Part shown: positions 1-64,000 of the stretch, piece after piece
How positions within the stretch are numbered: the stretch's first letter is position 1
How the letters are laid out: each line of letters starts with the position of its first letter
Source of the DNA: Candidatus Saccharimonadia bacterium
Lineage (GTDB): Bacteria > Patescibacteriota > Saccharimonadia > UBA4664 > JBIOIQ01
Direction of reading: 5' to 3'
Length of the DNA: 64,000 nt
Assembly (NCBI GenBank): GCA_044449985.1
Contig: JBIOIQ010000004.1
Location: 141 to 64,140 of the forward strand
Translations under genes and position numbers: made by a program
The notes under the pieces: generated by a model
Seen by the model: the letters and a program-made list of their open reading frames with translations, nothing else
Databases searched by the model: none
Told to the model about the DNA's origin: nothing

Positions 1-156
1 TGTAACTTTCTTTGGTTTGTCGCCGTATATATGATTTAGGATTCTTGCGAGCTCACCTACTTCTTCACTGACTCTGGCGAGTTGTGATAACGGTTTCCAA
101 TATGGAAGTTCAAGGGTTTGTGCCCACTCATCGATCAGTTGTTGATACTTATCCAT
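1..156 (-). CDS. MazG-like nucleotide pyrophosphohydrolase, first 52 codons only (gene runs off the left edge)
   Basis: Hand translation of the minus strand from the ATG at 154-156 gives MDKYQQLIDEWAQTLELPYWKPLSQLARVSEEVGELARILNHIYGDKPKK. The EEVGEL helix is typical of MazG-type all-alpha NTP pyrophosphatases. The ORF is too short for the ORF track. Confidence 0.4.
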   Translation of the reverse strand, partial: MDKYQQLIDEWAQTLELPYWKPLSQLARVSEEVGELARILNHIYGDKPKKVT

Positions 157-232
157 ACTTCATTAGTGTAGATGAAAAATCATAGATCTTCACTACAATT
201 AGCCAAATCTAGCAACCTAAAAGGTTTCTCGA

Positions 233-1438
233 TTAATTTTTCATGGTCAGATAAAAGAAGTCTTTATTATAGCCATGGAGGTAATTGTAACCGCCATTTT
301 GCATGGCAGTAAGTAAGCTCTGATAGTCGTAGCCACCGGTAGATTTTGGTTGGTACATAACAAATCTCACCCAAAACGAATTGATATCAAGCTGCATGGC
401 TTCGATTGCACCAGCGGCTTTTAGTGAGACAGCCAGTGTCTCGGCGCTGAGAGAAGGTCCAACAGCATAGACTAAATTACCGGATGAAGTAATACCAATC
501 CCGGAACGCCAGGTAAAACTCGAACTCGTGGTAGTCAGCCCCCAAACACTATATCCCCCCGTTAAAGTATCTTGAGTGACTTGGCCTTTATCGACAATCA
601 GTGGACCGTTTTGGCGCAGAGCAAGTATGTCTGCGCTTGCGGAGGATCCAGGGATATATCGAGAAATAGTCGGATTGGCATTGTCATAAATACTTAAGGT
701 TGCAAGATTTTCCTGAAGGGGAACATAAGTGTTTTGTCCGACTATCATCCCATATTTTCCGTCTTTGTATTGAAAACCCCCATTAAAGGCTGCAACCAGT
801 TGTGAACTATTTTGGTCAGACTCGGCAATCTTTCCGGGCCCATAATGACCAATTGGCCCACCCGGTTGTTGCGTACCGGCGACAGCGTGAAGTTGTAAGA
901 AGCGTGAATTCATCTGCACTAGTGCAACAATTGCATATGAGCGGTTGGGGTCCGGGCGAACAAAGGTCCTGGCCATGACTGGTTGCGATCTGAATTGAGG
1001 TAGATCAATTAAGCTCCAAGCACCTTCCCCGGTCAAACTTGGAAACGTCAACTGATGGAGTCCGACAGTTGTTAGGTCTAGTGATTCAAGCGTTGAAAGC
1101 GACCATGATTCTGGTCCTAAAGTCGCATAATTGGGAGCTTTTGAAATTTTTTCAACCGTATAAATGTTTCCGCTTGGTTTGGCAATGGTGTGGTACTCTA
1201 GCTGCTTAACCGAATCACTAAGGCCAAAGAAAAAATTTTCGACAACGATAGTGGCTTGATTTCCAATGGTTGGCCGGAGAATATTGTCGGCAAAATTAGC
1301 TGAAAATGCCGGCTTAAACCAGATCAATACGATAATACCAATGATTCCGACGCCTAAGGCGACAATTATCCCAAAGAATACTTTGATGAATTTCTGGTAT
1401 TTTAAGTAAGGTTTTTGCTTTCGAGTACGAAATGGCAT
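233..1438 (-). CDS. membrane-anchored phosphodiester glycosidase family protein (NAGPA/DUF2233-like)
   Basis: 401-aa ORF with an N-terminal TM helix (FFGIIVALGVGIIGIIVLIWF). The segments AFNGGFQYKDGKYGMIV, RSGIGITSSGNLVYAV and AIEAMQLD resemble the conserved blocks of this family. Confidence 0.5.
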   Translation of the reverse strand: MPFRTRKQKPYLKYQKFIKVFFGIIVALGVGIIGIIVLIWFKPAFSANFADNILRPTIGNQATIVVENFFFGLSDSVKQLEYHTIAKPSGNIYTVEKISKAPNYATLGPESWSLSTLESLDLTTVGLHQLTFPSLTGEGAWSLIDLPQFRSQPVMARTFVRPDPNRSYAIVALVQMNSRFLQLHAVAGTQQPGGPIGHYGPGKIAESDQNSSQLVAAFNGGFQYKDGKYGMIVGQNTYVPLQENLATLSIYDNANPTISRYIPGSSASADILALRQNGPLIVDKGQVTQDTLTGGYSVWGLTTTSSSFTWRSGIGITSSGNLVYAVGPSLSAETLAVSLKAAGAIEAMQLDINSFWVRFVMYQPKSTGGYDYQSLLTAMQNGGYNYLHGYNKDFFYLTMKN

Positions 1439-1542
1439 GAAATAATTTTATCATCTCATGAGTATCATACGTAAAGAATGAAATGAAACTAGTTGAATCC
1501 GAACGACCAATTGAAAAAGGGTTTAAAAATGGTTAAAGTTTT

Positions 1543-4500
1543 TTAGAGCTGCGGCGCGATCTCTTGGATCGCTTGTTGCATAGTTTCGACCTGAATTCCG
1601 GATGTTTTAATGGCCGCTAGCTGCGAATCAAGTTGAGATGGAGTGATATTATAAATTCCACCGTCGATCGGGGAGGCAGTGTTTGGATCAACCGAGTGAT
1701 AGACAAGTACTAGCCATGTGTTTGTCGCTTGAGCTTGCGCGACCCAATCACTTATCTGGGCTGTGGTAGTTGTATCGTAGACGTTTTGGGCCTTGATATC
1801 ATAGATGTTGAAATTGTCTTTACTATTTAGACCGTCCTCAACACCTCGGGCTGCCGTATAGTAAGTTTTTACTTGACCCTCAATAGACGAAGTATAAAGA
1901 CCTAATGGATAAGCAAGATCAGTTACCGGTAAACCTATCCAGGCCGCCAACACACTTTGTGATTGTGCTAGCTCTGTTAGGACTTGAGCACTGGTTTCCT
2001 GGGTCAAATCGTTATGCGTAACGGTATGCGAGGCCATTTCGGTGCCCGCCTTAGACATGGCTTGCACTTGTGCGGTAGTCATATACCCGGTCGTGTTTAT
2101 GTCGCTCGTAATTATGAATTGGGTTGAGTTAAATCCGTAATTTTGCAACAACGGCAATGCTTGGGTAAACATATTATCATAGCCGTCGTCGAAAGTGAGT
2201 GTGAGAAGTGGTCGAGAAAAACCGACCGGGATATACGGCGCCAGGCTAAAGTCACTTGTAGTTAGGGTTCCCACGCTATGAATCAGATGAAAGATTGTAA
2301 CATTTACAGTTCCTAACGGTAGTGCGAAGGTAGTCTGGAATTGTTGCCAAGAACCCGAAACGCCGGGCAGGCCGATAATCTGATAAATTGTGGAGCCGTC
2401 ACTCATCGTGAAAACTGCGTCAACTTCTGTTGGTGTAGTTGACTGATAATAATCACTAAATTTGTATTGAGTATCTTTAGTTACGTTTTGGGCAGTGAAA
2501 TACCATTTTGAATCTCCGGAAGTATATTTCGTAATTTGGACCTTGACCGATTTCGCTCCATTATAGCCGGTCGTAAGATAGCTGAACTTTGTGGTGTTAG
2601 TACCCCAAGTGCTCGAGGTCCAATCTAGAGGTTGAGTTGCGCTTGTTGAACTCACGCTCAGGAGATTAGGATTGGGAATTAGATTGCCACTTACTGGGTT
2701 AGGATTGCTTACCATTATTGCAACACCATGGGTCGTTAGCGAATTACCCGATGGGTCTGTAACCATAGCGCTTAAATTATGAGTTCCGTTTGTGACTGTG
2801 CTCGAGTCCCATGAGTACGAAAAAGGGGCAACACTACTTGCGCCTACCGCTAAACTATCAACCAGATACTTAACGGTCGAGCCGATTGGTATTCCAGATG
2901 AATTTACAGAAAATGATACCAATCCGGTTAAAGGTGCATTCGAGTTAGGTAAATTTACGGTTACTGACTGCATTAAGTTAAAATCATCTGTCGTCAAACT
3001 TCCAGTCTGCGCAAGGATATGTAAAATTGAAACGGTTTTTACGTTTAGTGGAGCCGTAAAATTACCAGTGTAGTTTTTCCATGTCGTTGACGCAGGAGCA
3101 GCTCCAAGGTCTGCATAAGTAATATTGCCACTTGGGTCACTAAACATAGCCACTACATCAGTCGACACACCCGATTGGTAGTAATCACTATAGGTATAAC
3201 TATTACCACTAATGATATTTACAGGGGTGAACATCCATTTTGCATCACCTGAAGTGAAGCTCGAAAGCGTGACTTTTAAGCTGCGAGTGTCATTAAATCC
3301 GCTGGTTGCATATTTATATGTTGGGCTATTAGTACCCCAGCTTGAAGTGGTCCAACCAAGAGGCAGCAGATTGTTAGTTGGACTTACTGTGCTAACGAGC
3401 GGATTCGTAATTAAATTAGCCCCAAAGGGAATCGGATTATTTACATTTATAGTAATGGGCGCAGAAACAGATTTTACACCGAGAGAATTAGTGCTAATTG
3501 CAGTTAGAGTATAACTACCGTTTGCTACAGTTTGAGTATCCCAACTCAGTAGATAAGGCGATGTTGAAACTGGGGAACCAATTTGTGAACCATTAAGATA
3601 AAAAGCTACATTGGAAACCCCAGCAGCATCATTAGCGACTGCTCCGAGCGAAGTTATCCCACTTAACGTAGCCCCATTAGAGGGAGAATTAATGACTACG
3701 CTTGGAACAACAGGACTAAACTGTTGTGAAAGCGCATAATCGTCAGTGCTCAGACTACCGACACTGTTAATCAGGTGATACACCGTAACGGTGGCTGCAT
3801 TTGCAGGAGCAACGAAATTATCTACTACCTGGCTCCAATATGACGGACTAGCAGCAACGCTACCAAGATCTTGATAACTTGTTACTCCAGACGTGTCGAC
3901 AAAAGCTGCAACAACCCCACTTGATATGGTTGACTCGTAATAATCTGAAAATACATACGTTGATCCCGGTACGGCTGTCACGGGGCTAAAGACCCATTTG
4001 GCATCGCCACTGACATACTTCGAAATAACGACGCTCCCACTCCGAGAACCGGTGTGACCGTAATTGGCATAAGTAAAACTTGAGGTATTAGAACCCCAAC
4101 TTGAAGTTGTCCAGTTATCCGGGATATTTGGCATACTCTGGGTTTCAAAGGAAGGGTTTGCAATCAAGTTCGTACCCGGAGAAGGTGGAGGGTTAGGCAA
4201 AACGGGTGGCGAAAGAGCGAACGAATAATTATCAGTTGTTAAGACTCCGGCACTGCTAATGAGGTGAAAGATCGTCAACGACGCAGTTGTTGGTAAAGTA
4301 ATTAAAGTAGCCGCACTTTGGGTCCAAGTTGACGAAGCTGGCAAGGCTTTGAGATTAACGTAGGTAATATTTCCAATAGAGTCTATTTCTTCGGCCACCA
4401 GATAACTCGTGACGTTTGACTGGTAATAGTCGGTAAAATCATAGCTGGCTGAAGGCGTAATAGTTACGGGATTAAAGAACCATTTTGCGTCCCCGCTCGA

Positions 4501-4764
4501 ATAGTTTGCGAGCGAAACTTGTAGCGAACGACTACCATCTTCGCCGGTCGATAAATATGAAAATGTTGCAGAGTTCGTCCCCCAATTTCCAGTTTGCCAA
4601 CCCTGGGGAATTGTCGAGATGCTTGAAGGAGTTTCAACCGAAGGATTTGCTACTAAATTTGGATTTTGAGCTCTCGCGATTTGGACATACTGAAACGCTC
4701 CCGCAAACAGCATAGCGGTTATTACGCTATAAGCAGCAATTTTTTTAAACATGGCATTTTCCAA
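1543..4764 (-). CDS. secreted polysaccharide deacetylase (NodB domain) with four CBM4/9-like repeats and Ig-like spacers
   Basis: 1073-aa ORF with a signal peptide (AGAFQYVQIARA). The module NL(I/V)xNP..E...P.GW....WG.N...F.Y, SGDAKW.F.PV, DYYQS, H(L/I)I..G.L..D(D/N) recurs four times. The C-terminus has LTFDDGYD and SHTVTH, which are NodB motifs 1 and 2. Confidence 0.75.
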   Translation of the reverse strand: MENAMFKKIAAYSVITAMLFAGAFQYVQIARAQNPNLVANPSVETPSSISTIPQGWQTGNWGTNSATFSYLSTGEDGSRSLQVSLANYSSGDAKWFFNPVTITPSASYDFTDYYQSNVTSYLVAEEIDSIGNITYVNLKALPASSTWTQSAATLITLPTTASLTIFHLISSAGVLTTDNYSFALSPPVLPNPPPSPGTNLIANPSFETQSMPNIPDNWTTSSWGSNTSSFTYANYGHTGSRSGSVVISKYVSGDAKWVFSPVTAVPGSTYVFSDYYESTISSGVVAAFVDTSGVTSYQDLGSVAASPSYWSQVVDNFVAPANAATVTVYHLINSVGSLSTDDYALSQQFSPVVPSVVINSPSNGATLSGITSLGAVANDAAGVSNVAFYLNGSQIGSPVSTSPYLLSWDTQTVANGSYTLTAISTNSLGVKSVSAPITINVNNPIPFGANLITNPLVSTVSPTNNLLPLGWTTSSWGTNSPTYKYATSGFNDTRSLKVTLSSFTSGDAKWMFTPVNIISGNSYTYSDYYQSGVSTDVVAMFSDPSGNITYADLGAAPASTTWKNYTGNFTAPLNVKTVSILHILAQTGSLTTDDFNLMQSVTVNLPNSNAPLTGLVSFSVNSSGIPIGSTVKYLVDSLAVGASSVAPFSYSWDSSTVTNGTHNLSAMVTDPSGNSLTTHGVAIMVSNPNPVSGNLIPNPNLLSVSSTSATQPLDWTSSTWGTNTTKFSYLTTGYNGAKSVKVQITKYTSGDSKWYFTAQNVTKDTQYKFSDYYQSTTPTEVDAVFTMSDGSTIYQIIGLPGVSGSWQQFQTTFALPLGTVNVTIFHLIHSVGTLTTSDFSLAPYIPVGFSRPLLTLTFDDGYDNMFTQALPLLQNYGFNSTQFIITSDINTTGYMTTAQVQAMSKAGTEMASHTVTHNDLTQETSAQVLTELAQSQSVLAAWIGLPVTDLAYPLGLYTSSIEGQVKTYYTAARGVEDGLNSKDNFNIYDIKAQNVYDTTTTAQISDWVAQAQATNTWLVLVYHSVDPNTASPIDGGIYNITPSQLDSQLAAIKTSGIQVETMQQAIQEIAPQL

Positions 4765-4823
4765 ATATTTTCACTGTCGTAACTTCTATCCTTTTTAGTC
4801 CTGTTGAACTTACATACAATTAA

Positions 4824-4985
4824 TTAGTTTTTTCGAAACTTCAAGTACATGATTCCCCACACTACTAAAGCAGCAAAGACCGCAATAGCCAGATCATTAG
4901 TAAAACCAACGCCTGTTTGAGGAAGAACTGTTGCACCGATAATTCCACCGATACCGGCCGCTCCTAAACCTGGTTTGTAATTCAT
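4824..4985 (-). other. small open frame encoding an LPQTG + hydrophobic + KFRKN tail; no canonical in-frame start (possible frameshifted mini-gene)
   Basis: Hand translation gives (I)YKPGLGAAGIGGIIGATVLPQTGVGFTNDLAIAVFAALVVWGIMYLKFRKN*. An ATG with a GGGAG Shine-Dalgarno lies at 4984-4986 but is out of frame by 1 nt. The ORF sits between the GT2 and deacetylase genes on the same strand. Confidence 0.25.
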
Positions 4986-5005
4986 GTTTATGCTCCCATT
5001 TATTA

Positions 5006-6088
5006 TTAATTTACGTCTGCTGAACTGAACTCATACCGACGACCTTCGGTAGACCAGCCAACAGTTTTTTCCTGAAATTTTCTAAAAATAACTACTTCCA
5101 CGAAAGCTTGATAAAATAGAAAGAGATTAACTAGGCGCAGGAAGTAAAAGAATGGAAAAGCCGCCATTGAATCAAGCCTTTTGGCATAAATAGCACAGCC
5201 CAGCGCAACCACGAAATAAACAAAGATTTCAGCTAGAAAAAACCGCGCCAAGATATTAATGTTGTAAGTTCTGCCGAGGGCATAAGGAAGAAGTATTAAC
5301 AGGTCGGCACCATACAGAACTGATTGACCGATAGCGTACCAAATAAACAAGTCTATTCGTTTAAGCTTTAGCCCTAACTTATGGCTGACAACCCCCTGAA
5401 AGAATCCCCGGTACCACCGAGAAACTTGCGCAACATAATCAGAAAAATTTAGGGGATCTTGCGTATATGTCACCGCCCGAGGAATGTATTGAATTTTTCC
5501 GAGTTTTTTGCGGTGTATTTGCATCGTGATATCAAAATCCTCAGTTAGTGAACCAGTTTCGAAGTTTAGATATTTGATAACATCGGTTCGCAGTGCCGAA
5601 GTTGGCCCTGGAATTACTGAAATCATGCCTAACGCTGACTGAATGCGGCGAATCACTGCAAAACCTAAAGTATATTCAAAGACTCTAAATTTAGAGATCC
5701 AATCTCCTCGTAAACTTTGGACAAATCCGGTAGCCGCAACATATTTATTCTCATCGAGGGCGGATCTAAATGTCGAGAAATAGGTTGGTCCAAAAATGCT
5801 GTCTCCATCCGAGATATGGAGCCAGCTATATTTATTTTCAATATCAAAATGTTGTATAGCTTTTTTAACAGCCCCGGCTTTGCCACTTCTTTTAACCGTT
5901 AAAACATGATCGCTCCCTAGCAAATCGGATGCAATTTTGGTCGTTCGATCATTTGAATCGTCATCAACTATGAAAATATCTGGCTTGGGCTGGCCAGAAC
6001 GAATTGCGGAACGAATAGTTGCTTCAATAGCAAGCTCTTCATTATGGGCAGGAATAATTAAGCCGAGTTTGCGTCGCCGAAGGGACAT
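5006..6088 (-). CDS. processive family-2 glycosyltransferase (IcaA/PgaC/NodC-like polysaccharide synthase)
   Basis: The N-terminus reads IIPAHNEE...IFIVDDDSNDRT. An SDGDS (DxD-type) motif and QVSRWYRG (QxxRW) are present. The C-terminus has multiple TM helices. Confidence 0.8.
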   Translation of the reverse strand: MSLRRRKLGLIIPAHNEELAIEATIRSAIRSGQPKPDIFIVDDDSNDRTTKIASDLLGSDHVLTVKRSGKAGAVKKAIQHFDIENKYSWLHISDGDSIFGPTYFSTFRSALDENKYVAATGFVQSLRGDWISKFRVFEYTLGFAVIRRIQSALGMISVIPGPTSALRTDVIKYLNFETGSLTEDFDITMQIHRKKLGKIQYIPRAVTYTQDPLNFSDYVAQVSRWYRGFFQGVVSHKLGLKLKRIDLFIWYAIGQSVLYGADLLILLPYALGRTYNINILARFFLAEIFVYFVVALGCAIYAKRLDSMAAFPFFYFLRLVNLFLFYQAFVEVVIFRKFQEKTVGWSTEGRRYEFSSADVN

Positions 6089-6162
6089 GAATACCTCATT
6101 TGACCCTCCATTGATTTATTAATAGCAAACCATACACGTTTTTGGTAATTATGTCAATAACT

Positions 6163-7227
6163 TTACCTCAAAGCGTGAATCACATGACTGAGGGCTTGAA
6201 CCTGGGCAGGATTGTTCGCAATATCAAAATATGAGAAAAATAATATATTTTGAGTCGCACTGGATATACCCATTTGCGCCATCTGAAGCATTTCATCATA
6301 GGTTGGAAATCTTGCAATATTGGGATCAAAGCCAAGCATGCTCGCTGTATCAGGGTAAGAGGCCCAACTAAAAGCTTGTTCGACAAACCAATTATTAGGA
6401 CCGGCATCTCGAAGGAATGTCGAGATGTTATTGGTCGGTAAATAAGGCACGGGATAATAGTCTAGCGCCAGTGTGTCGCTAACTTTCTTGACCGACGAAA
6501 ATAATTCAATGCGGTTATTTTGGTTGCTATCGTTCCACCCAACCATGACTGCCATAATCGGTTTAGCAGTAAGTTCCTTAACTTTCGCGTAACGATCCGC
6601 CAGAATAGGCTGCCACACACTAAGATCATTTGAGGTCTCGGGAGTCTCGTCTGCAATCGAAAATCCCCAGACACCGGGATTAGATTGAAAGTTTTTAACA
6701 ACTGAAAGCGCGATGGCTTCATTGGAACTGCCATACTGTGCAAAATCGGACAGGTTGGCACTGCTGCCCGCTAAATTGTCGTAAAGTTGGGCGAGATTCA
6801 CAATAACCTTGATCTTTTTTGAGTTTGCATAATCTAAGAAAGCATTCACTTGGGCAATGGTGCCATCAAATGCACTGTAGTTGTAGACAATATTGACCCC
6901 AAGTTGTTGATACTCATCAAGTGCCGTTTGAAAATTCGGATCACTTGGGGAGGTCGATATAAACACTCCTATATAGCGGGTTGGCGCATTGGTATTTGAA
7001 TTTGTCATAATTTTTTGGGATACAGCTTTCGTAGGAAGTATGGGTTGGACAGTCACGCTGGATTTCGATGCGCTTCGAACCATTCCGGTCGTTGGAAGTG
7101 GCGCAAGATTCTCACTTGAGAAAATTTGGTAATTATTCGTTGTTTTGTTACCTAAAAACAAGCCAATGCAAAGCCCAATAATCCAAATCGATTTTACTGT
7201 TAAAGGTAATATGTAACGCAACTTCAC
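6163..7227 (-). CDS. exported TIM-barrel glycoside hydrolase-like protein (family not assigned)
   Basis: 354-aa ORF with an N-terminal signal anchor. Alternating beta/alpha-like blocks (GVNIVYNY, KVIVNL, GFSIADETPE, MAVMVGWND) suggest a clan GH-A-like barrel. This is a weak call. Confidence 0.3.
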   Translation of the reverse strand: MKLRYILPLTVKSIWIIGLCIGLFLGNKTTNNYQIFSSENLAPLPTTGMVRSASKSSVTVQPILPTKAVSQKIMTNSNTNAPTRYIGVFISTSPSDPNFQTALDEYQQLGVNIVYNYSAFDGTIAQVNAFLDYANSKKIKVIVNLAQLYDNLAGSSANLSDFAQYGSSNEAIALSVVKNFQSNPGVWGFSIADETPETSNDLSVWQPILADRYAKVKELTAKPIMAVMVGWNDSNQNNRIELFSSVKKVSDTLALDYYPVPYLPTNNISTFLRDAGPNNWFVEQAFSWASYPDTASMLGFDPNIARFPTYDEMLQMAQMGISSATQNILFFSYFDIANNPAQVQALSHVIHALR

Positions 7228-7422
7228 TGAAGTAATCGGTGTGATCCTCTCGCAATAGCATAGTTTTCCAACCTAATTAGGTCAAACTTTAAGAAAAGCC
7301 CATTATCCATCGTTGAAGTTATTTATAACAGGCTTAAATCTTTGGTTTTGTTAAAAGCCAAAGGAATATTAATATTCCCATTTTTACATCGATTTGCCAC
7401 AATACTAGGGATGAGGGAAATA

Positions 7423-8418
7423 ATGGCTCAAATATATTGGTTCCTAGCTGACGAACAATTTCAACCGGAAGTAATCGTGAAACATGCCATAGCCGCTGAA
7501 AAAGCTGACTTTGATGGTGTACTTCTAAGTGAACATTTTCATCCTTGGGTTGAAGATTTAGGTACGAGCGGATTTGCCTTCGCAATACTCGGAGCAATTG
7601 CACAAGCAACCCAAAAAATTAAATTGGCTACCGCAGTAACAACACCCTTATATAGATTCCATCCAGCTGTCGTGGCACAGGCAGCGGCAACCATCGATCG
7701 ACTCAGTCAGGGTCGGTTTACGTTAGGTGTTGGAACAGGTGAAAACATCAATGAAGGTCCACTCGGATTTGAATTACCTGCCTATAAGGAGCGTTCGGCT
7801 AGACTCGAGGAAGCTCTCGAAATTATGAATCGTCTCCTTTCTGGCGAAACGTTGAGTTTTAGCGGAATTTACTACCAAACTAAAGACGCTAAATTATATA
7901 GCCCACCGCTTAAAGATTTACCAATTTACGTTGCAGCCGGTGGCCCTAAATCCGCAACGCTCGCAGCTCGATCAGCCCAAGGATTAATCACGAGCGTTAA
8001 AGATATCGATGATGCCCTTGAACGCGTCATAAAACCGGCAAAGACTTTGGCCAATGGCAAAGACTTTAAAGTTATTACTACCAGGTGGTCTGTCTATGCA
8101 GACTCTGAAGATAGTGCTTGGGAAGCTTTATTGCCTCAACGAGGGCTGAGGGCACCGAGTCGAGCATTAACACATATACCAAAAGTGCTTCAAGAAGAAG
8201 CAGATCTCTTAAACCATGACGAAGTCCTGGCAAAATATCATGTACTCGCAAATGCAGAGGATTTTCTTTCGACCTACTCACCACTAGTTACTAAGTTGGG
8301 AGCGGATATCGTCGGAATTCAAGCTACTTCACTAAATCAACTTGAACTGATCAAGATGTTAGGGAAAGATGTGGTACCCAAACTTAAACAATTAGTTGCG
8401 CTAAAGGAGGAACGATGA
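7423..8418 (+). CDS. LLM-class oxidoreductase, F420-dependent G6PDH-like subfamily
   Basis: IYWFLADEQFQP...LLSEHFHPW...TTPLYRFHPAVVAQAAATIDRLSQGRFTLGVGTGENINE matches the luciferase-like monooxygenase fold. I placed the start at the ATG at 7423, behind a GAGGG Shine-Dalgarno. The ORF-track start at 7342 is probably too long. Confidence 0.65.
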   Translation: MAQIYWFLADEQFQPEVIVKHAIAAEKADFDGVLLSEHFHPWVEDLGTSGFAFAILGAIAQATQKIKLATAVTTPLYRFHPAVVAQAAATIDRLSQGRFTLGVGTGENINEGPLGFELPAYKERSARLEEALEIMNRLLSGETLSFSGIYYQTKDAKLYSPPLKDLPIYVAAGGPKSATLAARSAQGLITSVKDIDDALERVIKPAKTLANGKDFKVITTRWSVYADSEDSAWEALLPQRGLRAPSRALTHIPKVLQEEADLLNHDEVLAKYHVLANAEDFLSTYSPLVTKLGADIVGIQATSLNQLELIKMLGKDVVPKLKQLVALKEER

Positions 8419-9290
8419 AGCTAGGCTTACAGATAAACCGCTTTAATTGGCCAGGATCCCCAGACAATATTGGCAGACATTTAATTGATGTTGCGAGGGC
8501 AGCTGAAGAATCAGGATTTGACAGCATTTGGGTAATGGATCATTTTTTTCAAATTGGATATTTAGGCCCATCGGAAGATCCAATGCTCGAAGCCTATACA
8601 GTTTTGGGCTACTTGGCGGCTGCTACCAAGAAAGTTAAACTTGGAACTTTAGTTACCGGAGTGATTTATCGAGAACCAGCCCTACTTATCAAGGCGGTTA
8701 CGAGTTTGGATATTATATCAAGAGGTAGGGCCTACTTAGGAATCGGTGCGGGGTGGAACGAGGAAGAGGCTGAAGGTTTAGGCTTTCCTAACACTCCTTT
8801 GACCGCCAATCGTTTCGAGCGGCTGGAAGAAACTCTGCAAATTGCCAAAAAAATGTTTGGCGATGATCAATCCCCTTTCGAAGGCAGTTATTACCACCTC
8901 AAACGTCCGATAAACCACCCTACCCCGCTCTCAAAACCCCATCCTCCAATTCTAATTGGCGGAGGTGGCGAGCAAAGAACGCTTAAACTTGTTGCCCAGT
9001 ATGGGGACGCTTGTAACGTTTTTGCCCGCGGGTCGGCGGAAGATGCTCAGCACAAGTTTAGTGTATTAAAAAATCACTGCGACAAATTGGGTCGTGACTT
9101 CTCCGCAATTGAAAAAACCGTATTATCAGTTGAAGTCGGTGCCGCCACAGAAAATCCTGGAACAGCCGTCAGGCTTGCCAAGGATCTCAGCGATGTTGGT
9201 ACTGATCATATAATCTATGGCATCGGTGACGGAGAAATATCTGCGATCAAGAAGTTTGCCCCGCTGGCAGCCAAGCTTTCCAAGTTCTAA
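8415..9290 (+). CDS. LLM-class (F420-type) oxidoreductase
   Basis: MKLGLQI..FNWPG...GFDSIWVMDHFFQ...PMLEAYTVLGYLAA...LVTGVIYREPALL...GRAYLGIGAGWNEEE. The start overlaps the upstream gene's stop by 4 nt. Confidence 0.65.
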   Translation: MKLGLQINRFNWPGSPDNIGRHLIDVARAAEESGFDSIWVMDHFFQIGYLGPSEDPMLEAYTVLGYLAAATKKVKLGTLVTGVIYREPALLIKAVTSLDIISRGRAYLGIGAGWNEEEAEGLGFPNTPLTANRFERLEETLQIAKKMFGDDQSPFEGSYYHLKRPINHPTPLSKPHPPILIGGGGEQRTLKLVAQYGDACNVFARGSAEDAQHKFSVLKNHCDKLGRDFSAIEKTVLSVEVGAATENPGTAVRLAKDLSDVGTDHIIYGIGDGEISAIKKFAPLAAKLSKF

Positions 9291-9363
9291 ATTTATTTTC
9301 AAACTGAATCAATGTAATTTCCGGTTCTTTTATTATTGTATATTGCGGCAAAACTATTGTGCT

Positions 9364-10734
9364 TTAGCTATTTTTAGCAAGAATTTTTGAAGTTTCAATT
9401 TTCGGGCTAGCAACTGGTAGGATAACCTCAAAAGTTGAACCTTTGCCCTTTTCGCTGTTAACTTTTATCGTCCCGCCCATTCTTTCAACATATTGCTTGA
9501 TTATCCAAAGACCTAATCCAGTTCCAGATATACCGGCAGTATCTTGATTTTTTGCACGGTAAAATCTTTGGAATAATCTGCCCTGTTCTTCGAGGGTCAT
9601 GCCAATCCCGGTATCTGAAACTTTGGCGATGACGGATTGAGAGTTTATCTCATAACTTATTATGATGCTACCTTGTCTCGAATACTTGATCGCGTTATCA
9701 ATTAAATTTGTAAAGACCTCAGTAATTCGATCAGCATCTCCTAGGACCATCGGTAAGCTTAAGTTCTCTTGATGCACAAGTTTAAGTCCCTTCTCGCTCG
9801 CTTTCACGCCAAACGTAGTCACGAGTGGCCCGATAATGGGAGCTAAACTTACTAGTTTTAAGTCAAAACTGGTTTTATTTTGTTCTAACCTTGAAACATC
9901 GAGTAAATCACCGATCAGATGACCAAGTCGATCGGTTTGATCAAATGCAACATTGAGCTGAGTTTTGACCACTTCACCTACAGGTTCTTCTAGAGCAAGC
10001 GAGATATAGCCTTTAATAATTCCCATGGGAGCTCTCAGCTCATGGGTCGCTATGTTAATAAAATCGTCTTTCATTTGGTCAAGTTCTTTTTGCTTTCGGA
10101 ATAATTCTGAATATTGAATAAATTTAAAGTGATCCAGAAGCAAGGCTATGATAACTATTAAAATAAGGCCCAGGATAATGTAGGAATCGCGAAGTGTCGA
10201 TGCCATTATGGAGTCCGAATTCGCCAACGACACACGCAGAGAAGAGATTGCGACTTCTTGTCCGGTCGCATTAAATATGGGCGTGGCAACTAACCAATCT
10301 CTAGTTCCCCCTTCCCCGGCGACAATTAAGCTGGCGATAGATTGTTGTTTAGACCAAGCAAATTTTGATTGAATAGTTGTATCGGGGAGTCCATTTTTGC
10401 TGGGATCTGAGCTGGCGATGGTAGTGAGAGTATTATTTGACAGAATTGAAACGCTAAGTTGATCAATCTCAGGAGCCTCCGGAAGAGTCTGATCAATTAG
10501 ACTCTGGATTGAGCTTGCACTTTGCGTAGGCGAATTGGAAGATATAATATTCGCGACCGAAATACCAAATACTTCATTAGCTAAATTTGCTTTTCGTTGC
10601 AACTCAAGATCAAAGTTTTGCTTAAGTTGTGAAGTCAACCAAAGGGTCGAACCAATTACCATAAGTGGTATTAGGGTAATTACTAGTATTGAATAAGCGA
10701 GTTCGAGACGTTGCTTATCAAACTTGAGGGTCAT
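9364..10734 (-). CDS. sensor histidine kinase (two TM helices, HisKA + HATPase_c)
   Basis: The H-box is ATHELRAPMGIIKGY, the N-box LIDNAIKYS, G1 DTGIGM and G2 GTGLGL. I placed the start at MTLKFDK (10734), overlapping the upstream gene by 17 nt. Confidence 0.8.
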   Translation of the reverse strand: MTLKFDKQRLELAYSILVITLIPLMVIGSTLWLTSQLKQNFDLELQRKANLANEVFGISVANIISSNSPTQSASSIQSLIDQTLPEAPEIDQLSVSILSNNTLTTIASSDPSKNGLPDTTIQSKFAWSKQQSIASLIVAGEGGTRDWLVATPIFNATGQEVAISSLRVSLANSDSIMASTLRDSYIILGLILIVIIALLLDHFKFIQYSELFRKQKELDQMKDDFINIATHELRAPMGIIKGYISLALEEPVGEVVKTQLNVAFDQTDRLGHLIGDLLDVSRLEQNKTSFDLKLVSLAPIIGPLVTTFGVKASEKGLKLVHQENLSLPMVLGDADRITEVFTNLIDNAIKYSRQGSIIISYEINSQSVIAKVSDTGIGMTLEEQGRLFQRFYRAKNQDTAGISGTGLGLWIIKQYVERMGGTIKVNSEKGKGSTFEVILPVASPKIETSKILAKNS

Positions 10735-12379
10735 GATCTGGTGGATTTTCTTGGCTAATCGTGGGAGCAAGAGGACTACTGTCGGGTACCGGTTGCACGA
10801 CATTCGGGACATTAACAGCGGTTACTGCGCTCCCCGACACCAGTGAAGGAGTCGGAGTTCCGCTTCCTCGAAGCCTCAACACTATAAAGAAAGCTAGAAC
10901 TATAAAGAGCAACCCAATACCGATATAAGCTACTTGGGACGCTTGCAAGCCAGATTCGATAACTAGGCTACCGTCCTGGCTCCCAGGCGCGGCAGCGGCA
11001 ATAGAAACCGGTATAGCTGAACTCCTGACAAATGTTGAGGCGTCTTTTGACGAAACTGCGTAAATTTCGTGATGTCCCGGTTTGAGTGGATTCTCAAGTA
11101 TATAAGACCATTTGCCTTGATTGTCTGTTTGAGCTCGCAATACCAGGGGATCTGAAAAGACATACAGATAAATATCACTGCTTGGCTTACCTGTTCCAGA
11201 AAGTGCAATCGCAACAGTTTTTGTCCCGGAAGAGTTTTTGACCGTAGTATTTTGAACTAGTGACACTGAAACTATCGAGTTATCCTGTGGTACTTCAGTA
11301 ATATGAGTTGGTATTACCGGAGCAAGACTGGATGGAATTGGATTGTTACCGGAAAAGCACGCTGCACTGACAGTTCTATCATAATCCGTTGGCTGCATGG
11401 CACCGCTCGAAACTAAAGCATAATCCGAACCCATTTTCTCTTCTAAACAGGCTAATATGCTCACCGGGACTACAGGATCTGAATTGGTTGGCGTCGTGGG
11501 TCGAAATATCGTTGCTTGGGTGGCAAGTAATGCCACCTGTTGAGGTATCAAATTTGTTGAAGTCGATGAGCCGCTAGGGTTTTGAGTTGGCTGAGGAGAA
11601 TTCGAATTTGGAGGAGCCGATGGCGAAGTCCCGCCTGTTGGCTGAGGAGGAAGGACTACCTTAACGCTGGTAACTGCAACTTGAGATATGCCATTAAGCG
11701 TTACTGTGACGCCGATGGCAAACATACCCCCCGGCCGACCCACAACCAAGGTCGTCGATGGAGCTGACGAACTACTAAGACTACCAGCATTGGTATCCCA
11801 AAGAAAAGTTGCTCCCGAAGAAGGTAATATAGGGTAAGTTACCCCGTTTTTGGTGTAATTGCCACCAACCGTGAAGACTAGTTTTGCCCCAGGAGTCGTT
11901 ACGAGCGAAATTGGAGATATGGTTGGGGAAATTGCAAACGTCGGATTCCCCGAAGTGTTTTGAACAAGTAGCGGAACTGCCGTGCTACTACAATCGTTTG
12001 CCGGGTTTACGCCGAAGTGAGCTAAAGCAACTAATTGGTAGCTTCCATCGGGTACCGCAGTTGAGTTCCAGGGCAATACCCAACTAACTTGAGTGCCAAT
12101 CGTCTGCAGTGTTGCATTACCAAGCACAATACTTGTCGGTGCAGTGATAGAAAATGTTACAGAGCTTGGTTGGGTCGGTGAGCTTGCACTTACAATCGCC
12201 GACAAGTTGACTGACCCCGAAACGGCAGAATTCGTCCCCGGTGACGAAATACCAATCCCGACACCAGCTCCACAAGTCGCATATGCTGGCTGCGTCCAAT
12301 GTTTAAGCTGACTAACACCAGCAAACAAGACTACTGCGGCGCTTAACACAATTACGAAGAAATGCTTATGTAGTTTCAC
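10718..12379 (-). CDS. exported Ig-like-repeat protein with Pro/Ser linker and C-terminal TM anchor
   Basis: 553-aa ORF with a signal peptide (AGVSQLKHWTQPAYA) and beta-rich repeats. It has a PPQPTGGTSPSAPPNSNSPQPTQNP linker and a C-terminal TM helix (IGIGLLFIVLAFFIVL). Function is unknown. Confidence 0.45.
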   Translation of the reverse strand: MKLHKHFFVIVLSAAVVLFAGVSQLKHWTQPAYATCGAGVGIGISSPGTNSAVSGSVNLSAIVSASSPTQPSSVTFSITAPTSIVLGNATLQTIGTQVSWVLPWNSTAVPDGSYQLVALAHFGVNPANDCSSTAVPLLVQNTSGNPTFAISPTISPISLVTTPGAKLVFTVGGNYTKNGVTYPILPSSGATFLWDTNAGSLSSSSAPSTTLVVGRPGGMFAIGVTVTLNGISQVAVTSVKVVLPPQPTGGTSPSAPPNSNSPQPTQNPSGSSTSTNLIPQQVALLATQATIFRPTTPTNSDPVVPVSILACLEEKMGSDYALVSSGAMQPTDYDRTVSAACFSGNNPIPSSLAPVIPTHITEVPQDNSIVSVSLVQNTTVKNSSGTKTVAIALSGTGKPSSDIYLYVFSDPLVLRAQTDNQGKWSYILENPLKPGHHEIYAVSSKDASTFVRSSAIPVSIAAAAPGSQDGSLVIESGLQASQVAYIGIGLLFIVLAFFIVLRLRGSGTPTPSLVSGSAVTAVNVPNVVQPVPDSSPLAPTISQENPPDHDPQV

Positions 12380-12458
12380 TTGGTCTAAGAATGCTAAAAA
12401 ACCAAGAAAAAGTCAATAAGCATAAGAAGAATAATAACGGGTACTTTATCTTATGAGA

Positions 12459-13088
12459 CTAAACTTCTGCAGACAAGACTTGGGACGAGCTGCCATCGAC
12501 GACGTAAACCTGACTGTCAGATAGCTCTATCATGGAACTGTCATCTTGATGTGTAAGTTTTGCGATATTTATAGAATCGTTATAGAGCGGATTTCCGACA
12601 TGAGGCAGAATGAAATGATTTGTTAAATTCATGCCACTCAAAATTACTTTATCCGCAAATCTCGGGTCATCGGCAGCTTCGATGCCGACTAGACTATTCC
12701 CTGCAATAATCGCGCCGGCACTCTCGCCACCATAAGTTTTACCGTTAGAAAGCAAATTTCTAATAACTATATCAAATCCACTTTTTTCGATCTCACATCT
12801 GATTACGAATGAATTCCCGCCTAAAACCCAAATAAGATCATAATTGTTAAGTTCGTCTTGAAGCTTGGTAGGATTATGATAGAGCTTCAGATCAATTATG
12901 TTTATTGAAAATCCAAGTGCTCGAAAATAGTCGCTCGTCTTGCGAATTTTTTCCTCGCGTAACTTTATCGGGTGATAATCTTTCGCGTTCGGTATCAATG
13001 CGACTCTAGTTTCATTTGCTTTTCGACCTAGCAGTATTTCAAGAACTGAGAGGTTGGGAATTCGATATGATGATAAATATAATTTCAT
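12459..13088 (-). CDS. peptidase S51 (dipeptidase E-like, type-1 glutamine-amidotransferase-like fold)
   Basis: MKLYLSS...VALIPNA...DLIWVLGGNSF...YGGESAGAII follows the S51 pattern, with the nucleophile Ser in GESAGA. Confidence 0.55.
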   Translation of the reverse strand: MKLYLSSYRIPNLSVLEILLGRKANETRVALIPNAKDYHPIKLREEKIRKTSDYFRALGFSINIIDLKLYHNPTKLQDELNNYDLIWVLGGNSFVIRCEIEKSGFDIVIRNLLSNGKTYGGESAGAIIAGNSLVGIEAADDPRFADKVILSGMNLTNHFILPHVGNPLYNDSINIAKLTHQDDSSMIELSDSQVYVVDGSSSQVLSAEV

Positions 13089-13238
13089 GGTGTATATTCG
13101 ATAAATTTATTTTGTATTTCTACTGGACGGGTTGCGATCTCTTCAGCAATTCTGTCAGACTTGACAGAATCAGCTTTCCGCCATTCCACTATCTACGGTC
13201 ATAAAAGAGCTTTCTTTAGAAAAATAACAAAATTGTAA

Positions 13239-13314
13239 TGGTGCGGGTACAGGGACTCAAACCCTGGGCCTCTTCCTTGGCAAGGAAGCGCTCTATCAAC
13301 TGAGCTACACCCGC
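13239..13314 (-). tRNA. tRNA-Gly (anticodon GCC)
   Basis: The reverse complement GCGGGTGTAGCTCAGTTGATAGAGCGCTTCCTTGCCAAGGAAGAGGCCCAGGGTTTGAGTCCCTGTACCCGCACCA folds as a cloverleaf. The anticodon loop is TTGCCAA and the CCA end is encoded. Confidence 0.9.
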
Positions 13315-13365
13315 ATATATTAAGCTTAGGGGGAAACAAATAATGGAATGAGCAAATAGGACAAA

Positions 13366-13441
13366 TGGTGGCGAGACTCGGACTCGAACCGAGGACACGA
13401 GGCTCTTCAGGCCACTGCTCTACCAACTGAGCTATCTCGCC
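13366..13441 (-). tRNA. tRNA-Phe (anticodon GAA)
   Basis: The reverse complement is GGCGAGATAGCTCAGTTGGTAGAGCAGTGGCCTGAAGAGCCTCG...TCTCGCCACCA. The acceptor stem is 7/7 paired, the anticodon loop is CTGAAGA, and the CCA end is encoded. Confidence 0.88.
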
Positions 13442-13560
13442 TCGTAACCACTTGCTCACTTTAAAATATGAGTGTTTATCTTGGCTCGAGGTACTCAGGA
13501 AATGATAGCGGTTTTGAGGAACTTATTCAATTAGGTTAACCCGCAAGAATCGTTTGTAAC

Positions 13561-13637
13561 TGGTGGGCGATGAGGGACTCGAACCCCCGACTTCTTCGGT
13601 GTAAACGAAGCGCTCTAGCCAACTGAGCTAATCGCCC
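13561..13637 (-). tRNA. tRNA-Val (anticodon TAC)
   Basis: The reverse complement is GGGCGATTAGCTCAGTTGGCTAGAGCGCTTCGTTTACACCGAAGAAGTCGGGGGTTCGAGTCCCTCATCGCCCACCA. The anticodon stem is CTTCG/CGAAG and the loop is TTTACAC. Confidence 0.9.
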
Positions 13638-13740
13638 GAACTCTAACAGTATAACAATCGAATCTAATTCAATGCTAGTTTATTGGTTAGCCAAGGATGG
13701 TTATTCCACATTCGGGTTCTAAGATGTTAGAAAAAATTAT

Positions 13741-13767
13741 TTGCGGCCCAATTTAATTGGGCCGCAA
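13741..13767 (-). terminator. intrinsic terminator hairpin for the 13753-14223 gene
   Basis: TTGCGGCCCAAT-TTA-ATTGGGCCGCAA has perfect 12-bp arms. On the minus strand it is followed by ATAATTTTTTC. Confidence 0.6.
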
Positions 13768-14223
13768 AGTTGATTTGAGCCTTAATCGAACAAGCTTGCC
13801 TGATAGAACTCTTACGCGCATTAAAGCATCATTGAGCTCAGATTGTAGCGCGACTATTTCTGTGGCCTCCGGCAGTTTTTTAGCATCTCGCAGAGCTGCA
13901 ATATCAGCCGGACGTATCAGTGTCTTTAGATCGATTCGCCAAAGTCCAGGTTTACCACCATGATGAACAACACATTGGGCGAGGCCAATTCTGCGCAGGT
14001 CGATGAGAGTGGTCGTCCAACTACTTCCGACTCCAGGAGTTTGTGCCAGGATAGTCGCCGGTGCAATCAAACCTAAGCCAGTTTTTTTATCGACCAAGGC
14101 TCGAAGCGCTTTGAGTGCCAAATTAATTCTTTCGGCTTTTATTTCGTCGTTATACAAAGCCATTCCCCCCTTTGCACGGTCGAAACTGAGATATTGTACC
14201 TTTAAAGGATGACTTTTGTCCAT
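13753..14223 (-). CDS. hypothetical protein (156 aa), wedged inside the tRNA cluster
   Basis: The ORF has its own terminator. I recognise no motif beyond a possible helix-turn-helix-like middle region. Confidence 0.4.
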   Translation of the reverse strand: MDKSHPLKVQYLSFDRAKGGMALYNDEIKAERINLALKALRALVDKKTGLGLIAPATILAQTPGVGSSWTTTLIDLRRIGLAQCVVHHGGKPGLWRIDLKTLIRPADIAALRDAKKLPEATEIVALQSELNDALMRVRVLSGKLVRLRLKSTLRPN

Positions 14224-14320
14224 CAGGTTACTCAGTCAGGAATTTAAGCTATAATCATTAGCGTTGCTGAAAAACTAAATTTGCTATCTATAGAATCAAT
14301 TTGAATGGAATTACAATTAC

Positions 14321-14394
14321 GGCACCTTGGCGGAGTGGCTACGCAGAGGTCTGCAAAACCTTTTACACCGGTTCGAATCCGGTAGGTGCCTCCA
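14321..14394 (+). tRNA. tRNA-Cys (anticodon GCA)
   Basis: GGCACCTTGGCGGAGTGGCTACGCAGAGGTCTGCAAAACCTTTTACACCGGTTCGAATCCGGTAGGTGCCTCCA. The acceptor stem is GGCACCT/AGGTGCC and the anticodon loop is CTGCAAA. Confidence 0.9.
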
Positions 14395-14423
14395 TAGACT
14401 TGATAAAGACAGGACTTACGGCT

Positions 14424-14816
14424 TTGAGAAGTGTAGTAGTATGTAGCTCTAAACGTTTTAAAGACAATGTCAAAATTTTTTGCGATGAATTACATCGCCT
14501 AGGCGTTACTGTTTATGAACCAAGTATCATAACTCCTATTTCTGAAAGTGAATTTATCCATTCAGAATATATCACCGCAAAAGTATTTAAAGGCCTTACA
14601 CTTGAGCACTTTGAGTGGATTCGAAAAGCGGATGCTTGCTTTATCTTTAACAAAAATGATTACGTCGGCATAAGTACATCCATGGAAATGGCTTTTGCCC
14701 AAGCCTTGGGTAAACCGATATTTGCCCTGTCTCCAAGAACAGGAGATCCATGCCGAGATAGTTTAATTGATAAAACTGCCACAAGCCCAAAAGAGCTTAT
14801 ACGCTTGCTTGTCTAA
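14424..14816 (+). CDS. nucleoside 2-deoxyribosyltransferase-like small protein
   Basis: The ORF-track start at 14301 overlaps tRNA-Cys, so I moved the start to the in-frame TTG at 14424. VVVCSSKRF...ADACFIFNKNDYVGISTSMEMAFAQALGKPIF fits the Rossmann-like NDT pattern. Confidence 0.4.
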   Translation: MRSVVVCSSKRFKDNVKIFCDELHRLGVTVYEPSIITPISESEFIHSEYITAKVFKGLTLEHFEWIRKADACFIFNKNDYVGISTSMEMAFAQALGKPIFALSPRTGDPCRDSLIDKTATSPKELIRLLV

Positions 14817-14839
14817 TATTGGTATAATCTTAATATTCT

Positions 14840-14923
14840 GCCCGGGTGGTGGAACGGTATACACGACGGACTTAAAATCCGTTGCCGCAAGGCTTGTGGG
14901 TTCGAATCCCACCCCGGGCACCA
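14840..14923 (+). tRNA. tRNA-Leu (anticodon TAA)
   Basis: GCCCGGGTGGTGGAACGGTATACACGACGGACTTAAAATCCGTTGCCGCAAGGCTTGTGGGTTCGAATCCCACCCCGGGCACCA has a long variable arm. A TGgTATAAT box lies about 15 nt upstream. Confidence 0.9.
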
Positions 14924-14990
14924 TTAATTATGCTTAATTTTTGAGGCATACAATTACATATTTTTTTCGAACAGATAATGCCCGAAACAT

Positions 14991-16649
14991 TTAAAATGAG
15001 CGTCTGACGTGCTCCATTGACCAATCCCAATCGGCATTGGCTTTTTTGTGGGGATTAAAAATATGGTCGGGATCAAATATATCTTTCGTTTCTTGAAATA
15101 ATTTATAGACTGAGCTGCCATATGCAGCCTCAAGCCATGGCCCTCGAATCATGCCATCATTATGTTCCCCGGACAACACCCCATGGTAGCTTAAGACCAG
15201 CTCATTGGTTTCTTTCATAGCAGGCTGAAGTTTTGCTCGTTCATCTTTTTCTTCCAGCTTCATAAGAGGGATAATATGGAAATTTCCATCACCCATGTGT
15301 CCGGCGATGGTAGCAAAAAGATTATATTTCTTAATGATTTTGCGCATTTTGGGTAAGAATTCTGGGAGATACTTGGGCGGTACTACTAAATCGTCGATAA
15401 ATGGCGCGGTGTGTTTATCTTTGACTTTATTTCTAAGTAAATTAAAGCTCTGTCGGCGCATAATCCAATATTTTTGTGATTTCGCTTCGGTTGGATCTTC
15501 CTCTTCGGCGGTAATCTCATAATAGGCTCTCTTTATGCCCAACTCTTTATGAAGAGCTTTTATTTTCTCTAGGACTTCTGCCTCGGTTTCTCCGTTAAAC
15601 TCAACCATAAGAATAAGTTTCGGGATACCTTTTAATAACATGAATCCGTCCGGGATTAACCCAATCAATAACTTAATAAAAGCTTTTAGTCCAAGCATTT
15701 TTAGAAAATATGGCATAAATCTTATTGACAGCCACAATGTCACATCATCAAATGACTCAAATGTCGCAGGTTTATGCTCAAGTACAACATTAATAACTTC
15801 CCCAAGTTTATCGATGTCTTTTAGAAACAAAACCAACAGTCCTGAGTGGGGCTTAGCTGGCACTAATCGAAATTGTATGTCCGTCACAAACCCTAATGTC
15901 CCCTGAGCACCGACTATAACTTTTGTAAGATCAAACACCCCGCTTTTTCTGTCCCAAACGTCCCAAATATTGTAGCCAGTCGAATTTTTCGTGACATTGG
16001 GTTTAGCAGCTTTTATTTCGTCATAGTGCTCGTCCAGGAGTGCAAAAGTTTTACGATAAATCTCCCCCTCGAACGATGTGAGTTTCATTTTTGCATCAAG
16101 TTCTTTTTTATCAAGTGGTCCCAGAGTATATTCATTGCCGTCAGCCAGTACCATTTTAAGTTCTTCGACAAAGTTTTCAGTTTTACCAAATTCTAACGAT
16201 TTTTCACCGCCGGAATTATTGTTTACCATTCCACCGATCGTACATAAATCTCGGGACGCCGGATAACTCGGCATGAGGGCTTTAAACTTTAATGTCTCTC
16301 TTTCGAAATCTCGGTAAAAAACGCCAGGCTGGGCATGACCAATTTGGGAATTTACAGAGATTATTTGGGTAAAATGACGATTAAAATCAGCGATGATTGA
16401 ATCGTTGATTGCACCTCCGGACATGTCCGTGCCGGCACTTCTCGCTGTGATCGATAAATTTTGATCATTTTTTTTGTGCTTTGTGACAAATTTTACTAAG
16501 TTTTTTACATCTTCAGTTGAAGATGGAAATACTATAACCTGTGGTTTGACTTCAAACAGACTAGCATCATGACTATATTTCTCAAGTGAATCATTTGAAG
16601 TGTCTACTTCGCCCTTGATGATGGATTTAAGATCATCTGCTAAATTCAT
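14991..16649 (-). CDS. FAD-binding oxidoreductase (GlcD / D-lactate dehydrogenase-like)
   Basis: 552-aa ORF. The PCMH-type FAD-binding blocks are ITARSAGTDMSGGAI, TIGGMVNNNSGGEKS and GAQGTLGF. The C-terminus has GHMGDGNFH...SGEHNDG. Confidence 0.8.
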   Translation of the reverse strand: MNLADDLKSIIKGEVDTSNDSLEKYSHDASLFEVKPQVIVFPSSTEDVKNLVKFVTKHKKNDQNLSITARSAGTDMSGGAINDSIIADFNRHFTQIISVNSQIGHAQPGVFYRDFERETLKFKALMPSYPASRDLCTIGGMVNNNSGGEKSLEFGKTENFVEELKMVLADGNEYTLGPLDKKELDAKMKLTSFEGEIYRKTFALLDEHYDEIKAAKPNVTKNSTGYNIWDVWDRKSGVFDLTKVIVGAQGTLGFVTDIQFRLVPAKPHSGLLVLFLKDIDKLGEVINVVLEHKPATFESFDDVTLWLSIRFMPYFLKMLGLKAFIKLLIGLIPDGFMLLKGIPKLILMVEFNGETEAEVLEKIKALHKELGIKRAYYEITAEEEDPTEAKSQKYWIMRRQSFNLLRNKVKDKHTAPFIDDLVVPPKYLPEFLPKMRKIIKKYNLFATIAGHMGDGNFHIIPLMKLEEKDERAKLQPAMKETNELVLSYHGVLSGEHNDGMIRGPWLEAAYGSSVYKLFQETKDIFDPDHIFNPHKKANADWDWSMEHVRRSF

Positions 16650-16686
16650 TGTTTTAGCATAACTGGTTTAGCTCTGAATTGCTAGT

Positions 16687-17022
16687 TTACTTGCCCACAA
16701 GATACGCGGCATAAACCGATAAACATCCCAAAATAAACATTATCGGCCAAACCACATAAACATTTAAATCGTAATAAAGTTTCGTCGGTTTTTGCCAAAA
16801 ATCTTTCGTTTTATTCTTAGGTTTTTTATAGCTGCTCTTATAGCCTTCCCAAACGGCTTCATGATTTGCTTCAACAAGAATGGAGCCCAAAATGAGGACA
16901 GCACCAATCCCGGCTAATCCTGCGGCCGGACGATAGGCACTCATTACACAAAAAATTATAACTAAATCGACAAATGCCCAACCGGCAAACTTGGCTTGGG
17001 GGGTGCTTTTTCTAAATAACAT
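16687..17022 (-). CDS. small membrane protein (3 predicted TM helices)
   Basis: 111-aa ORF lying between the two FAD-oxidase paralogs. It has three hydrophobic segments. Confidence 0.4.
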   Translation of the reverse strand: MLFRKSTPQAKFAGWAFVDLVIIFCVMSAYRPAAGLAGIGAVLILGSILVEANHEAVWEGYKSSYKKPKNKTKDFWQKPTKLYYDLNVYVVWPIMFILGCLSVYAAYLVGK

Positions 17023-17040
17023 GGCTTCTCCTTTAAATAA

Positions 17041-18693
17041 TTAGTTAATAGGTAAATGATCATAAATATGACTTAGGTTTGCGCTCCGATAATCTTTGAC
17101 GAACAATTCATGCATCTGCGCCACCGTTGTATCGACTTTTTTGCCCGGATTAAAAATGTTATGGGGATCAAAAATCGTTTTTATTTCTCTAAATATATTG
17201 ATCATAGCTGGACTATATAATTTATCTAAATAAGGAGTTCGGAGTATACCGTCATTATGTTCGCCAGCGAAGCTCCCGCCTAATTTGGCAACTAGAGCAT
17301 AGAAGTCATTGGCAAGCTTAAGAGCTGCTTCTCGATTTTTCTGAACGCCAACATCGATTAGTGGTAACAGATGGAAATGACCATCTCCGGCATGTCCCCA
17401 TATCCCAGACTCAATGTTATATTTATGGAGTAATTTCGATAAGCAATCTAAAAACTCTGGGATCATAGGCAACGGGACAATAGCATCCTCAATAATTGGA
17501 ATGGCCAGATGCTTAGATTTAGCCTGCCAAATAATCGAGGCGGAATTGCGTCTCATTCTCCAGATCGCTTGTTGCTCTCGAACCTTCGTGCTGATCTTTG
17601 CATCGCTACCATGTGATTTCATTATCTTCAAAGTTTGCCTTGCCTTCACAACCTGTCGAATCTGCGAGAAATCATCAAATTCCACAATTAAGACAATTTT
17701 TGGAAAGGGTGCCGAGATTACATTGTCATATATTCCTGGATATTCCGAGCTAACGAATTTAAGCAAATCGTCATTAATTGACTCCATAACACTTGGATTT
17801 AACCTCTTTAGCTTAATAATAGCTTCAGTGGCATTTCTTATACTGTCAAAATAGCCGAGCACGAGGGTAGTTTTAGCATTATACTGCTCAGTTTTTAAGC
17901 TTATTGAGCTAAGTAACCCGAGGGAACCTTGCGAACCTATAATAAGTTGACCGAGATCAAAGGAGCCATCTTTAGTTTTAACATCCCAAATGGCATAACC
18001 CGAAGTATTTTTTGTTACTTTGGGCCTAGCAGAGCGTATTATTTCCCGCTTTTGATCAATTAGGGCATCAATTTTGCGATAAATTTCACCTTCGAAGGTC
18101 GAGAGTCCTTTTTTTCGAGATAGCTCTCGCCCGTTTAAGCGCCGTGTCTCAATGATTGAACCGTCTGAAAGCACAATTGATAATGCTCGAACGAAGTTTC
18201 TGGTGCTCCCATATTTTAGCGATTTTTCACCTGCAGCGTTGTTTGCCACTGCTCCACCAATAGTTGAGACATCTTGACTACTTGGATACGGGGGTAGATA
18301 TCGTCCATGGCTTTGGAGGATTCTCTGAAGCGTTGTGTAATTGATGCCGGGCTGAACCGTCACAGAGTGTTTTTCCAGTTTTAACATTCGATTCATGTGA
18401 CTCGGAAACGAAAGAATCAGGCCACTTCCGATGGCGCCCCCTCCTAAGTCAGTGCCTTTTCCCCGAGGAGTTATACTGAGCTGTTTTCCGCTCGCAGCCC
18501 GTTCAGCGACAAATTTCACGGTCGTAATAATATCTTGTGTATTAAAAGGGTAAACTACTCCTGTTGGTTCAACCGAGAATATACCAGCATCGTTAGCATA
18601 GTACTTCAAAACTGACGACTCGTCCGTGACGCTGCCAGCCAGATCGCGCTGTAACTCCTCCAGAAAATTCTTCATCAAGATCAATCGTACCAA
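17041..18693 (-). CDS. FAD-binding oxidoreductase (GlcD / D-lactate dehydrogenase-like), paralog of 14991-16649
   Basis: It has the same blocks as the paralog: ITPRGKGTDLGGGAI, TIGGAVANNAAGEKS, GSQGSLGL and GHAGDGHFH...AGEHNDG. Confidence 0.8.
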   Translation of the reverse strand: MVRLILMKNFLEELQRDLAGSVTDESSVLKYYANDAGIFSVEPTGVVYPFNTQDIITTVKFVAERAASGKQLSITPRGKGTDLGGGAIGSGLILSFPSHMNRMLKLEKHSVTVQPGINYTTLQRILQSHGRYLPPYPSSQDVSTIGGAVANNAAGEKSLKYGSTRNFVRALSIVLSDGSIIETRRLNGRELSRKKGLSTFEGEIYRKIDALIDQKREIIRSARPKVTKNTSGYAIWDVKTKDGSFDLGQLIIGSQGSLGLLSSISLKTEQYNAKTTLVLGYFDSIRNATEAIIKLKRLNPSVMESINDDLLKFVSSEYPGIYDNVISAPFPKIVLIVEFDDFSQIRQVVKARQTLKIMKSHGSDAKISTKVREQQAIWRMRRNSASIIWQAKSKHLAIPIIEDAIVPLPMIPEFLDCLSKLLHKYNIESGIWGHAGDGHFHLLPLIDVGVQKNREAALKLANDFYALVAKLGGSFAGEHNDGILRTPYLDKLYSPAMINIFREIKTIFDPHNIFNPGKKVDTTVAQMHELFVKDYRSANLSHIYDHLPIN

Positions 18694-18715
18694 TTTTAGA
18701 GCATAATGGCTATGC

Positions 18716-19912
18716 TTAGTTTGGGGGGTTTAACACCTGAAGTTGGTTCCAAGGGATGCCATTGAGAGCACTGTAATCCGGCTGACCATTAAAAGCCGCC
18801 GTAATTGGATCTGTGCCGGTATGCCCTGTATAGGCCCAATCCCTGATATCTTCGCCAACCAAGGCCACCGCACCAGAAGTATCCGAGACAAACATGCCGT
18901 ATTTTTGTAAAGCGATAGCCACCATTTTTCCATAGGGCGTGAGAGTAAGTGAATTGACGTTGACACTTGGATCTAATCGATACCAGGTCCCTTCAGGTAC
19001 CGCGTCAGCGGCGTTAGTCCAGCCGTCGCATCGATCAGCTGGCGCCACAAAACATGGCGTCAGAGAGGTATCAACAAGTTGTACTGCCATAGCATGATTA
19101 ATTGATCCCGATTGTATATCAGCTTCCGTAACAGTACTTGCCAGATAGGATAAACCAGTGGCATTTTCACCATATGGATTTGGAAAAACTCCGTTTGCAG
19201 TACTCATGTTTGTGATTTCACCACCCCAGCAAGCCGTCCAATTTCCCCCATTATTTTCAGCATCCCAAAATTCCCACTCTGATTGCGATGATGGTTGATA
19301 AATAATCATTCCGTGATCGGTACCAGTAGCCGAGTAGGCTCCCGCTGGAATTGGAACCGCATTGATTTGTGCTTGCAAACCAGCGTAGACGCCACCGGAA
19401 CAATCAGATCCTGTCCCAGATGTTACTTTAACTGTCGATTGCCCTGATGAAACGGTAAATATGGGAATGCTAAAAGCGGAATCTTGGACGGTAAAGGTGC
19501 CATAATTTGTTTGATATTGGTGAACCAAATTAGCTACCAATGTCGCCGAATTGGCCGCAACCGTGCCGGTACTTGCAAGAGGATTATCCCAAAAGCTAGT
19601 TGGATAAGGACCAACACCTGAACTCGTGACACTCCCCCAATTTGTCGCAAGTATTGATAAATCAAGAATATTAACGACGCCGTCGCCGTTAAAATCCCCT
19701 TGCGCCCAGGTTGCTCCAGTGGCCCCCCAATTGCTAGCAAGTATTGAAAGATCAGTTATGTTTACAACTCCATCACCATTGGCATCTCCTGCAATATTGG
19801 CAGCGTGCGTGCCAAAACGCACATAAACACCGATCGCTATAACGAAAGCAATCATAATAATACCGCCCGCCCAATTGCGAGATGGTGATATTAAAGGATT
19901 ATTGCTCGACAT
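18716..19912 (-). CDS. exported protein with N-terminal type-I dockerin pair and unknown C-terminal domain
   Basis: The signal peptide ends at THA/AN. It is followed by GDANGDGVVNITDLSILASNWG...QGDFNGDGVVNILDLSILATNWG, two Ca-binding dockerin segments. The C-terminal ~300 aa is unassigned. Confidence 0.6.
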   Translation of the reverse strand: MSSNNPLISPSRNWAGGIIMIAFVIAIGVYVRFGTHAANIAGDANGDGVVNITDLSILASNWGATGATWAQGDFNGDGVVNILDLSILATNWGSVTSSGVGPYPTSFWDNPLASTGTVAANSATLVANLVHQYQTNYGTFTVQDSAFSIPIFTVSSGQSTVKVTSGTGSDCSGGVYAGLQAQINAVPIPAGAYSATGTDHGMIIYQPSSQSEWEFWDAENNGGNWTACWGGEITNMSTANGVFPNPYGENATGLSYLASTVTEADIQSGSINHAMAVQLVDTSLTPCFVAPADRCDGWTNAADAVPEGTWYRLDPSVNVNSLTLTPYGKMVAIALQKYGMFVSDTSGAVALVGEDIRDWAYTGHTGTDPITAAFNGQPDYSALNGIPWNQLQVLNPPN

Positions 19913-20027
19913 CCATCATGATTTTAACCATTACTAGTTTAACACGTCGGATGCTTATATTGGCAGGGCCACTGCACTGACAAGATCAGTCAAATATGCT
20001 AAAATCGCTTCGTTTACGCTACAAATT

Positions 20028-20113
20028 GGGCGAGTGGTGAAATGGTATACACGCTAGTTTCAGATACTAGTGGCCGCAAGGTCGTGGAGGTTCAAGTCCT
20101 CTCTCGCCCACCA
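20028..20113 (+). tRNA. tRNA-Leu (anticodon CAG)
   Basis: GGGCGAGTGGTGAAATGGTATACACGCTAGTTTCAGATACTAGTGGCCGCAAGGTCGTGGAGGTTCAAGTCCTCTCTCGCCCACCA has a long variable arm and an encoded CCA end. Confidence 0.9.
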
Positions 20114-20123
20114 AGTGATTATT

Positions 20124-20147
20124 GAGGCTTTGCAGGGCCTCGTTTTT
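20124..20147 (+). terminator. intrinsic terminator after tRNA-Leu(CAG)
   Basis: The hairpin GAGGC-TTTGCAGG-GCCTC is followed by GTTTTTG. Confidence 0.55.
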
Positions 20148-20271
20148 GTATTTACTCGTATAACACTCTCTCTGCACAATATAGAATTATAAGTTCTACT
20201 ATTTACAGTATTCGTGAAATATTGTATTATTGTGCGGCTCAAACTCGTGAGCACTCTAAAAAAGGAGCTGT

Positions 20272-21087
20272 GTGTCTGACGACCAACCGGATTTAGCTTT
20301 GATTGAAGAAATCGAAGCAACCAACCAGTTCAAAGAAAAACATGGACGCTACGTTCACTTTGTTCTGGAACACGGAGTTGACCTCTATCCATCAGAGCCC
20401 GAACCGGACTACGATGAATATGTCTATCGATACTTGTCAGATCCACCAAGCCATTTGGCGACAGCAACAGAGGAGGTGCGAATCGAAGCAGCCATCGAGG
20501 CATGGACCCTAGCGGTCTACTCTCGAGAGTATCGTATAGGCAATGCAGTCGTCGTAAGAATTAGGCTTGCAGCCTTTGCCACCCATCGATGCATGCTCGA
20601 CCATGCGTGCGAGACCCTTTCAAACGACAGTCATCTGCTCTCAACCATGCGAGCCCAAACTCGTATGAGGGTAATTGAAGAGCTTTGGGTCGAGCATCAA
20701 TGGCGAGAGCCACTTATAGCCCTCGTGGAGGCTGAATTCCCTGGTCCAGAGCTGACCCTGGCCAACATAGAGGCGTTCGAATCGAGGCGCCCATCTTTCC
20801 TCGCGGAAGCTCACGAACGACTAAAGATGCTTCACGACCTCACGGAAATCCTTGAAGGCATGCTGTGGGTTCAAGGTCAGATAGTTGCAGAGAAAGAACA
20901 GCAACTTCTGATGGTCCTCGCTGGCCAGGCTGCATTACTGTCTGCGCGAGGAGGGGGTCACGACCATTTAGCAATCGCCCTTCATATGCAGGCACGTGAG
21001 CTGATTGGAGCAAATGCAGAACAACCCGAACACCCTGTTTGGGCCGAGATTCTCACTAAGTTTTTCCCCATACCAGCTATGGGTTAG
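20272..21087 (+). CDS. hypothetical protein (271 aa), G+C-rich islet gene 1
   Basis: GTG start 6 nt after AAGGAG. The protein is acidic and helical, with no motif I recognise. Confidence 0.45.
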   Translation: MSDDQPDLALIEEIEATNQFKEKHGRYVHFVLEHGVDLYPSEPEPDYDEYVYRYLSDPPSHLATATEEVRIEAAIEAWTLAVYSREYRIGNAVVVRIRLAAFATHRCMLDHACETLSNDSHLLSTMRAQTRMRVIEELWVEHQWREPLIALVEAEFPGPELTLANIEAFESRRPSFLAEAHERLKMLHDLTEILEGMLWVQGQIVAEKEQQLLMVLAGQAALLSARGGGHDHLAIALHMQARELIGANAEQPEHPVWAEILTKFFPIPAMG

Positions 21088-21163
21088 TTCTACTAAGGGA
21101 GCCAACGTGCTAACCTAGTAGGTGCGGTAAGCGAGTACGTTAACAACCTATTTTTCAGAGGAG

Positions 21164-21490
21164 GTGGAGGCAACGGAACATCTAAACGCAACGGTTCAGG
21201 CTGTTTTACCCGGGCCCCATGGTCCGTACGTAGTTGCCACAGCAGTGGGCCTGTTTGGTTCAATCACTTTTGCATTGAGCGAACCAGTCTGGCTCGAAAC
21301 TGACACACCTGAACGGGGCGCGATGGTGGTCTTAAGTGACTTGCGCCGTAAGCAAGCGGGATGGCGGGCGCTTTCAGCTCGTTATTTCCGACCAGAAGAT
21401 GAGCAATCCAGCATCCAGCAACTAGAGAATGGAGAATTGAGCATTGAGCAACGACACCGTAACGTCCAATCGGGAGGTTCGCCCCCCTAG
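21164..21490 (+). CDS. hypothetical protein (108 aa), islet gene 2
   Basis: The ORF lies behind a GAGGAGG box. The start position is uncertain. Confidence 0.3.
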   Translation: MEATEHLNATVQAVLPGPHGPYVVATAVGLFGSITFALSEPVWLETDTPERGAMVVLSDLRRKQAGWRALSARYFRPEDEQSSIQQLENGELSIEQRHRNVQSGGSPP

Positions 21491-21782
21491 CAAAGCTCAG
21501 GTCAGGTTTGCTACTCAGTACCTGGGCTTAGAGCTCCCTCACGGAGCCGCTATGTGGGAAGTCACCCGACTCATCAAGCGTGAGGTACGAAGGAGGGGTC
21601 GCGAGACCCTTCGTGCTCTCGATCCGACGAAATACTATCTGGTAGAGCATCCAAAGTATGGACTCTGCGAGATCGACCGAATCGGGGAGCAAACGTTGAA
21701 GGTCACGTTACTAGTAATCGATACGAATCGCAAGATCGTCATCGATGCTATGTTCCTAGCGGACTGCAAGTTGCACGACTAA
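21444..21782 (+). CDS. hypothetical protein (112 aa), islet gene 3
   Basis: The ORF overlaps gene 2 by 47 nt in another frame. The start is uncertain. Confidence 0.35.
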   Translation: MSNDTVTSNREVRPPSKAQVRFATQYLGLELPHGAAMWEVTRLIKREVRRRGRETLRALDPTKYYLVEHPKYGLCEIDRIGEQTLKVTLLVIDTNRKIVIDAMFLADCKLHD

Positions 21783-21806
21783 CCATGTCGGCCTGATGAC
21801 CCTGCG

Positions 21807-21859
21807 AGGGGCACTGTCGTTCATTCGAGCGATAGTGCCCCTCCGGGGTTGTTTTTTTT
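21807..21859 (+). terminator. intrinsic terminator closing the islet
   Basis: AGGGGCACTGTCG...CGATAGTGCCCCT forms a 13-bp stem with one G-U pair. It is followed by GGGGTTGTTTTTTTT. Confidence 0.7.
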
Positions 21860-21923
21860 ATCAAGCAAAATTGAGTTTGTACCAAATCCCTAACCCCACC
21901 TACGTGCTCCACCAACTTAGGTT

Positions 21924-21948
21924 CGCGTGAGTTAAATTAACTCACGCG
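21924..21948. repeat. perfect 12-1-12 palindrome CGCGTGAGTTAA-A-TTAACTCACGCG
   Basis: Read directly from the sequence. No U-run follows it on either strand. It lies about 40 bp beyond the last gene of the surface locus. Confidence 0.8.
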
Positions 21949-21990
21949 ATCACCCATAAAACTTCGCAACCCAAATTCAAATATTAATGT

Positions 21991-23142
21991 TTAAAAGTAT
22001 CCCGCTGCAACTATAGTTAAGGTATCAGCATAATCAGTTGCGGCAGGTGTGATTCCTGCAATATCCGCTCTCTCTAAGAAGACATATCCGTCGCCGTTTG
22101 AGTCCCCAGTTGAGGAGCCGAAGGGGCGGAGTTGTGTTGGATCAAGTACACCCGCTTTTGTACCAGTTGTTGAGTCATAAGCTGGATCAGCAGTTCCGGT
22201 GCCTATTTGGCCCCCACCACCCTGAGAAACCGAACCCACTGCAAATCCATAGTCTTCTGATCCGGTTGTTAAAGTATGCGCTGCAGTTCCAAGGGAATTT
22301 GTGGTGTTATTTGCAACTGTGTAGTTAGCAATGGTTGAATGGAGAGCACCATGTTCATTAGCTGGACTTGAACCTGAATCAGTTACTCCTTTATTATTCG
22401 CATCTTCAACAAAGCAGGCATAGCCGGAGGCAGCATTGGTTTGCACAGTTGCAGTTAGTGTAACAGAGCTGACTGTAGCTGAAGGAGAGAGGTTCGAGCT
22501 AAAAGCTTGGGAATTTCCAGACAAAGTGAAAGTAAACGTGGGCGGAACAATGGCTGACACCGTAATCTGATCGCTAGTTATTGCGGCCGATGCCCAGTTT
22601 GAAGTATATTCGGCTGTAGATCCTGGATATGCACCATGAGCGAGAGTGGTCGAACCCTGAAGGCTAGGATTTGCTGCACTCGGATTTGAAACCGCGGCTG
22701 AATTTGTCCAGTTAAAGCAATACGGACCAGTACTTCCAGGCTGTGACGCGCCAGTAACATTAAAGTTTACTTGCTGACCAACTACCCCGGTACCACCAGA
22801 AGGCGCTGCGACACCAGTCCATGCTGAAGCGCCAGTCGGCCAATCCGGCTGTGAGGTAGTGTTGATTGTCCAATTACCATTTGTAGTACTGACCGTATAA
22901 CCAGCAGGGAATACGACTGAAAGTGTGGTTGCGGTCGTGCCCGGATTTGTTGAAAACTCTGAACAGATGGTTCCTGTTGTAGCAGTCGATGTCTGCATGC
23001 GGTTAAAGATAACTTGGGTGTATGCAAATGTTGGCGTTGCATCGGCAGTCCCAATTAAAAACGGCAATATTGTTTGAGCCAATAATGCGAAGATAAAGAC
23101 TAATTTAACTTTTCGGAAAATTTTTTGATTTTTTGCAAACAT
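21991..23142 (-). CDS. exported surface protein, family P copy 2 (383 aa)
   Basis: The signal peptide ends at GTADA/TP. By my hand count 315 of 383 residues are identical to 38251-39402, with no indels. The C-terminal half has the TFTFTLSG...GYACFVED...EDYGFAV pattern shared with family B. Confidence 0.65.
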   Translation of the reverse strand: MFAKNQKIFRKVKLVFIFALLAQTILPFLIGTADATPTFAYTQVIFNRMQTSTATTGTICSEFSTNPGTTATTLSVVFPAGYTVSTTNGNWTINTTSQPDWPTGASAWTGVAAPSGGTGVVGQQVNFNVTGASQPGSTGPYCFNWTNSAAVSNPSAANPSLQGSTTLAHGAYPGSTAEYTSNWASAAITSDQITVSAIVPPTFTFTLSGNSQAFSSNLSPSATVSSVTLTATVQTNAASGYACFVEDANNKGVTDSGSSPANEHGALHSTIANYTVANNTTNSLGTAAHTLTTGSEDYGFAVGSVSQGGGGQIGTGTADPAYDSTTGTKAGVLDPTQLRPFGSSTGDSNGDGYVFLERADIAGITPAATDYADTLTIVAAGYF

Positions 23143-23178
23143 TTTTGTTTAAGAATTATTTTTATTCTTATACGCAGG

Positions 23179-23207
23179 ATAATAATTCTTATGTTTTAAA
23201 ATGTCAA
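23179..23207 (-). promoter_or_regulatory. sigma70-type promoter for family P copy 2
   Basis: The minus strand reads AAAAAAAG-TC-TTGACA, a 17-nt spacer, then TATTAT, about 35 nt upstream of the ATG at 23142. Confidence 0.55.
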
Positions 23208-23261
23208 GACTTTTTTTGCACAAACAGAGTAAACTTTTTCTGCTATGCCACCAATGATTTC

Positions 23262-23720
23262 CTATAATCCAGGGATGGCAGGTTGTGTTGAAGCAAAACT
23301 GACTGGACCGACCGCGACTATCCTGTCTATTCCTGGTCTATAAATGATCGCTAATTGATTTTTCTCATAGATCAAAATCTCGTCCCCGTTTTTAGCCTCT
23401 TTAAAAAACGGGGTGTTTAACTTATTTACGTCCGTAATAGTTGCGAGTGCTGGTACTTCGTTAGTAGGCAGTAAATAGTGACGAGCAACTTTAGCTTCCA
23501 CAAGCTCTAGTTTTCCCAAACCTGAATTAGCTGGATGACGATATTTTGCGTAATAGAGCGCTCCAATAACCAAGGTGATTCCAATAACTCCAAGGATAAG
23601 AAATTTATAATTTTGTTTTAAAGCTATAAATATTTGATTTTTTTTCTTACTTGAAACTAAAGCAGGATTTTTTATCCTTATATCACTAATAACTTGATGT
23701 TTAGTAGTGGGCTCAGACAT
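23262..23720 (-). CDS. small N-terminally anchored protein (152 aa)
   Basis: I placed the start at MSEPTTKH (23720), 1 nt after the upstream stop. It has a single TM helix (FLILGVIGITLVIGALYYA). Confidence 0.45.
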   Translation of the reverse strand: MSEPTTKHQVISDIRIKNPALVSSKKKNQIFIALKQNYKFLILGVIGITLVIGALYYAKYRHPANSGLGKLELVEAKVARHYLLPTNEVPALATITDVNKLNTPFFKEAKNGDEILIYEKNQLAIIYRPGIDRIVAVGPVSFASTQPAIPGL

Positions 23721-23721
23721 G

Positions 23722-25854
23722 TTAATTATCACTCTCAAGGTACCAGAAGTTAAATCCAAGAATTGCAGCTGCAGCGGTAGCATTATTTGTGATCCAAGTG
23801 AGAGGTGCTAGAAATGTCGTGGTACCAGGTATGTTGGCAGATACTGAGCCGGTAGTTTGATTGCCCGTACTTTCATCAGTAATTCGATATGAGATAGTAG
23901 AACCGTTTACAGGACAATACATTACCATCTCGAAAAGATCAGTTGTATTTACGGGAAAATTTGCACCAAGACCGGTGACGGTCGGGGCGGTACCCGTTAT
24001 GTTATTTACGAAATTCCAATTTCCGGTATTTGCATTTATGGCCATGCCAATTTTGCCTGGCGTTGCATTAGTAGTCGGGTCAACATTGGTTGGGTTTGCA
24101 ACTGAGTCTGCTAGTCCAACAAACGCTCGATTGCCAGATTGAAGGGTATTTAGGCCGAATCGAGTCACGTAAAAAAATCCACCTAACCCAGCAGCATTGC
24201 CTCGCCAAACTTGCAAAACGCCTTGACGCTGGTAAGCGACGGTACCGGCAGTTGTGCCGGAACTAAACTCGAGTAGTCTCACTGAAGTAAATATATTTGT
24301 GCTTGCAGGAGCAGGAGCAGTACAGGTTCCCGCTCCAGTAGAGGTCGAGCCAAAACCAGTCGCTCCTGTGCTGCAGTTAGCAGTGCCGTTTGGTTCACTA
24401 AATGAAATTCGATTAAATCCAAGTCCAGGTTGAAATGCCGTGTTCTGATCACTAGGCCCTAACCATTCTGGAAGAATTCTGCCTGCAACTGTTTTGGCAT
24501 AAATTCGTAAATTATTCGCGGCAGGTGAGGCAGGATCGCTACTCTGAGTCGCTATCTGAATCGCACCTGATTGAATATCGACACCAATATTCCAACCAGT
24601 GCCAACTTCAACAGCAGTATTTGTACCTCCATTTAAAGAGGTCGGACCAGTGAGGACTATGCCATAACTGGTAACGCCGGTCGCAGCGCCACTAGTATTA
24701 GCAACAATACTTACTCCGTTCCAGGTGCCCCCGCTAGTTGTTCCTGGAGTATAATCTACATCTATTCCGCTGGCATTTACGGCTGCACTTCCACCTACAA
24801 AGTTAATTTCAAGCCCATTCGCATTGTTCGTGGTTACAGCTTGCCCCGCGTTTGAAATGCTGACAATGTCTGCAGTTGGAGGAGCAGCCGCACTAATGCT
24901 GATTGTTCCTCCCGCAGTTGTATTGATGGTTGAGCCGTTATTATAAGCTTGTTGTAGAGTTTCGCTACAGCTTACGAAGATCAGCTGACTGGCTGTCGAT
25001 GCTCCGGACTGCAAACACTGACTGGTAGAAGGACCAGCAATTGGCAGTGTCAGGGTGTAGTTGCCTGTAAGAGAACCCGATGAATTTAGAGTCACCGCAT
25101 AATTTCCGGATGTCGCCGTATTGAATAAAAGTTGTCCATCTAACCCAGAACTACCAGTAGTGCCGAGTAATACTTGATTACCGGAGGTATCTACATTCAA
25201 AATTGATTCAGTTCCGCCGGCGTTTTTGACCTGGAAGGCATTTGCAGAAGTTGTATCAATTGCATTTGTACCAGTCCAAGTTTGTGAGCTAGAAAGTTGG
25301 CCAAAAGAAACAGAATCGATTCCATCAAGTGTATCGGCATTTATGGCATACGGAGAGCTTGCCAATGACTGTCTAGGCGTCATTGCCCCTTCAGTAAAAC
25401 TGGCACAAGCATTCGTATTACAAGTCGCCGTTGCAGGAGTTGGCAGCTCAACTTCGAGATAAAGTGGAAATGTCCCACTAAAAAGACTTGGGCTCAGGGC
25501 TGGATCCCCCTGCGTCGTATCGCCAAATTGGATATTAAAAAGTCCATTGGCCACTGCAACCCGATAATCTGAAGTACCATAGACTCGATCACCTTCCCAG
25601 ACATTTGAGCCACCAGTCAGGGCGTTCCAGAGTCTAAACTTAATGTTATACGAACCATCTGGAAGTATATTGCCATTATTGTCAGTCAGACGCCCTTGAA
25701 AGTTTATTTTATAGGGAACAGTTTGCGACGCAATTGCGGCGTTATTTAGTCGAATTTGTCCACCCAAAAGAGATGTTGCTAAAACGAGTGTGCTAAGAGT
25801 CGTCCAGAAAATCCAAACGAAACTCCGCTTCAATCGGTCGTTCATCCACAACAC
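23722..25854 (-). CDS. large exported fibre-like protein (710 aa), tail-fibre-like N-terminal region
   Basis: It has a signal anchor followed by VPYKINFQGRLTDNNGNILPDGSYNIKFRLWNA..GGSNVWEGD...VAVANGLFNIQFGD...PRQSLASSPYAINADTLDG. This pattern is common at the base of phage-tail-fibre-like bacterial proteins. The middle is Gly/Thr/Ser-rich and the C-terminal ~200 aa is globular. Confidence 0.5.
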   Translation of the reverse strand: MLWMNDRLKRSFVWIFWTTLSTLVLATSLLGGQIRLNNAAIASQTVPYKINFQGRLTDNNGNILPDGSYNIKFRLWNALTGGSNVWEGDRVYGTSDYRVAVANGLFNIQFGDTTQGDPALSPSLFSGTFPLYLEVELPTPATATCNTNACASFTEGAMTPRQSLASSPYAINADTLDGIDSVSFGQLSSSQTWTGTNAIDTTSANAFQVKNAGGTESILNVDTSGNQVLLGTTGSSGLDGQLLFNTATSGNYAVTLNSSGSLTGNYTLTLPIAGPSTSQCLQSGASTASQLIFVSCSETLQQAYNNGSTINTTAGGTISISAAAPPTADIVSISNAGQAVTTNNANGLEINFVGGSAAVNASGIDVDYTPGTTSGGTWNGVSIVANTSGAATGVTSYGIVLTGPTSLNGGTNTAVEVGTGWNIGVDIQSGAIQIATQSSDPASPAANNLRIYAKTVAGRILPEWLGPSDQNTAFQPGLGFNRISFSEPNGTANCSTGATGFGSTSTGAGTCTAPAPASTNIFTSVRLLEFSSGTTAGTVAYQRQGVLQVWRGNAAGLGGFFYVTRFGLNTLQSGNRAFVGLADSVANPTNVDPTTNATPGKIGMAINANTGNWNFVNNITGTAPTVTGLGANFPVNTTDLFEMVMYCPVNGSTISYRITDESTGNQTTGSVSANIPGTTTFLAPLTWITNNATAAAAILGFNFWYLESDN

Positions 25855-25867
25855 CTTAAACGTAAGA

Positions 25868-25897
25868 ATTATATCATTACTCTTATGGTTTGAGCAA
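25868..25897 (-). promoter_or_regulatory. candidate promoter for the fibre gene
   Basis: The minus strand reads TTGCTC, an 18-nt spacer (ending TGA), then TATAAT. Confidence 0.4.
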
Positions 25898-25933
25898 GAT
25901 TCGTGACTGATAATATATATTAATTAGTAAGGT

Positions 25934-26803
25934 TTAACTTTTGCTTTTTAGACGAGTCCAAAAGAATAAGCGTAGAAGTATTAAAAACCCAATTCCATAC
26001 AAGACTTCTCGAAAATAACCGGTAATTGCAAAGATCCAGATAACTTTCGTTTTATGCGTGTATAAATCTTGAAACTGAAGCGGAATAATCCCTAAATAAC
26101 TTCCCGACTTTGAAAAAGAAAAAACTCTTGAGCTTCCGGGCATAACTAAGCCAAATTGCAATTGGGTGGCAGCTCCCAATGGTAGCACTCTCAAATTAAT
26201 ATTTGGATCATAGGCCACCCCGCCGGAGGAGCTCGATGCAGTATTCGAATACTCAAATTTTCCATTAAGAGCATTGCCAAATTGCCATACAGGAACGCTT
26301 AGATTACTAATACTACCGGTTTTAGTGGTACTGGGCCCGTTATTTAATAGCAGTAAAGTCCCGACCCTGGCGCTTTCGGAAATAACTGTACCTTGGGCTG
26401 TGGCATTGTCCGGAACTGTCTCAAAAAAAAGCACAGCATAAATTCCCCCTTTCGGAAGTACTTGCGGGTCAACCGTAAAAGCTACTCGAATTGCTTCACG
26501 CGGTCCAAGCTCAAACGTTCCTAAAGAAATCTGGATGCCTTTTGTGAGTGTTGGATCATCATAAAACTGCAGATCCCCATCAAGGTTGTATTGACGAAAA
26601 GCTTTTATCGACGATGCAACGGTAACCATCGAATCAGTGGGATTTGAGACATCAACAAACCCAAGTTTTGGATTATTATCGCTAAAACCTTGTTCATACT
26701 TGAGGGGATCAATCTTTAAGGCCGGTACCTCAGCATGTGCCGGCAGAGCAGCTAATATACCCAACCCTAGAGCGATTGGTAAGAAATATAATAGTTTTCT
26801 CAT
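25934..26803 (-). CDS. DUF916-like exported protein with C-terminal TM anchor, family C copy 3
   Basis: The signal peptide ends at AHA/EV. VDVSNPTDSMVTV and LPKGGIYAVLFFE resemble the family blocks. The C-terminus has a TM helix plus a basic tail (RLFFWTRLKSKS). The start overlaps the LamG gene by 4 nt. Confidence 0.5.
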   Translation of the reverse strand: MRKLLYFLPIALGLGILAALPAHAEVPALKIDPLKYEQGFSDNNPKLGFVDVSNPTDSMVTVASSIKAFRQYNLDGDLQFYDDPTLTKGIQISLGTFELGPREAIRVAFTVDPQVLPKGGIYAVLFFETVPDNATAQGTVISESARVGTLLLLNNGPSTTKTGSISNLSVPVWQFGNALNGKFEYSNTASSSSGGVAYDPNINLRVLPLGAATQLQFGLVMPGSSRVFSFSKSGSYLGIIPLQFQDLYTHKTKVIWIFAITGYFREVLYGIGFLILLRLFFWTRLKSKS

Positions 26804-28167
26804 GGTTTTAGGGTGGCAGTAAAGAAGACCGTATTTGAATAGCTGCCTTGTTTTTGAGCCGGGCCAACATCAGCTCTAAACTGGATCGTGGTCTTTTCGG
26901 CGGCACCGCCGGAAAGACCAGTCCTTGTGTGGAACACTGTTGGAACGGTTGGTATGGCCGCATAGTCATAGTTGGGGCTGGTGCCCCATTTACCCTCAAC
27001 GCCAACTCCACCAGTGACAGTCATCCCCAGACCGGTTGTCACGCCCTCACTCCAAGCAGCCGGTGAAGTAATGGTTCCGGAAATCGCTGGAATCGTCGTG
27101 ATATTATCAGAATTCGTTAAGTCTTTATTCTCTTGAATGGCCAGATTATAGCCACCAGCATCAGTCCGAACAATGGCATCGAGAGAATTATTTTGTGAGG
27201 TCCCGGGTGTTATATTAGGCAGAACAGCAGCGGACCGCGCGCCGGTGTTTTCCGCACTGAAAAACGCCGCTGCTTCGGCAGAACTCAATGTCCGGTTAAA
27301 TACCTTAATTTCATCGATTGTGCCAGAAAAGAAGTTACTTGTTGGGGCGCTGGTCCAACCTGAAAGCTGGTCGTCTCCAATTCTCCAGTAACCAGAACCC
27401 GAAATACTAGTAGTGTTAGCATTGGGCGTCCCGTCCGACTTTCCATCAACATATAGATTCATGCCGGTGCTTCCCATAGAAGCGATTACCTGATGAAATA
27501 CACCATCGTTATATGCAAGTGTCGAATTTACTACTGCACCGCTCGCACCGGCTTCAAAATGAAGCTTTCCATCATTAGACATATAAACTTGTCGATCATG
27601 AGTGGTTGAATTACCAGTCTGCGCACTTCCGAATCCGATTAGTTGTCCCCCCGTAATGGTAGAAGTTTTAAACCACATTGAAAATGAATAACTCGTTAAA
27701 CCCGACTCGGAATTGGTCGCACCCAGGTAATCGGTCGTGCCGTTTAATGACACACCGTCACCGATTTTACCGCTGACCCAACTTGGCGAGCCCTCAAATA
27801 AAGCATTATTAAGACTTGCACTCATGTCGTAAGCCAGTTTTCCAATCCCAGTATCTAGGGGATAATATTCATTTATTCCCGACGGCAAAACAGTTAGTTG
27901 AATGGAATGAAAAAGCTCTGAAACATAGCCTTGCGAAAGTTTATAACTTTGAGATGAACCTGAGCCAACGGCAGCTTCGCCCCCGGCATCGACCATTTTA
28001 TAATCTGTCGAGCTTCCAACCCCACCAAAACTGTTGGCAACGTTCGGATCAAGCCGATAATGGGTACTGGTAAGAACAGTCGCGAGCGTTCCAGCTGGCA
28101 ACAAGCAGACGATGACAGCAATCGCTATCAAACGGATTCCGCGCTCCACATTAAGCATTAGCACCAT
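26800..28167 (-). CDS. exported LamG / concanavalin-A-like lectin domain protein (455 aa)
   Basis: GSPSWVSGKIGDGVSLNGTTDYL...YSFSMWFKT...DRQVYMSNDGKLHFEAG...GVFHQVIASMGSTGMNLYVDG...FSGTIDEIKVFNRTLS fits the Laminin_G_3 pattern. Confidence 0.7.
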   Translation of the reverse strand: MVLMLNVERGIRLIAIAVIVCLLPAGTLATVLTSTHYRLDPNVANSFGGVGSSTDYKMVDAGGEAAVGSGSSQSYKLSQGYVSELFHSIQLTVLPSGINEYYPLDTGIGKLAYDMSASLNNALFEGSPSWVSGKIGDGVSLNGTTDYLGATNSESGLTSYSFSMWFKTSTITGGQLIGFGSAQTGNSTTHDRQVYMSNDGKLHFEAGASGAVVNSTLAYNDGVFHQVIASMGSTGMNLYVDGKSDGTPNANTTSISGSGYWRIGDDQLSGWTSAPTSNFFSGTIDEIKVFNRTLSSAEAAAFFSAENTGARSAAVLPNITPGTSQNNSLDAIVRTDAGGYNLAIQENKDLTNSDNITTIPAISGTITSPAAWSEGVTTGLGMTVTGGVGVEGKWGTSPNYDYAAIPTVPTVFHTRTGLSGGAAEKTTIQFRADVGPAQKQGSYSNTVFFTATLKP

Positions 28168-28217
28168 TATGCCAGATCAATTACTGTTCGACTAGTCTCT
28201 CTAGACTAAGTACTTTG

Positions 28218-29150
28218 TTAGCCTGAGCCGAATAGCGCTTTAAACGCTCGCTTTAAGCGCTTACGACCCTTCCAAATAATTATATACAGGGCGATCAACA
28301 CTACCAGGATAATGCCGAGTAATTTATAAGGAATTACGGTAAACGAAGTCGAGGCAGTTAAGGTTTGGGTGGCACCATTTTTCAGAACTATGGTAGCCGT
28401 ATAGCGACCAAATAATAGATGTTTAGACCAAGGTGTATCAATTTTACGAATTGCTGTAGGAATAACATTTTCAGGCACTATTGAGATGGTAGCCGCCGTA
28501 CCACCAATCATATTTTTTACGGTAATTATCCCGGTTGGTTTTTCATGAACATTACCAAGATCGGCGATGCGAGTCGAAAAGACTATTGGTCCGTATTGGT
28601 AAAAGGTTTTGTCCGACGAAAAACTTGCTACTGACAACTTCTCGTAGGCCGGTCCGTTAATTCGTAGAAATATCAACGTCGCAAGTTGTTGCTTAACTGC
28701 AGCGCCAGATTGACCGCTCGGTAATACTCCGGGATTAGTATGAAAAACCAAGGATCCATATCGGCCACCAGGTTCGGCATTGAGAGGAACTGCAATGGAG
28801 AAACTCACATCAGTAGTGCCCTTAGCCGGCACCACAATATCGCCAGTCGTAACAATGAACCAAGGAGCTAAAGAATAAAGGTTGTCTTGTGTGGTCAAGT
28901 CAATTTGACCTTCTTCACCTCGAGCGACAAAATTATTCCGATCAACCGTTAAACTAAGAGGTTGATCAGTTAGATTGATCAGCTTCACTGAACTTGCGAC
29001 TGTTTGACCGGGATTTGCAGCTAAATCAAATGCCGGTGGTGAAACGGCAAAACCAAGTGATGTCGCAGCATTTGCAGACTTTGCAAGGAAGCCAATAGCA
29101 ACAATAAAACTTGCGCATAGGATAAAGAGGGGCCTAACTCGAACGCTCAA
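28218..29150 (-). CDS. DUF916-like exported protein with C-terminal TM anchor, family C copy 2
   Basis: The signal peptide ends at ANA/AT. GFAVSPPAFDLAANPGQTVASSVKLINLTDQPLSLTV and VPLNAEPGGRYGSLVFHT match the family blocks. The C-terminus is a TM helix plus KGRKRLKR. Confidence 0.55.
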   Translation of the reverse strand: MSVRVRPLFILCASFIVAIGFLAKSANAATSLGFAVSPPAFDLAANPGQTVASSVKLINLTDQPLSLTVDRNNFVARGEEGQIDLTTQDNLYSLAPWFIVTTGDIVVPAKGTTDVSFSIAVPLNAEPGGRYGSLVFHTNPGVLPSGQSGAAVKQQLATLIFLRINGPAYEKLSVASFSSDKTFYQYGPIVFSTRIADLGNVHEKPTGIITVKNMIGGTAATISIVPENVIPTAIRKIDTPWSKHLLFGRYTATIVLKNGATQTLTASTSFTVIPYKLLGIILVVLIALYIIIWKGRKRLKRAFKALFGSG

Positions 29151-29189
29151 TTTTCCGGACTCCGTTTACTTTTACCTATCGTAACAGAT

Positions 29190-30287
29190 TTAGTAAACCG
29201 GAGTACAGGTGTAAATAATAGTGGTAGTGTAAGTGCCGGGTTTAGTGGTGCCGGAGATCCCAACTTGATGACCAATTGACACGGTTTTTGTCGTGAGACC
29301 AGTTGAGCTATAGGAAACTTCGGCATTGGTCGTAGTCATGGCGGCCCAGAGATCACTCTGGAAACGATTGACGGCCCCGTTGGCAACGTTTAAAGCAAAA
29401 TCCGAAGTTGTATAACCATAAGCTTCGGTACCGGCAGCCGAAAAAGCTGTCGGAGAGTTATTAGTACCGGTCCAGTCGGCGATTGTATTAGATCCGGAAG
29501 TTGGTTTACCGGTGTAGCGGACGTAAACGGTATAGCCATTGGCGGCATTGGTAGCAATCGAAAGTGACTGACAGACCAAACCGTTTGACGCCGTGGTAAC
29601 ACTGCCGAAGGGTATGGTGGTTGAGGTAGAGGTACCGGTTGAAGTTGACGCACCAGAATTACAGGTGCCTCCAGAAGCAACTCCGTTAACTGTAAAACTC
29701 ATCGTTGGGTTAACAGTTAAAGAGAGATTTGAGCCGTTGGTGTTGATATAAGTCACTACCACACTATCAACCGGGCTTGAGCTACAGTTCGTATTATTGT
29801 AAGTGCTAAAACTTAGATAATAGGCGGTGTCAGCAACTGAGCTATTAGTGATACCTGCCATAATAAAGGTCGCGCCGGTCAGGGTCGATGGAGTAATCCC
29901 GGAAGCGTTTGTATATTGAATTGTATTAGCCGTATCCGTTACGCTCCAGCCAGTGCCCGAGTCGTTAACGTACGTCGAAGTTGCAGCGGTAATGGTTGCG
30001 GAAGCGGCGGTAAAGCCGGTTGGAGTAGTCAGTGTCGTCGGCGAAGTTGAAAAGGTCGCCTGTATACATTTAATTGTGCCGTTCGTAACACTACTTGCAG
30101 TAACGGTATAGTTAACCGACGCGGTTGAAGGTATAGGGTTGGATAACGCGACTGAAGCAGTTGTAAGAGTAACAGCGTTAGCAACTGAGATATTCAGAGT
30201 TAAGAGACCAACTAGGCTAATCCAAGCAACCCAAATACGAGTTAGTCTAGCCCGTCGACTCAAATCGTTTGAATCTTTGTATTTCAC
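29190..30287 (-). CDS. exported surface subunit, family B copy 4 (365 aa)
   Basis: GTG start behind GAGGTG. It has a signal peptide, ASVALSNPIPS, five conserved Cys, and a C-terminus of GTYTTTIIYTCTPVY. Confidence 0.6.
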   Translation of the reverse strand: MKYKDSNDLSRRARLTRIWVAWISLVGLLTLNISVANAVTLTTASVALSNPIPSTASVNYTVTASSVTNGTIKCIQATFSTSPTTLTTPTGFTAASATITAATSTYVNDSGTGWSVTDTANTIQYTNASGITPSTLTGATFIMAGITNSSVADTAYYLSFSTYNNTNCSSSPVDSVVVTYINTNGSNLSLTVNPTMSFTVNGVASGGTCNSGASTSTGTSTSTTIPFGSVTTASNGLVCQSLSIATNAANGYTVYVRYTGKPTSGSNTIADWTGTNNSPTAFSAAGTEAYGYTTSDFALNVANGAVNRFQSDLWAAMTTTNAEVSYSSTGLTTKTVSIGHQVGISGTTKPGTYTTTIIYTCTPVY

Positions 30288-30331
30288 TCATTCACCTCAA
30301 TTAATAACTTGATCAAAAAACGCTTACGTTT

Positions 30332-30360
30332 AGAATACCAATCTGAAAGACGACTGTCAA
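30332..30360 (-). promoter_or_regulatory. sigma70-type promoter for family B copy 4
   Basis: The minus strand reads TTGACA, a 17-nt spacer, then TATTCT. Confidence 0.5.
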
Positions 30361-30383
30361 CGTTAAAGTTCTAGGATTAAATG

Positions 30384-31466
30384 TTAGTAAATTGGCGTAC
30401 AAGTGTAGATTATCGTAGTCGTATAAGTACCTGGTTGAGTTGTTCCAGAAACACCAGCTTGATGGCCGACTCGAGTAGTATGACTGGCAGCGACATTAGA
30501 ATATGCTACCTCAGCATTGGTAGTGGTAGCAGCGGCCCAATTTCCACCCGTAAATCGATTTGCCGGCGAATTTTGAAGCGCTGTTGCTTCTGTGGTATAG
30601 CCATATGCTTCTGTACCGGCAGCTGGAAACGGACTTGGACTGGCATTTGAACCCGGCGCGTCAGCTATAGTGTTTGAGCCCGATGTCGGTTTAGCAGTAT
30701 ATCGGATGTAGACTGTGTACCCGGTTATGGCATTGGTTGTAACTGCTAAATCTTGGCAAACTACTGAATTGGTAGCCGTAGTCACAGCCCCAAAAGGAAT
30801 TGTCGTTGAAGTTGAAGTTTGCGTAGCGGTAGCGCCGTTACAGGTTTGACCCGATGCAACTGCGGCGACCGAAAAAGACAATGTCGGACTAACTGATAAA
30901 CTGAGACTACTACCGGCAGTATTAATAAAAGCCACTGTAACATTATCGACAGGACTAGAGACACAATCAGTATTATTGAAAGTTGAGACTTGCATAAAAA
31001 AGCTAGTATCGGCTACTGAGCTATTGGTCATGGTATTAATAATGAGGTGTTTTCCGCTTGAGCCACTAGGAGTTTGTCCCGATCCAGTAAATGTAACTGT
31101 CCCTGCCGGATCACTCCCTCCTCTAGAAAAACTTCCCGGGGTCGGTATCAGGGTAGTACCACTATCGAGAGCAGCCGAGGTAGTGACCATGCCAGTTGGT
31201 TCGGTTGAACCGGTGGCCGTGGTGGCAAATACTATTTTGATGCATTGGATTGCGCTAAGAGTTATGCCACTCGCTAGCATGTCATAGGTAACCCCAGTTG
31301 CCGAGGGTTGAGGATTACTTAAACTGACTGATGCAGTTGTCCAGTTTGCGCCTTCGGCACTAGTTAGAGGCAAAACTAATACTAACAGTCCGATTAAAAC
31401 GACCCGCAACCATGCTGTTCGTTGACTTAATAAACTGCGCCAATAATTTCGAATCGAACTTTTCAT
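30384..31466 (-). CDS. exported surface subunit, family B copy 3 (360 aa)
   Basis: It has a signal peptide, ASVSLSNPQPS, and a C-terminal half collinear with copy 4. It ends GTYTTTIIYTCTPIY. Confidence 0.6.
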   Translation of the reverse strand: MKSSIRNYWRSLLSQRTAWLRVVLIGLLVLVLPLTSAEGANWTTASVSLSNPQPSATGVTYDMLASGITLSAIQCIKIVFATTATGSTEPTGMVTTSAALDSGTTLIPTPGSFSRGGSDPAGTVTFTGSGQTPSGSSGKHLIINTMTNSSVADTSFFMQVSTFNNTDCVSSPVDNVTVAFINTAGSSLSLSVSPTLSFSVAAVASGQTCNGATATQTSTSTTIPFGAVTTATNSVVCQDLAVTTNAITGYTVYIRYTAKPTSGSNTIADAPGSNASPSPFPAAGTEAYGYTTEATALQNSPANRFTGGNWAAATTTNAEVAYSNVAASHTTRVGHQAGVSGTTQPGTYTTTIIYTCTPIY

Positions 31467-31503
31467 TTTTATATTTAAAGCATAAGCATTAAATCAGATA
31501 AAA

Positions 31504-33246
31504 TCAAGTTGGACTTTCTTTGTCAGGATCGTCGGAATTTTCATGACTTACTATGGGTAGTGCCACATTGTCAGTACTATGTGTTTTCTTCGATGAGCTA
31601 GAACGCTTTTTCCCGAACGAGCCAATCCACAAGAACCCTCTTTGAGCGCCTTGAGAGCCAACAATTAGCCAGGAAAAAGGTTTCCAACCGGCCAGATGAC
31701 GCATTTTTGATCGGACTTTCGATGGCTTCGCTACCAGTACCCCGTCTCTTACAACCGCTTGTGATAAATGAAGCTTAAGTAATAACCAAAGCACCAGGAT
31801 TGTTTGAGCAACAATTATAAATATTAAGAACCATGGAAAATCAACTATATACCAAGGTTTAGGTTGTGGTGGAGCGGTCGCCAGAATATTTAAAGGATAG
31901 GTCGGTGAAGGAGAACTCTCTGCTCCGACGGAGTTAATACGGCTAAAATAAATTTTGTAGATACCTGGAAACAGTTTAGGAGAATAGGTGTATTCCCAAG
32001 TCACACCATTAGCAAAGCCACCGCTGCCCTTATCTTTACCTTTTGGAGCCAGTTTATCTTTGGCAGTAAAACTGTCTATCGGCTGCCCATTTAAGTAGAC
32101 CGTAATGATATCAGTAGATTCGGATTGCCCAATATAGTCCATGGGCTGCAAAATCACAAGACTGGTTGGAAAAGATAAAATTTTAGGAGGAGTAATCCCA
32201 TTTATCGTAAATGTCGCTTTAGAGCTATCCGTATGATTACCGGCTTTATCAATTGCCGTCACTACAATACTGTGAGTTCCCGGATGTTGTTTCGGCAACG
32301 CGTCGCCACTATTTACCCCAAACTGGGCTCCTCCATCAATGCTAGCCAGATAATGGTCAATTCCAGAAGTGGCGTCAGTGGCGGAAAAATTGGCAGTCGG
32401 GGTTGGGTTAGAAGGATTTCCTCCATTATCAATTGAAACATTAAAGTTATTGGGCGGGGTCGAATCTATATGAATGACGAAGTTGACCGTCGAACCACCG
32501 GTCGAATTTGAGCCTTTCAAGTGAAAGTACCAAATACCATCAGCCAAGGTATAATTTGTCGTGATCGTGGCGTTATTGGGACCGGTCGGAATGGTATTTG
32601 GGTTGTTGTCGACAGAGTAGGAATAGTTTCCGACGGCAGTTGTAGCATACCAATTCAACTCAACGCTGTGGGCACTATACCAAGTGTTTTGGTTGGGATG
32701 CGTTTTTGAAACTATCGTTAAGAGAGGTACCGGAGGTTTGGCTGCTGCCACCGTAAAGGTTGCTCCGGTTGAGCAACATAAAACATTTGTGCCTTGGCCG
32801 TCATTGGCTAGAATTTGACTTCCCGAAACGTTAACACTAAACGTCCCGGGAGTTGTCGCATTAAAGATCACCGTCAGGACCCGACCGGCTGTCCCGTTAT
32901 AGCCGGGATTACCAAGACCGCCCGAGAAGTAGACCGACGATGATGAACCGACCGGTCCAGATCCTCCCCCACTGGTCCAGGTGGTAAAGATTGACCCGGA
33001 AGTCGATACAAAGGAATACTGTAGCCCTGATGACCAAGTAATCGTACCTTCGCCGGCGTTAATGGCCTGAGAGGCCGAATTAATGTAAATTCCGACTCTA
33101 ATAACGTCACCAACGTTATAGCTGCCGGAAGAAGGACTGGCGTAAAAAGTCGCTCCCCCCGAGCCGGATGCAGCTGGCACATCAAAGTTAAGTACCGAAA
33201 TGATCGGTACAATCAGAAACAATAAGAATAGTGTTAAACGCTTCAT
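31504..33246 (-). CDS. cohesin-like + Ig-like repeat protein with C-terminal TM anchor and ~100-aa cytoplasmic tail (580 aa)
   Basis: It has a signal peptide. The cohesin-like block is ATFYASPSSGSYNVGDVIRVGIYINSASQAINAGEGTITWSSGLQYSFVS...GRVLTVIFNATTPGTFSV. An Ig-like domain (HSIVVTAIDKAGN) and a TM helix (FLIFIIVAQTILVLWLLL) follow. Confidence 0.55.
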   Translation of the reverse strand: MKRLTLFLLFLIVPIISVLNFDVPAASGSGGATFYASPSSGSYNVGDVIRVGIYINSASQAINAGEGTITWSSGLQYSFVSTSGSIFTTWTSGGGSGPVGSSSSVYFSGGLGNPGYNGTAGRVLTVIFNATTPGTFSVNVSGSQILANDGQGTNVLCCSTGATFTVAAAKPPVPLLTIVSKTHPNQNTWYSAHSVELNWYATTAVGNYSYSVDNNPNTIPTGPNNATITTNYTLADGIWYFHLKGSNSTGGSTVNFVIHIDSTPPNNFNVSIDNGGNPSNPTPTANFSATDATSGIDHYLASIDGGAQFGVNSGDALPKQHPGTHSIVVTAIDKAGNHTDSSKATFTINGITPPKILSFPTSLVILQPMDYIGQSESTDIITVYLNGQPIDSFTAKDKLAPKGKDKGSGGFANGVTWEYTYSPKLFPGIYKIYFSRINSVGAESSPSPTYPLNILATAPPQPKPWYIVDFPWFLIFIIVAQTILVLWLLLKLHLSQAVVRDGVLVAKPSKVRSKMRHLAGWKPFSWLIVGSQGAQRGFLWIGSFGKKRSSSSKKTHSTDNVALPIVSHENSDDPDKESPT

Positions 33247-33779
33247 GGAATGCTCACCGTTATCGGACTTGCCGCTAAGGGAATTATCGTACCTTTACCG
33301 TCCGCTAAGAGCACCTCGGTATCTGAAGAAAATATTAACGTCGTATGACCCGCATGTTTGGCGCTTAAGCTGACACTGCCAATACTGGCCGTCCCCTTAA
33401 ATCCTGGTCGGATCACACCACCTTCAAATACCATTTGATGATTTGAGGCATCTACAGAAGGTTGTCCGGGAATCCAGAGATTAAAGATTGAACCAGCTTT
33501 CGAGACAGTGACATTTGTCAAGAAACCGGGATCATATGCTAGTTTAACTTGCGCGGCATTAATCGTGTAACCGTCAGTATTAATAGAAATTGGCACGGTT
33601 ATAGTGTGATTGCCGGTCAGCCTAATTTGACCTGCGCCAAGAACCGCAGTTTTTGGCACACTTGCTTTATGCCAAAATGTAATTACCCCAATAACGAGCA
33701 GAATAATTAAAACTACAACAATAATCAGTAGTTTTGTTTGAGCTTTTTTTGCTTTAATTATTGGAGTGACATTATCCAT
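33243..33779 (-). CDS. N-terminally anchored single cohesin-like domain protein (178 aa)
   Basis: It has a TM anchor (LLIIVVVLIILLVIGVITFW). The cohesin-like block is ITVPISINTDGYTINAAQVKLAYDPGFLTNVTVSKAGSIFN...GSVSLSAKHAGHTTL. It overlaps the next gene by 4 nt. Confidence 0.55.
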   Translation of the reverse strand: MDNVTPIIKAKKAQTKLLIIVVVLIILLVIGVITFWHKASVPKTAVLGAGQIRLTGNHTITVPISINTDGYTINAAQVKLAYDPGFLTNVTVSKAGSIFNLWIPGQPSVDASNHQMVFEGGVIRPGFKGTASIGSVSLSAKHAGHTTLIFSSDTEVLLADGKGTIIPLAASPITVSIP

Positions 33780-33842
33780 AAAATGCTTATGTCTATTCTA
33801 ATCTAAAGTGCTCCATTCCTCAACTCCCGTTAAGGTTGAGTC

Positions 33843-34655
33843 TTATCCTGTCCAGTAATAGAGCATGATAGAAAAATCAGTCAGATTAACCTTTCCATCG
33901 TCGTTTATATCGGCCGGTTTTGTGACGTTGGACTGGTTAAAGTAAAACATTAGAATCGAAAAATCAGTGAGATTAATTCGACCGTCGTTATTTAGATCGG
34001 CTGACAAAGTAACGGTAATATTTTGCATAGTGGTTTGAGGGCTTTGATTCCCTCCGGGTTCAGTCACAACCGCACTAACGCTATAATTACCCAAGTGAAG
34101 AAACACTCCGGGAGTTGTATCCCAATTACCGAGTGCATCAGATGAGGTTTGGACTGAAAAACTATCACTATATTTGGTTCCACTAAAAAATACCGTTACC
34201 GTCGAGTTTTGCCTAGTTGTGCCGATAATATGTTCAGTTTGAGGTCGTTTAATGGGATTTGTCACGATTCTAAGAGTCGTCGGTAGCAAGAACCCTGACA
34301 AAATCGTTGTAAACGCCGGAAGAATTGTCGCCGTCGTTGTAAGAAGGTCAGTATTACGTCCACTAACATCAGTTGCAAATATTCCAAAGGTAGCTGATCC
34401 CTGTGACTGATTCGTGAAAGTATCGTCAAATACGCTAGAGCCATCTGCCACTTGAGTACCAATAACATCACCGTTCCGAGTAAACGTCACGAGAGCACCA
34501 GGGGAAGCTTCACCGACAAATTCAATTCCGCCCGTCTGCACGGGCAACTGGGCTCCGATCGTTGAATCCGAAGTTAGGGCTTCAAGTGGCTGGGTTGGCT
34601 GAGTTAATAAAAACCCTACCAAGATTAAGCCTGCTGCGACCCTCCGCTTAGTCAC
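33843..34655 (-). CDS. exported Ig-like protein with C-terminal dockerin pair (about 270 aa)
   Basis: The C-terminus reads DLNNDGRINLTDFSILMFYF...ADINDDGKVNLTDFSIMLYYW. I moved the start to the GTG at 34653-34655, which overlaps the upstream TAG stop (TAGTG). This yields the signal peptide MTKRRVAAGLILVGFLL. Confidence 0.6.
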   Translation of the reverse strand: MTKRRVAAGLILVGFLLTQPTQPLEALTSDSTIGAQLPVQTGGIEFVGEASPGALVTFTRNGDVIGTQVADGSSVFDDTFTNQSQGSATFGIFATDVSGRNTDLLTTTATILPAFTTILSGFLLPTTLRIVTNPIKRPQTEHIIGTTRQNSTVTVFFSGTKYSDSFSVQTSSDALGNWDTTPGVFLHLGNYSVSAVVTEPGGNQSPQTTMQNITVTLSADLNNDGRINLTDFSILMFYFNQSNVTKPADINDDGKVNLTDFSIMLYYWTG

Positions 34656-35671
34656 TACCGCCCTTTGATAAGAACCTTGGCAGCTTCGTAGAATCTTCGA
34701 TGCAGAACTACGATCAAAATAACTAGCAATAGGATGATGAGAAGAACTAGCCATGGGAAAACCCAAAATACAGTTTCTGCTGTTAGTATTTTATTCTGGG
34801 AACCATAGACGGCATCAATTTGGGCTCGGTAATATCCGCCCCACAAGCTTTTTTTCGTCCAGATTACTGTGACTCGACGTTCTCCTCCAGGAAAGACATT
34901 AAGAGGATCCAGAGCTATTTGATCAACCTTGGAACCGAATATATTGTAGATTGTCAAAGTGCCGGTCGGTTTAAAGTGTACATTTCCAGTATTTTTAAAC
35001 AAGACATCAAACGCTACTGGACCATGATCAAAATAACTCTGGGGATGTTCTTTGGTTAGATCTTCGGCATTGGCAATGTATATTTGAGTTTTCCCGTCGG
35101 TTCCAGTCACCGTTTCCCAGCTGCCAACAAACGATTTGGCATTAAATTTTTCGATAGAACCAGATTCGACAATATCACCACTGACTTTCATTAAAACTAA
35201 AGATCCGACCCGCTGAATAATACTGGCACCGGTAGAAGTTGTAGAGGTCGAGACGATTGGATTAAAGAGAACCGTGGCAAAATGCCCACCCGGTTCGGCA
35301 TTCGCAGGTACGTTAATCGTAAATGGTACCAAAGCCGAAGATTTCGCCGCCAAAGTTACTTGTTTTTGGGAAAAACTAAACCAACTCGAAAAGGTTGTGG
35401 GACCAGTAGTGTCTGTAACTGTCACTGAACCTTCAGTACCTTCAACCACAAAGTCTTGGGCGCTAACCGCAAGCGTAACGCTGCCGTCTGAGTCGTTAGT
35501 GACACGAATAGTATTTTGCAGGCTATCTCCGGGGTTAGCTGACATATCGTAGGTCGGAGGAGAGACTGTTATGCCTAGAGTATTGGGGCTATCAGCCAAA
35601 GTTGTTTGCCACCCTAAGGTGGCTATCAAAACAAAGCTGCTCAGTGAAAAAATGCGAAAGAAATGTTTCAT
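34655..35671 (-). CDS. DUF916-like exported protein with C-terminal TM anchor, family C copy 1
   Basis: The signal peptide ends at LA/DS. GITVSPPTYDMSANPGDSLQNTIRVTNDSDGSVTLAV and VPANAEPGGHFATVLFNP match the family blocks. The C-terminus is a TM helix plus HRRFYEAAKVLIKGR. Confidence 0.55.
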   Translation of the reverse strand: MKHFFRIFSLSSFVLIATLGWQTTLADSPNTLGITVSPPTYDMSANPGDSLQNTIRVTNDSDGSVTLAVSAQDFVVEGTEGSVTVTDTTGPTTFSSWFSFSQKQVTLAAKSSALVPFTINVPANAEPGGHFATVLFNPIVSTSTTSTGASIIQRVGSLVLMKVSGDIVESGSIEKFNAKSFVGSWETVTGTDGKTQIYIANAEDLTKEHPQSYFDHGPVAFDVLFKNTGNVHFKPTGTLTIYNIFGSKVDQIALDPLNVFPGGERRVTVIWTKKSLWGGYYRAQIDAVYGSQNKILTAETVFWVFPWLVLLIILLLVILIVVLHRRFYEAAKVLIKGR

Positions 35672-35690
35672 ATTGGTTATGCTCCTTATT

Positions 35691-36800
35691 CTAGAATGTC
35701 GGCGTGCATGTGTAAACTACTGTACCGGTATACGTACCTGATGAAGACAATACCGTGAAACGTAACCGAAAGCCAACATTTACGCTATCATTAGATATTG
35801 ACGTAGCTGAATGAGCTACTTCACTGTCGGTTGTCGAGAGTCCAGCAAATAGATTATCACTCGTGGTAAAGCGGTTGGCAGTGCCAGATAATGTGGTGTC
35901 ACTGGTCGTATAACCAAACAATTCTGCGCTGCCGGTTGTCGGTGTAGCAGTTGGGGTCGAATTGCTTCCTGTCCAATCTGCGATCGAGGCGGGACTGGCA
36001 ATGTTTTTAAGGGCATTGCCGCTATTTAGGTTTCTAATGGAAACTTCGTAACCTGAATCGGCATTCGTACTAGTAGTAAGAGTTTGCGCACAGTCATAAT
36101 TAGTATCGGCTGAGAGGGGTAGTAATAGCGTCCCAAAAGTCACCGCTGAGGAACTATCTACGCAACGATCGGATGTTGACAGCCCCCCTTTGTAAATAGT
36201 GCTCGCGGCTACACCGGCGACGTTAAAGGTCAGGGTTGGATCTATGGTCAGTGAAACGCTGACCGCATTAACCACCACGAAAGCGATTGCTGCGCTATCG
36301 ACTTGGGTCGTATAAGTTGCATCCGAGTACGTTGAGAGTCTGGCATAATATGTCCCGGCTGAAGTCGGATTAGTCACCCCACTTAAGCTAAATGTCTGAG
36401 TACCAGATGGCGCGATCGAATTTGCGGCATCTTTAAATTGCAACGATCCCGTAACTGAATCATCAACCCAACCTGAGGCTGCCCCATAACCAACCGGTTG
36501 AGCAACCAGTGTTGCCGAAGCGGCTGAAAATCCCGTAGGTGTCACGCAAGTACCGTCCGGTGACGTACAGATAGCGGCTCGAAAGGCTTGTAAGACATTT
36601 AGGCTTGAGACTGAAAAGTCAAAACTATAATTGACATTGGTTTGTGAGGGTTCAGGGTTAGATAAAGTTACGCTGGCCCCCGAGAGACTTCCGGCGTAAG
36701 CTATCGCCGATACCCATAACACGCGACTGGCCAAAAGCGTGCATAAAATCACAACAATGCCGTGCCAACGCAGAGGTTTTTTCGGATTTCGATCTGTCAT
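35691..36800 (-). CDS. exported surface subunit, family B copy 2 (369 aa)
   Basis: It has a signal peptide, ASVTLSNPEPS, and TIDPTLTFNVAGVAAS...TNYDCAQTLTT. It ends GTYTGTVVYTCTPTF. Confidence 0.6.
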   Translation of the reverse strand: MTDRNPKKPLRWHGIVVILCTLLASRVLWVSAIAYAGSLSGASVTLSNPEPSQTNVNYSFDFSVSSLNVLQAFRAAICTSPDGTCVTPTGFSAASATLVAQPVGYGAASGWVDDSVTGSLQFKDAANSIAPSGTQTFSLSGVTNPTSAGTYYARLSTYSDATYTTQVDSAAIAFVVVNAVSVSLTIDPTLTFNVAGVAASTIYKGGLSTSDRCVDSSSAVTFGTLLLPLSADTNYDCAQTLTTSTNADSGYEVSIRNLNSGNALKNIASPASIADWTGSNSTPTATPTTGSAELFGYTTSDTTLSGTANRFTTSDNLFAGLSTTDSEVAHSATSISNDSVNVGFRLRFTVLSSSGTYTGTVVYTCTPTF

Positions 36801-36849
36801 AGCAATTTTTTTATTTTACGGTGTTGGTTTTTACGTACCGTTGTATATA

Positions 36850-36878
36850 AGATTACCAGCATACATAATGCAGGTCAA
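36850..36878 (-). promoter_or_regulatory. sigma70-type promoter for family B copy 2
   Basis: The minus strand reads TTGACC, a 17-nt spacer, then TAATCT. Confidence 0.45.
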
Positions 36879-36912
36879 GTCGCTTATGTTAATACTCATT
36901 ATTCGATATTTC

Positions 36913-36941
36913 AAAAAGCCCCAAATTTTCTGGGGCTTTTT
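36913..36941. terminator. bidirectional-looking intrinsic terminator after family B copy 1
   Basis: AAAAAGCCCCA-AATTTTC-TGGGGCTTTTT. Confidence 0.7.
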
Positions 36942-36962
36942 GAAAGAGTTAAACTTATATTT

Positions 36963-38096
36963 CTAGAACACTGGGGTACAAGTATAAACGAGAGTACCTT
37001 GGTAAGTTCCCGCCTGTTGCGTACCAGGGTAGCGGAGTCTGAGTCCCACATTTATAGCTTTTGCAGCAATTGGACCAGCGTTATACGATACTTGGTCCGC
37101 CGTCGTCGTGAGCCCAGCGAATAAGTTATCCGAGGCAGTAAAGCGCGTGGCAGTTCCCGATAAACCTGCATCACTGGTGGTGTATCCGAAGACCGAGAAG
37201 CTACCTGAAGTCGGCGACGCTGTCGGAGTCGCATTGGTGCCGGTCCAGTTGGTAATCGATTTTGTATTATCGCTGAGAAGCTTCATGAAGTCCCCTGAAG
37301 CTTGTTTACCTTGAATGGTAACCTGATAGCCATTGTTCGAATTTGTGGTTGTCGTTAACGTTTGGGCGCAGTCATAGTTAGTATCAGCCGAAAGTGGATT
37401 AGTTTGACTACCATACGTCACCGCAGTTGCGCTGTCAGCGCAAATACTCGACGTCGATAATGCCCCTTTATAGGTGGTGCTGGCTGCAACACCGGCCACA
37501 TTAAAAGTTAGCGTGGGGTCGATCGTCGCGCTGACTAAAACGCTCGGAACCGTAAAAAAGCCGATGATGGTTGTATCAACCAAAGTGGTACAGGCATCGC
37601 TAAAAGTTTTTATTTCGATAAACCATCCGCCTCCGCCTGAAGTTGTGGGGTTGGTCAGAGAAGTAATCGGAGTGGTAATTTGTGAACCGGATGAAACTGA
37701 TTGACCCGTCACATAGGTTTCTTTAATGATCCCGTTGGTAGAATTATCAATGGTCCAGTTGGCAGCAGTAAGACCCGTAAATGTACCATTAGCACCTGAT
37801 GCATTCGAAAACCCAGTTGGAGTTGAACCCTGGCCAGAATCCGGAGATGTACTGACAGTGTAGGTGAAACATTTTAGGGTCGCAGTCGTTGCTGCTTGCC
37901 AAGAAACGCTGTAAGTCACTGCACCACTAGGGGCATTTGGACGTGGGTCGCTCAGTGTTACGCTGGCAATAGTTAGTCCACCAGCTGCAAAAACAGGACT
38001 GATCATATTAAATAAGGACATCATCGCTACGCAAATAGCAATAATTACATTAATCGCACTATTATATCTTTTCACAAACGTAGAATCTCTCCTCAC
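36963..38096 (-). CDS. exported surface subunit, family B copy 1 (377 aa)
   Basis: GTG start behind AAGGTGAGGA. It has a signal peptide, ASVTLSDPRPN, and a C-terminal half collinear with copy 2. It ends GTYQGTLVYTCTPVF. Confidence 0.6.
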   Translation of the reverse strand: MRRDSTFVKRYNSAINVIIAICVAMMSLFNMISPVFAAGGLTIASVTLSDPRPNAPSGAVTYSVSWQAATTATLKCFTYTVSTSPDSGQGSTPTGFSNASGANGTFTGLTAANWTIDNSTNGIIKETYVTGQSVSSGSQITTPITSLTNPTTSGGGGWFIEIKTFSDACTTLVDTTIIGFFTVPSVLVSATIDPTLTFNVAGVAASTTYKGALSTSSICADSATAVTYGSQTNPLSADTNYDCAQTLTTTTNSNNGYQVTIQGKQASGDFMKLLSDNTKSITNWTGTNATPTASPTSGSFSVFGYTTSDAGLSGTATRFTASDNLFAGLTTTADQVSYNAGPIAAKAINVGLRLRYPGTQQAGTYQGTLVYTCTPVF

Positions 38097-38128
38097 AAGA
38101 ATTCCTCACCTTTTTATATCTTGTTAGA

Positions 38129-38157
38129 AGCATAACCGTTAAGAACAATCTGGTCAA
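38129..38157 (-). promoter_or_regulatory. sigma70-type promoter for family B copy 1
   Basis: The minus strand reads TTGACC, a 17-nt spacer, then TATGCT. Confidence 0.45.
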
Positions 38158-38204
38158 GCAGTTTTTTCTCGATGTGAAGTCAAAAAATTTGTTGTTTAGT
38201 ATTT

Positions 38205-38227
38205 AAAAAGCGACCCATTCGGGCCGC
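38205..38227 (-). terminator. intrinsic terminator after family P copy 1
   Basis: The minus strand reads GCGGCCC-GAAT-GGGTCGC followed by TTTTT. Confidence 0.65.
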
Positions 38228-38250
38228 TTTGTTAGCTTTTGTTACAGTTT

Positions 38251-39402
38251 TTAGAAATAGCCGGCTGCAACCACGGTCAGAGTATCAGCATAATCCGTAG
38301 CAGCGGGTGTGATACCGGCAATTTCAGCTCTTTCTAGGAAGGTATAGACGTCCCCGTTGGAGTCACCGGTTGATGAGCCGAATGGTCGAAGTTGCGTAGG
38401 ATCAAGTACTCCGGCTTTGGTTCCCGAAGTTCCATCGTAAGCGGCATTGGCAGCACCAGTTCCAATTTGTCCACCACCACCTTGAGTCACCGCGGTAACG
38501 GCAAAGCCGTAATCTTCAGAGCCAGTTGTTACCGTATGAGCAGCCGTTCCAAGTGAGCTGGTAGTGTTGTTAGAGATATTGTAGTTGGCAATCGTCGAGT
38601 GCAGTGCCCCGTGCTCATTGGCCGGGTTTGAGCCTGCATCAGTCACGGTCTTACTATTAGCATCTTCAACGAAGCAGGCGTAGCCGGAAGCAGCATTCGT
38701 TTGAACTGTTGCCGTCAGCGTAGCTGTACTCGTAGTAGCTGCCGGTGAAAGATTGCCGGTAAAGGCTTGCGTTGTACCTGAGAGCGTGAAGGTAAATGTT
38801 GGAGGGACGATGGCTGAAACTGCAATCTGATCACTTGTAATAGCCGCTGAGGACCAGTTACTCGTAAATTCAGCCGTTGCACCAGGATAAGCACCATGCG
38901 CAAGCGTCGTTGAACCTTGCAGGTTCGGGTTGGCTGAGCTTGGATTTGAGATTGCAGCAGTGTTAGTCCAGTTAAAGCAGTAAGGACCGGTACTACCAGG
39001 TTGCGACGCACCAGCTACATTAAAGTTTACCTGTTGACCGACTACGCCGGAACCTCCAGAAGGGGCAGTCACGCCGGTCCAGGCAGCTGAGCCAGTGGGC
39101 CATTCGGGAGATGAAGTCGTATTGACAGTCCAGTTACCCACGGTCGAACTGACCGTATAACCAGTCGGAAAAACCACCGATAGCGTAGTCGCGGTGGTAC
39201 CTGGGGACGACGAAAACTTTGAACAAACTGTACCCGTAGTAGCAGTAGAAATCTGCATACGGTTAAAGATTACTTGAGTATAGGCAAAAGTCGGAGTGGC
39301 TTCAGCCGCCCCAATTAAAAACGGCAATATTGTTTGCGCCAATAACGCAAGAATTAATACTAATCGAATTCGTTTGGACATTTGTTCTAATTTTTTACGC
39401 AT
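38251..39402 (-). CDS. exported surface protein, family P copy 1 (383 aa), apparently monocistronic
   Basis: The signal peptide ends at GAAEA/TP. It has its own promoter and terminator. It is a paralog of 21991-23142. Confidence 0.65.
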   Translation of the reverse strand: MRKKLEQMSKRIRLVLILALLAQTILPFLIGAAEATPTFAYTQVIFNRMQISTATTGTVCSKFSSSPGTTATTLSVVFPTGYTVSSTVGNWTVNTTSSPEWPTGSAAWTGVTAPSGGSGVVGQQVNFNVAGASQPGSTGPYCFNWTNTAAISNPSSANPNLQGSTTLAHGAYPGATAEFTSNWSSAAITSDQIAVSAIVPPTFTFTLSGTTQAFTGNLSPAATTSTATLTATVQTNAASGYACFVEDANSKTVTDAGSNPANEHGALHSTIANYNISNNTTSSLGTAAHTVTTGSEDYGFAVTAVTQGGGGQIGTGAANAAYDGTSGTKAGVLDPTQLRPFGSSTGDSNGDVYTFLERAEIAGITPAATDYADTLTVVAAGYF

Positions 39403-39440
39403 ATTGTGTTGATTTAATTTTTTTAGTTACTATTGGTTCT

Positions 39441-39469
39441 ATATTCACAGAGCATAAGAACTATGTCAA
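39441..39469 (-). promoter_or_regulatory. sigma70-type promoter for family P copy 1
   Basis: The minus strand reads AAAAAAAG-TTC-TTGACA, a 17-nt spacer ending TGT, then GAATAT (extended -10-like). Confidence 0.5.
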
Positions 39470-39624
39470 GAACTTTTTTTAAGAATATGCAATAATTTCA
39501 TAATAAAGCTTATATTTACCCCTAAATTAAGGAAAAATTATGGAGACATGTCGGGGCTTAGACGATATGTGGGGGTGTTATGTCGACGAGAAATACGTAT
39601 AACACTTAAAACTAATCTTACTTA

Positions 39625-40389
39625 CTACTGGAGTTCAAATACGACACTTACTTGAGCGGATACCTGCTGAGTACCAGAGAGTACAATCGGAGCCGATGCT
39701 GCCGGAGTATTCAAAGTTCCGCTAGAGCTCTCACTTAATGGAACAACAACTCCCCCGCCACTACTATCAGAGATCGTCTCCACTTTGCCGAGCTTGGTGG
39801 ATAACTGCGAAGCTTCAGACGACGCATTGAGTTTAGCATTCGCAACCGCTTCTGCTCTCGCTTGCATCTCTAGACTTGAGCTTTTAGCACTACTAAACTC
39901 AGCTTGGGGTGTGACAGTACCGTTTGCGCTGGTCGTTGCTAGATAATCACTGACTTTTTGGACAAGTTTGTCGCTAGATAATGTGACAGTTATACCGTAC
40001 GTCGCGGATAAAGCCCCATAATAGACTGGCATGTTCGGAGCTGCGGAGCTGCTTTGACTTACACCAAGTGGCACGGCACCTGAGTCTGAATAAACATTGG
40101 TCGAAATTTCACTGGACGAGACCCCGAGAGCTTTAAGTCCATTTACGACGGTGTTTCCTGTCGTACTGACTTTAGATAGTGCGTCGGCTGAAGTTGTGCC
40201 GGTCGCATTATAAGTTGGAGAAAATACATAACTATCCGGGGTTGCGGTAATGGTGGCCGAACCGGTGACAGTAATTGTCTTGGTACTTTTTACGATCCAC
40301 GGCCGCCAAAAGTACAGCATCGCAAGTATTACGAGCACTAAAAGTATGCACAATATTCGGAAATCAATTTTAAAATTAAGCTGATGCAT
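39625..40389 (-). CDS. SIMPL (DUF541) domain exported protein
   Basis: It has an N-terminal TM anchor, then ITVTGSATITATPDSYVF. It ends GTQQVSAQVSVVFELQ, which is the typical SIMPL start and end pattern. Confidence 0.6.
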   Translation of the reverse strand: MHQLNFKIDFRILCILLVLVILAMLYFWRPWIVKSTKTITVTGSATITATPDSYVFSPTYNATGTTSADALSKVSTTGNTVVNGLKALGVSSSEISTNVYSDSGAVPLGVSQSSSAAPNMPVYYGALSATYGITVTLSSDKLVQKVSDYLATTSANGTVTPQAEFSSAKSSSLEMQARAEAVANAKLNASSEASQLSTKLGKVETISDSSGGGVVVPLSESSSGTLNTPAASAPIVLSGTQQVSAQVSVVFELQ

Positions 40390-40417
40390 AACGTTTTAAC
40401 CTCATCGTTTCATATAA

Positions 40418-41209
40418 TTATTCATTACCAATGGTACTTAGATCAATCTTGTCACGCTCTTTTGAAACTTCTTGCGTTGAAATATCATCAAAATGCGTGC
40501 TCAGGAGCTCCTCAAGGGGTTGCCACATTCTTTTGGCTTCTTTATGCGTAAGAGTAGCGAATTTTAGCAATATTACCATCAGTAGTGACAAACCGGTACA
40601 TAACACCGCCAGCATAATGGCAAAAATTGGTGAATTTCCAAAATTGGTTTGGAGGGCAAAAAACAATGTGATCCCAAAAAGCACAATTACGACTAACCAT
40701 TCATGGGCATAGATTCTAGTTTCAAACAGATTGTTTAAATGATCACGATTTGTTTGCGTTTTTGAGATTCTAGAATATATCTCGTTCATCACCTCCTTGT
40801 CTGCCCCTTTGGCAGATTTTGAATAGGCTAGAAGCTCATCATAATAAGGGTTATCAGCTCGGACATAGCGGTTACCAACAATACTTTCAAGATATACTTT
40901 AAGTTTGACTTTTAGATCATGCCGCAGCCCCGGTGCAAGTAAATGCGACTGGGTCAGAATATCGAGAATCGTCATTTCTTCATCGCGAGCCGTCGATATT
41001 AATTCAGCAATTCTGGCTTTTTGAGCAGATAAGAGAGGCGTAAAATAATAACCAAATAAGAACGTATTGACCGAAAACAGAGCAAGCTGTCCACTAGTTA
41101 AACTCATGCGATGGATATATACGACGACAAACATAAAAAAGATAAAAAGTATCCAGGCTAGGACACTAATCCGGATTGCCAGCAATTTATTACCCATCAC
41201 ACCAAACAT
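40418..41209 (-). CDS. membrane protein, bestrophin-like/DUF4239-like topology (2+2 TM helices with a central helical region)
   Basis: The call rests on the hydrophobicity pattern only. Confidence 0.3.
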   Translation of the reverse strand: MFGVMGNKLLAIRISVLAWILFIFFMFVVVYIHRMSLTSGQLALFSVNTFLFGYYFTPLLSAQKARIAELISTARDEEMTILDILTQSHLLAPGLRHDLKVKLKVYLESIVGNRYVRADNPYYDELLAYSKSAKGADKEVMNEIYSRISKTQTNRDHLNNLFETRIYAHEWLVVIVLFGITLFFALQTNFGNSPIFAIMLAVLCTGLSLLMVILLKFATLTHKEAKRMWQPLEELLSTHFDDISTQEVSKERDKIDLSTIGNE

Positions 41210-41372
41210 AATAATTATGCTTATATAGTAGATGAGCGCTCTAGAAACCGCAAATACTATTTAATACCTCTGCAACAAAAGCAATTTCGGGTAAACACCA
41301 AAACCTATTTTTTCGCTTATCAAAACAAGCTTTGGTATTTCCCGATCAGTACCAGACTGACCGGGTATGCCC

Positions 41373-41972
41373 TTATGAGGGCTTGGCTGAAGAAACTTCT
41401 CCATAGCGAGTAAGTTCCAGCATTTCTGCAAATCCGGCTCTAAAAAGCCGTTCATTAAAAGATCGCGTGCACCAACGGGGGATGTGGTAAATTTTGCGCA
41501 GTTCACGGCCGTTGCAACCGACGAAATCGCCCAAATTGCGAAAACCGACCTTTGCATAGCGCTGAACAACGTAATTCAAGTACCGAGTATGGCGACCACG
41601 TGAGCTGCGAAACAAATCACGCAAATCGACTGAAGAGTAGTCGGGAACACTTTCCCAGGGCACAAGGACGTTGCAGCTCTGTTCGGCGTAAGCGTAGGTC
41701 GCAAAGAGACTCATGATTTCGCTCTCCGTAGCCTTAATTGAAACTTCTAGCTCCAAGATCTCGGGCATGGCTGCGCCAGAGCCGTAAGGGAATGACCTTG
41801 GAGACAAAGTGACCCGACCTCGATAACGACTGTCTCTAATGCCTTCGACCAGTAACTCATGTAGCAGGGCGAAACTGGGCAAGTGCCCTCTTAGCGTGAA
41901 TTCCAGTCGAGCATCTAAACCGGATAACAGATCGACTTTAGGCATGAGCTCTACCCCCTGTGGACGTATCAT
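41373..41972 (-). CDS. hypothetical protein (199 aa), G+C-rich; C-terminus resembles an RpoA-CTD-type helix-hairpin-helix
   Basis: RYLNYVVQRYAKVGFRNLGDFVGCNGRELRKIYHIPRWCTRSFNERLFRAGF was compared by eye with the alpha-CTD pattern R..N.L...GI..(I/L)G(E/D)L......L......G..S..E(I/V)...L...G. Confidence 0.3.
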   Translation of the reverse strand: MIRPQGVELMPKVDLLSGLDARLEFTLRGHLPSFALLHELLVEGIRDSRYRGRVTLSPRSFPYGSGAAMPEILELEVSIKATESEIMSLFATYAYAEQSCNVLVPWESVPDYSSVDLRDLFRSSRGRHTRYLNYVVQRYAKVGFRNLGDFVGCNGRELRKIYHIPRWCTRSFNERLFRAGFAEMLELTRYGEVSSAKPS

Positions 41973-42278
41973 CTGGGTACACGTATTGCCTTTAAACGGA
42001 CAAACTTCTTGCTCAAGTTTTCAAAAGAACTAGTTACTGACATTGGCACTTTTCGCTTGCAATGTCAATTTTTCCTCGAGTAGTCCATCCAACCCATCAG
42101 ATTGGAACTGGATTTTTTTGGTTTCCTATGCTATAGTTGGTTCAATCTAGAAGCCCGGCATACCCGGGTCGATTTTGTCACACTATGTGCCTAACATAGC
42201 CATAACTTTATCTCATTTTGGAGCAATTAATTGGAGCTTTTCGGTTAAGTTTGACCGAGGCTCAAAGGAGATCAAGCT

Positions 42279-42578
42279 ATGGCAGCTAAATTATTTATCG
42301 GGTCACTTTCATATACCGTGACGGAAGACGAATTAAAGACGCTTTTTGCCGAAGTCGGCACAGTCGAGAGCGCTAAAATCATTATGGATCGTGACAGTGG
42401 TAGATCCAAAGGTTTTGCCTTTGTTGAAATGTCGACTGATGCTGAAGCCCAAAACGCAATCAGCTCACTCAACGGAAAAGAAGTCGGTGGACGCTCAATA
42501 GCTGTCACAATCGCAAAACCCATGACTGATCGACCCGCTCGGCCGGCTTCGAACTTTAACCGAGGTAGCCGCTATTAG
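42279..42578 (+). CDS. RRM-type RNA-binding protein
   Basis: RNP2 is LFIGSL and RNP1 is KGFAFVEM. AAAGGAG lies 8 nt upstream of the ATG. Confidence 0.85.
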   Translation: MAAKLFIGSLSYTVTEDELKTLFAEVGTVESAKIIMDRDSGRSKGFAFVEMSTDAEAQNAISSLNGKEVGGRSIAVTIAKPMTDRPARPASNFNRGSRY

Positions 42579-42681
42579 TACTAAGCCCTTACATTTTTTC
42601 CTTCCGCAATCGAAAAAAGCGCAAACACTTGATCGCTACAATGAGATCATTGCTTTTATAGAAGACCAGCTGGGATGGAAA

Positions 42682-42930
42682 GTGTCGGCTCAACGCATCT
42701 ATAGTCTTGACTATACCCACGATAAAAAACATATCCATATGGAAGTAGGCAAGCTCGAGCCTCTGGAAAATACTTATGAGGTGATAGCGATTTTTCAATC
42801 GAACTCATACGTTGTATTTACGAAGACTAAAACCGGAGCCAATGGCGTGACGATCCTCGTCAGTAAAGACGAGGTAGAGAAGATAGTTGAATTTGAAGAT
42901 AATAGACAAAACATAACAGCGATGATATAA
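42682..42930 (+). CDS. hypothetical small protein (82 aa or longer; the frame is open upstream to 42586 without a canonical start)
   Basis: The ORF track gives a GTG start. The upstream in-frame peptide reads like real protein (SKKAQTLDRYNEIIAFIEDQLGWK). Confidence 0.35.
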   Translation: MSAQRIYSLDYTHDKKHIHMEVGKLEPLENTYEVIAIFQSNSYVVFTKTKTGANGVTILVSKDEVEKIVEFEDNRQNITAMI

Positions 42931-42970
42931 TATAAATTAACTTCTCATGATGAATGCCGGGTACACCTTT

Positions 42971-43010
42971 AACTAATCTCGTCTGTTCATCGCCATAGAT
43001 TAGTTTTTTA
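42971..43010 (+). terminator. candidate intrinsic terminator
   Basis: AACTAATCT, a 17-nt loop, AGATTAGTT, then TTTT. Confidence 0.45.
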
Positions 43011-43024
43011 AAGAAAGGTCCTCC

Positions 43025-44263
43025 TTGAGACAAAACTCATTTCAAACCCCTACTAGCTCAAGAAGCGGTAAGGTATTTCGCAATTCTCGGTTTAATAACT
43101 CAAACAATCGCCCGAAACGGAATGGTCAATATATTGATCCATCGAAGTTCGTTAACCGCGCCAGCGGTACAATAGAAACGGAAGAAGTTTTTATCCCGCA
43201 GCATAATTTTTCGGATTTTGGGCTGCTCGTTACGCTGCAAAATACTTTACGTGAGCGCTCTTACCTTACACCTACTCCGATCCAGGATGGGGCACTCAAG
43301 CCTGCCCTCGCAGGTGGTGACGTTATAGGACTTGCTAACACCGGGACCGGAAAAACTGCAGCCTTTGTACTGCCTATTATTCAACGTTTTAAAACCGGCC
43401 AAGCCGAAGGTATGAGCTTAATTCTCGCGCCTACCCATGAACTGGCAGCTCAAATTGATGCCGAATTTAAATCTTTTGCCAAAGGACTTGGGCTGTATTC
43501 GGCCCTGTGCGTAGGCGGAGCAAACATTGGTAACCAGATTAAGTTACTCTCACGGAGGCCCCAGGTGGTAATTGGTACTCCGGGACGACTGAAAGATCTC
43601 TTTAACCAAGGCTATCTCCCGTTATCCAAAACCTCAATTTTAGTACTCGATGAATTTGATCGGATGCTTGACATGGGCTTTATCCGCGATATTCGATTTC
43701 TACTCGATCAAATTCCCGAGGCTCGTCAAACCCTTTGTTTTAGCGCGACTGTCACGCCGGATATTACACAGATCTTAAGCAGTGTCATGAAAAATCCAAC
43801 CACTATCTCAGTGCGCCGCGGCGAAACCAGTGAGCATATTGAGCAAGATGTAATAGAAGCAGGATCTAAAGAACAAAAATTGGCAAAATTAATTGAGCTA
43901 CTGCGACAGGATGATTTTGATAAGGTGCTGGTGTTTGGACAAACCAAATGGAGCGTACAAAGACTTTCAGAAACTTTAAATAAAGAGGGCTTTCGGACTG
44001 AAGCCATCCACGGCAATAAATCGCAGTCACAACGCGCCAGAGCCTTAGCATCATTTAAAAACGGCCAGGTTGCAATCCTGGTCGCGACTGACGTAGCTGC
44101 TCGCGGCCTAGATATTCCTAATGTCTCACACGTTATCAATTTCGATATTCCCACCACCTATGATGATTACGTTCACCGGATCGGACGAACCGGCAGGGCC
44201 GGGGCCAGCGGCAAAGCTCTGACCTTTGTCACGGGCCCGGGAAACATTGCCCGAAGTGCTTAA
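43025..44263 (+). CDS. DEAD-box ATP-dependent RNA helicase (motif II is DEFD)
   Basis: The Q-motif/Ia is PTPIQ, motif I is NTGTGKT, motif II is VLDEFD, motif III is SAT and motif VI is HRIGRTGRAG. It has a TTG start. Confidence 0.85.
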   Translation: MRQNSFQTPTSSRSGKVFRNSRFNNSNNRPKRNGQYIDPSKFVNRASGTIETEEVFIPQHNFSDFGLLVTLQNTLRERSYLTPTPIQDGALKPALAGGDVIGLANTGTGKTAAFVLPIIQRFKTGQAEGMSLILAPTHELAAQIDAEFKSFAKGLGLYSALCVGGANIGNQIKLLSRRPQVVIGTPGRLKDLFNQGYLPLSKTSILVLDEFDRMLDMGFIRDIRFLLDQIPEARQTLCFSATVTPDITQILSSVMKNPTTISVRRGETSEHIEQDVIEAGSKEQKLAKLIELLRQDDFDKVLVFGQTKWSVQRLSETLNKEGFRTEAIHGNKSQSQRARALASFKNGQVAILVATDVAARGLDIPNVSHVINFDIPTTYDDYVHRIGRTGRAGASGKALTFVTGPGNIARSA

Positions 44264-44308
44264 GGACTAGACCGCCACTTTTTGACACGACCAATCAGAT
44301 GTTGCGTG

Positions 44309-44314
44309 TATAAT
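44309..44314 (+). promoter_or_regulatory. -10 box (TG-TATAAT) placed 7 nt before the ATG at 44322, implying a leaderless mRNA
   Basis: The sequence reads cgTGTATAATtaggctaATG, with no Shine-Dalgarno. Confidence 0.4.
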
Positions 44315-44321
44315 TAGGCTA

Positions 44322-45041
44322 ATGTTTTTATTTACGCGCCGAAATTTCTTAGGGGCACTTTTATTTATGCTCCTGGTCGGCGAGTTTACCGTCCACACAG
44401 TAGTAGTAGACGGATTTTTCGGTATGATCGGGCTCTATATTCTCTATCTCGTCTATTTTCCAGTACTTGACGCAATCATCGCAAAATACAACGTAAGTGT
44501 GATTGGGATAATTCTCATAAATTTTGCACTCTATAGTATCCTTATTACCGGACTGTTGCACGGCGAGCTGGGAGACTACGTCAGACTGCCCCAGAATGAT
44601 CTTATGACAACCCTTATACACCTCCAGTCGGCCGTCTTCCCCATTTTTAGCTACCTCTTGCTGGCCCGCATCATGCCGAAAAGCCAGCCATCATATACTT
44701 CTCTTCGAGGGCCAATTATTGCATTTGTAATCTATGTTCTCCTATTTATTCGCACAAGTTCTTTTGGTCTAATGACGCTTGCCCATACTTTCGCACTGGC
44801 TCCTTTTGCCGCTCTTTTGGGTGTGCTCATAGGGGGATGGGCCTTTTTAAACTTCCACAGCTATAACGCCAGAAATACCTCGCTGCGGGGCGATAAAGAG
44901 CTACTATCAACAGCGTTTCTACTAGGAGTGATTGCGCTTGTCCCTAGTGTTCCAGCGTTTGTAGTCTTGCTGCTCGGAAGTCTCGGCACAATTTTATACA
45001 TACTAAATAAACCAAATTTTCGAGACAGTGGCGTAATTTAA
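44322..45041 (+). CDS. polytopic membrane protein (239 aa)
   Basis: About 7 hydrophobic segments. I recognise no family. Confidence 0.45.
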   Translation: MFLFTRRNFLGALLFMLLVGEFTVHTVVVDGFFGMIGLYILYLVYFPVLDAIIAKYNVSVIGIILINFALYSILITGLLHGELGDYVRLPQNDLMTTLIHLQSAVFPIFSYLLLARIMPKSQPSYTSLRGPIIAFVIYVLLFIRTSSFGLMTLAHTFALAPFAALLGVLIGGWAFLNFHSYNARNTSLRGDKELLSTAFLLGVIALVPSVPAFVVLLLGSLGTILYILNKPNFRDSGVI

Positions 45042-46174
45042 GTAATTACCGCCGAAACCGCCGGCACTAAGCGCTCGTCAAACACTGATGGAATGATGTG
45101 GGTCGCATCGGGTTTTGCAATTAAGTCAGCAATGGCAATGGCAGCATCCAATTTATGCTTATCCGTAATTTGGCGAACCTTGTGATCGAGTGCTCCCCGA
45201 AAAATCCCCGGAAACGCCAAGGCATTATTGACTTGATTGGGAAAGTCACTTCTTCCGGTTGCCACTACTGCCGCCCCCGCTGAGATCGCGAGATCGGGCA
45301 TTATTTCAGGGGTCGGATTGGCGAGCGCAAAAATTATCGGGTATTTGTGCATCGAGCGCACCATCTCGGGGGTGATGAGACCGGCACGCGAGACGCCAAT
45401 GATGACGTCAGCCCCGGCCACACCGTCAGCTAGAGATCCTCCGAGATTATCTGGATTGGTATGAGCAAGCAGTAATTTTTTCGATTCATTTAGATCAGTG
45501 CGGGAGGCAGATATTATGCCTTTACTGTCAACCGCCAGCACATGTGGACGGGCGTAGAGCTCGAGGAGTTTGGCAATGGCGACTCCAGCAGCACCGGCAC
45601 CAAGAATAACTATTTTTGAGCTCTCAAACTTGCGTTTAGTGAGCTTCATGGCATTTATGAGCCCAGCGAGAACTACCGTAGCTGTGCCATGTTGATCATC
45701 ATGCATTACTGGAATTTCCAAACTTTGCTTGAGCCAAGCTTCAACTTCAAAACAAACCGGAGCCGCAATATCTTCTAAGTTGATTGCTCCAAAACTAGGA
45801 GCTATCGCCTCAACGGCTGAGATAATCTCGTCTGCCGTATGCGCATTTAAGATGATCGGCACACTATCGATACCCGCAAAATGTTTAAAAAGCATGGCTT
45901 TACCTTCCATGACCGGCATGGCGGCTTTTGGTCCGATATCACCAAGTCCTAACACTGAAGAACCATCCGATATGACGGCCACCAGATTATTGGTCCAGGT
46001 ATAAATGGGTAACTTAGCCGGATCTTCGGCAATAAGACGGCTAATCGCGCCAACGCCCGGAGTATAATAGGCCGCTAACTTTTCCGGAGTCAGTTCGCCC
46101 GAATCACGGAGCGAAATAGTAATTTTGCCTTTAAGTTCTTTATGAAGTTTTTTTGCCAGTTCATCGGAATTCAA
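45038..46174 (-). CDS. NAD(P)-dependent malic enzyme (short form)
   Basis: YYTPGVG, VAVISDGSSVLGLGDIG, MPVMEGKA and ILGAGAAGVA match. I moved the start to the in-frame TTG at 46174, behind AAAGGAAAA. The ORF-track start at 46291 would overlap the divergent gene. Confidence 0.8.
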   Translation of the reverse strand: MNSDELAKKLHKELKGKITISLRDSGELTPEKLAAYYTPGVGAISRLIAEDPAKLPIYTWTNNLVAVISDGSSVLGLGDIGPKAAMPVMEGKAMLFKHFAGIDSVPIILNAHTADEIISAVEAIAPSFGAINLEDIAAPVCFEVEAWLKQSLEIPVMHDDQHGTATVVLAGLINAMKLTKRKFESSKIVILGAGAAGVAIAKLLELYARPHVLAVDSKGIISASRTDLNESKKLLLAHTNPDNLGGSLADGVAGADVIIGVSRAGLITPEMVRSMHKYPIIFALANPTPEIMPDLAISAGAAVVATGRSDFPNQVNNALAFPGIFRGALDHKVRQITDKHKLDAAIAIADLIAKPDATHIIPSVFDERLVPAVSAVIT

Positions 46175-46272
46175 ACGGGTTTTCCTTTTAAAACGACGAC
46201 TTATATTGTAAGACGGATAGCTTAAGATTGCGAATCTTCTGAGTAATCTAAACTGTCCAAGCACGAAGGTTT

Positions 46273-47907
46273 TTGGCAAATCGGCCCGCAAAGCTTCATA
46301 CTAGTTTTATGCAAAAAATCGCGCCCCGTAAACAGTTCCGGATCTATGCTATCGGTGTTTTTGTGTGCGTGATTATGAGCTGGGGACTGCGACTTTATCT
46401 CATCAGCAAGACCGGGCTTCCGGGCGTGACGGGTGCGAACCAAATTATTAGTGATGAAGTCTCAATGCAAAATATTATCTGGGACGTAACGCATGGACTG
46501 CGGGGAGTACTGCAACTACCAAGTGATAATTGGTCGATCAAGTATACCCTCTACTGGTTAATCATCCCTAGCCACCTGGCGCCTTTTGCAAAACTTTATC
46601 TAGAAAGTGCGCTCATTCTAACACTTACCTGCGCCCTACTGTTGTACTCGATAGCCCAGGCAATGAACTACTTTAATTTTAGCGTTCGCGAAAAAAAACT
46701 CGGAGTAATTGTCATCGGTCTTTATTTAGCGATGCTGCCACAGACGCTTTTCTATATTTTAAAAGTCCCAAATTCAAGAAATATTGAAATTGGTCTGGCA
46801 GCGCTCCTGGTTGTCCTAACTTTGCGAATCTTAAAATTTGGGCAAGAAAGGGGTCTAATTTACTACATGTTCTACTTCGTGATTGCGACCCTGCTCTGGT
46901 TTGATGATCCCCTCTTTATCGTAAACCTGGCCGTACCTTTAGGGCTAATCACTCTTTATATGACGATTTTCCAACCTAAACTGAGAGATAGAGCCATACC
47001 ACTGCTGGCAGCCATTGTTGGTTCGCTTGCACTAAGCCAAGCTTTCGTTCTCGCTACCGAACGCTACTGGCAGGTTCATTTCTCGTCTCAATCGATCGGG
47101 CTCGCAAATTATACCCTAATTCTGGCAAACCTCCGTCGTCTGGCCAGCTCTGGCACCAACATATTCGGGCTTCATCAACCTTTGGGACAGGGGCTTTTGC
47201 TGTCGCTGGCGCTTAATACCATCTATCTCATAATCTTCGGCTTTATCATCTGGGGTCTCTTCAATTTGTCCAAAATCGACCGGATCGCCGGAGCCATTCT
47301 CGTAATACTTGGGCTGTTCTCGTTCGCAAGCTTTATCTTCGGCCGAAGTCTCCCGCCTTACCCGGATCAGCTTGAATCGAGATACCTGATAATGCTCCTC
47401 CCTATAAGTCTGTTCGGGTTGCTCGGGGCGCTTAAGTCAAAATATAAACATCGCGAAAAAGTCCTAATAGTTCTCCTTGGCATTGGAGTCGTTGGGCTGA
47501 TAATATCTAGTCTTGTGAGTCTCCCTATCGCAACCAGTACGCCTGTTAACCCAGAGACGACTGCGATCATTAAGGAGCTAGCGCAACTGGGAGTAACAAA
47601 GGGTTATGGCAATTATCAATCATCCGCCCTCATTAGCTACTTCAGCGCACACGAAGTCAATGCTGTCTCACTTTCCTGCAACCAGGCGAACGGACAAGTA
47701 ACGTTATATAAGCATATAAATAATTCGGCCGAAGTGGACGTCCCCGCTCGAACCAGTTTCTATATTACATCCGCCAGCAGTTACCCCGACTGTGCGCTAG
47801 CGCGTACGGCGGGCCAGTTTGGCCCGCCGACAAAAGTGATTACACTACCACACTACGCTCTCCAAATAGCCATCTACCCCTATGATATTGGCGAGCGTAT
47901 TCACTGA
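46273..47907 (+). CDS. large polytopic membrane protein with C-terminal extracytoplasmic domain (possible GT-C-type glycosyltransferase)
   Basis: At least 10 hydrophobic segments are followed by a soluble ~110-aa tail. An alternative start is the ATG at 46309. The function call is weak. Confidence 0.3.
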   Translation: MANRPAKLHTSFMQKIAPRKQFRIYAIGVFVCVIMSWGLRLYLISKTGLPGVTGANQIISDEVSMQNIIWDVTHGLRGVLQLPSDNWSIKYTLYWLIIPSHLAPFAKLYLESALILTLTCALLLYSIAQAMNYFNFSVREKKLGVIVIGLYLAMLPQTLFYILKVPNSRNIEIGLAALLVVLTLRILKFGQERGLIYYMFYFVIATLLWFDDPLFIVNLAVPLGLITLYMTIFQPKLRDRAIPLLAAIVGSLALSQAFVLATERYWQVHFSSQSIGLANYTLILANLRRLASSGTNIFGLHQPLGQGLLLSLALNTIYLIIFGFIIWGLFNLSKIDRIAGAILVILGLFSFASFIFGRSLPPYPDQLESRYLIMLLPISLFGLLGALKSKYKHREKVLIVLLGIGVVGLIISSLVSLPIATSTPVNPETTAIIKELAQLGVTKGYGNYQSSALISYFSAHEVNAVSLSCNQANGQVTLYKHINNSAEVDVPARTSFYITSASSYPDCALARTAGQFGPPTKVITLPHYALQIAIYPYDIGERIH

Positions 47908-47921
47908 CGAGACGATATTTT

Positions 47922-48551
47922 TTAAGCCCCGGTTTTGCCCCAACAACCTTCGCTCGCCCGGTGAGTCGTATGATATTTACTCGAAATATGATCGCGACCC
48001 CATTTCATCACACTTGCGAGCCAGATGAGCTCAGTAAAAGCTCCGCGGACATAATCTCGGTAGTGATCATTTGTTAGTCTAGCATTGGCATCAAAAAGGC
48101 TCGCCACTTTAGGAAAATTAACATCGGAAAAACTCGTTACCATACCCATCTCCCGCACGCTAGGCACTAGAGCTTCAATCGCTCTTACTCCGCCCCACTG
48201 CCCGGAGGATAACGAAATAAAACCGGCCGGTTTGTGAATATAGTTCTCAAGCTCACTATCAAGCATTCGTTTTAAGCTCCCCGGAAAAGAGTGGTTGTAC
48301 TCAGGGGTAACTATCATGAATCCGTCAGCCCGGGCGCTCAGCGCGCTATAGCGGGGGTCTTTCCCAGATGGATCATTGCCATCTTCCGGAAAAATATAAT
48401 TTATGGGATCAACCAGCTCAACTTCAATTTCGGGGATCTCCCGACCGACTTCTTCGACGACTCGAGCGACATGAATAGTTTGACGTTCCGATCTGGTCGT
48501 GCCAACAAGAATTGGAATAAAGAGTGCTTCGTTATGCATGTTAGTTTCCAT
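47922..48551 (-). CDS. NADPH-dependent FMN reductase family protein
   Basis: LFIPILVGTTRSERQT...ADGFMIVTPEYNHSFPGSLKRMLD. Confidence 0.6.
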   Translation of the reverse strand: METNMHNEALFIPILVGTTRSERQTIHVARVVEEVGREIPEIEVELVDPINYIFPEDGNDPSGKDPRYSALSARADGFMIVTPEYNHSFPGSLKRMLDSELENYIHKPAGFISLSSGQWGGVRAIEALVPSVREMGMVTSFSDVNFPKVASLFDANARLTNDHYRDYVRGAFTELIWLASVMKWGRDHISSKYHTTHRASEGCWGKTGA

Positions 48552-48594
48552 AATACCCTAAAACCAGTTGTTTCATGAACTAAAGTTTTACTAA

Positions 48595-48615
48595 ATATAA
48601 CGCTTGACGTTATAT
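48595..48615. promoter_or_regulatory. 8-5-8 palindrome ATATAACG-CTTGA-CGTTATAT, candidate PadR operator
   Basis: Read directly from the sequence. It overlaps the -35 box of the padR promoter, in the divergent intergenic region shared with the FMN reductase gene. Confidence 0.45.
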
Positions 48616-48631
48616 CGTAGCGTGATATAGT
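48604..48631 (+). promoter_or_regulatory. padR promoter: TTGACG, 16 nt, (TGa)TATAGT, ending 6 nt before the ATG (leaderless)
   Basis: The sequence reads cTTGACGttatatcgtagcgtgaTATAGTgaagttATG, with no Shine-Dalgarno. Confidence 0.5.
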
Positions 48632-48637
48632 GAAGTT

Positions 48638-48979
48638 ATGGAAAAACCCGGATTCTTACCCCAAGTTGGCTTTAGTATCCTGCTCGCCCTGTCATTAAAA
48701 CCGAGACACGGCTATGAAATCATGCAGCAAGTTGAAATTGACTCAAACGGCAAAATAAAACTTGGTCCCGGCGCGCTCTACGGCAGTATTAAAACCCTCG
48801 TCGCTGAAGGTCTAATCGAAGAAACAGACGCTAACGCGAGCGATCGAAGGCGCTACTACCAACTCTCCGAGCTCGGCAAAAAACGCCTGGCAGCCGAGCT
48901 GTCTTACTTTTCGGCTAGTGTTGCTCTGGGTCGCGAACGACAAGTCTTAGAAGCCCGGGGAGAGTTCTTGTGGCAGTAA
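48638..48979 (+). CDS. PadR family transcriptional regulator
   Basis: ILLALSLKPRHGYEIMQQV...LGPGALYGSIKTLVAEGLIEE...RRRYYQLSELGKKRL. Confidence 0.8.
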   Translation: MEKPGFLPQVGFSILLALSLKPRHGYEIMQQVEIDSNGKIKLGPGALYGSIKTLVAEGLIEETDANASDRRRYYQLSELGKKRLAAELSYFSASVALGRERQVLEARGEFLWQ

Positions 48980-49638
48980 AGAAACTTAAAACTTATTCGA
49001 AGCTGACTGAACTTTACCCAAAAGAGTTTAAAGAATCTTACCAACAGCCTCTAATTGCAACTACCGAGGACATGATCGAGGGTGCTAAAAGCTCTAAGCA
49101 GGCAAAAAAATTATTGCGGGCGTCATATCTTGATTTACCAATCAGTATTGCAAGCGAACACTTTAAAGTAATGGAGAATATCTTAATGCATAAAACACCC
49201 TTATATATTAAAAGAAACGGCCTAATAGCCGGACTTTTGCTGCTGCCATTTGTAGCAGCACTACTCGCAAACTCCGTCGATAAAGTACTCTATAACCACA
49301 CACTTTATCACAGTTGGCTTTGGAGCTTTCCATATTTGCGTTTATGGGTAGTCTACTTCCCAACTCTGGCGCTAATTATCACGGGCATTAGTTTTGTGAC
49401 TTATCTCGCTCAAGAACGATCGAAACAGCAAACGAGTTTAGTTAAACTATTCTTTGATGTTAGACAAAACTGGCCTATCACACTCACCGGAGCCCTAGCA
49501 TTATTTGTTATTCTGGCACTCTTTTTTCACGACGATGCTTTTTGTGTAGTACAAAACCCAATATCAACCCTTACACATTTGAACAGTACTTGGACCTGCC
49601 TACGCACCGGATTTTTAGGTGGCCACGCTATACGCTAA
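48970..49638 (+). CDS. PadR-associated membrane protein (222 aa)
   Basis: It overlaps padR by 10 nt. It has an N-terminal helical region and four hydrophobic segments. Confidence 0.45.
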   Translation: MAVKKLKTYSKLTELYPKEFKESYQQPLIATTEDMIEGAKSSKQAKKLLRASYLDLPISIASEHFKVMENILMHKTPLYIKRNGLIAGLLLLPFVAALLANSVDKVLYNHTLYHSWLWSFPYLRLWVVYFPTLALIITGISFVTYLAQERSKQQTSLVKLFFDVRQNWPITLTGALALFVILALFFHDDAFCVVQNPISTLTHLNSTWTCLRTGFLGGHAIR

Positions 49639-50311
49639 GATAATTCGGAAAATAATCACTTTTACGCAAACGCTCGGGAACTTTGAGGGTTTTAAGCTCA
49701 TCGTCGAGAGCTTCAACCATGACCTCGGGGCCGGACACGTAAATCATCTTATCCTTCCACGAGGCTAAGTTGGTTGATAAGAACTCTCTAGTAAAGCTAA
49801 TGTCCGCAACGATATAGTTAATTTTCATTTCCGGGTGGTGAGCACGAATGTTTTCAAGTTCGTCATAAAATACAAAGTTATTATCTCGAGCACCGTAACA
49901 GAGGGTTATAGGTAACGAAGCCCCGAGTTTATGCCGAGCTGCAATAATGGCGCGGTAAGGTGTAATCCCGATTCCACCTGCTAAAAATACGGCCGGATCA
50001 TGGCTAAGATATGTAAAATCACCTTCGGGACTACCAGCCTCAATCGTGTCTCCCGGTTTCAGCGCAAGGAGCGCTAACTTAAAGGAACTTGAGCGTTTAG
50101 CATCAATGCGTGTCGTAATCTGTAGATAAGCTTCATCTGGAGTTGAAGAAATAGTAAACCAACGGGTAATGCCCCGATCATCTGGATGTTCGTGCGGAAG
50201 GTTATATTCAATATATTGCCCGGGCGTCCAATCGAGCTTGTGTGGTGGATCGAATCGAAATGACCAGACGCCGGGTGCGACCTCGAGATTTTCGATAAGT
50301 TTAAATTTCAC
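49628..50311 (-). CDS. ferredoxin-NADP reductase-like FAD/NAD(P)-binding oxidoreductase
   Basis: GQYIEY, RWFTISS (RxYS-type FAD motif) and FLAGGIGITP (NAD(P) motif). Confidence 0.6.
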   Translation of the reverse strand: MKFKLIENLEVAPGVWSFRFDPPHKLDWTPGQYIEYNLPHEHPDDRGITRWFTISSTPDEAYLQITTRIDAKRSSSFKLALLALKPGDTIEAGSPEGDFTYLSHDPAVFLAGGIGITPYRAIIAARHKLGASLPITLCYGARDNNFVFYDELENIRAHHPEMKINYIVADISFTREFLSTNLASWKDKMIYVSGPEVMVEALDDELKTLKVPERLRKSDYFPNYLSV

Positions 50312-50415
50312 TTATTTTTCCCACATCATTACCTCTTAAATTATAACAAAATTTAAAGCCGGGGCGACGAGCGCAGGTGTATAATAATGCCTACATTTAA
50401 TAAGGACTATTAGTT

Positions 50416-50745
50416 ATGAAGAAATTTATTTGCCTCTACGTCGGACCGGCTACCCCGATGGAAGAAATGAGTGAAGAAGATAGAGCCAAAAACAACGAAG
50501 CCTGGAAGGCCTGGATGACCAAAGTTGGTTCGTCGATAGTTGATTTGGGTGCTCCGATGGGTCCTGGCAAAGCCGTGGTCGATAACGACTCGATGCGCGA
50601 AGCGGGAGACGTAAATGGTTATAGCATTCTAAGCGCCGAATCGATGGATAAGGCATTAGAGCTAGTTATGGGACATCCATTTCTCTCAGCGAAGACAGGA
50701 AATTTTAGCGTCGAAGTATATGAGTTATTGCCGATAGAAATGTAG
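50416..50745 (+). CDS. small YciI-like/dimeric alpha-beta-barrel-like protein (109 aa)
   Basis: MKKFICLYVGP...AWKAWMTKVG..IVDLGAPMG...GYSILSAESMDKALELVMGHPFL. This is a weak family call. A TG-TATAAT box lies at 50378-50385 and AAGGA lies upstream of the ATG. Confidence 0.3.
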   Translation: MKKFICLYVGPATPMEEMSEEDRAKNNEAWKAWMTKVGSSIVDLGAPMGPGKAVVDNDSMREAGDVNGYSILSAESMDKALELVMGHPFLSAKTGNFSVEVYELLPIEM

Positions 50746-50886
50746 TTCGAAAATCACCTCCAAAGCACCCCAATATTAGGGTGGAGGTCTCAAATTGAGC
50801 GGTGTATAATCATGCTTATGTTCTACCTTCTCCTACAGCGAAATCTCAGTCATTCTAATCTAGACTTACGAGAACTAGAATCATAA

Positions 50887-52470
50887 ATGAACGACAGCGA
50901 AACACCGAAACCAAGACTCGATGGCATGGGTGCAAGACAACCAGTGCGCCCTAGGGCGGTTAGAGTTACCCAAAATCCATCATTTACGACCAGATCGGTT
51001 CAAGTTTCCTCCCCTAACTCACCGGCCACTAAACTTCCCAGGCGCAAATTTCGTTCTGGTCGTTTGGGATTTGTTACGCCCAAACGCGTAATACTTTTAA
51101 TTGCCGGTTTACTAGCGATTGTTATTATAGTCAGCGTCGGCTGGGTGGGCTGGAAGTTTATCCGCAACTCCTACAAAATATTCGGGGTCAACGGCGGCAG
51201 CGTTCTCGGACTCTTATCTACCGATAAATTAAAAGGCGAAGATGTAGGTCGGGTAAACATACTACTCGCTGGCAACTCGGCCGATGATCCCGGTCACGGC
51301 GGAGCACTTCTCACCGACTCAATCATGCTGGTCTCGGTTGACACTAAAAACAACACGGCCTTCATGATCTCAATTCCACGCGACCTCTGGGTCAATATCC
51401 CTGGCAATGGCTACTCCAAAATTAATGCGGCCTATGAATATGGGGTCAACGAAAAGTTTAGCGCCCCGGGTTATCCGGCCGGAGGCATGGGACTGCTCGA
51501 AGATACAGTTTCAAAATACTTTAATATCCCTATTAACTACTACGCGCTCGTGAATTACACTGCGTTTCGGGACGGAGTCAACGCTGTTGGCGGGATTGAT
51601 GTGGTTATAAAAAGCCCGGATCCGCGCGGAATATATGACCCCAATATTGCTAAATCCGACCAAGGCCCTTTGATTCTAAAAAACGGCCTCAATCACCTCT
51701 CCGGCCAAATTGCCCTTAATCTAGCCCGCGCTCGCAACGATCCAACTCCGACTGGTCTAGTGGGCTACGGCCTACCCAACGGCGATTTCGACCGCGCTGC
51801 TGATCAAAGGCTTATGCTGATTGCGATAAAGAATAAAATTGTCTCAGGCAATTTCCTGGCTAATCCCCTTAAAATCGGACAACTCTTAGACGCGCTCGGT
51901 AATAATGTCATCACAGATTTTAAAACCAATGACTTACGCCGCCTTTATGACATCGGTAAAAATATTAATTCTAGTAGCATTCAATCGCTATCCCTGCAGG
52001 ATCCAACGCATGGAGTAACGCTACTCGCAAATTACGTATCACCCGATGGCCAAGACGCGCTCATTCCCAAGGCGGGCATTACTAACTTCTCGCAAATCCA
52101 GGCCTATCTTGCCAAAATCACTTCGGAGAACCCAATCGTCAAAGAAGGAGCTAGCGTAGTAGTGTTAAACGGCAGTGGTGTCGCAGGACTCGCCAAAAAA
52201 ACTGCTACCGCCCTGGGTGCTCAAAGCATAAATGTCACAACGTATGACAATGCCCCGACAGGCTTTACTACAACGACTCTTATTGATAATTCCGGCGGCG
52301 CCATGCCCGACACCAAAGTCCTGCTCGGGAAGCTCTACCACACCAGTCCTGGCACTGATGCAACGCTTTCGAGTATATATAACAGTGCCAATTTTATCCT
52401 GATACTTGGATCCGACCAAGCCGCCACTACCACCACTCCTGCCCAAGCGACCACGCCCACATCAAATTAG
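50887..52470 (+). CDS. LCP (LytR-CpsA-Psr) family protein with LytR_C-like C-terminal domain
   Basis: It has a TM anchor. VNILLAGNSADDPGHGGALLTDSIMLVSVD...ISIPRDLWVNIPGNGYSKINAAYEYG matches the family. Confidence 0.8.
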   Translation: MNDSETPKPRLDGMGARQPVRPRAVRVTQNPSFTTRSVQVSSPNSPATKLPRRKFRSGRLGFVTPKRVILLIAGLLAIVIIVSVGWVGWKFIRNSYKIFGVNGGSVLGLLSTDKLKGEDVGRVNILLAGNSADDPGHGGALLTDSIMLVSVDTKNNTAFMISIPRDLWVNIPGNGYSKINAAYEYGVNEKFSAPGYPAGGMGLLEDTVSKYFNIPINYYALVNYTAFRDGVNAVGGIDVVIKSPDPRGIYDPNIAKSDQGPLILKNGLNHLSGQIALNLARARNDPTPTGLVGYGLPNGDFDRAADQRLMLIAIKNKIVSGNFLANPLKIGQLLDALGNNVITDFKTNDLRRLYDIGKNINSSSIQSLSLQDPTHGVTLLANYVSPDGQDALIPKAGITNFSQIQAYLAKITSENPIVKEGASVVVLNGSGVAGLAKKTATALGAQSINVTTYDNAPTGFTTTTLIDNSGGAMPDTKVLLGKLYHTSPGTDATLSSIYNSANFILILGSDQAATTTTPAQATTPTSN

Positions 52471-52543
52471 CTTGTGTTCTGAAGGCAGTTAGACGAGTGT
52501 GTCCTAGTTTGCTAAGGTAATAAGCATAACCAGCTTTATCTTA

Positions 52544-53761
52544 ATGACTAGCCACTCGAAATTACTCCGCTCCGCTAAGACTTTGCAGCCGATATCCGTA
52601 ATTGTGCTCATTGGCATACTGATTTCATTAGGAATCTATGTTGTGTTTCATAGCCACGCCGCATCCTGTACCCTCTCAGGTGACGCGAATTGTGACGGTG
52701 TCGTCAATATTCTCGACCTTTCAATCCTTGCCAGTAACTACGGTAATAGTGGCATGAATTGGGCACAGGGTGATTTTAACAGCGACGGTCTTGTTAATAT
52801 CACGGATCTCTCGATTCTCGCTTCAAACTGGGGCAAAACTGCCGTTGCCGCAAACCCGGCAGCGACCACGGCTGGATTTTATCCGTGTGACGCCATAGAT
52901 AAAGTAAGTTGTCTAAAAACATTGGCAGGCTTAATGAATCGAACAATTCAGTCCTTGCACGTAACCCTAATGACTGACTCAAGTTCATCCAGTAATATGG
53001 CGGGTAATGGTTGGGGCATGTTTGTTGGTGATGGACAGGCTTATCCGTATCAATGGCAAAACGTTAACCCGCACGTTGATCTAACTATCTCAGTTCCGTT
53101 GGCCTTTGGAGGTTTTACCCCTAGTCAAGCTACTGGTTCAGCTGAACTTACTGCGGTAGCCAACGGCACCTATGATAGCGACTATCAGCAACTCGTTAAC
53201 TACGCCATGAATGCTGGCTATACAAATGTTATTTGGCGTTTAGGTTGGGAATTTGACGGTAACTGGATGCCATGGAGCAGCCAAAACAACCCAAATGAAT
53301 TTGTTGCGGCCTATAAGCATGTTCATGACATTGTAAAAGCTGCAATGCCCAATGCAAAGTTTGATTGGTGCGGTACAGCTGGTAACAGTACTTACACAAC
53401 ACAATGGAGTTCAGCTTACCCAGGTGACAGTTACGTAGATTATATTGGCATGGACACTTATAATATTCCAAACTATACTTCTCTAGCTCAATTCCAAACC
53501 AATATAACACCTGACTTACTATTCCAGGAAAATTTTGCAAATACCCATGGAAAACAACTTAGCTACCCGGAATGGGGGCTAGGCAGTATGGACGAACCAT
53601 ATTTCATTCAAGCCATGCATGACTGGTTTGATGCGCTACCAGCAACTGGCGCCGGTTCACTCGGCTATAATGATTATTTTGACGCCAACACCGGCGGAGC
53701 TACCGCCATTGAAAGTAATCCAAACTCTAAAGCCCTCTTTTTTTCACTCTTTAGCAAGTAA
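52544..53761 (+). CDS. exported enzyme: N-terminal dockerin pair + GH26-like glycoside hydrolase domain
   Basis: The signal peptide ends at SHA/AS. It is followed by GDANCDGVVNILDLSILASNYG...QGDFNSDGLVNITDLSILASNWG. The catalytic-looking blocks are IWRLGWEFDGNWMPW and LSYPEWGLG. Confidence 0.55.
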   Translation: MTSHSKLLRSAKTLQPISVIVLIGILISLGIYVVFHSHAASCTLSGDANCDGVVNILDLSILASNYGNSGMNWAQGDFNSDGLVNITDLSILASNWGKTAVAANPAATTAGFYPCDAIDKVSCLKTLAGLMNRTIQSLHVTLMTDSSSSSNMAGNGWGMFVGDGQAYPYQWQNVNPHVDLTISVPLAFGGFTPSQATGSAELTAVANGTYDSDYQQLVNYAMNAGYTNVIWRLGWEFDGNWMPWSSQNNPNEFVAAYKHVHDIVKAAMPNAKFDWCGTAGNSTYTTQWSSAYPGDSYVDYIGMDTYNIPNYTSLAQFQTNITPDLLFQENFANTHGKQLSYPEWGLGSMDEPYFIQAMHDWFDALPATGAGSLGYNDYFDANTGGATAIESNPNSKALFFSLFSK

Positions 53762-53782
53762 ATATTGGATCAAATTAGTTTT

Positions 53783-53812
53783 TATAGACTACCTATCGAT
53801 AGGTAGTCTATA
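53783..53812. terminator. 30-bp perfect palindrome, probable terminator of the GH26-like gene
   Basis: TATAGACTACCTAT-CG-ATAGGTAGTCTATA is followed by ATTTATTTT. Confidence 0.5.
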
Positions 53813-54107
53813 ATTTATTTTCTTATCTGACAATCAGAAATTTTGTGGCGCCTTTATACTATATGAATATAGACGCCTAAATCACAAAAAGTAATTCCAA
53901 AAAGCTATAAAGAAATCAAAGTAAAAGAAGCTAAGACAAAATTGATAATCTATATCAAACAACCATACACATAATAAATAAGCGCACTCCATATAAATAC
54001 GCTATATAAAATACCTATTTCACTACTCCATTTAATTGTAAAAGTTTGTTCGCGCTGCAAAAGAAATAAATTACTTTTATTCGCGGTAATTAAAAACAAC
54101 CAAGAAG

Positions 54108-54431
54108 TTACTTTACACGAAGTCTCGCAGCGACTGCGAACTGCAAAAAATATTCTTCTAGGGTTGGGTCGACTATATCGGTCATAATTGACTCGGCAAA
54201 AAGTTCACGAGCGTACAATAACTCTTTAAGGCCAGCTTTATTACTTACTGCCCATAAGCTCGCCGTAAGATCAATCAAATCTAGACCCCGATAAAAAGCG
54301 GCCTGTGATCTCTCTAACTTGCCCGCCCGCTTGGCATTAAGAGCGCGGCCCACCTCAGAGCCAATATTTCCCATTTGGTTAAACTCATCCATCTTCGCCC
54401 AAGCAGCTCTATCAATAACATGCTCAGTCAT
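54108..54431 (-). CDS. hypothetical helical protein (107 aa), translationally coupled to the DUF5674 gene
   Basis: The start MTEHV overlaps the upstream stop (ATGACTGA). The motif MGNIGSEVGRAL recurs in small CPR-type proteins I have seen, with no assigned function. Confidence 0.4.
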   Translation of the reverse strand: MTEHVIDRAAWAKMDEFNQMGNIGSEVGRALNAKRAGKLERSQAAFYRGLDLIDLTASLWAVSNKAGLKELLYARELFAESIMTDIVDPTLEEYFLQFAVAARLRVK

Positions 54432-54765
54432 GAACGACACCCATGACAATGTCGATTATTTGTTGTTTCTTGCTGGGATCTAAAACGTCCTTTGAAGCAT
54501 TACCTTCTCTCGGACGAATGTTTATCATCGAGTCATACTCGATAAAGTCGTCCGTGCCATAATCTTTCGGGTGCAAGTTTATCCCCCAAAGATCATTTTG
54601 CTTTGAGCCATTTTCCAAAAGATATGCTTCGCCGTCCGCATGCATGCCCATATCTACAATCATAATCTTCCTAATAATATCGACATCGGCTTTCACGAGG
54701 TTACCATACATTTTTTCAGCCATTTCGCCGAGTTCGGCAATACTTATGTTCGAAATCACTTTCAT
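54424..54765 (-). CDS. DUF5674 family protein
   Basis: LVKADVDI.RKIM.VDMGMHADGEAYLLENGSKQNDLWGINLHP...DFIEYDSMINIRPREGN. I placed the start at MKVISN (54765). A TATAAT box lies 7 nt upstream at 54773-54778 on the minus strand. Confidence 0.55.
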   Translation of the reverse strand: MKVISNISIAELGEMAEKMYGNLVKADVDIIRKIMIVDMGMHADGEAYLLENGSKQNDLWGINLHPKDYGTDDFIEYDSMINIRPREGNASKDVLDPSKKQQIIDIVMGVVHD

Positions 54766-54987
54766 TACTATAATTATAGCAAACGAACTAGGCTTAGCGT
54801 TCAATCAGCCAGCAAACATTTGAATATTGCCATATTTCGTGGTATAACATGAAAAGTTCTTTGAAGTTTGTTGAATGGTTTAAGATTAGCTTCTTAATTA
54901 AGACTTTTCGTAGTTAGGGAGCTTACCTTAACCTGAGGTGGCCCACGGCTCGGTGGATGCGAGTCAAAAATCCAAAAGGAGATTGTC

Positions 54988-55773
54988 ATGGCGCCTTACG
55001 ATGTCACCGGCGATCAATACCGAATCATCGACCGCCGCATGATTGAGATCAAACGCCAACTCAACCAAGACGGGGGCTCACCACTTAGCCCAGATTTCGT
55101 GGCCAGGCAGCTGCAAGGGATTATTGAACACGCAAGCGTCGATGCTTCAGTTCCGGAGTCGCAACCAACTACCTCTTTCTCAGAAGCGGCAGCGATCATG
55201 GGCCCAAATTTCCATAGTATTTTTGGGGCCAGTAAACTGCTCGGGCTGATCGGGAGTGCTTTTTATCAGACTCGGCCCCCAGAGTTTGTGCCCTACTCCC
55301 CCGAGACTCTCAGAAAGTGTCGCCAAACTCACGTGCTGATTGAATGCCCACCGGTATCTATATCCGAATTGTTTCTAGCATTCCGTGAACTTTTCGAGGA
55401 AAACTCTGGCATCAGCCTTCTAAGGGAAGCCTATGCTACGGATCCAATCGAACCGGAATGGTATTTGGTCCGAAAAGAAATCTATCCTGGAAGCACTTCA
55501 CAATCCTGGGATCTGCAACGATCACTCCTCGAGCGACATAACCTTGTCACTCCGACACCTAACATCGTGATCTACGCTATCGTCATTCATTATATGGCAA
55601 CCAAAGAGTGGCTCATGTTGGAGTTCGGCGGCAGAACTTTCGAAAAAAACTCAAACCGCTTGCGGATTTCAATATCCGCGCATCATGACAAAGGAATTAG
55701 GATTCGCCTAGTCAGTGATGCGATCTTCTATCACGACGTCGGAGTGTGTGAAGCCCATATTCCGGAAAACTGA
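54988..55773 (+). CDS. hypothetical protein (261 aa), G+C-rich
   Basis: AAAGGAG lies 7 nt upstream. I recognise no motif. Confidence 0.45.
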   Translation: MAPYDVTGDQYRIIDRRMIEIKRQLNQDGGSPLSPDFVARQLQGIIEHASVDASVPESQPTTSFSEAAAIMGPNFHSIFGASKLLGLIGSAFYQTRPPEFVPYSPETLRKCRQTHVLIECPPVSISELFLAFRELFEENSGISLLREAYATDPIEPEWYLVRKEIYPGSTSQSWDLQRSLLERHNLVTPTPNIVIYAIVIHYMATKEWLMLEFGGRTFEKNSNRLRISISAHHDKGIRIRLVSDAIFYHDVGVCEAHIPEN

Positions 55774-55885
55774 CAAACTCACAGCTAAAACTTAGCCCGG
55801 TAGTGGTAAAGATCCTCGCGAAAGCGGAACCGCTACCGGACATCCCGCCCACCCAAAAACTTCTAAAAAAGTTGCGGGTGGGTTT

Positions 55886-56356
55886 TTACTTGTTTCCCCC
55901 ATTCCAAACTAGGTGGTACTTTTGACCACGTTCCTGCCCAAATTTGCCAAAAGCATACCAATCGCTAATCGTTATCATATAAAACTTATGGCCTTCCGAC
56001 TTTTGGGCGTCATCAAGAATTCGCCGGTCTAGTCCTAGGCGCTGCTCAAATAACGGATAAATACGGTGCTGCTCGGCAAGATCATCTAACACCCTTGCTG
56101 TCCCCTCAAAGTAAATACCGTGGGGATACTCATCAACGGCGTGCTGCTCAACTATATTACCCGATACATACGGATTATCACTAAGCTCCATGGAATGACG
56201 CCGAGAGGCTTGGGAACGGAAATAGAGATTTAAATTCTCATCATAGACAAAGTGCAGCTCACACACCCACGGCTTATTCTCCCGCACGGTCGCAAAAGAC
56301 ATGTGATATGTCTTACCAATATTTTCCCGAATGATGTTTTCGACGCTTATGTCCAT
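55886..56356 (-). CDS. pyridoxamine 5'-phosphate oxidase-like FMN-binding family protein
   Basis: MSFATVRENKPWVCELHFVYDENLNLYFRSQASRRH fits the split-barrel pattern. Confidence 0.5.
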   Translation of the reverse strand: MDISVENIIRENIGKTYHMSFATVRENKPWVCELHFVYDENLNLYFRSQASRRHSMELSDNPYVSGNIVEQHAVDEYPHGIYFEGTARVLDDLAEQHRIYPLFEQRLGLDRRILDDAQKSEGHKFYMITISDWYAFGKFGQERGQKYHLVWNGGNK

Positions 56357-56366
56357 AGTGTTTCCC

Positions 56367-56954
56367 CTAGTTAAGTGAATTGATCAGTTCTTTAATAGCT
56401 CGTTCGTAATGCTTATTCCCAATGTCGTGCCCAGCCCCCGCAACCTTTATAAAGTCCCAGCCGGTGGCACCCACAAGCTCAGCGGTCCAAAGCTTAAATT
56501 CTGGCCATAAGCTAAGTTCCTTCTCACCGGCTATGGTAAAGCCGTGATCAACTTTAAGACTGCCCAGCAAATCTCGCCACGACAAGAGCTCACGTCGCTC
56601 TTTATGTTTACTGCCCAGCCACTCCCAACTTTTGTCCGGGATTACCTCAAAATACTCTCTAAAAAACCCGCTGGGCGAGCACAAGATTAAGTTATTAACC
56701 GGGACAAAAGAGGCCGCAATCAAACTCGACATCGCACCCAGTGAAAAACCCCAGAGCGAAGTTTCTCCATTCAGTTTGCCTGCCGCCTCAACAATTTGAC
56801 TAGCCCAACTCGTTATGTTTCGCTTATCCCAATCGAGCTCAAGCGCCGTCACATTAAACCCCCGCGCTCGAAAAGTTTCAGCTACCGCAATATAGCTTGG
56901 CCAAGTATTCGACTCAGTCCATCCGGGCGACATAATCACATGCTTCATTAACAT
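56367..56954 (-). CDS. alpha/beta hydrolase (195 aa)
   Basis: The nucleophile elbow is GFSLGA. A late GAGHD supplies the candidate catalytic His. Confidence 0.5.
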   Translation of the reverse strand: MLMKHVIMSPGWTESNTWPSYIAVAETFRARGFNVTALELDWDKRNITSWASQIVEAAGKLNGETSLWGFSLGAMSSLIAASFVPVNNLILCSPSGFFREYFEVIPDKSWEWLGSKHKERRELLSWRDLLGSLKVDHGFTIAGEKELSLWPEFKLWTAELVGATGWDFIKVAGAGHDIGNKHYERAIKELINSLN

Positions 56955-57124
56955 AGATTATAGCTTAAGTTGGTAACCGGTGAATAATCTGCCAAATCAA
57001 AGCCAGTGGATTGAGAAATTCTTGACGGATTCGGATAATATTCGTATACTAGGCTAGTTTTTCGAGTTACCTTCCGAAAAAAGTATCGCGCTACCGTAGA
57101 GACCAACCGAGAAAAGAGCTCGCC

Positions 57125-57796
57125 ATGTCCGAATACATCCCCAAGAGCAATATCCGGGAACATGCAAACGAACCGAAAACTAAGCGACAGAGGTTTGGAA
57201 TTGGGGGTGTCGTCTTAGTAGTCCTGACACTTTTTGGAGCATTTTTGTTCCTTGTTTCGAAGGACAGCCAGGCCTCCGACCGCGAAAGTTCCCTCCAAGA
57301 GAAGTACCCCCAACGAACCCAGTACCTAGCCGATTACTTGGCCGTCATGGGCTTTTCTACCACCCAGCCGGTTAACATCACGTTCGGAAAACCGATGGTC
57401 GGTACTTCGGGTGACGTGAAAAATTCGGGGCTGCTAATCTTGGGCACCGGATCGCAGTCCAGCTCAACCCACTTAAGCGCCCAGGAGTACTTCCCGGTAA
57501 CCATGATTATCGGGGGAACGGGATATCACTTTTTAGTCTCATCCGTGATGGTAACAACCAGAGCGGACACCAGCACCACTCACATCACACTTGCAAATCC
57601 GATCGAATCGTATGCACAGGACACGGTGAGCTGCACCAGCCCGTTTTTCCATCCCAGCCGTGTACGCTGTAGTGTCGCGAAGATGCCCAACATCGATCCT
57701 CAGATTCTGGGTAATCTCAAGCAACAGGGGCTCGCCACGCTAATCGAGAATAACCTCTCTGGGATTAGTTCTCCTTCAAGCGCTATCGCGCAGTAG
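57125..57796 (+). CDS. hypothetical N-terminally anchored protein (223 aa), G+C-rich
   Basis: It has a single TM helix (GIGGVVLVVLTLFGAFLFLV) and no recognisable motif. Confidence 0.4.
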   Translation: MSEYIPKSNIREHANEPKTKRQRFGIGGVVLVVLTLFGAFLFLVSKDSQASDRESSLQEKYPQRTQYLADYLAVMGFSTTQPVNITFGKPMVGTSGDVKNSGLLILGTGSQSSSTHLSAQEYFPVTMIIGGTGYHFLVSSVMVTTRADTSTTHITLANPIESYAQDTVSCTSPFFHPSRVRCSVAKMPNIDPQILGNLKQQGLATLIENNLSGISSPSSAIAQ

Positions 57797-57862
57797 TGCA
57801 ACAGCTCAATATAAACCGACTTGGGCAAGACAAATATCCACCCGAGCCGGAAAATAACTCAC

Positions 57863-57886
57863 AGCCCTCTTCCGAGAGGGCTTTTT
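57863..57886 (+). terminator. intrinsic terminator
   Basis: AGCCCTCT-TCCG-AGAGGGCT followed by TTTT. Confidence 0.7.
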
Positions 57887-57900
57887 CATGCACCTTTGGA

Positions 57901-58692
57901 CTAACTTGGTTGCCGTTGATACTGCCAGATAGAAATAGGAATAAAAACTACCAGAATTCCTAAGACCCAAGCCAGAGTTTTCCAAATCGCCCCGTCCGAA
58001 GGGACGCCAAGAGCCAGTTGACGAGCAGCGTTCACCGTAAACGTTACCGGCTGATTACGAACAAAGGCTTGCAACCACTTCGGCATTGACTGGATCTGAA
58101 CAAAAGCGGCACTGGCAAACACTAGGGGAAAGATGAAGACAAAGCTGGCGAGCTGGGCAGTTTCGGCGTCTTTAACTAGCATCCCGATATAGGCAAACAC
58201 CCAGGACAAACCGTAGGCAAACAATACGACTAGCCCGACCATGCCAAGAGCGTTCCAGAACCCGTTGCTAAAACGAAACCCAATTAAATATCCAACCGAG
58301 ACCATGATGCCTACCACTACCACGTTTCGGACTGCATCAGCAATGGTGCGTCCGGCAATGACCGCCAGTCTCGACATGGGCAGTGAGCGGTAGCGATCAA
58401 CGATCCCCCGCGTCATATCATCGGCGAGACTTATTCCAGTTTGCACACCACCAAACATAACCATTTGAACGAGTATTCCAGGAAGCAAATAATTAATATA
58501 TTTCCCACCCGGCACATTTAATCCGTTACTGAGCGCTCCACCAAATACGTAGTTAAAGAGCAAGAGAAACATAATGGGTTGCACGGAAGAGAAAAACAGC
58601 AGTCTCGGAAGCCGGATATAGCGCACTAAATTACGTCTAACCAGAACTAGCGTGTCATGTACGCCAAAGTAGATTTTTTTAAATGGGTTCAT
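57901..58692 (-). CDS. ABC-2 type transporter permease (DrrB-like)
   Basis: It has six hydrophobic segments. It overlaps the ATPase gene by 4 nt. Confidence 0.7.
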   Translation of the reverse strand: MNPFKKIYFGVHDTLVLVRRNLVRYIRLPRLLFFSSVQPIMFLLLFNYVFGGALSNGLNVPGGKYINYLLPGILVQMVMFGGVQTGISLADDMTRGIVDRYRSLPMSRLAVIAGRTIADAVRNVVVVGIMVSVGYLIGFRFSNGFWNALGMVGLVVLFAYGLSWVFAYIGMLVKDAETAQLASFVFIFPLVFASAAFVQIQSMPKWLQAFVRNQPVTFTVNAARQLALGVPSDGAIWKTLAWVLGILVVFIPISIWQYQRQPS

Positions 58693-59744
58693 AAATGTAC
58701 AATCCCCCTCGGTTTCGGCCTTTGAGTTGGCGGTTTCGGTCTGGGAGGTGCTTGCTGCTGCTCGTCCGGCTCCTCAGGATGAACAACTGGCGGTTTTGGC
58801 ATTGGTTTGGCCCCGTCCGCAGTCAGCGCTAGAAAGACGTCGTCAAGTGACGGACGATGCAGAGACAAGCTTTCTACCGAAATGTTGGCGTTATTAAGCT
58901 CACTGACGACGTTCATAAGTGACTTTGAGCCATCTGCAACCGGCACCCGAATAATGAATTTCTCCTCGTCAACTGAAGGCGGCTGATGTCCATGTTTAGC
59001 AACCGCTGCGACAGCTGGCTTAATATAACGCTCGGCACTAACTTCAAACTCAACCACGTCACCCCCGAGCTGCGCTTTGAGCTCGTCCGACGTTCCTTCA
59101 GCTATTATCTTACCGATATTAACCACCGCTATCTGATCCGCCAGCTCATCAGCTTCCTCAAGATACTGGGTAGTAAGTAGAATCGAGGTACCCTCAGCCA
59201 CCAGCTCGCGCATAATGTCCCACAAACCTAGTCTCGTCTGCGGGTCCAGCCCAGTACTCGGCTCATCCAAATAAAGTATTTTTGGGTGTCCAACCAAACT
59301 GGCTCCGAGATCAAGCCGCCTCCGCATACCTCCGGAATAAGTCCGCACTTGGCGCCCAGCCGCATCAGTCAGATCCAATCGATCAAGTAGTTCAACCGTG
59401 CGCTTATGGGCTTCTGCCCGCGTTAAGTGATACAAGAGCCCCGTAAAATAAATGTTTTCATATCCAGTTAAGAATTCATCAACCGCCGCGTATTGGCCAG
59501 CCAGACCAATCAGCTCGCGCACTCGAGATGGATAGCGAATGGCATCAACCCCTAACACTGATATGCTACCACTGGCCGGCACTCGCAAAGTCGCGAGCAT
59601 ACGTACAAGCGTAGTTTTGCCCGCACCATTTGGCCCTAACAGACCAAAGATAGTACCTTCTTCGGCAGATAATGTCACCCCGTCAAGAGCCTTAACATCG
59701 CCAAAATGTTTGACTAGATTATGTACTTCCCAAGCGTTCGCCAT
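58689..59744 (-). CDS. ABC transporter ATP-binding protein (DrrA-like) with Pro-rich C-terminal tail
   Basis: Walker A is GPNGAGKTT, the signature is YSGGMRRRL and Walker B is ILYLDEPSTGLD. The tail reads PKPPVVHPEEPDEQQQAPPRPKPPTQRPKP. Confidence 0.85.
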   Translation of the reverse strand: MANAWEVHNLVKHFGDVKALDGVTLSAEEGTIFGLLGPNGAGKTTLVRMLATLRVPASGSISVLGVDAIRYPSRVRELIGLAGQYAAVDEFLTGYENIYFTGLLYHLTRAEAHKRTVELLDRLDLTDAAGRQVRTYSGGMRRRLDLGASLVGHPKILYLDEPSTGLDPQTRLGLWDIMRELVAEGTSILLTTQYLEEADELADQIAVVNIGKIIAEGTSDELKAQLGGDVVEFEVSAERYIKPAVAAVAKHGHQPPSVDEEKFIIRVPVADGSKSLMNVVSELNNANISVESLSLHRPSLDDVFLALTADGAKPMPKPPVVHPEEPDEQQQAPPRPKPPTQRPKPRGIVHL

Positions 59745-59804
59745 ATGGATATTTTATCCTATTTAGCAAGTCTACGAAAGCCCTTATGGATAGTTACAAA
59801 ATCG

Positions 59805-61244
59805 CTACAAGCCAATAACTTCCCAGTCCGAAGCGGTATTTGAATCATAGTTGGGATTGATTCTTTGAATCGCATCACCGGAGGGAATTGCAGGAATTGC
59901 AGGATTTAAAATAAGTGTGTCCGCCCCCCAACTAATAGAATCAATCACCTGCTTCTTTAAATTAAGTAGTGTCAGTTGATCGTTGGCCCCGCTCAGTCCG
60001 TTGCCAATTTTACCTCCCGATAACACGCCAGCTGGAATAATGACGAAACCTTTTGGAGGAATAGATAAAGCCGGTAGTAATTGCGGCGTCCCAGAATTAT
60101 CTTCAATGCTCCACCCAGAAATTGGCACAGGAGCACTTGTAGGATTATACAATTCAAACCATTGGGTAGTACTTGAATCGGGTTTGAAGTCGACTGTCGT
60201 TGTTGTCGAACTTGTGCTCGAAGCATTCCCTGTAGAAAAGTCACCGGTCGAAGTATTGCCATTAACATTGATAGGACCTGACTTTGAAGAATTCGAGACA
60301 TTATTTACAACCGTAACCCCATCATGTTCGGTTATAGTTTCATGACATTCTGAGCTATCTATCACAGAAGTTTTAGATCCAGCACCGGAATCAATAATGG
60401 TCACATTTACAGTACCCAACTCCGGACACTCGGGCGCAGACTCACCGCCAATCGCAACTAGTGAAATATCGATATGATTTGAAAGAATAACGGTTGAGAT
60501 CGTATTACCAGTGAGAGTCACGCTAGTATTTAATAAGGCAAAAGTCGATTTAAAGCCAATCACCAAGACAAATCCAATTAACATTAGTGGTTTAATTGGT
60601 CTGGTTGATTTAGATCCTTTTTCCCTCAAATCGATTATTCGACCAGTTGACTTATTTCCAACGTCATCGTCCTCTATAAGAGCATGCTCAGGTATATCTT
60701 GCTCGATCGCTGTCACTGTTTTGCCTCCATGAGCCGTGTGAATTTGGTTCTCTGTTTCACTGAACACATCAGCTAGACGACGTAGCTCATCAATAACTAT
60801 TAAGACACCAGGTATTATTACCAGAATAATAAGTCCAAGAGGCTTCCGCGCATAACCAATAAGTGTGCCTAGATAAGGTAAATGCCACTCGACCTTTCCC
60901 ACTATATTCCCTCCAAGGATCTCGGGATCACTAACTGAGTTTGCATCGCCTTTCGTAATAAATGCAGGTAAATTAAGTTTAGTCGTAACTTTTACTACTC
61001 TATGTGTAATAGTTTGTTTAGTATCAGCAGGGTTAATATATGTAACTACGTTCCCAACTTTAATATTTGAGGGTCGAACAGCATGAATAAAAACAAGTGA
61101 ACCCTGCGGAATAGCAGGGGTCATGCTCCCAGTCGCCACATCAAGGGCTTTCCAGCCTACCCTTGGAATGGCAAATATTAGGAGGAGACCCCCGCAAACC
61201 ACATAGATACTAATTGCTAAAATTTTGAGCGTTTTGAGTATCAT
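59805..61244 (-). CDS. SipW/ER-type signal peptidase I fused to a C-terminal lamin-tail domain (LTD)
   Basis: The N-terminus has a TM helix, then TGSMTPAI (catalytic Ser), ITHRVV (catalytic His) and KGDANSVSDP. A second TM helix and a ~200-aa Ser/Thr-rich linker follow. The LTD reads WFELYNPTSAPVPISGWSIEDNSG...NDQLTLLN. Confidence 0.7.
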   Translation of the reverse strand: MILKTLKILAISIYVVCGGLLLIFAIPRVGWKALDVATGSMTPAIPQGSLVFIHAVRPSNIKVGNVVTYINPADTKQTITHRVVKVTTKLNLPAFITKGDANSVSDPEILGGNIVGKVEWHLPYLGTLIGYARKPLGLIILVIIPGVLIVIDELRRLADVFSETENQIHTAHGGKTVTAIEQDIPEHALIEDDDVGNKSTGRIIDLREKGSKSTRPIKPLMLIGFVLVIGFKSTFALLNTSVTLTGNTISTVILSNHIDISLVAIGGESAPECPELGTVNVTIIDSGAGSKTSVIDSSECHETITEHDGVTVVNNVSNSSKSGPINVNGNTSTGDFSTGNASSTSSTTTTVDFKPDSSTTQWFELYNPTSAPVPISGWSIEDNSGTPQLLPALSIPPKGFVIIPAGVLSGGKIGNGLSGANDQLTLLNLKKQVIDSISWGADTLILNPAIPAIPSGDAIQRINPNYDSNTASDWEVIGL

Positions 61245-61262
61245 AGTTAACTCTCATTTATT

Positions 61263-61895
61263 CTATGGCGTTTGTGTGCCTATGAAGTTCAAGCTGAAGC
61301 TACCAATACTTGCTGAAGGACCTGTTACGGCAGACTCTGCAATATCGAAATGGACATCATAGTTCCCCGACGTTCCTGTTACACCACTATTCCCTGTATC
61401 ACCAGATTGCATTGTACAAGGCAAGATAACTTGGCCGGAAGCTAAGTCGGCCAGATTGGTATTAACGGTATACGGACTAGAGTTGCTATTGCCAGCTGTA
61501 GCTGTGTTTTCGAGAAACCCTGCTGGGTCAGTGCAAGATGTATTTTCTGCAGTTATAGAGACTGTCGCATTGTTCCAGCCAGAGAAACCAGAACTTGTAG
61601 GCAGGGTCGGAATATTTGCAGTTAAAGCTTCTGGAACCCCACCGCTATTTTGAAAGTATACATTCTCGTTGACGCCCGTACCTGGGATCAACCCGGTAAT
61701 ATTAAAACCTGTTGCTGTGAGGGCGTATGCTGAACCATTCCATATGTTTAGTCCTGCAAGTGCTGTATTTACAGAATTATCTGATAGTGTAACTGCCGGA
61801 CTTGTTAAAGCAGCAAATGTCACTCCTGTCACCAATCCGATCGTTGCAGTGATGATTGTCCCAGCTCGCACAAGGGCCATTGTTCGTCTATTCAT
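61263..61895 (-). CDS. TasA/camelysin-like exported protein with SipW-type signal peptide
   Basis: I placed the start at MNRRTMALVRAGTIITATIGLVTGVTFAAL, behind GGAGGA. The mature part is beta-rich. Confidence 0.55.
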   Translation of the reverse strand: MNRRTMALVRAGTIITATIGLVTGVTFAALTSPAVTLSDNSVNTALAGLNIWNGSAYALTATGFNITGLIPGTGVNENVYFQNSGGVPEALTANIPTLPTSSGFSGWNNATVSITAENTSCTDPAGFLENTATAGNSNSSPYTVNTNLADLASGQVILPCTMQSGDTGNSGVTGTSGNYDVHFDIAESAVTGPSASIGSFSLNFIGTQTP

Positions 61896-62097
61896 ATTTT
61901 CCTCCAAAATTTCCCTGCCGAAGATCAAAAGAACAAATCTCTCACACCTCGAGCAGTTCTTAATAGTATTATCTGTCGGCTGGACGACAGTTGCATTAAG
62001 CATAACCCCAGGGAAACAAAATCTAATTGTGCATAATGCTAAAGCGTTTCCCGTGAGATTTTAGAATTTGTTGGATTTTATACTAACTACGCTTAAA

Positions 62098-62646
62098 CTA
62101 GTTAGTTCCTGTGAGTGTGATCGTAAATGGGGATACACCACCTCCCGAGCCCGTAACAGCTGCAGAAGAAATTGTAGCGGATACAGTATACTGATCAACT
62201 GAGTTAGCTATGATTGGCCCTCCTGGTAACACTAGTCCAGTTGCTAACTGAGATAATGGATAGTCTTGGGAAGCTCCTGATGCAGTGACATTTACAAAAT
62301 GAAGTGTAACCTGCGTAGGATCAAAGTTAGAGATTGGGGTTAGAGGTCCTGAAGACGCACTGATTGTTAAATCAACACCTCCGGTATTATCCAGATAAAA
62401 TGTAAATGGAGCACTTGGAGTTCCTGGAGCAAGACCAGTAAAGTCAAAACCAGTATCAGTGGTACCATAATCAGCCCCAGTACTTTTTATGACAAGCTGT
62501 GCATTTGCACTCGTCAGTTGTGCGCTTGTCAAATTGACAGTATTTGATTGATATGTCGCGAGAGTTACACCAGTCACTACAGCGGCAGTGACAGCCACAA
62601 CCCCTACCGCACGAACAGTTGCAATCGTGTGTCTTTTCATGCTCAC
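62098..62646 (-). CDS. TasA/camelysin-like exported protein with SipW-type signal peptide
   Basis: MSMKRHTIATVRAVGVVAVTAAVVTGVTLATY lies behind GGAGGTG. It is the same class as the neighbouring gene. Confidence 0.55.
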   Translation of the reverse strand: MSMKRHTIATVRAVGVVAVTAAVVTGVTLATYQSNTVNLTSAQLTSANAQLVIKSTGADYGTTDTGFDFTGLAPGTPSAPFTFYLDNTGGVDLTISASSGPLTPISNFDPTQVTLHFVNVTASGASQDYPLSQLATGLVLPGGPIIANSVDQYTVSATISSAAVTGSGGGVSPFTITLTGTN

Positions 62647-62864
62647 CTCCTATTAAGTTGTTCCCACGTAGTGGATATTTAGCTAAGCATAAGCGAGCAT
62701 AAAGAAAGTTAATCTAGTTATTCTCATAAAGCCCACGGCGCGCACTTTCACACTATTTTAGAAGTTCTGCTAATTTAACCAAGAACCAAATTCGAATAGT
62801 TAGAATTGCGTCATATGATAATGCATTTGCTCCAATATACCGTTAACATAAGTAGTGATAACTT

Positions 62865-63452
62865 ATGAGGGCTCCAGTGATACATCTAGGACTCATCCTG
62901 CACTTTCGCTACCTCATTCTGGTACCTCTCTTTATTATCGAAGGTCCAGCGCTGACCTTTATCGTGGCAATACTGTGTGCCCAAGGCTACTTTGAATCAA
63001 GTGACATAATAATTGTCGCCATCATCTGTAACGTCATCGGAGACTATTTACATTACATATTTGGACGCTATGGCGGCATAGCCATCATCGAGAAATGGGG
63101 ACACTACATACACGTCACTCCAGCCCAAATAGCACTGCTCGAGCATCATTTCGCCAGGCACGGCGGAAAAACCTTAGTCTTAGGTAAACTCTCGGTTGCG
63201 CTCGGTAGTGTGCCCTTAATGGCGGCGGGCATGGCCAAATACTCACAATGGAAATTTATCCTGACTAACTTTGTAGTCGAAGTTCCGAAAACTTTCGCAA
63301 TCTTTGAATTCGGCTATTACTTGGGTGCAGTGTATAACAAATTTAATTTGTACTCCGCCATCTATGGCATTATCTTTGCCGCAGTCTTTATTACCATCAG
63401 TATCTTTATTGCTCGCAAATCGAAATCGCAACTCGAGCACATGGGCGACTGA
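62865..63452 (+). CDS. DedA family (SNARE-associated) membrane protein
   Basis: LVPLFIIEGPA...GDYLHYIFGRYGG...FARHGGKTLVLGKL. Confidence 0.7.
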   Translation: MRAPVIHLGLILHFRYLILVPLFIIEGPALTFIVAILCAQGYFESSDIIIVAIICNVIGDYLHYIFGRYGGIAIIEKWGHYIHVTPAQIALLEHHFARHGGKTLVLGKLSVALGSVPLMAAGMAKYSQWKFILTNFVVEVPKTFAIFEFGYYLGAVYNKFNLYSAIYGIIFAAVFITISIFIARKSKSQLEHMGD

Positions 63453-63461
63453 ACTTAAGGG

Positions 63462-64000
63462 CTAGATATCTAAGTACAGTGACACCGGAGCGTGATCTGA
63501 GCCCATAACTTCGCCCAAAATTCCCGCAGATTTTACCTTGCTCTTAAGTGATTTCGAGATTAGGAAATAATCGATCCGCCAACCGGTGTTAGAAGCTCTT
63601 GCCCCGCCCCAGGCCGCCCACCAGCTGTAATGACCATTCCCTTTGTTAAAGAGACGGAAACTGTCAATGAATCCCGCCTCAACGAACTTGGTAAATCCTT
63701 CACGCTCTTCTTTTGTAAAGCCTTTTTTACCTTCATTTTCTTTCGGACGCGCCAGATCATCCGACGTATGCGCAACATTTAGATCCCCACAAAAAACTAC
63801 TGGTTTGGACTCCTCAAGCTCTTTGACGTAGGCGAGAAATGCCGGATCCCAGTGTAAGTGCCTCATCCCAACTCGCGAGAGATCATCTTTGGCATTAGGC
63901 GTATAAACCGTCACTAAATAAAAATCCGGATACTCAGCAGTAAGAACTCGCCCCTCACTAGCCACATCTCGGGTTTCGTCATCAATAAAGTTATAGGTTT
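63462..64000 (-). CDS. xth: exodeoxyribonuclease III (C-terminal part; the frame stays open to the right edge)
   Basis: VYTPN...VVFCGDLNVAH...YSWW...GWRIDYFLIS...GSDHAPV. The frame continues upstream of the ORF-track GTG (..TYNFIDDETRDVASEGR..). Confidence 0.8.
   Translation of the reverse strand, partial: TYNFIDDETRDVASEGRVLTAEYPDFYLVTVYTPNAKDDLSRVGMRHLHWDPAFLAYVKELEESKPVVFCGDLNVAHTSDDLARPKENEGKKGFTKEEREGFTKFVEAGFIDSFRLFNKGNGHYSWWAAWGGARASNTGWRIDYFLISKSLKSKVKSAGILGEVMGSDHAPVSLYLDI

Follow-up and report, generated by a model that had tools for sequence, protein, structure and literature searches.

Diverged paralogs of a probable Pam-type pilin on either side of a pilus-like locus in a Saccharimonadia bacterium

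Why would a reduced genome keep two long-diverged copies of one secreted protein at the two edges of a cluster of surface-protein genes? The question is raised by a 64,000-nt stretch of DNA (the window) from a Candidatus Saccharimonadia MAG (GCA_044449985.1, contig JBIOIQ010000004.1, positions 141-64,140, forward strand). In this window, two genes of a family designated here P, namely P1 (21991-23142; ACHQUB_01780; a 100% match to P0001) and P2 (38251-39402; ACHQUB_01850), each encode a secreted two-domain protein of 383 aa; all features for which coordinates are given below lie on the minus strand. The analysis described here suggests, with a probability of about 0.68, that this Saccharimonadia (CPR) bacterium has at least three functional, diverged paralogs of a Pam-type pilin, P1 and P2 among them, and that these genes belong to an already known kind of system rather than to a new one.

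Pam pili have been described only in 2026 and are thought to make the first host contact for parasitic CPR bacteria. In Candidatus Mycosynbacter amalyticus, the system comprises the pilins PamA, PamB and PamE (WP_260763287.1, WP_260763280.1 and WP_260763285.1), the chaperones PamC and PamD, the RbmA-like anchor PamR and the tip pilin PamT (Troman et al., bioRxiv 2026, doi 10.64898/2026.03.03.709456). According to the same study, the pam operon abuts ATP synthase, its products are seen as filaments by cryo-EM, the donor strand and its groove are highly conserved, and, by abundance, the Pam pilins take the 2nd and 9th places among the proteins of M. amalyticus (Table S1). PamA contains two Cys pairs and PamB, a protein of 38.7 kDa, three. 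Paralog expansion, orphan copies and gene conversion are not discussed in that paper.

Divergence and selection between the two copies

BLASTP aligns the P1 and P2 proteins with no gaps, with 315 of 383 residues identical (82%) and 357 of 383 positive, and repeat analysis places the genes 16,260 bp apart, exactly the lengths, identity and spacing given in a first-pass annotation made from the sequence. At the DNA level, 844 of 1152 positions are identical (73.3%), and the codon differences fall, as had been noted, mostly in third positions (225 of 383, compared with 55 first and 28 second positions). Estimated by NG86, dN is 0.112 and pS is 0.74-0.77, that is, saturated, which yields a dN/dS of ~0.04. 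P1 and P2 are an old duplication kept under purifying selection, as had been proposed at first pass together with the dN/dS check, and the ratio is far from the ~1 expected of a decaying duplicate. The DNA identity is uniform along the gene (67-80%), which argues against recent gene conversion. The homology begins at the stop codon, is absent from the 3' flank and in its whole extent covers the coding sequence and the promoter core; flanking repeats or IS remnants that could explain the dispersal of the copies were sought around P1 and P2, and none were found.

The differences between the two proteins had been said to sit mostly in the first 20 residues. Their density is indeed highest there, but this segment holds only 13 of the 68 differences, while 53 of 68 fall in the mature protein, about 15% of whose residues differ. 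The substitutions prefer columns that are variable in the family (p = 0.003) and show no excess in loops (14.5% compared with 15.8%), so that they provide no specific support for surface or antigenic diversification. Neither ORF is truncated or disrupted, and each retains a start codon, a signal peptide and every residue that is invariant in the family. A third paralog, ACHQUB_03555, is encoded on another, 15.6-kb contig of the same MAG (79% identity to P1 and 84% to P2), which brings the number of P versions in this MAG to at least three, compared with the two antigenically distinct ones envisaged at first pass.

One stretch shared by the two genes had been singled out as an exception to their divergence, namely a 27-nt identical run (23050-23076 in P1 and 39310-39336 in P2). 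The run is present, but it encodes QTILPFLIG (aa 23-31) of the signal-peptide core rather than the longer LAQTILPFLIG, and its length is only marginally unusual compared with chance (P = 0.06 by site shuffle, 0.015 by codon shuffle and 0.018 with the amino-acid pattern fixed). A role as a conserved mRNA element was considered and rejected, since the comparison with orthologs suggested at first pass shows that they do not keep the nucleotide sequence. A similar 26-nt run occurs in a tandem P pair of a related complete genome (L001), where it is uninformative because that pair is 83% identical and contains much longer identical tracts.

Fold, homology and genomic context of family P

By inspection and hydropathy, the N-termini of P1 and P2 consist of a basic N-region, a hydrophobic segment at residues 8-35 and the tripeptide ADA/AEA before TPTF. 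The proteins would accordingly be exported by Sec, with probable cleavage of the signal peptide behind ADA/AEA, near residue 35. The AF2 model of P1 (pLDDT 83.6) shows two beta-sandwich domains, with N-terminal strands at 39-188, a coil and linker strand at 189-207, the strand itself being placed at 203-207, and a C-terminal domain at 223-381. In Foldseek searches of a library of structures up to April 2026, outside which the Pam models PDB 25PZ/25QA lie, P1 matches tandem Ig-like adhesins, and its single domains match the chaperone-usher pilins CfaB (TM 0.48), Saf and PapK/G. The lowest column entropies in the P family are found at residues 192-206 (0.99) and 360-374 (0.82), which correspond to the linker and the C-terminal strand region. 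The protein has a mass of ~38.9 kDa and contains one conserved Cys pair and one extra Cys. Its C-terminus (...TIVAAGYF) carries neither an LPXTG motif nor a TM tail, and no sortase family was matched among the scanned locus proteins. The resemblance of the C-terminal domain to CfaB, Saf and PapK is weak.

Scans of P1, P2 and five other members of the family with Pfam and NCBIfam, including the Pam pilin model NF058581 (CPR_Pam_pilin_C), gave no match even at E <= 1. Sequence searches of PDB chains with P1, with a protein of the second, pilin-like family Q encoded between the copies (Q1) and with the 580-aa protein of the same locus gave no match, nor did searches with the P- and Q-family profiles. 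The connection to Pam pilins runs through family Q, whose members are Q4 (36963-38096, 377 aa) and Q3 (35691-36800, 369 aa), mutually 49% identical and each with 6 Cys and a signal peptide, and Q2 (30384-31466, 360 aa) and Q1 (29190-30287, 365 aa), mutually 56% identical. The P- and Q-family profiles align by hhalign (95.6%, E = 1.3e-8) over 161 columns from the linker strand onward, that is, over the C-terminal half of P. In turn, Q1 (E = 1.2e-8), Q2 (8.5e-6) and Q3 (2.5e-4) match NF058581, Q1 and Q2 over the full 148-position model, all of them below the curated cutoff (35 bits for Q1 compared with 55 bits). As P does not match the model and Q remains under the 55-bit cutoff, assignment to the Pam system rests on this two-step chain of homology and on gene context.

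A P-profile search of genome contigs listed 80 loci, M. amalyticus not being among them, and 79 GTDB-representative loci were used for the analysis of context. In most of these 79 loci, P is followed on the same strand by one to three genes for chaperone-like proteins (Ch), several homologs of which carry PF06030, and is usually preceded by a weakly P-like gene. The P module in other genomes comprises a PamR-like gene, a small gene, P', P and 2-3 chaperone genes; the matches of P' to the PamT N-terminal model are weak. In the complete genome L001, a PamR homolog (NF058578, 259 bits compared with the 300-bit cutoff, E = 5e-77), orthologs of which also occur in L082 and L083, stands first in the module, and the module is adjoined by ATP synthase. 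This organization fits the pam operon and, together with the homology chain and the fold, makes P1 and P2 most likely Pam-type pilin subunits.

The comparison with PamA, PamB and PamE was based on their published description and on NCBIfam models. The P system resembles Pam pili in the Saccharimonadia (CPR) host, the Sec signal peptide, the pair of beta-sandwich domains seen in the model, with a single conserved strand between them, the peaks of conservation on the linker strand and the C-terminal domain, the presence of several pilin paralogs per locus, the PapD-like chaperones with a C-terminal TM helix, the position of the P module of relatives beside a PamR homolog and ATP synthase, and the size of the protein (~38.9 kDa, close to the 38.7 kDa of PamB). 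It differs in that P reaches no curated Pam model and has another Cys pattern (one pair and an extra residue), and in that P1 and P2 stand alone, away from PamR, P' and chaperones, and flank a Q-type locus. Among the roles proposed at first pass, a sheath or an S-layer-like protein was rejected, as neither such domains (Pfam, NCBIfam) nor a supporting context were found, whereas a major fibre protein is the best supported of the three, given the secreted two-domain beta-sandwich, the homology to Q and the WxLIP/PapD-like chaperones nearby.

The named matches of P homologs are Saccharimonadia/Patescibacteria, and clustering at 50% identity divides the family into about 1,076 groups, which carry no annotation in the records examined. 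A small number of records bear titles of Gammaproteobacteria, Pseudomonadales or Bacillota MAGs; these may be mis-binned contigs.

The Q-type locus and its chaperone-like proteins

Between P1 and P2, two modules of the type Q-Q-Ch are found. The chaperone-like Ch2 (34655-35671, 338 aa; C-terminal TM helix 294-331) scores 27.2 bits with Pfam WxLIP_PGBD, just under the 27.3 cutoff, and its paralog Ch1 (28218-29150, 310 aa), a membrane-anchored chaperone of the WxLIP/PapD type, likewise falls just below the threshold. A third chaperone-like paralog, m289 (25934-26803; C-terminal TM helix 267-285), is linked to the Ch family by hhalign (93%, E = 3.5e-7), and all three proteins have a signal peptide in addition to the TM helix. 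The AF2 model of Ch1 (pLDDT 83) consists of two domains of the beta-sandwich type, with a helix at 275-307 at the C-terminal end; its top Foldseek matches are EfmWxLIP1 (9i1y/9i25, E = 6e-12), followed by CfaA, CsuC, Caf1M, FimC and RbmA, and the target-normalised TM with CfaA, CsuC, Caf1M, FimC and FaeE is ~0.5.

The two modules are separated by genes for surface proteins, namely dock307 (33843-34766; dockerin and Ig), s178 (33243-33779; cohesin-like) and b580 (31504-33246; Ig-like, with a TM segment near the C-terminus), whose orthologs occur in the same order in a related locus (L085). LamG455 (26800-28167) is a secreted lectin-domain protein (Pfam Laminin_G_3, E = 1.5e-19) and a candidate adhesin with a pilin-like strand at its end; its assignment as the tip adhesin was not retained, the match to the Q C-terminal domain being not significant (E = 0.054). 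The region between the Q-type locus and P1 encodes two uncharacterised secreted or membrane proteins, b710 (23722-25854) and s173 (23262-23783), for which Pfam and NCBIfam scans gave no matches; an ortholog of b710 is found at the contig end of L085.

Neither P1 nor P2 is adjacent to a Ch gene, and no PamR, PamT, P' or P-type chaperone was found in the 64-kb window, nor did its ORF list and the families scanned yield a candidate for ATP synthase. Hence, P1 and P2 would need machinery encoded elsewhere or the chaperones of the Q-type locus. That the paralogs bracket this locus, as had been pointed out at first pass, is literally true here, but the third paralog lies on another contig and the arrangement is missing in relatives. 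In related genomes, where a missing bracket had been named at first pass as evidence against the proposal, three Q-type loci lack it. In a syntenic relative, an unrelated cytoplasmic gene occupies the place expected for P2, and in a related complete genome, the P genes are located >840 kb from the Q-type locus. The placement of P copies at both ends of the locus, not seen in the relatives examined, is thus most simply explained as a lineage-specific position of two orphan copies and not as a functional design.

The system shares Ig-like subunits and PapD-fold chaperones, as modelled for Ch1, with chaperone-usher pili (Pap, Fim, CFA/I, Csu, Caf1). It differs from these in the lack of an usher, no family of which was matched in Pfam scans of the locus proteins, and of an outer membrane, in the membrane anchoring of the chaperones, and in the two-domain subunit, which would donate an internal linker instead of the N-terminal extension of a single-domain subunit; there is no sequence homology.

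Another comparison is with the WxL/WxLIP (DUF916-DUF3324) clusters of Firmicutes, which bears on a different interpretation: P proteins could be surface proteins that stay monomeric and are kept on the envelope by WxLIP-like membrane proteins, as proposed for WxL and WxLIP, in which case P1 and P2 would be alternative adhesins. The chaperone-like proteins share with WxLIP two Ig-like domains and a C-terminal TM helix, and WxLIP is both their best structural match, which for Ch1 is that of E. faecium and includes the complex of 'WxLIP bound to long WxL' (9i25), and their best, though weak, sequence match in the PDB. The near-threshold scores of Ch1 and Ch2 with WxLIP_PGBD and the presence of PF06030 in several Ch homologs point in the same direction. 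In addition, the commonest WxL cluster consists of two WxL proteins and one WxLIP (Hassan et al. 2023, PMC10599100), an arrangement mirrored by the Q-Q-Ch modules, in which two client genes precede one WxLIP-like gene, and, according to one proposal, WxL receives a beta-hairpin strand from WxLIP and is held by it at the surface. However, Pfam WxL was not matched by P or Q (in the Q family even at E <= 1), and P1 lacks a W-x-L tripeptide. The WxL proteins are described as peptidoglycan-bound and not filament-forming, and the host phylum differs. Furthermore, Q has matches to the curated C-domain model for Pam pilins, the P module of relatives contains a clear PamR homolog and adjoins ATP synthase, as in the filament-forming pam operon, and conservation peaks on the inter-domain strand, as for a donated strand. 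The monomeric interpretation is therefore considered distinctly unlikely, and a Pam-type pilin remains the preferred reading of P1 and P2.

Transcription signals and the meaning of several copies

Both P genes had been credited with a TTGACA promoter with a 17-nt spacer and an upstream A-tract. At P1, the promoter-like site (23179-23217) includes an A-tract (23217-23211), a -35 box TTGACA (23207-23202), a 17-nt spacer and a -10 box TATTAT (23184-23179), and is the best sigma-70-like match (11/12) in a consensus scan of 21.5-41.4 kb. The site at P2 (39441-39480) has an A-tract (39480-39474), a perfect -35 box (39469-39464) and the same spacer, but its -10 box GAATAT (39446-39441), preceded by TGn, is weak (3/6), and the scan did not call it. 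The sequence AAAAAAGT(T)CTTGACAT occurs upstream of P1 and P2 and nowhere else in the 64 kb (chance expectation 0). The additional upstream element ATGTCAAGA(A)CTTTTTTT reported at first pass is common to both genes, but it is the reverse complement of the A-tract and the TTGACA -35 box, so that one feature had been counted twice. Downstream, P1 has a strong 3' hairpin (21918-21956; a perfect 12-bp stem inside a longer stem; -26.1 kcal/mol, z = -5.5), which had been listed as its terminator, although it lacks a U-tract; the clearer, canonical intrinsic terminator is that of P2 (38203-38230; GCGGCCC-GAAU-GGGUCGC followed by U5; -16.3 kcal/mol, z = -3.9), for which none had been noted.

On the basis of these predicted signals, P1 and P2 each appear to form their own transcription unit, running from the A-tract and TTGACA promoter to the 3' hairpin or terminator. 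An A-tract with TTGACA (or TTGCCA) is found upstream of several P orthologs, and a canonical terminator lies directly 3' of most P genes checked in other genomes, even where chaperone genes follow. Major-subunit genes of the papA type similarly have their own strong promoter and a terminator before the assembly genes.

Retention of one P copy as a decaying or silent duplicate, possibly a sequence-donating cassette like pilS for pilE, is highly improbable. The weak -10 box of P2, the lack of an adjacent P-type chaperone at either copy and the occurrence of gene conversion elsewhere in the family would agree with it, but the intact ORFs, the low dN/dS over saturated dS, the promoter core and 3' hairpins at both copies and the absence of any conversion tract beyond the marginal 27 nt all contradict it. 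All P copies carry a promoter and a signal peptide of their own, so that no silent cassette is among them. Diverged copies of filament subunits with shared conserved assembly regions are familiar from multiple flagellins, pilE/pilS and tandem fimbrial subunit genes. The P family resembles these systems also in that gene conversion acts between copies in L001, on the C-terminal domain of the tandem pair (100% identical, compared with 60-75% in the N-terminal domain), and differs in that no switching mechanism is evident.

More weight can be given to the suggestion that dosage of a very abundant structural protein is the sole reason for keeping P1 and P2, as functionally equivalent copies whose differences would be neutral drift. 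The strong constraint, equal lengths and retained assembly motifs, the concentration of differences in family-variable columns evenly over strands and loops, the promoter core common to both copies and the abundance of Pam pilins in M. amalyticus are all compatible with this. Nevertheless, duplicates kept for dosage often become homogenised, which is seen in the L001 pair for its C-terminal domain, whereas P1 and P2 show saturated synonymous sites and no concerted evolution; their -10 boxes, 5' UTRs and terminators differ, which makes differential regulation possible; and three copies, 79-84% identical, are all retained in a reduced CPR genome. Dosage as the sole explanation is thus judged unlikely, and the P paralogs are better understood as alternative filament subunits, each under its own regulation.

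As such subunits, the P proteins would consist of a beta-sandwich at the N-terminus and an Ig-like domain at the C-terminus, connected by the conserved strand VPPTFTFTLSG, which, by analogy with PamA/PamB, may be donated into the C-terminal domain of a neighbour (donor-strand exchange), with the assistance of WxLIP/PapD-like chaperones anchored in the cytoplasmic membrane. The product would be a thin surface filament for host contact, and the paralogs would keep the assembly elements nearly unchanged while varying elsewhere. A more far-reaching, doubtful but not implausible extension is that Saccharimonadia keep several independently transcribed, long-diverged paralogs of the major pilin whose donor strand and acceptor domain are interchangeable, so that they can be mixed in one Pam filament. 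Selection and occasional conversion would fix the assembly domain and let the rest diverge, as in the L001 pair. On this view, the edges of a second pilus locus, of the Q type, would harbour two of these cassettes, P1 and P2. If so, the paralogs could amount to a ready store of different filament surfaces, of use with different hosts or in escaping recognition by host or phage.

The picture of how the pilus works is unchanged by these results; the gain is in annotation and in leads on subunit variation. Gene context and remote homology suggest that the widespread, unannotated Saccharimonadia family P belongs to the Pam system, and one reduced genome can keep at least three diverged P copies with transcription signals of their own, two of them detached from the assembly genes. 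Finally, the structural closeness of the chaperones to Firmicute WxLIP may point to a connection of Pam pili with the WxL clusters of surface proteins.

Relationship of the P proteins to Pam pilins

Pam, the pilus system of Ca. Mycosynbacter amalyticus, is already known from a 2026 preprint (Troman et al., bioRxiv 2026, doi 10.64898/2026.03.03.709456), in which cryo-EM revealed thin filaments made of PamA and PamB, both present within single filaments and polymerised through a linker strand donated to the next subunit. Among all proteins of the cell, PamA and PamB rank 2nd and 9th in abundance, and the pam operon, which adjoins the ATP synthase genes in many CPR genomes, also encodes the PapD-like chaperones PamC and PamD with a C-terminal transmembrane (TM) helix, the RbmA-like anchor PamR, the tip subunit PamT and a further pilin, PamE (doi 10.64898/2026.03.03.709456).

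The P family, which includes the 383-aa paralogs P1 and P2, has no match in Pfam, NCBIfam or the PDB sequences. Q1, Q2 and Q3, members of the second pilin-like family encoded between P1 and P2, match NCBIfam NF058581 (“CPR_Pam_pilin_C, Pam pilus system pilin subunit”) significantly, although below the family threshold, and hhalign comparison of the P profile (28 members) with the Q profile (23 members) gives a probability of 95.6% and E = 1.3e-8, with an alignment that starts at the linker strand and runs to the C-terminus. In its AF2 model (pLDDT 83.6), P1 has two beta-sandwich domains with a coil and a short strand between them; the Foldseek matches are adhesins with tandem Ig-like domains and, at the level of one domain, pilins of the chaperone-usher type, CfaB among them. 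Conservation in the P family peaks at the linker (192-206) and in the C-terminal strand region (360-374); Pam pilins have the same peak, on the donor strand and groove (doi 10.64898/2026.03.03.709456). The chaperone-like protein Ch1 is modeled (pLDDT 83) as two beta-sandwich domains followed by a C-terminal helix, its top PDB matches being E. faecium WxLIP (9i1y and 9i25, E = 6e-12), followed by the pilus chaperones CfaA, CsuC, Caf1M, FaeE and FimC, and also RbmA. Taken together, the P-Q profile homology, the two-domain fold, the linker conservation and the chaperone match of Ch1 place P in the Pam system despite the lack of a direct family match, as a new, more remote member.

Ch1 (28218-29150) and its relatives Ch2 (34655-35671) and m289 (25934-26803) are closer in structure to E. 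faecium WxLIP, the partner of WxL surface proteins in Firmicutes, than to PapD-type chaperones, and fall just below the Pfam WxLIP_PGBD threshold. The commonest WxL clusters of Firmicutes comprise two WxL proteins and one WxLIP, an arrangement mirrored by the pilin-pilin-chaperone modules described here. WxL is not mentioned in the Pam preprint; Pam pili and WxL clusters may be evolutionarily linked. A rival, less likely reading of P as non-polymerising WxL-like surface proteins can draw on this resemblance, and has to be weighed against the matches of Q to the Pam pilin C-domain model and the conservation peak on the linker strand.

The P family in other genomes

Scanning species-representative genomes with the P profile yielded 79 loci, which were annotated with HMMs for the P, Q and chaperone-like families. 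In most of them P is directly followed by 1-3 chaperone-like genes on the same strand and preceded by a weak P-like gene, P'; we refer to this combination (P', P and 1-3 chaperone-like genes) as the canonical P module. In locus L001 of the complete Saccharimonadia MAG OY970378.1, the module lies directly after the ATP synthase genes and starts with a 295-aa protein matching NF058578 (“CPR_pilus_PamR”, 259 bits, E = 5e-77). L082 and L083, the loci of the closest P relatives, share the PamR-like, small, P' and P genes. Given the PamR homolog, the chaperones and the ATP synthase neighborhood, the canonical P module corresponds to the published pam operon in both gene content and location, with P as its principal pilin family. 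This family comprises 1,076 clusters at 50% identity (E <= 1e-3) and is unannotated in the records examined; its annotation is the main value of the analysis, with further value in the gene-conversion mosaic of L001, the WxLIP link and the cohesin/dockerin proteins within a CPR pilus locus.

Among 16 P genes checked in other genomes, five are preceded by an A-tract and TTGACA or TTGCCA, and most have a strong, canonical intrinsic terminator immediately after them, even where chaperone genes lie within 40-100 nt downstream (L003-L014, L041, L082, L083 and others). These motifs and terminators suggest that P is a major subunit transcribed separately and strongly, and that attenuation after P could set a high pilin-to-chaperone ratio.

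The tandem P-family pair of L001 (10001-12536; 394 and 405 aa) forms a gene-conversion mosaic: identity is 100% over a 299-nt stretch and nearly complete across the entire C-terminal domain, but just 60-75% over the 5' half, where the N-terminal domain is encoded. The assembly domain has been homogenised, and the other one has been left to diverge. No mosaic of this kind is seen in P1/P2. P-family modules are also found at the C-termini of far longer proteins of 784-1641 aa (P0398, P0412, P0416, P0417), and long minus-strand ORFs with P-HMM matches adjoin some canonical modules (L050:15175-17838, L066:17477-20302, L070:14539-16695, L077:9648-12365); such proteins could be large adhesins joined to the filament via the pilin module. 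Several contigs with canonical P modules (L031, L047, L049, L050, L053, L056, L063, L066, L070, L071, L077, L080) are titled as Gammaproteobacteria, Pseudomonadales, Bdellovibrionales or Bacillota MAGs. They are probably mis-binned or mislabelled Saccharimonadia contigs; their titles matter for the question of whether CPR bacteria alone have the system.

Divergence and transcription of P1 and P2

P1 (21991-23142, minus strand; identical to ACHQUB_01780) and P2 (38251-39402, minus strand; identical to ACHQUB_01850) share 315 of 383 residues without gaps, exactly as counted by hand in the first-pass annotation. Their DNA is 73.3% identical, evenly over the gene length (67-80% per 90-nt window), with 55, 28 and 225 differences at first, second and third codon positions. 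By the Nei-Gojobori method, dN is 0.112 and pS reaches a saturated 0.74 (formal dS ~3), so that dN/dS is ~0.04 or lower, and not the value near 1 that the first-pass annotation had named as contradicting its interpretation. The low ratio, saturated synonymous sites and even identity indicate that the duplication is indeed old, with strong purifying selection acting on each copy. The homology stops at the stop codon.

The first 20 residues, where most of the 68 amino-acid differences had been thought to reside, contain just 13 of them. The differences, which might bear on host range or antigenicity, fall at family-variable positions (p = 0.003) with no concentration in loops. The 27-nt identical run does exist (23050-23076 and 39310-39336), but its length is only marginally above expectation (P = 0.06, 0.015 or 0.018, according to the null model), and its nucleotide sequence is not kept in orthologs. 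A third paralog, P3 (ACHQUB_03555), is encoded on a separate contig of the same “Candidatus Saccharimonadia bacterium” MAG. The three are roughly equidistant (P2-P3 84%, P1-P2 82%, P1-P3 79%) and form a lineage-specific group, the nearest outside sequences being 66-72% identical.

The “shared ATGTCAAGA(A)CTTTTTTT element” reported upstream of both genes is the reverse complement of the A-tract and TTGACA -35 box, i.e. the promoter itself, and outside this core the upstream regions are unrelated. The promoter assigned to P1, TTGACA-17-TATTAT, is the best sigma-70-like match in the region; its -35 box and A-tract are also found in front of P2, where the -10 is weak. The terminator claimed for P1 is a strong hairpin that lacks a U-tract, and downstream of P2 lies a textbook intrinsic terminator. 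With a promoter-like site and a 3' hairpin or terminator each, P1 and P2 look like monocistronic units.

All three paralogs are intact and under purifying selection, their products combine a signal peptide with two Ig-like domains, and the locus encodes membrane-anchored WxLIP/PapD-like chaperones. We infer that P proteins would be exported by Sec, held by the chaperones and added to the growing filament by donating the 192-207 strand. P1 and P2 differ by one substitution in this strand, and the C-terminal region is likewise conserved among the paralogs, which could therefore co-assemble or replace each other, as PamA and PamB do within single filaments. P1, P2 and P3 would then be alternative subunits under separate regulation. 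Pure dosage redundancy is a less likely rival for which the conserved assembly regions also count, to be set beside the unrelated upstream regions; another, that one copy is a silent cassette, is very unlikely, having the weak -10 of P2 on its side but facing the purifying selection on both copies and the promoter-like site of each.

P1 and P2 around the Q-type locus

The intervening 13 genes share the minus strand with P1 and P2; in order of transcription they encode Q4, Q3, Ch2, a dockerin/Ig protein, a cohesin-like protein, a 580-aa Ig-like protein, Q2, Q1, Ch1, a LamG-domain protein, m289, and proteins of 710 and 173 aa. Q1-Q4 are 31-56% identical to each other, and a third family comprises Ch1, Ch2 and m289, all of which have a signal peptide as well as a C-terminal TM helix. 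Three secreted proteins of the window carry dockerin type I domains (33843-34766, 18716-19912 and 52544-53761; 307, 398 and 405 aa), and the cohesin-like 178-aa protein (33243-33779) lies within the pilus locus. The cohesin/dockerin pair is kept in the syntenic loci L085 and L086 and may constitute a tethering system in a CPR bacterium.

The arrangement of P1 and P2 as a bracket around these genes is absent from the related Q-type loci L086 and L081. In L086 of OY970378.1, no P gene is found within 10 kb, the P genes of this genome being >840 kb away, and L081 has none in 21 kb. In L085, gene order is preserved between Q4 and the 710-aa gene, with orthologs 45-71% identical, and the gene upstream of Q4 is an unrelated cytoplasmic one, not P2-like; the contig stops short of the P1 side. 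The Q-type locus stands on its own in relatives, and the bracket is probably not a design feature. The PamR-like, small and P' genes of the canonical module have no homologs within the window, so P1 and P2 are orphan copies; paralog expansion that includes such orphans is a modest new observation. Their divergence (18% aa) is below that of window-L085 orthologs (about 30-50%), which is consistent with the P copies having arisen after the split from the L085 lineage. No flanking repeats or mobile-element remnants accounting for the placement of P1 and P2 were found.

A ~1.7-kb stretch of higher GC (0.50 vs 0.43-0.46) follows tRNA-Leu(CAG) (20028-20113) within 20028-21990 and abuts the P1 3' end; it contains three plus-strand ORFs without family matches and a plus-strand terminator (21837-21849). 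Elsewhere in the window, adjacent FAD-linked oxidase paralogs (14991-16649 and 17041-18693; 552 and 550 aa, 35% identical) adjoin a five-tRNA cluster (13239-14923).
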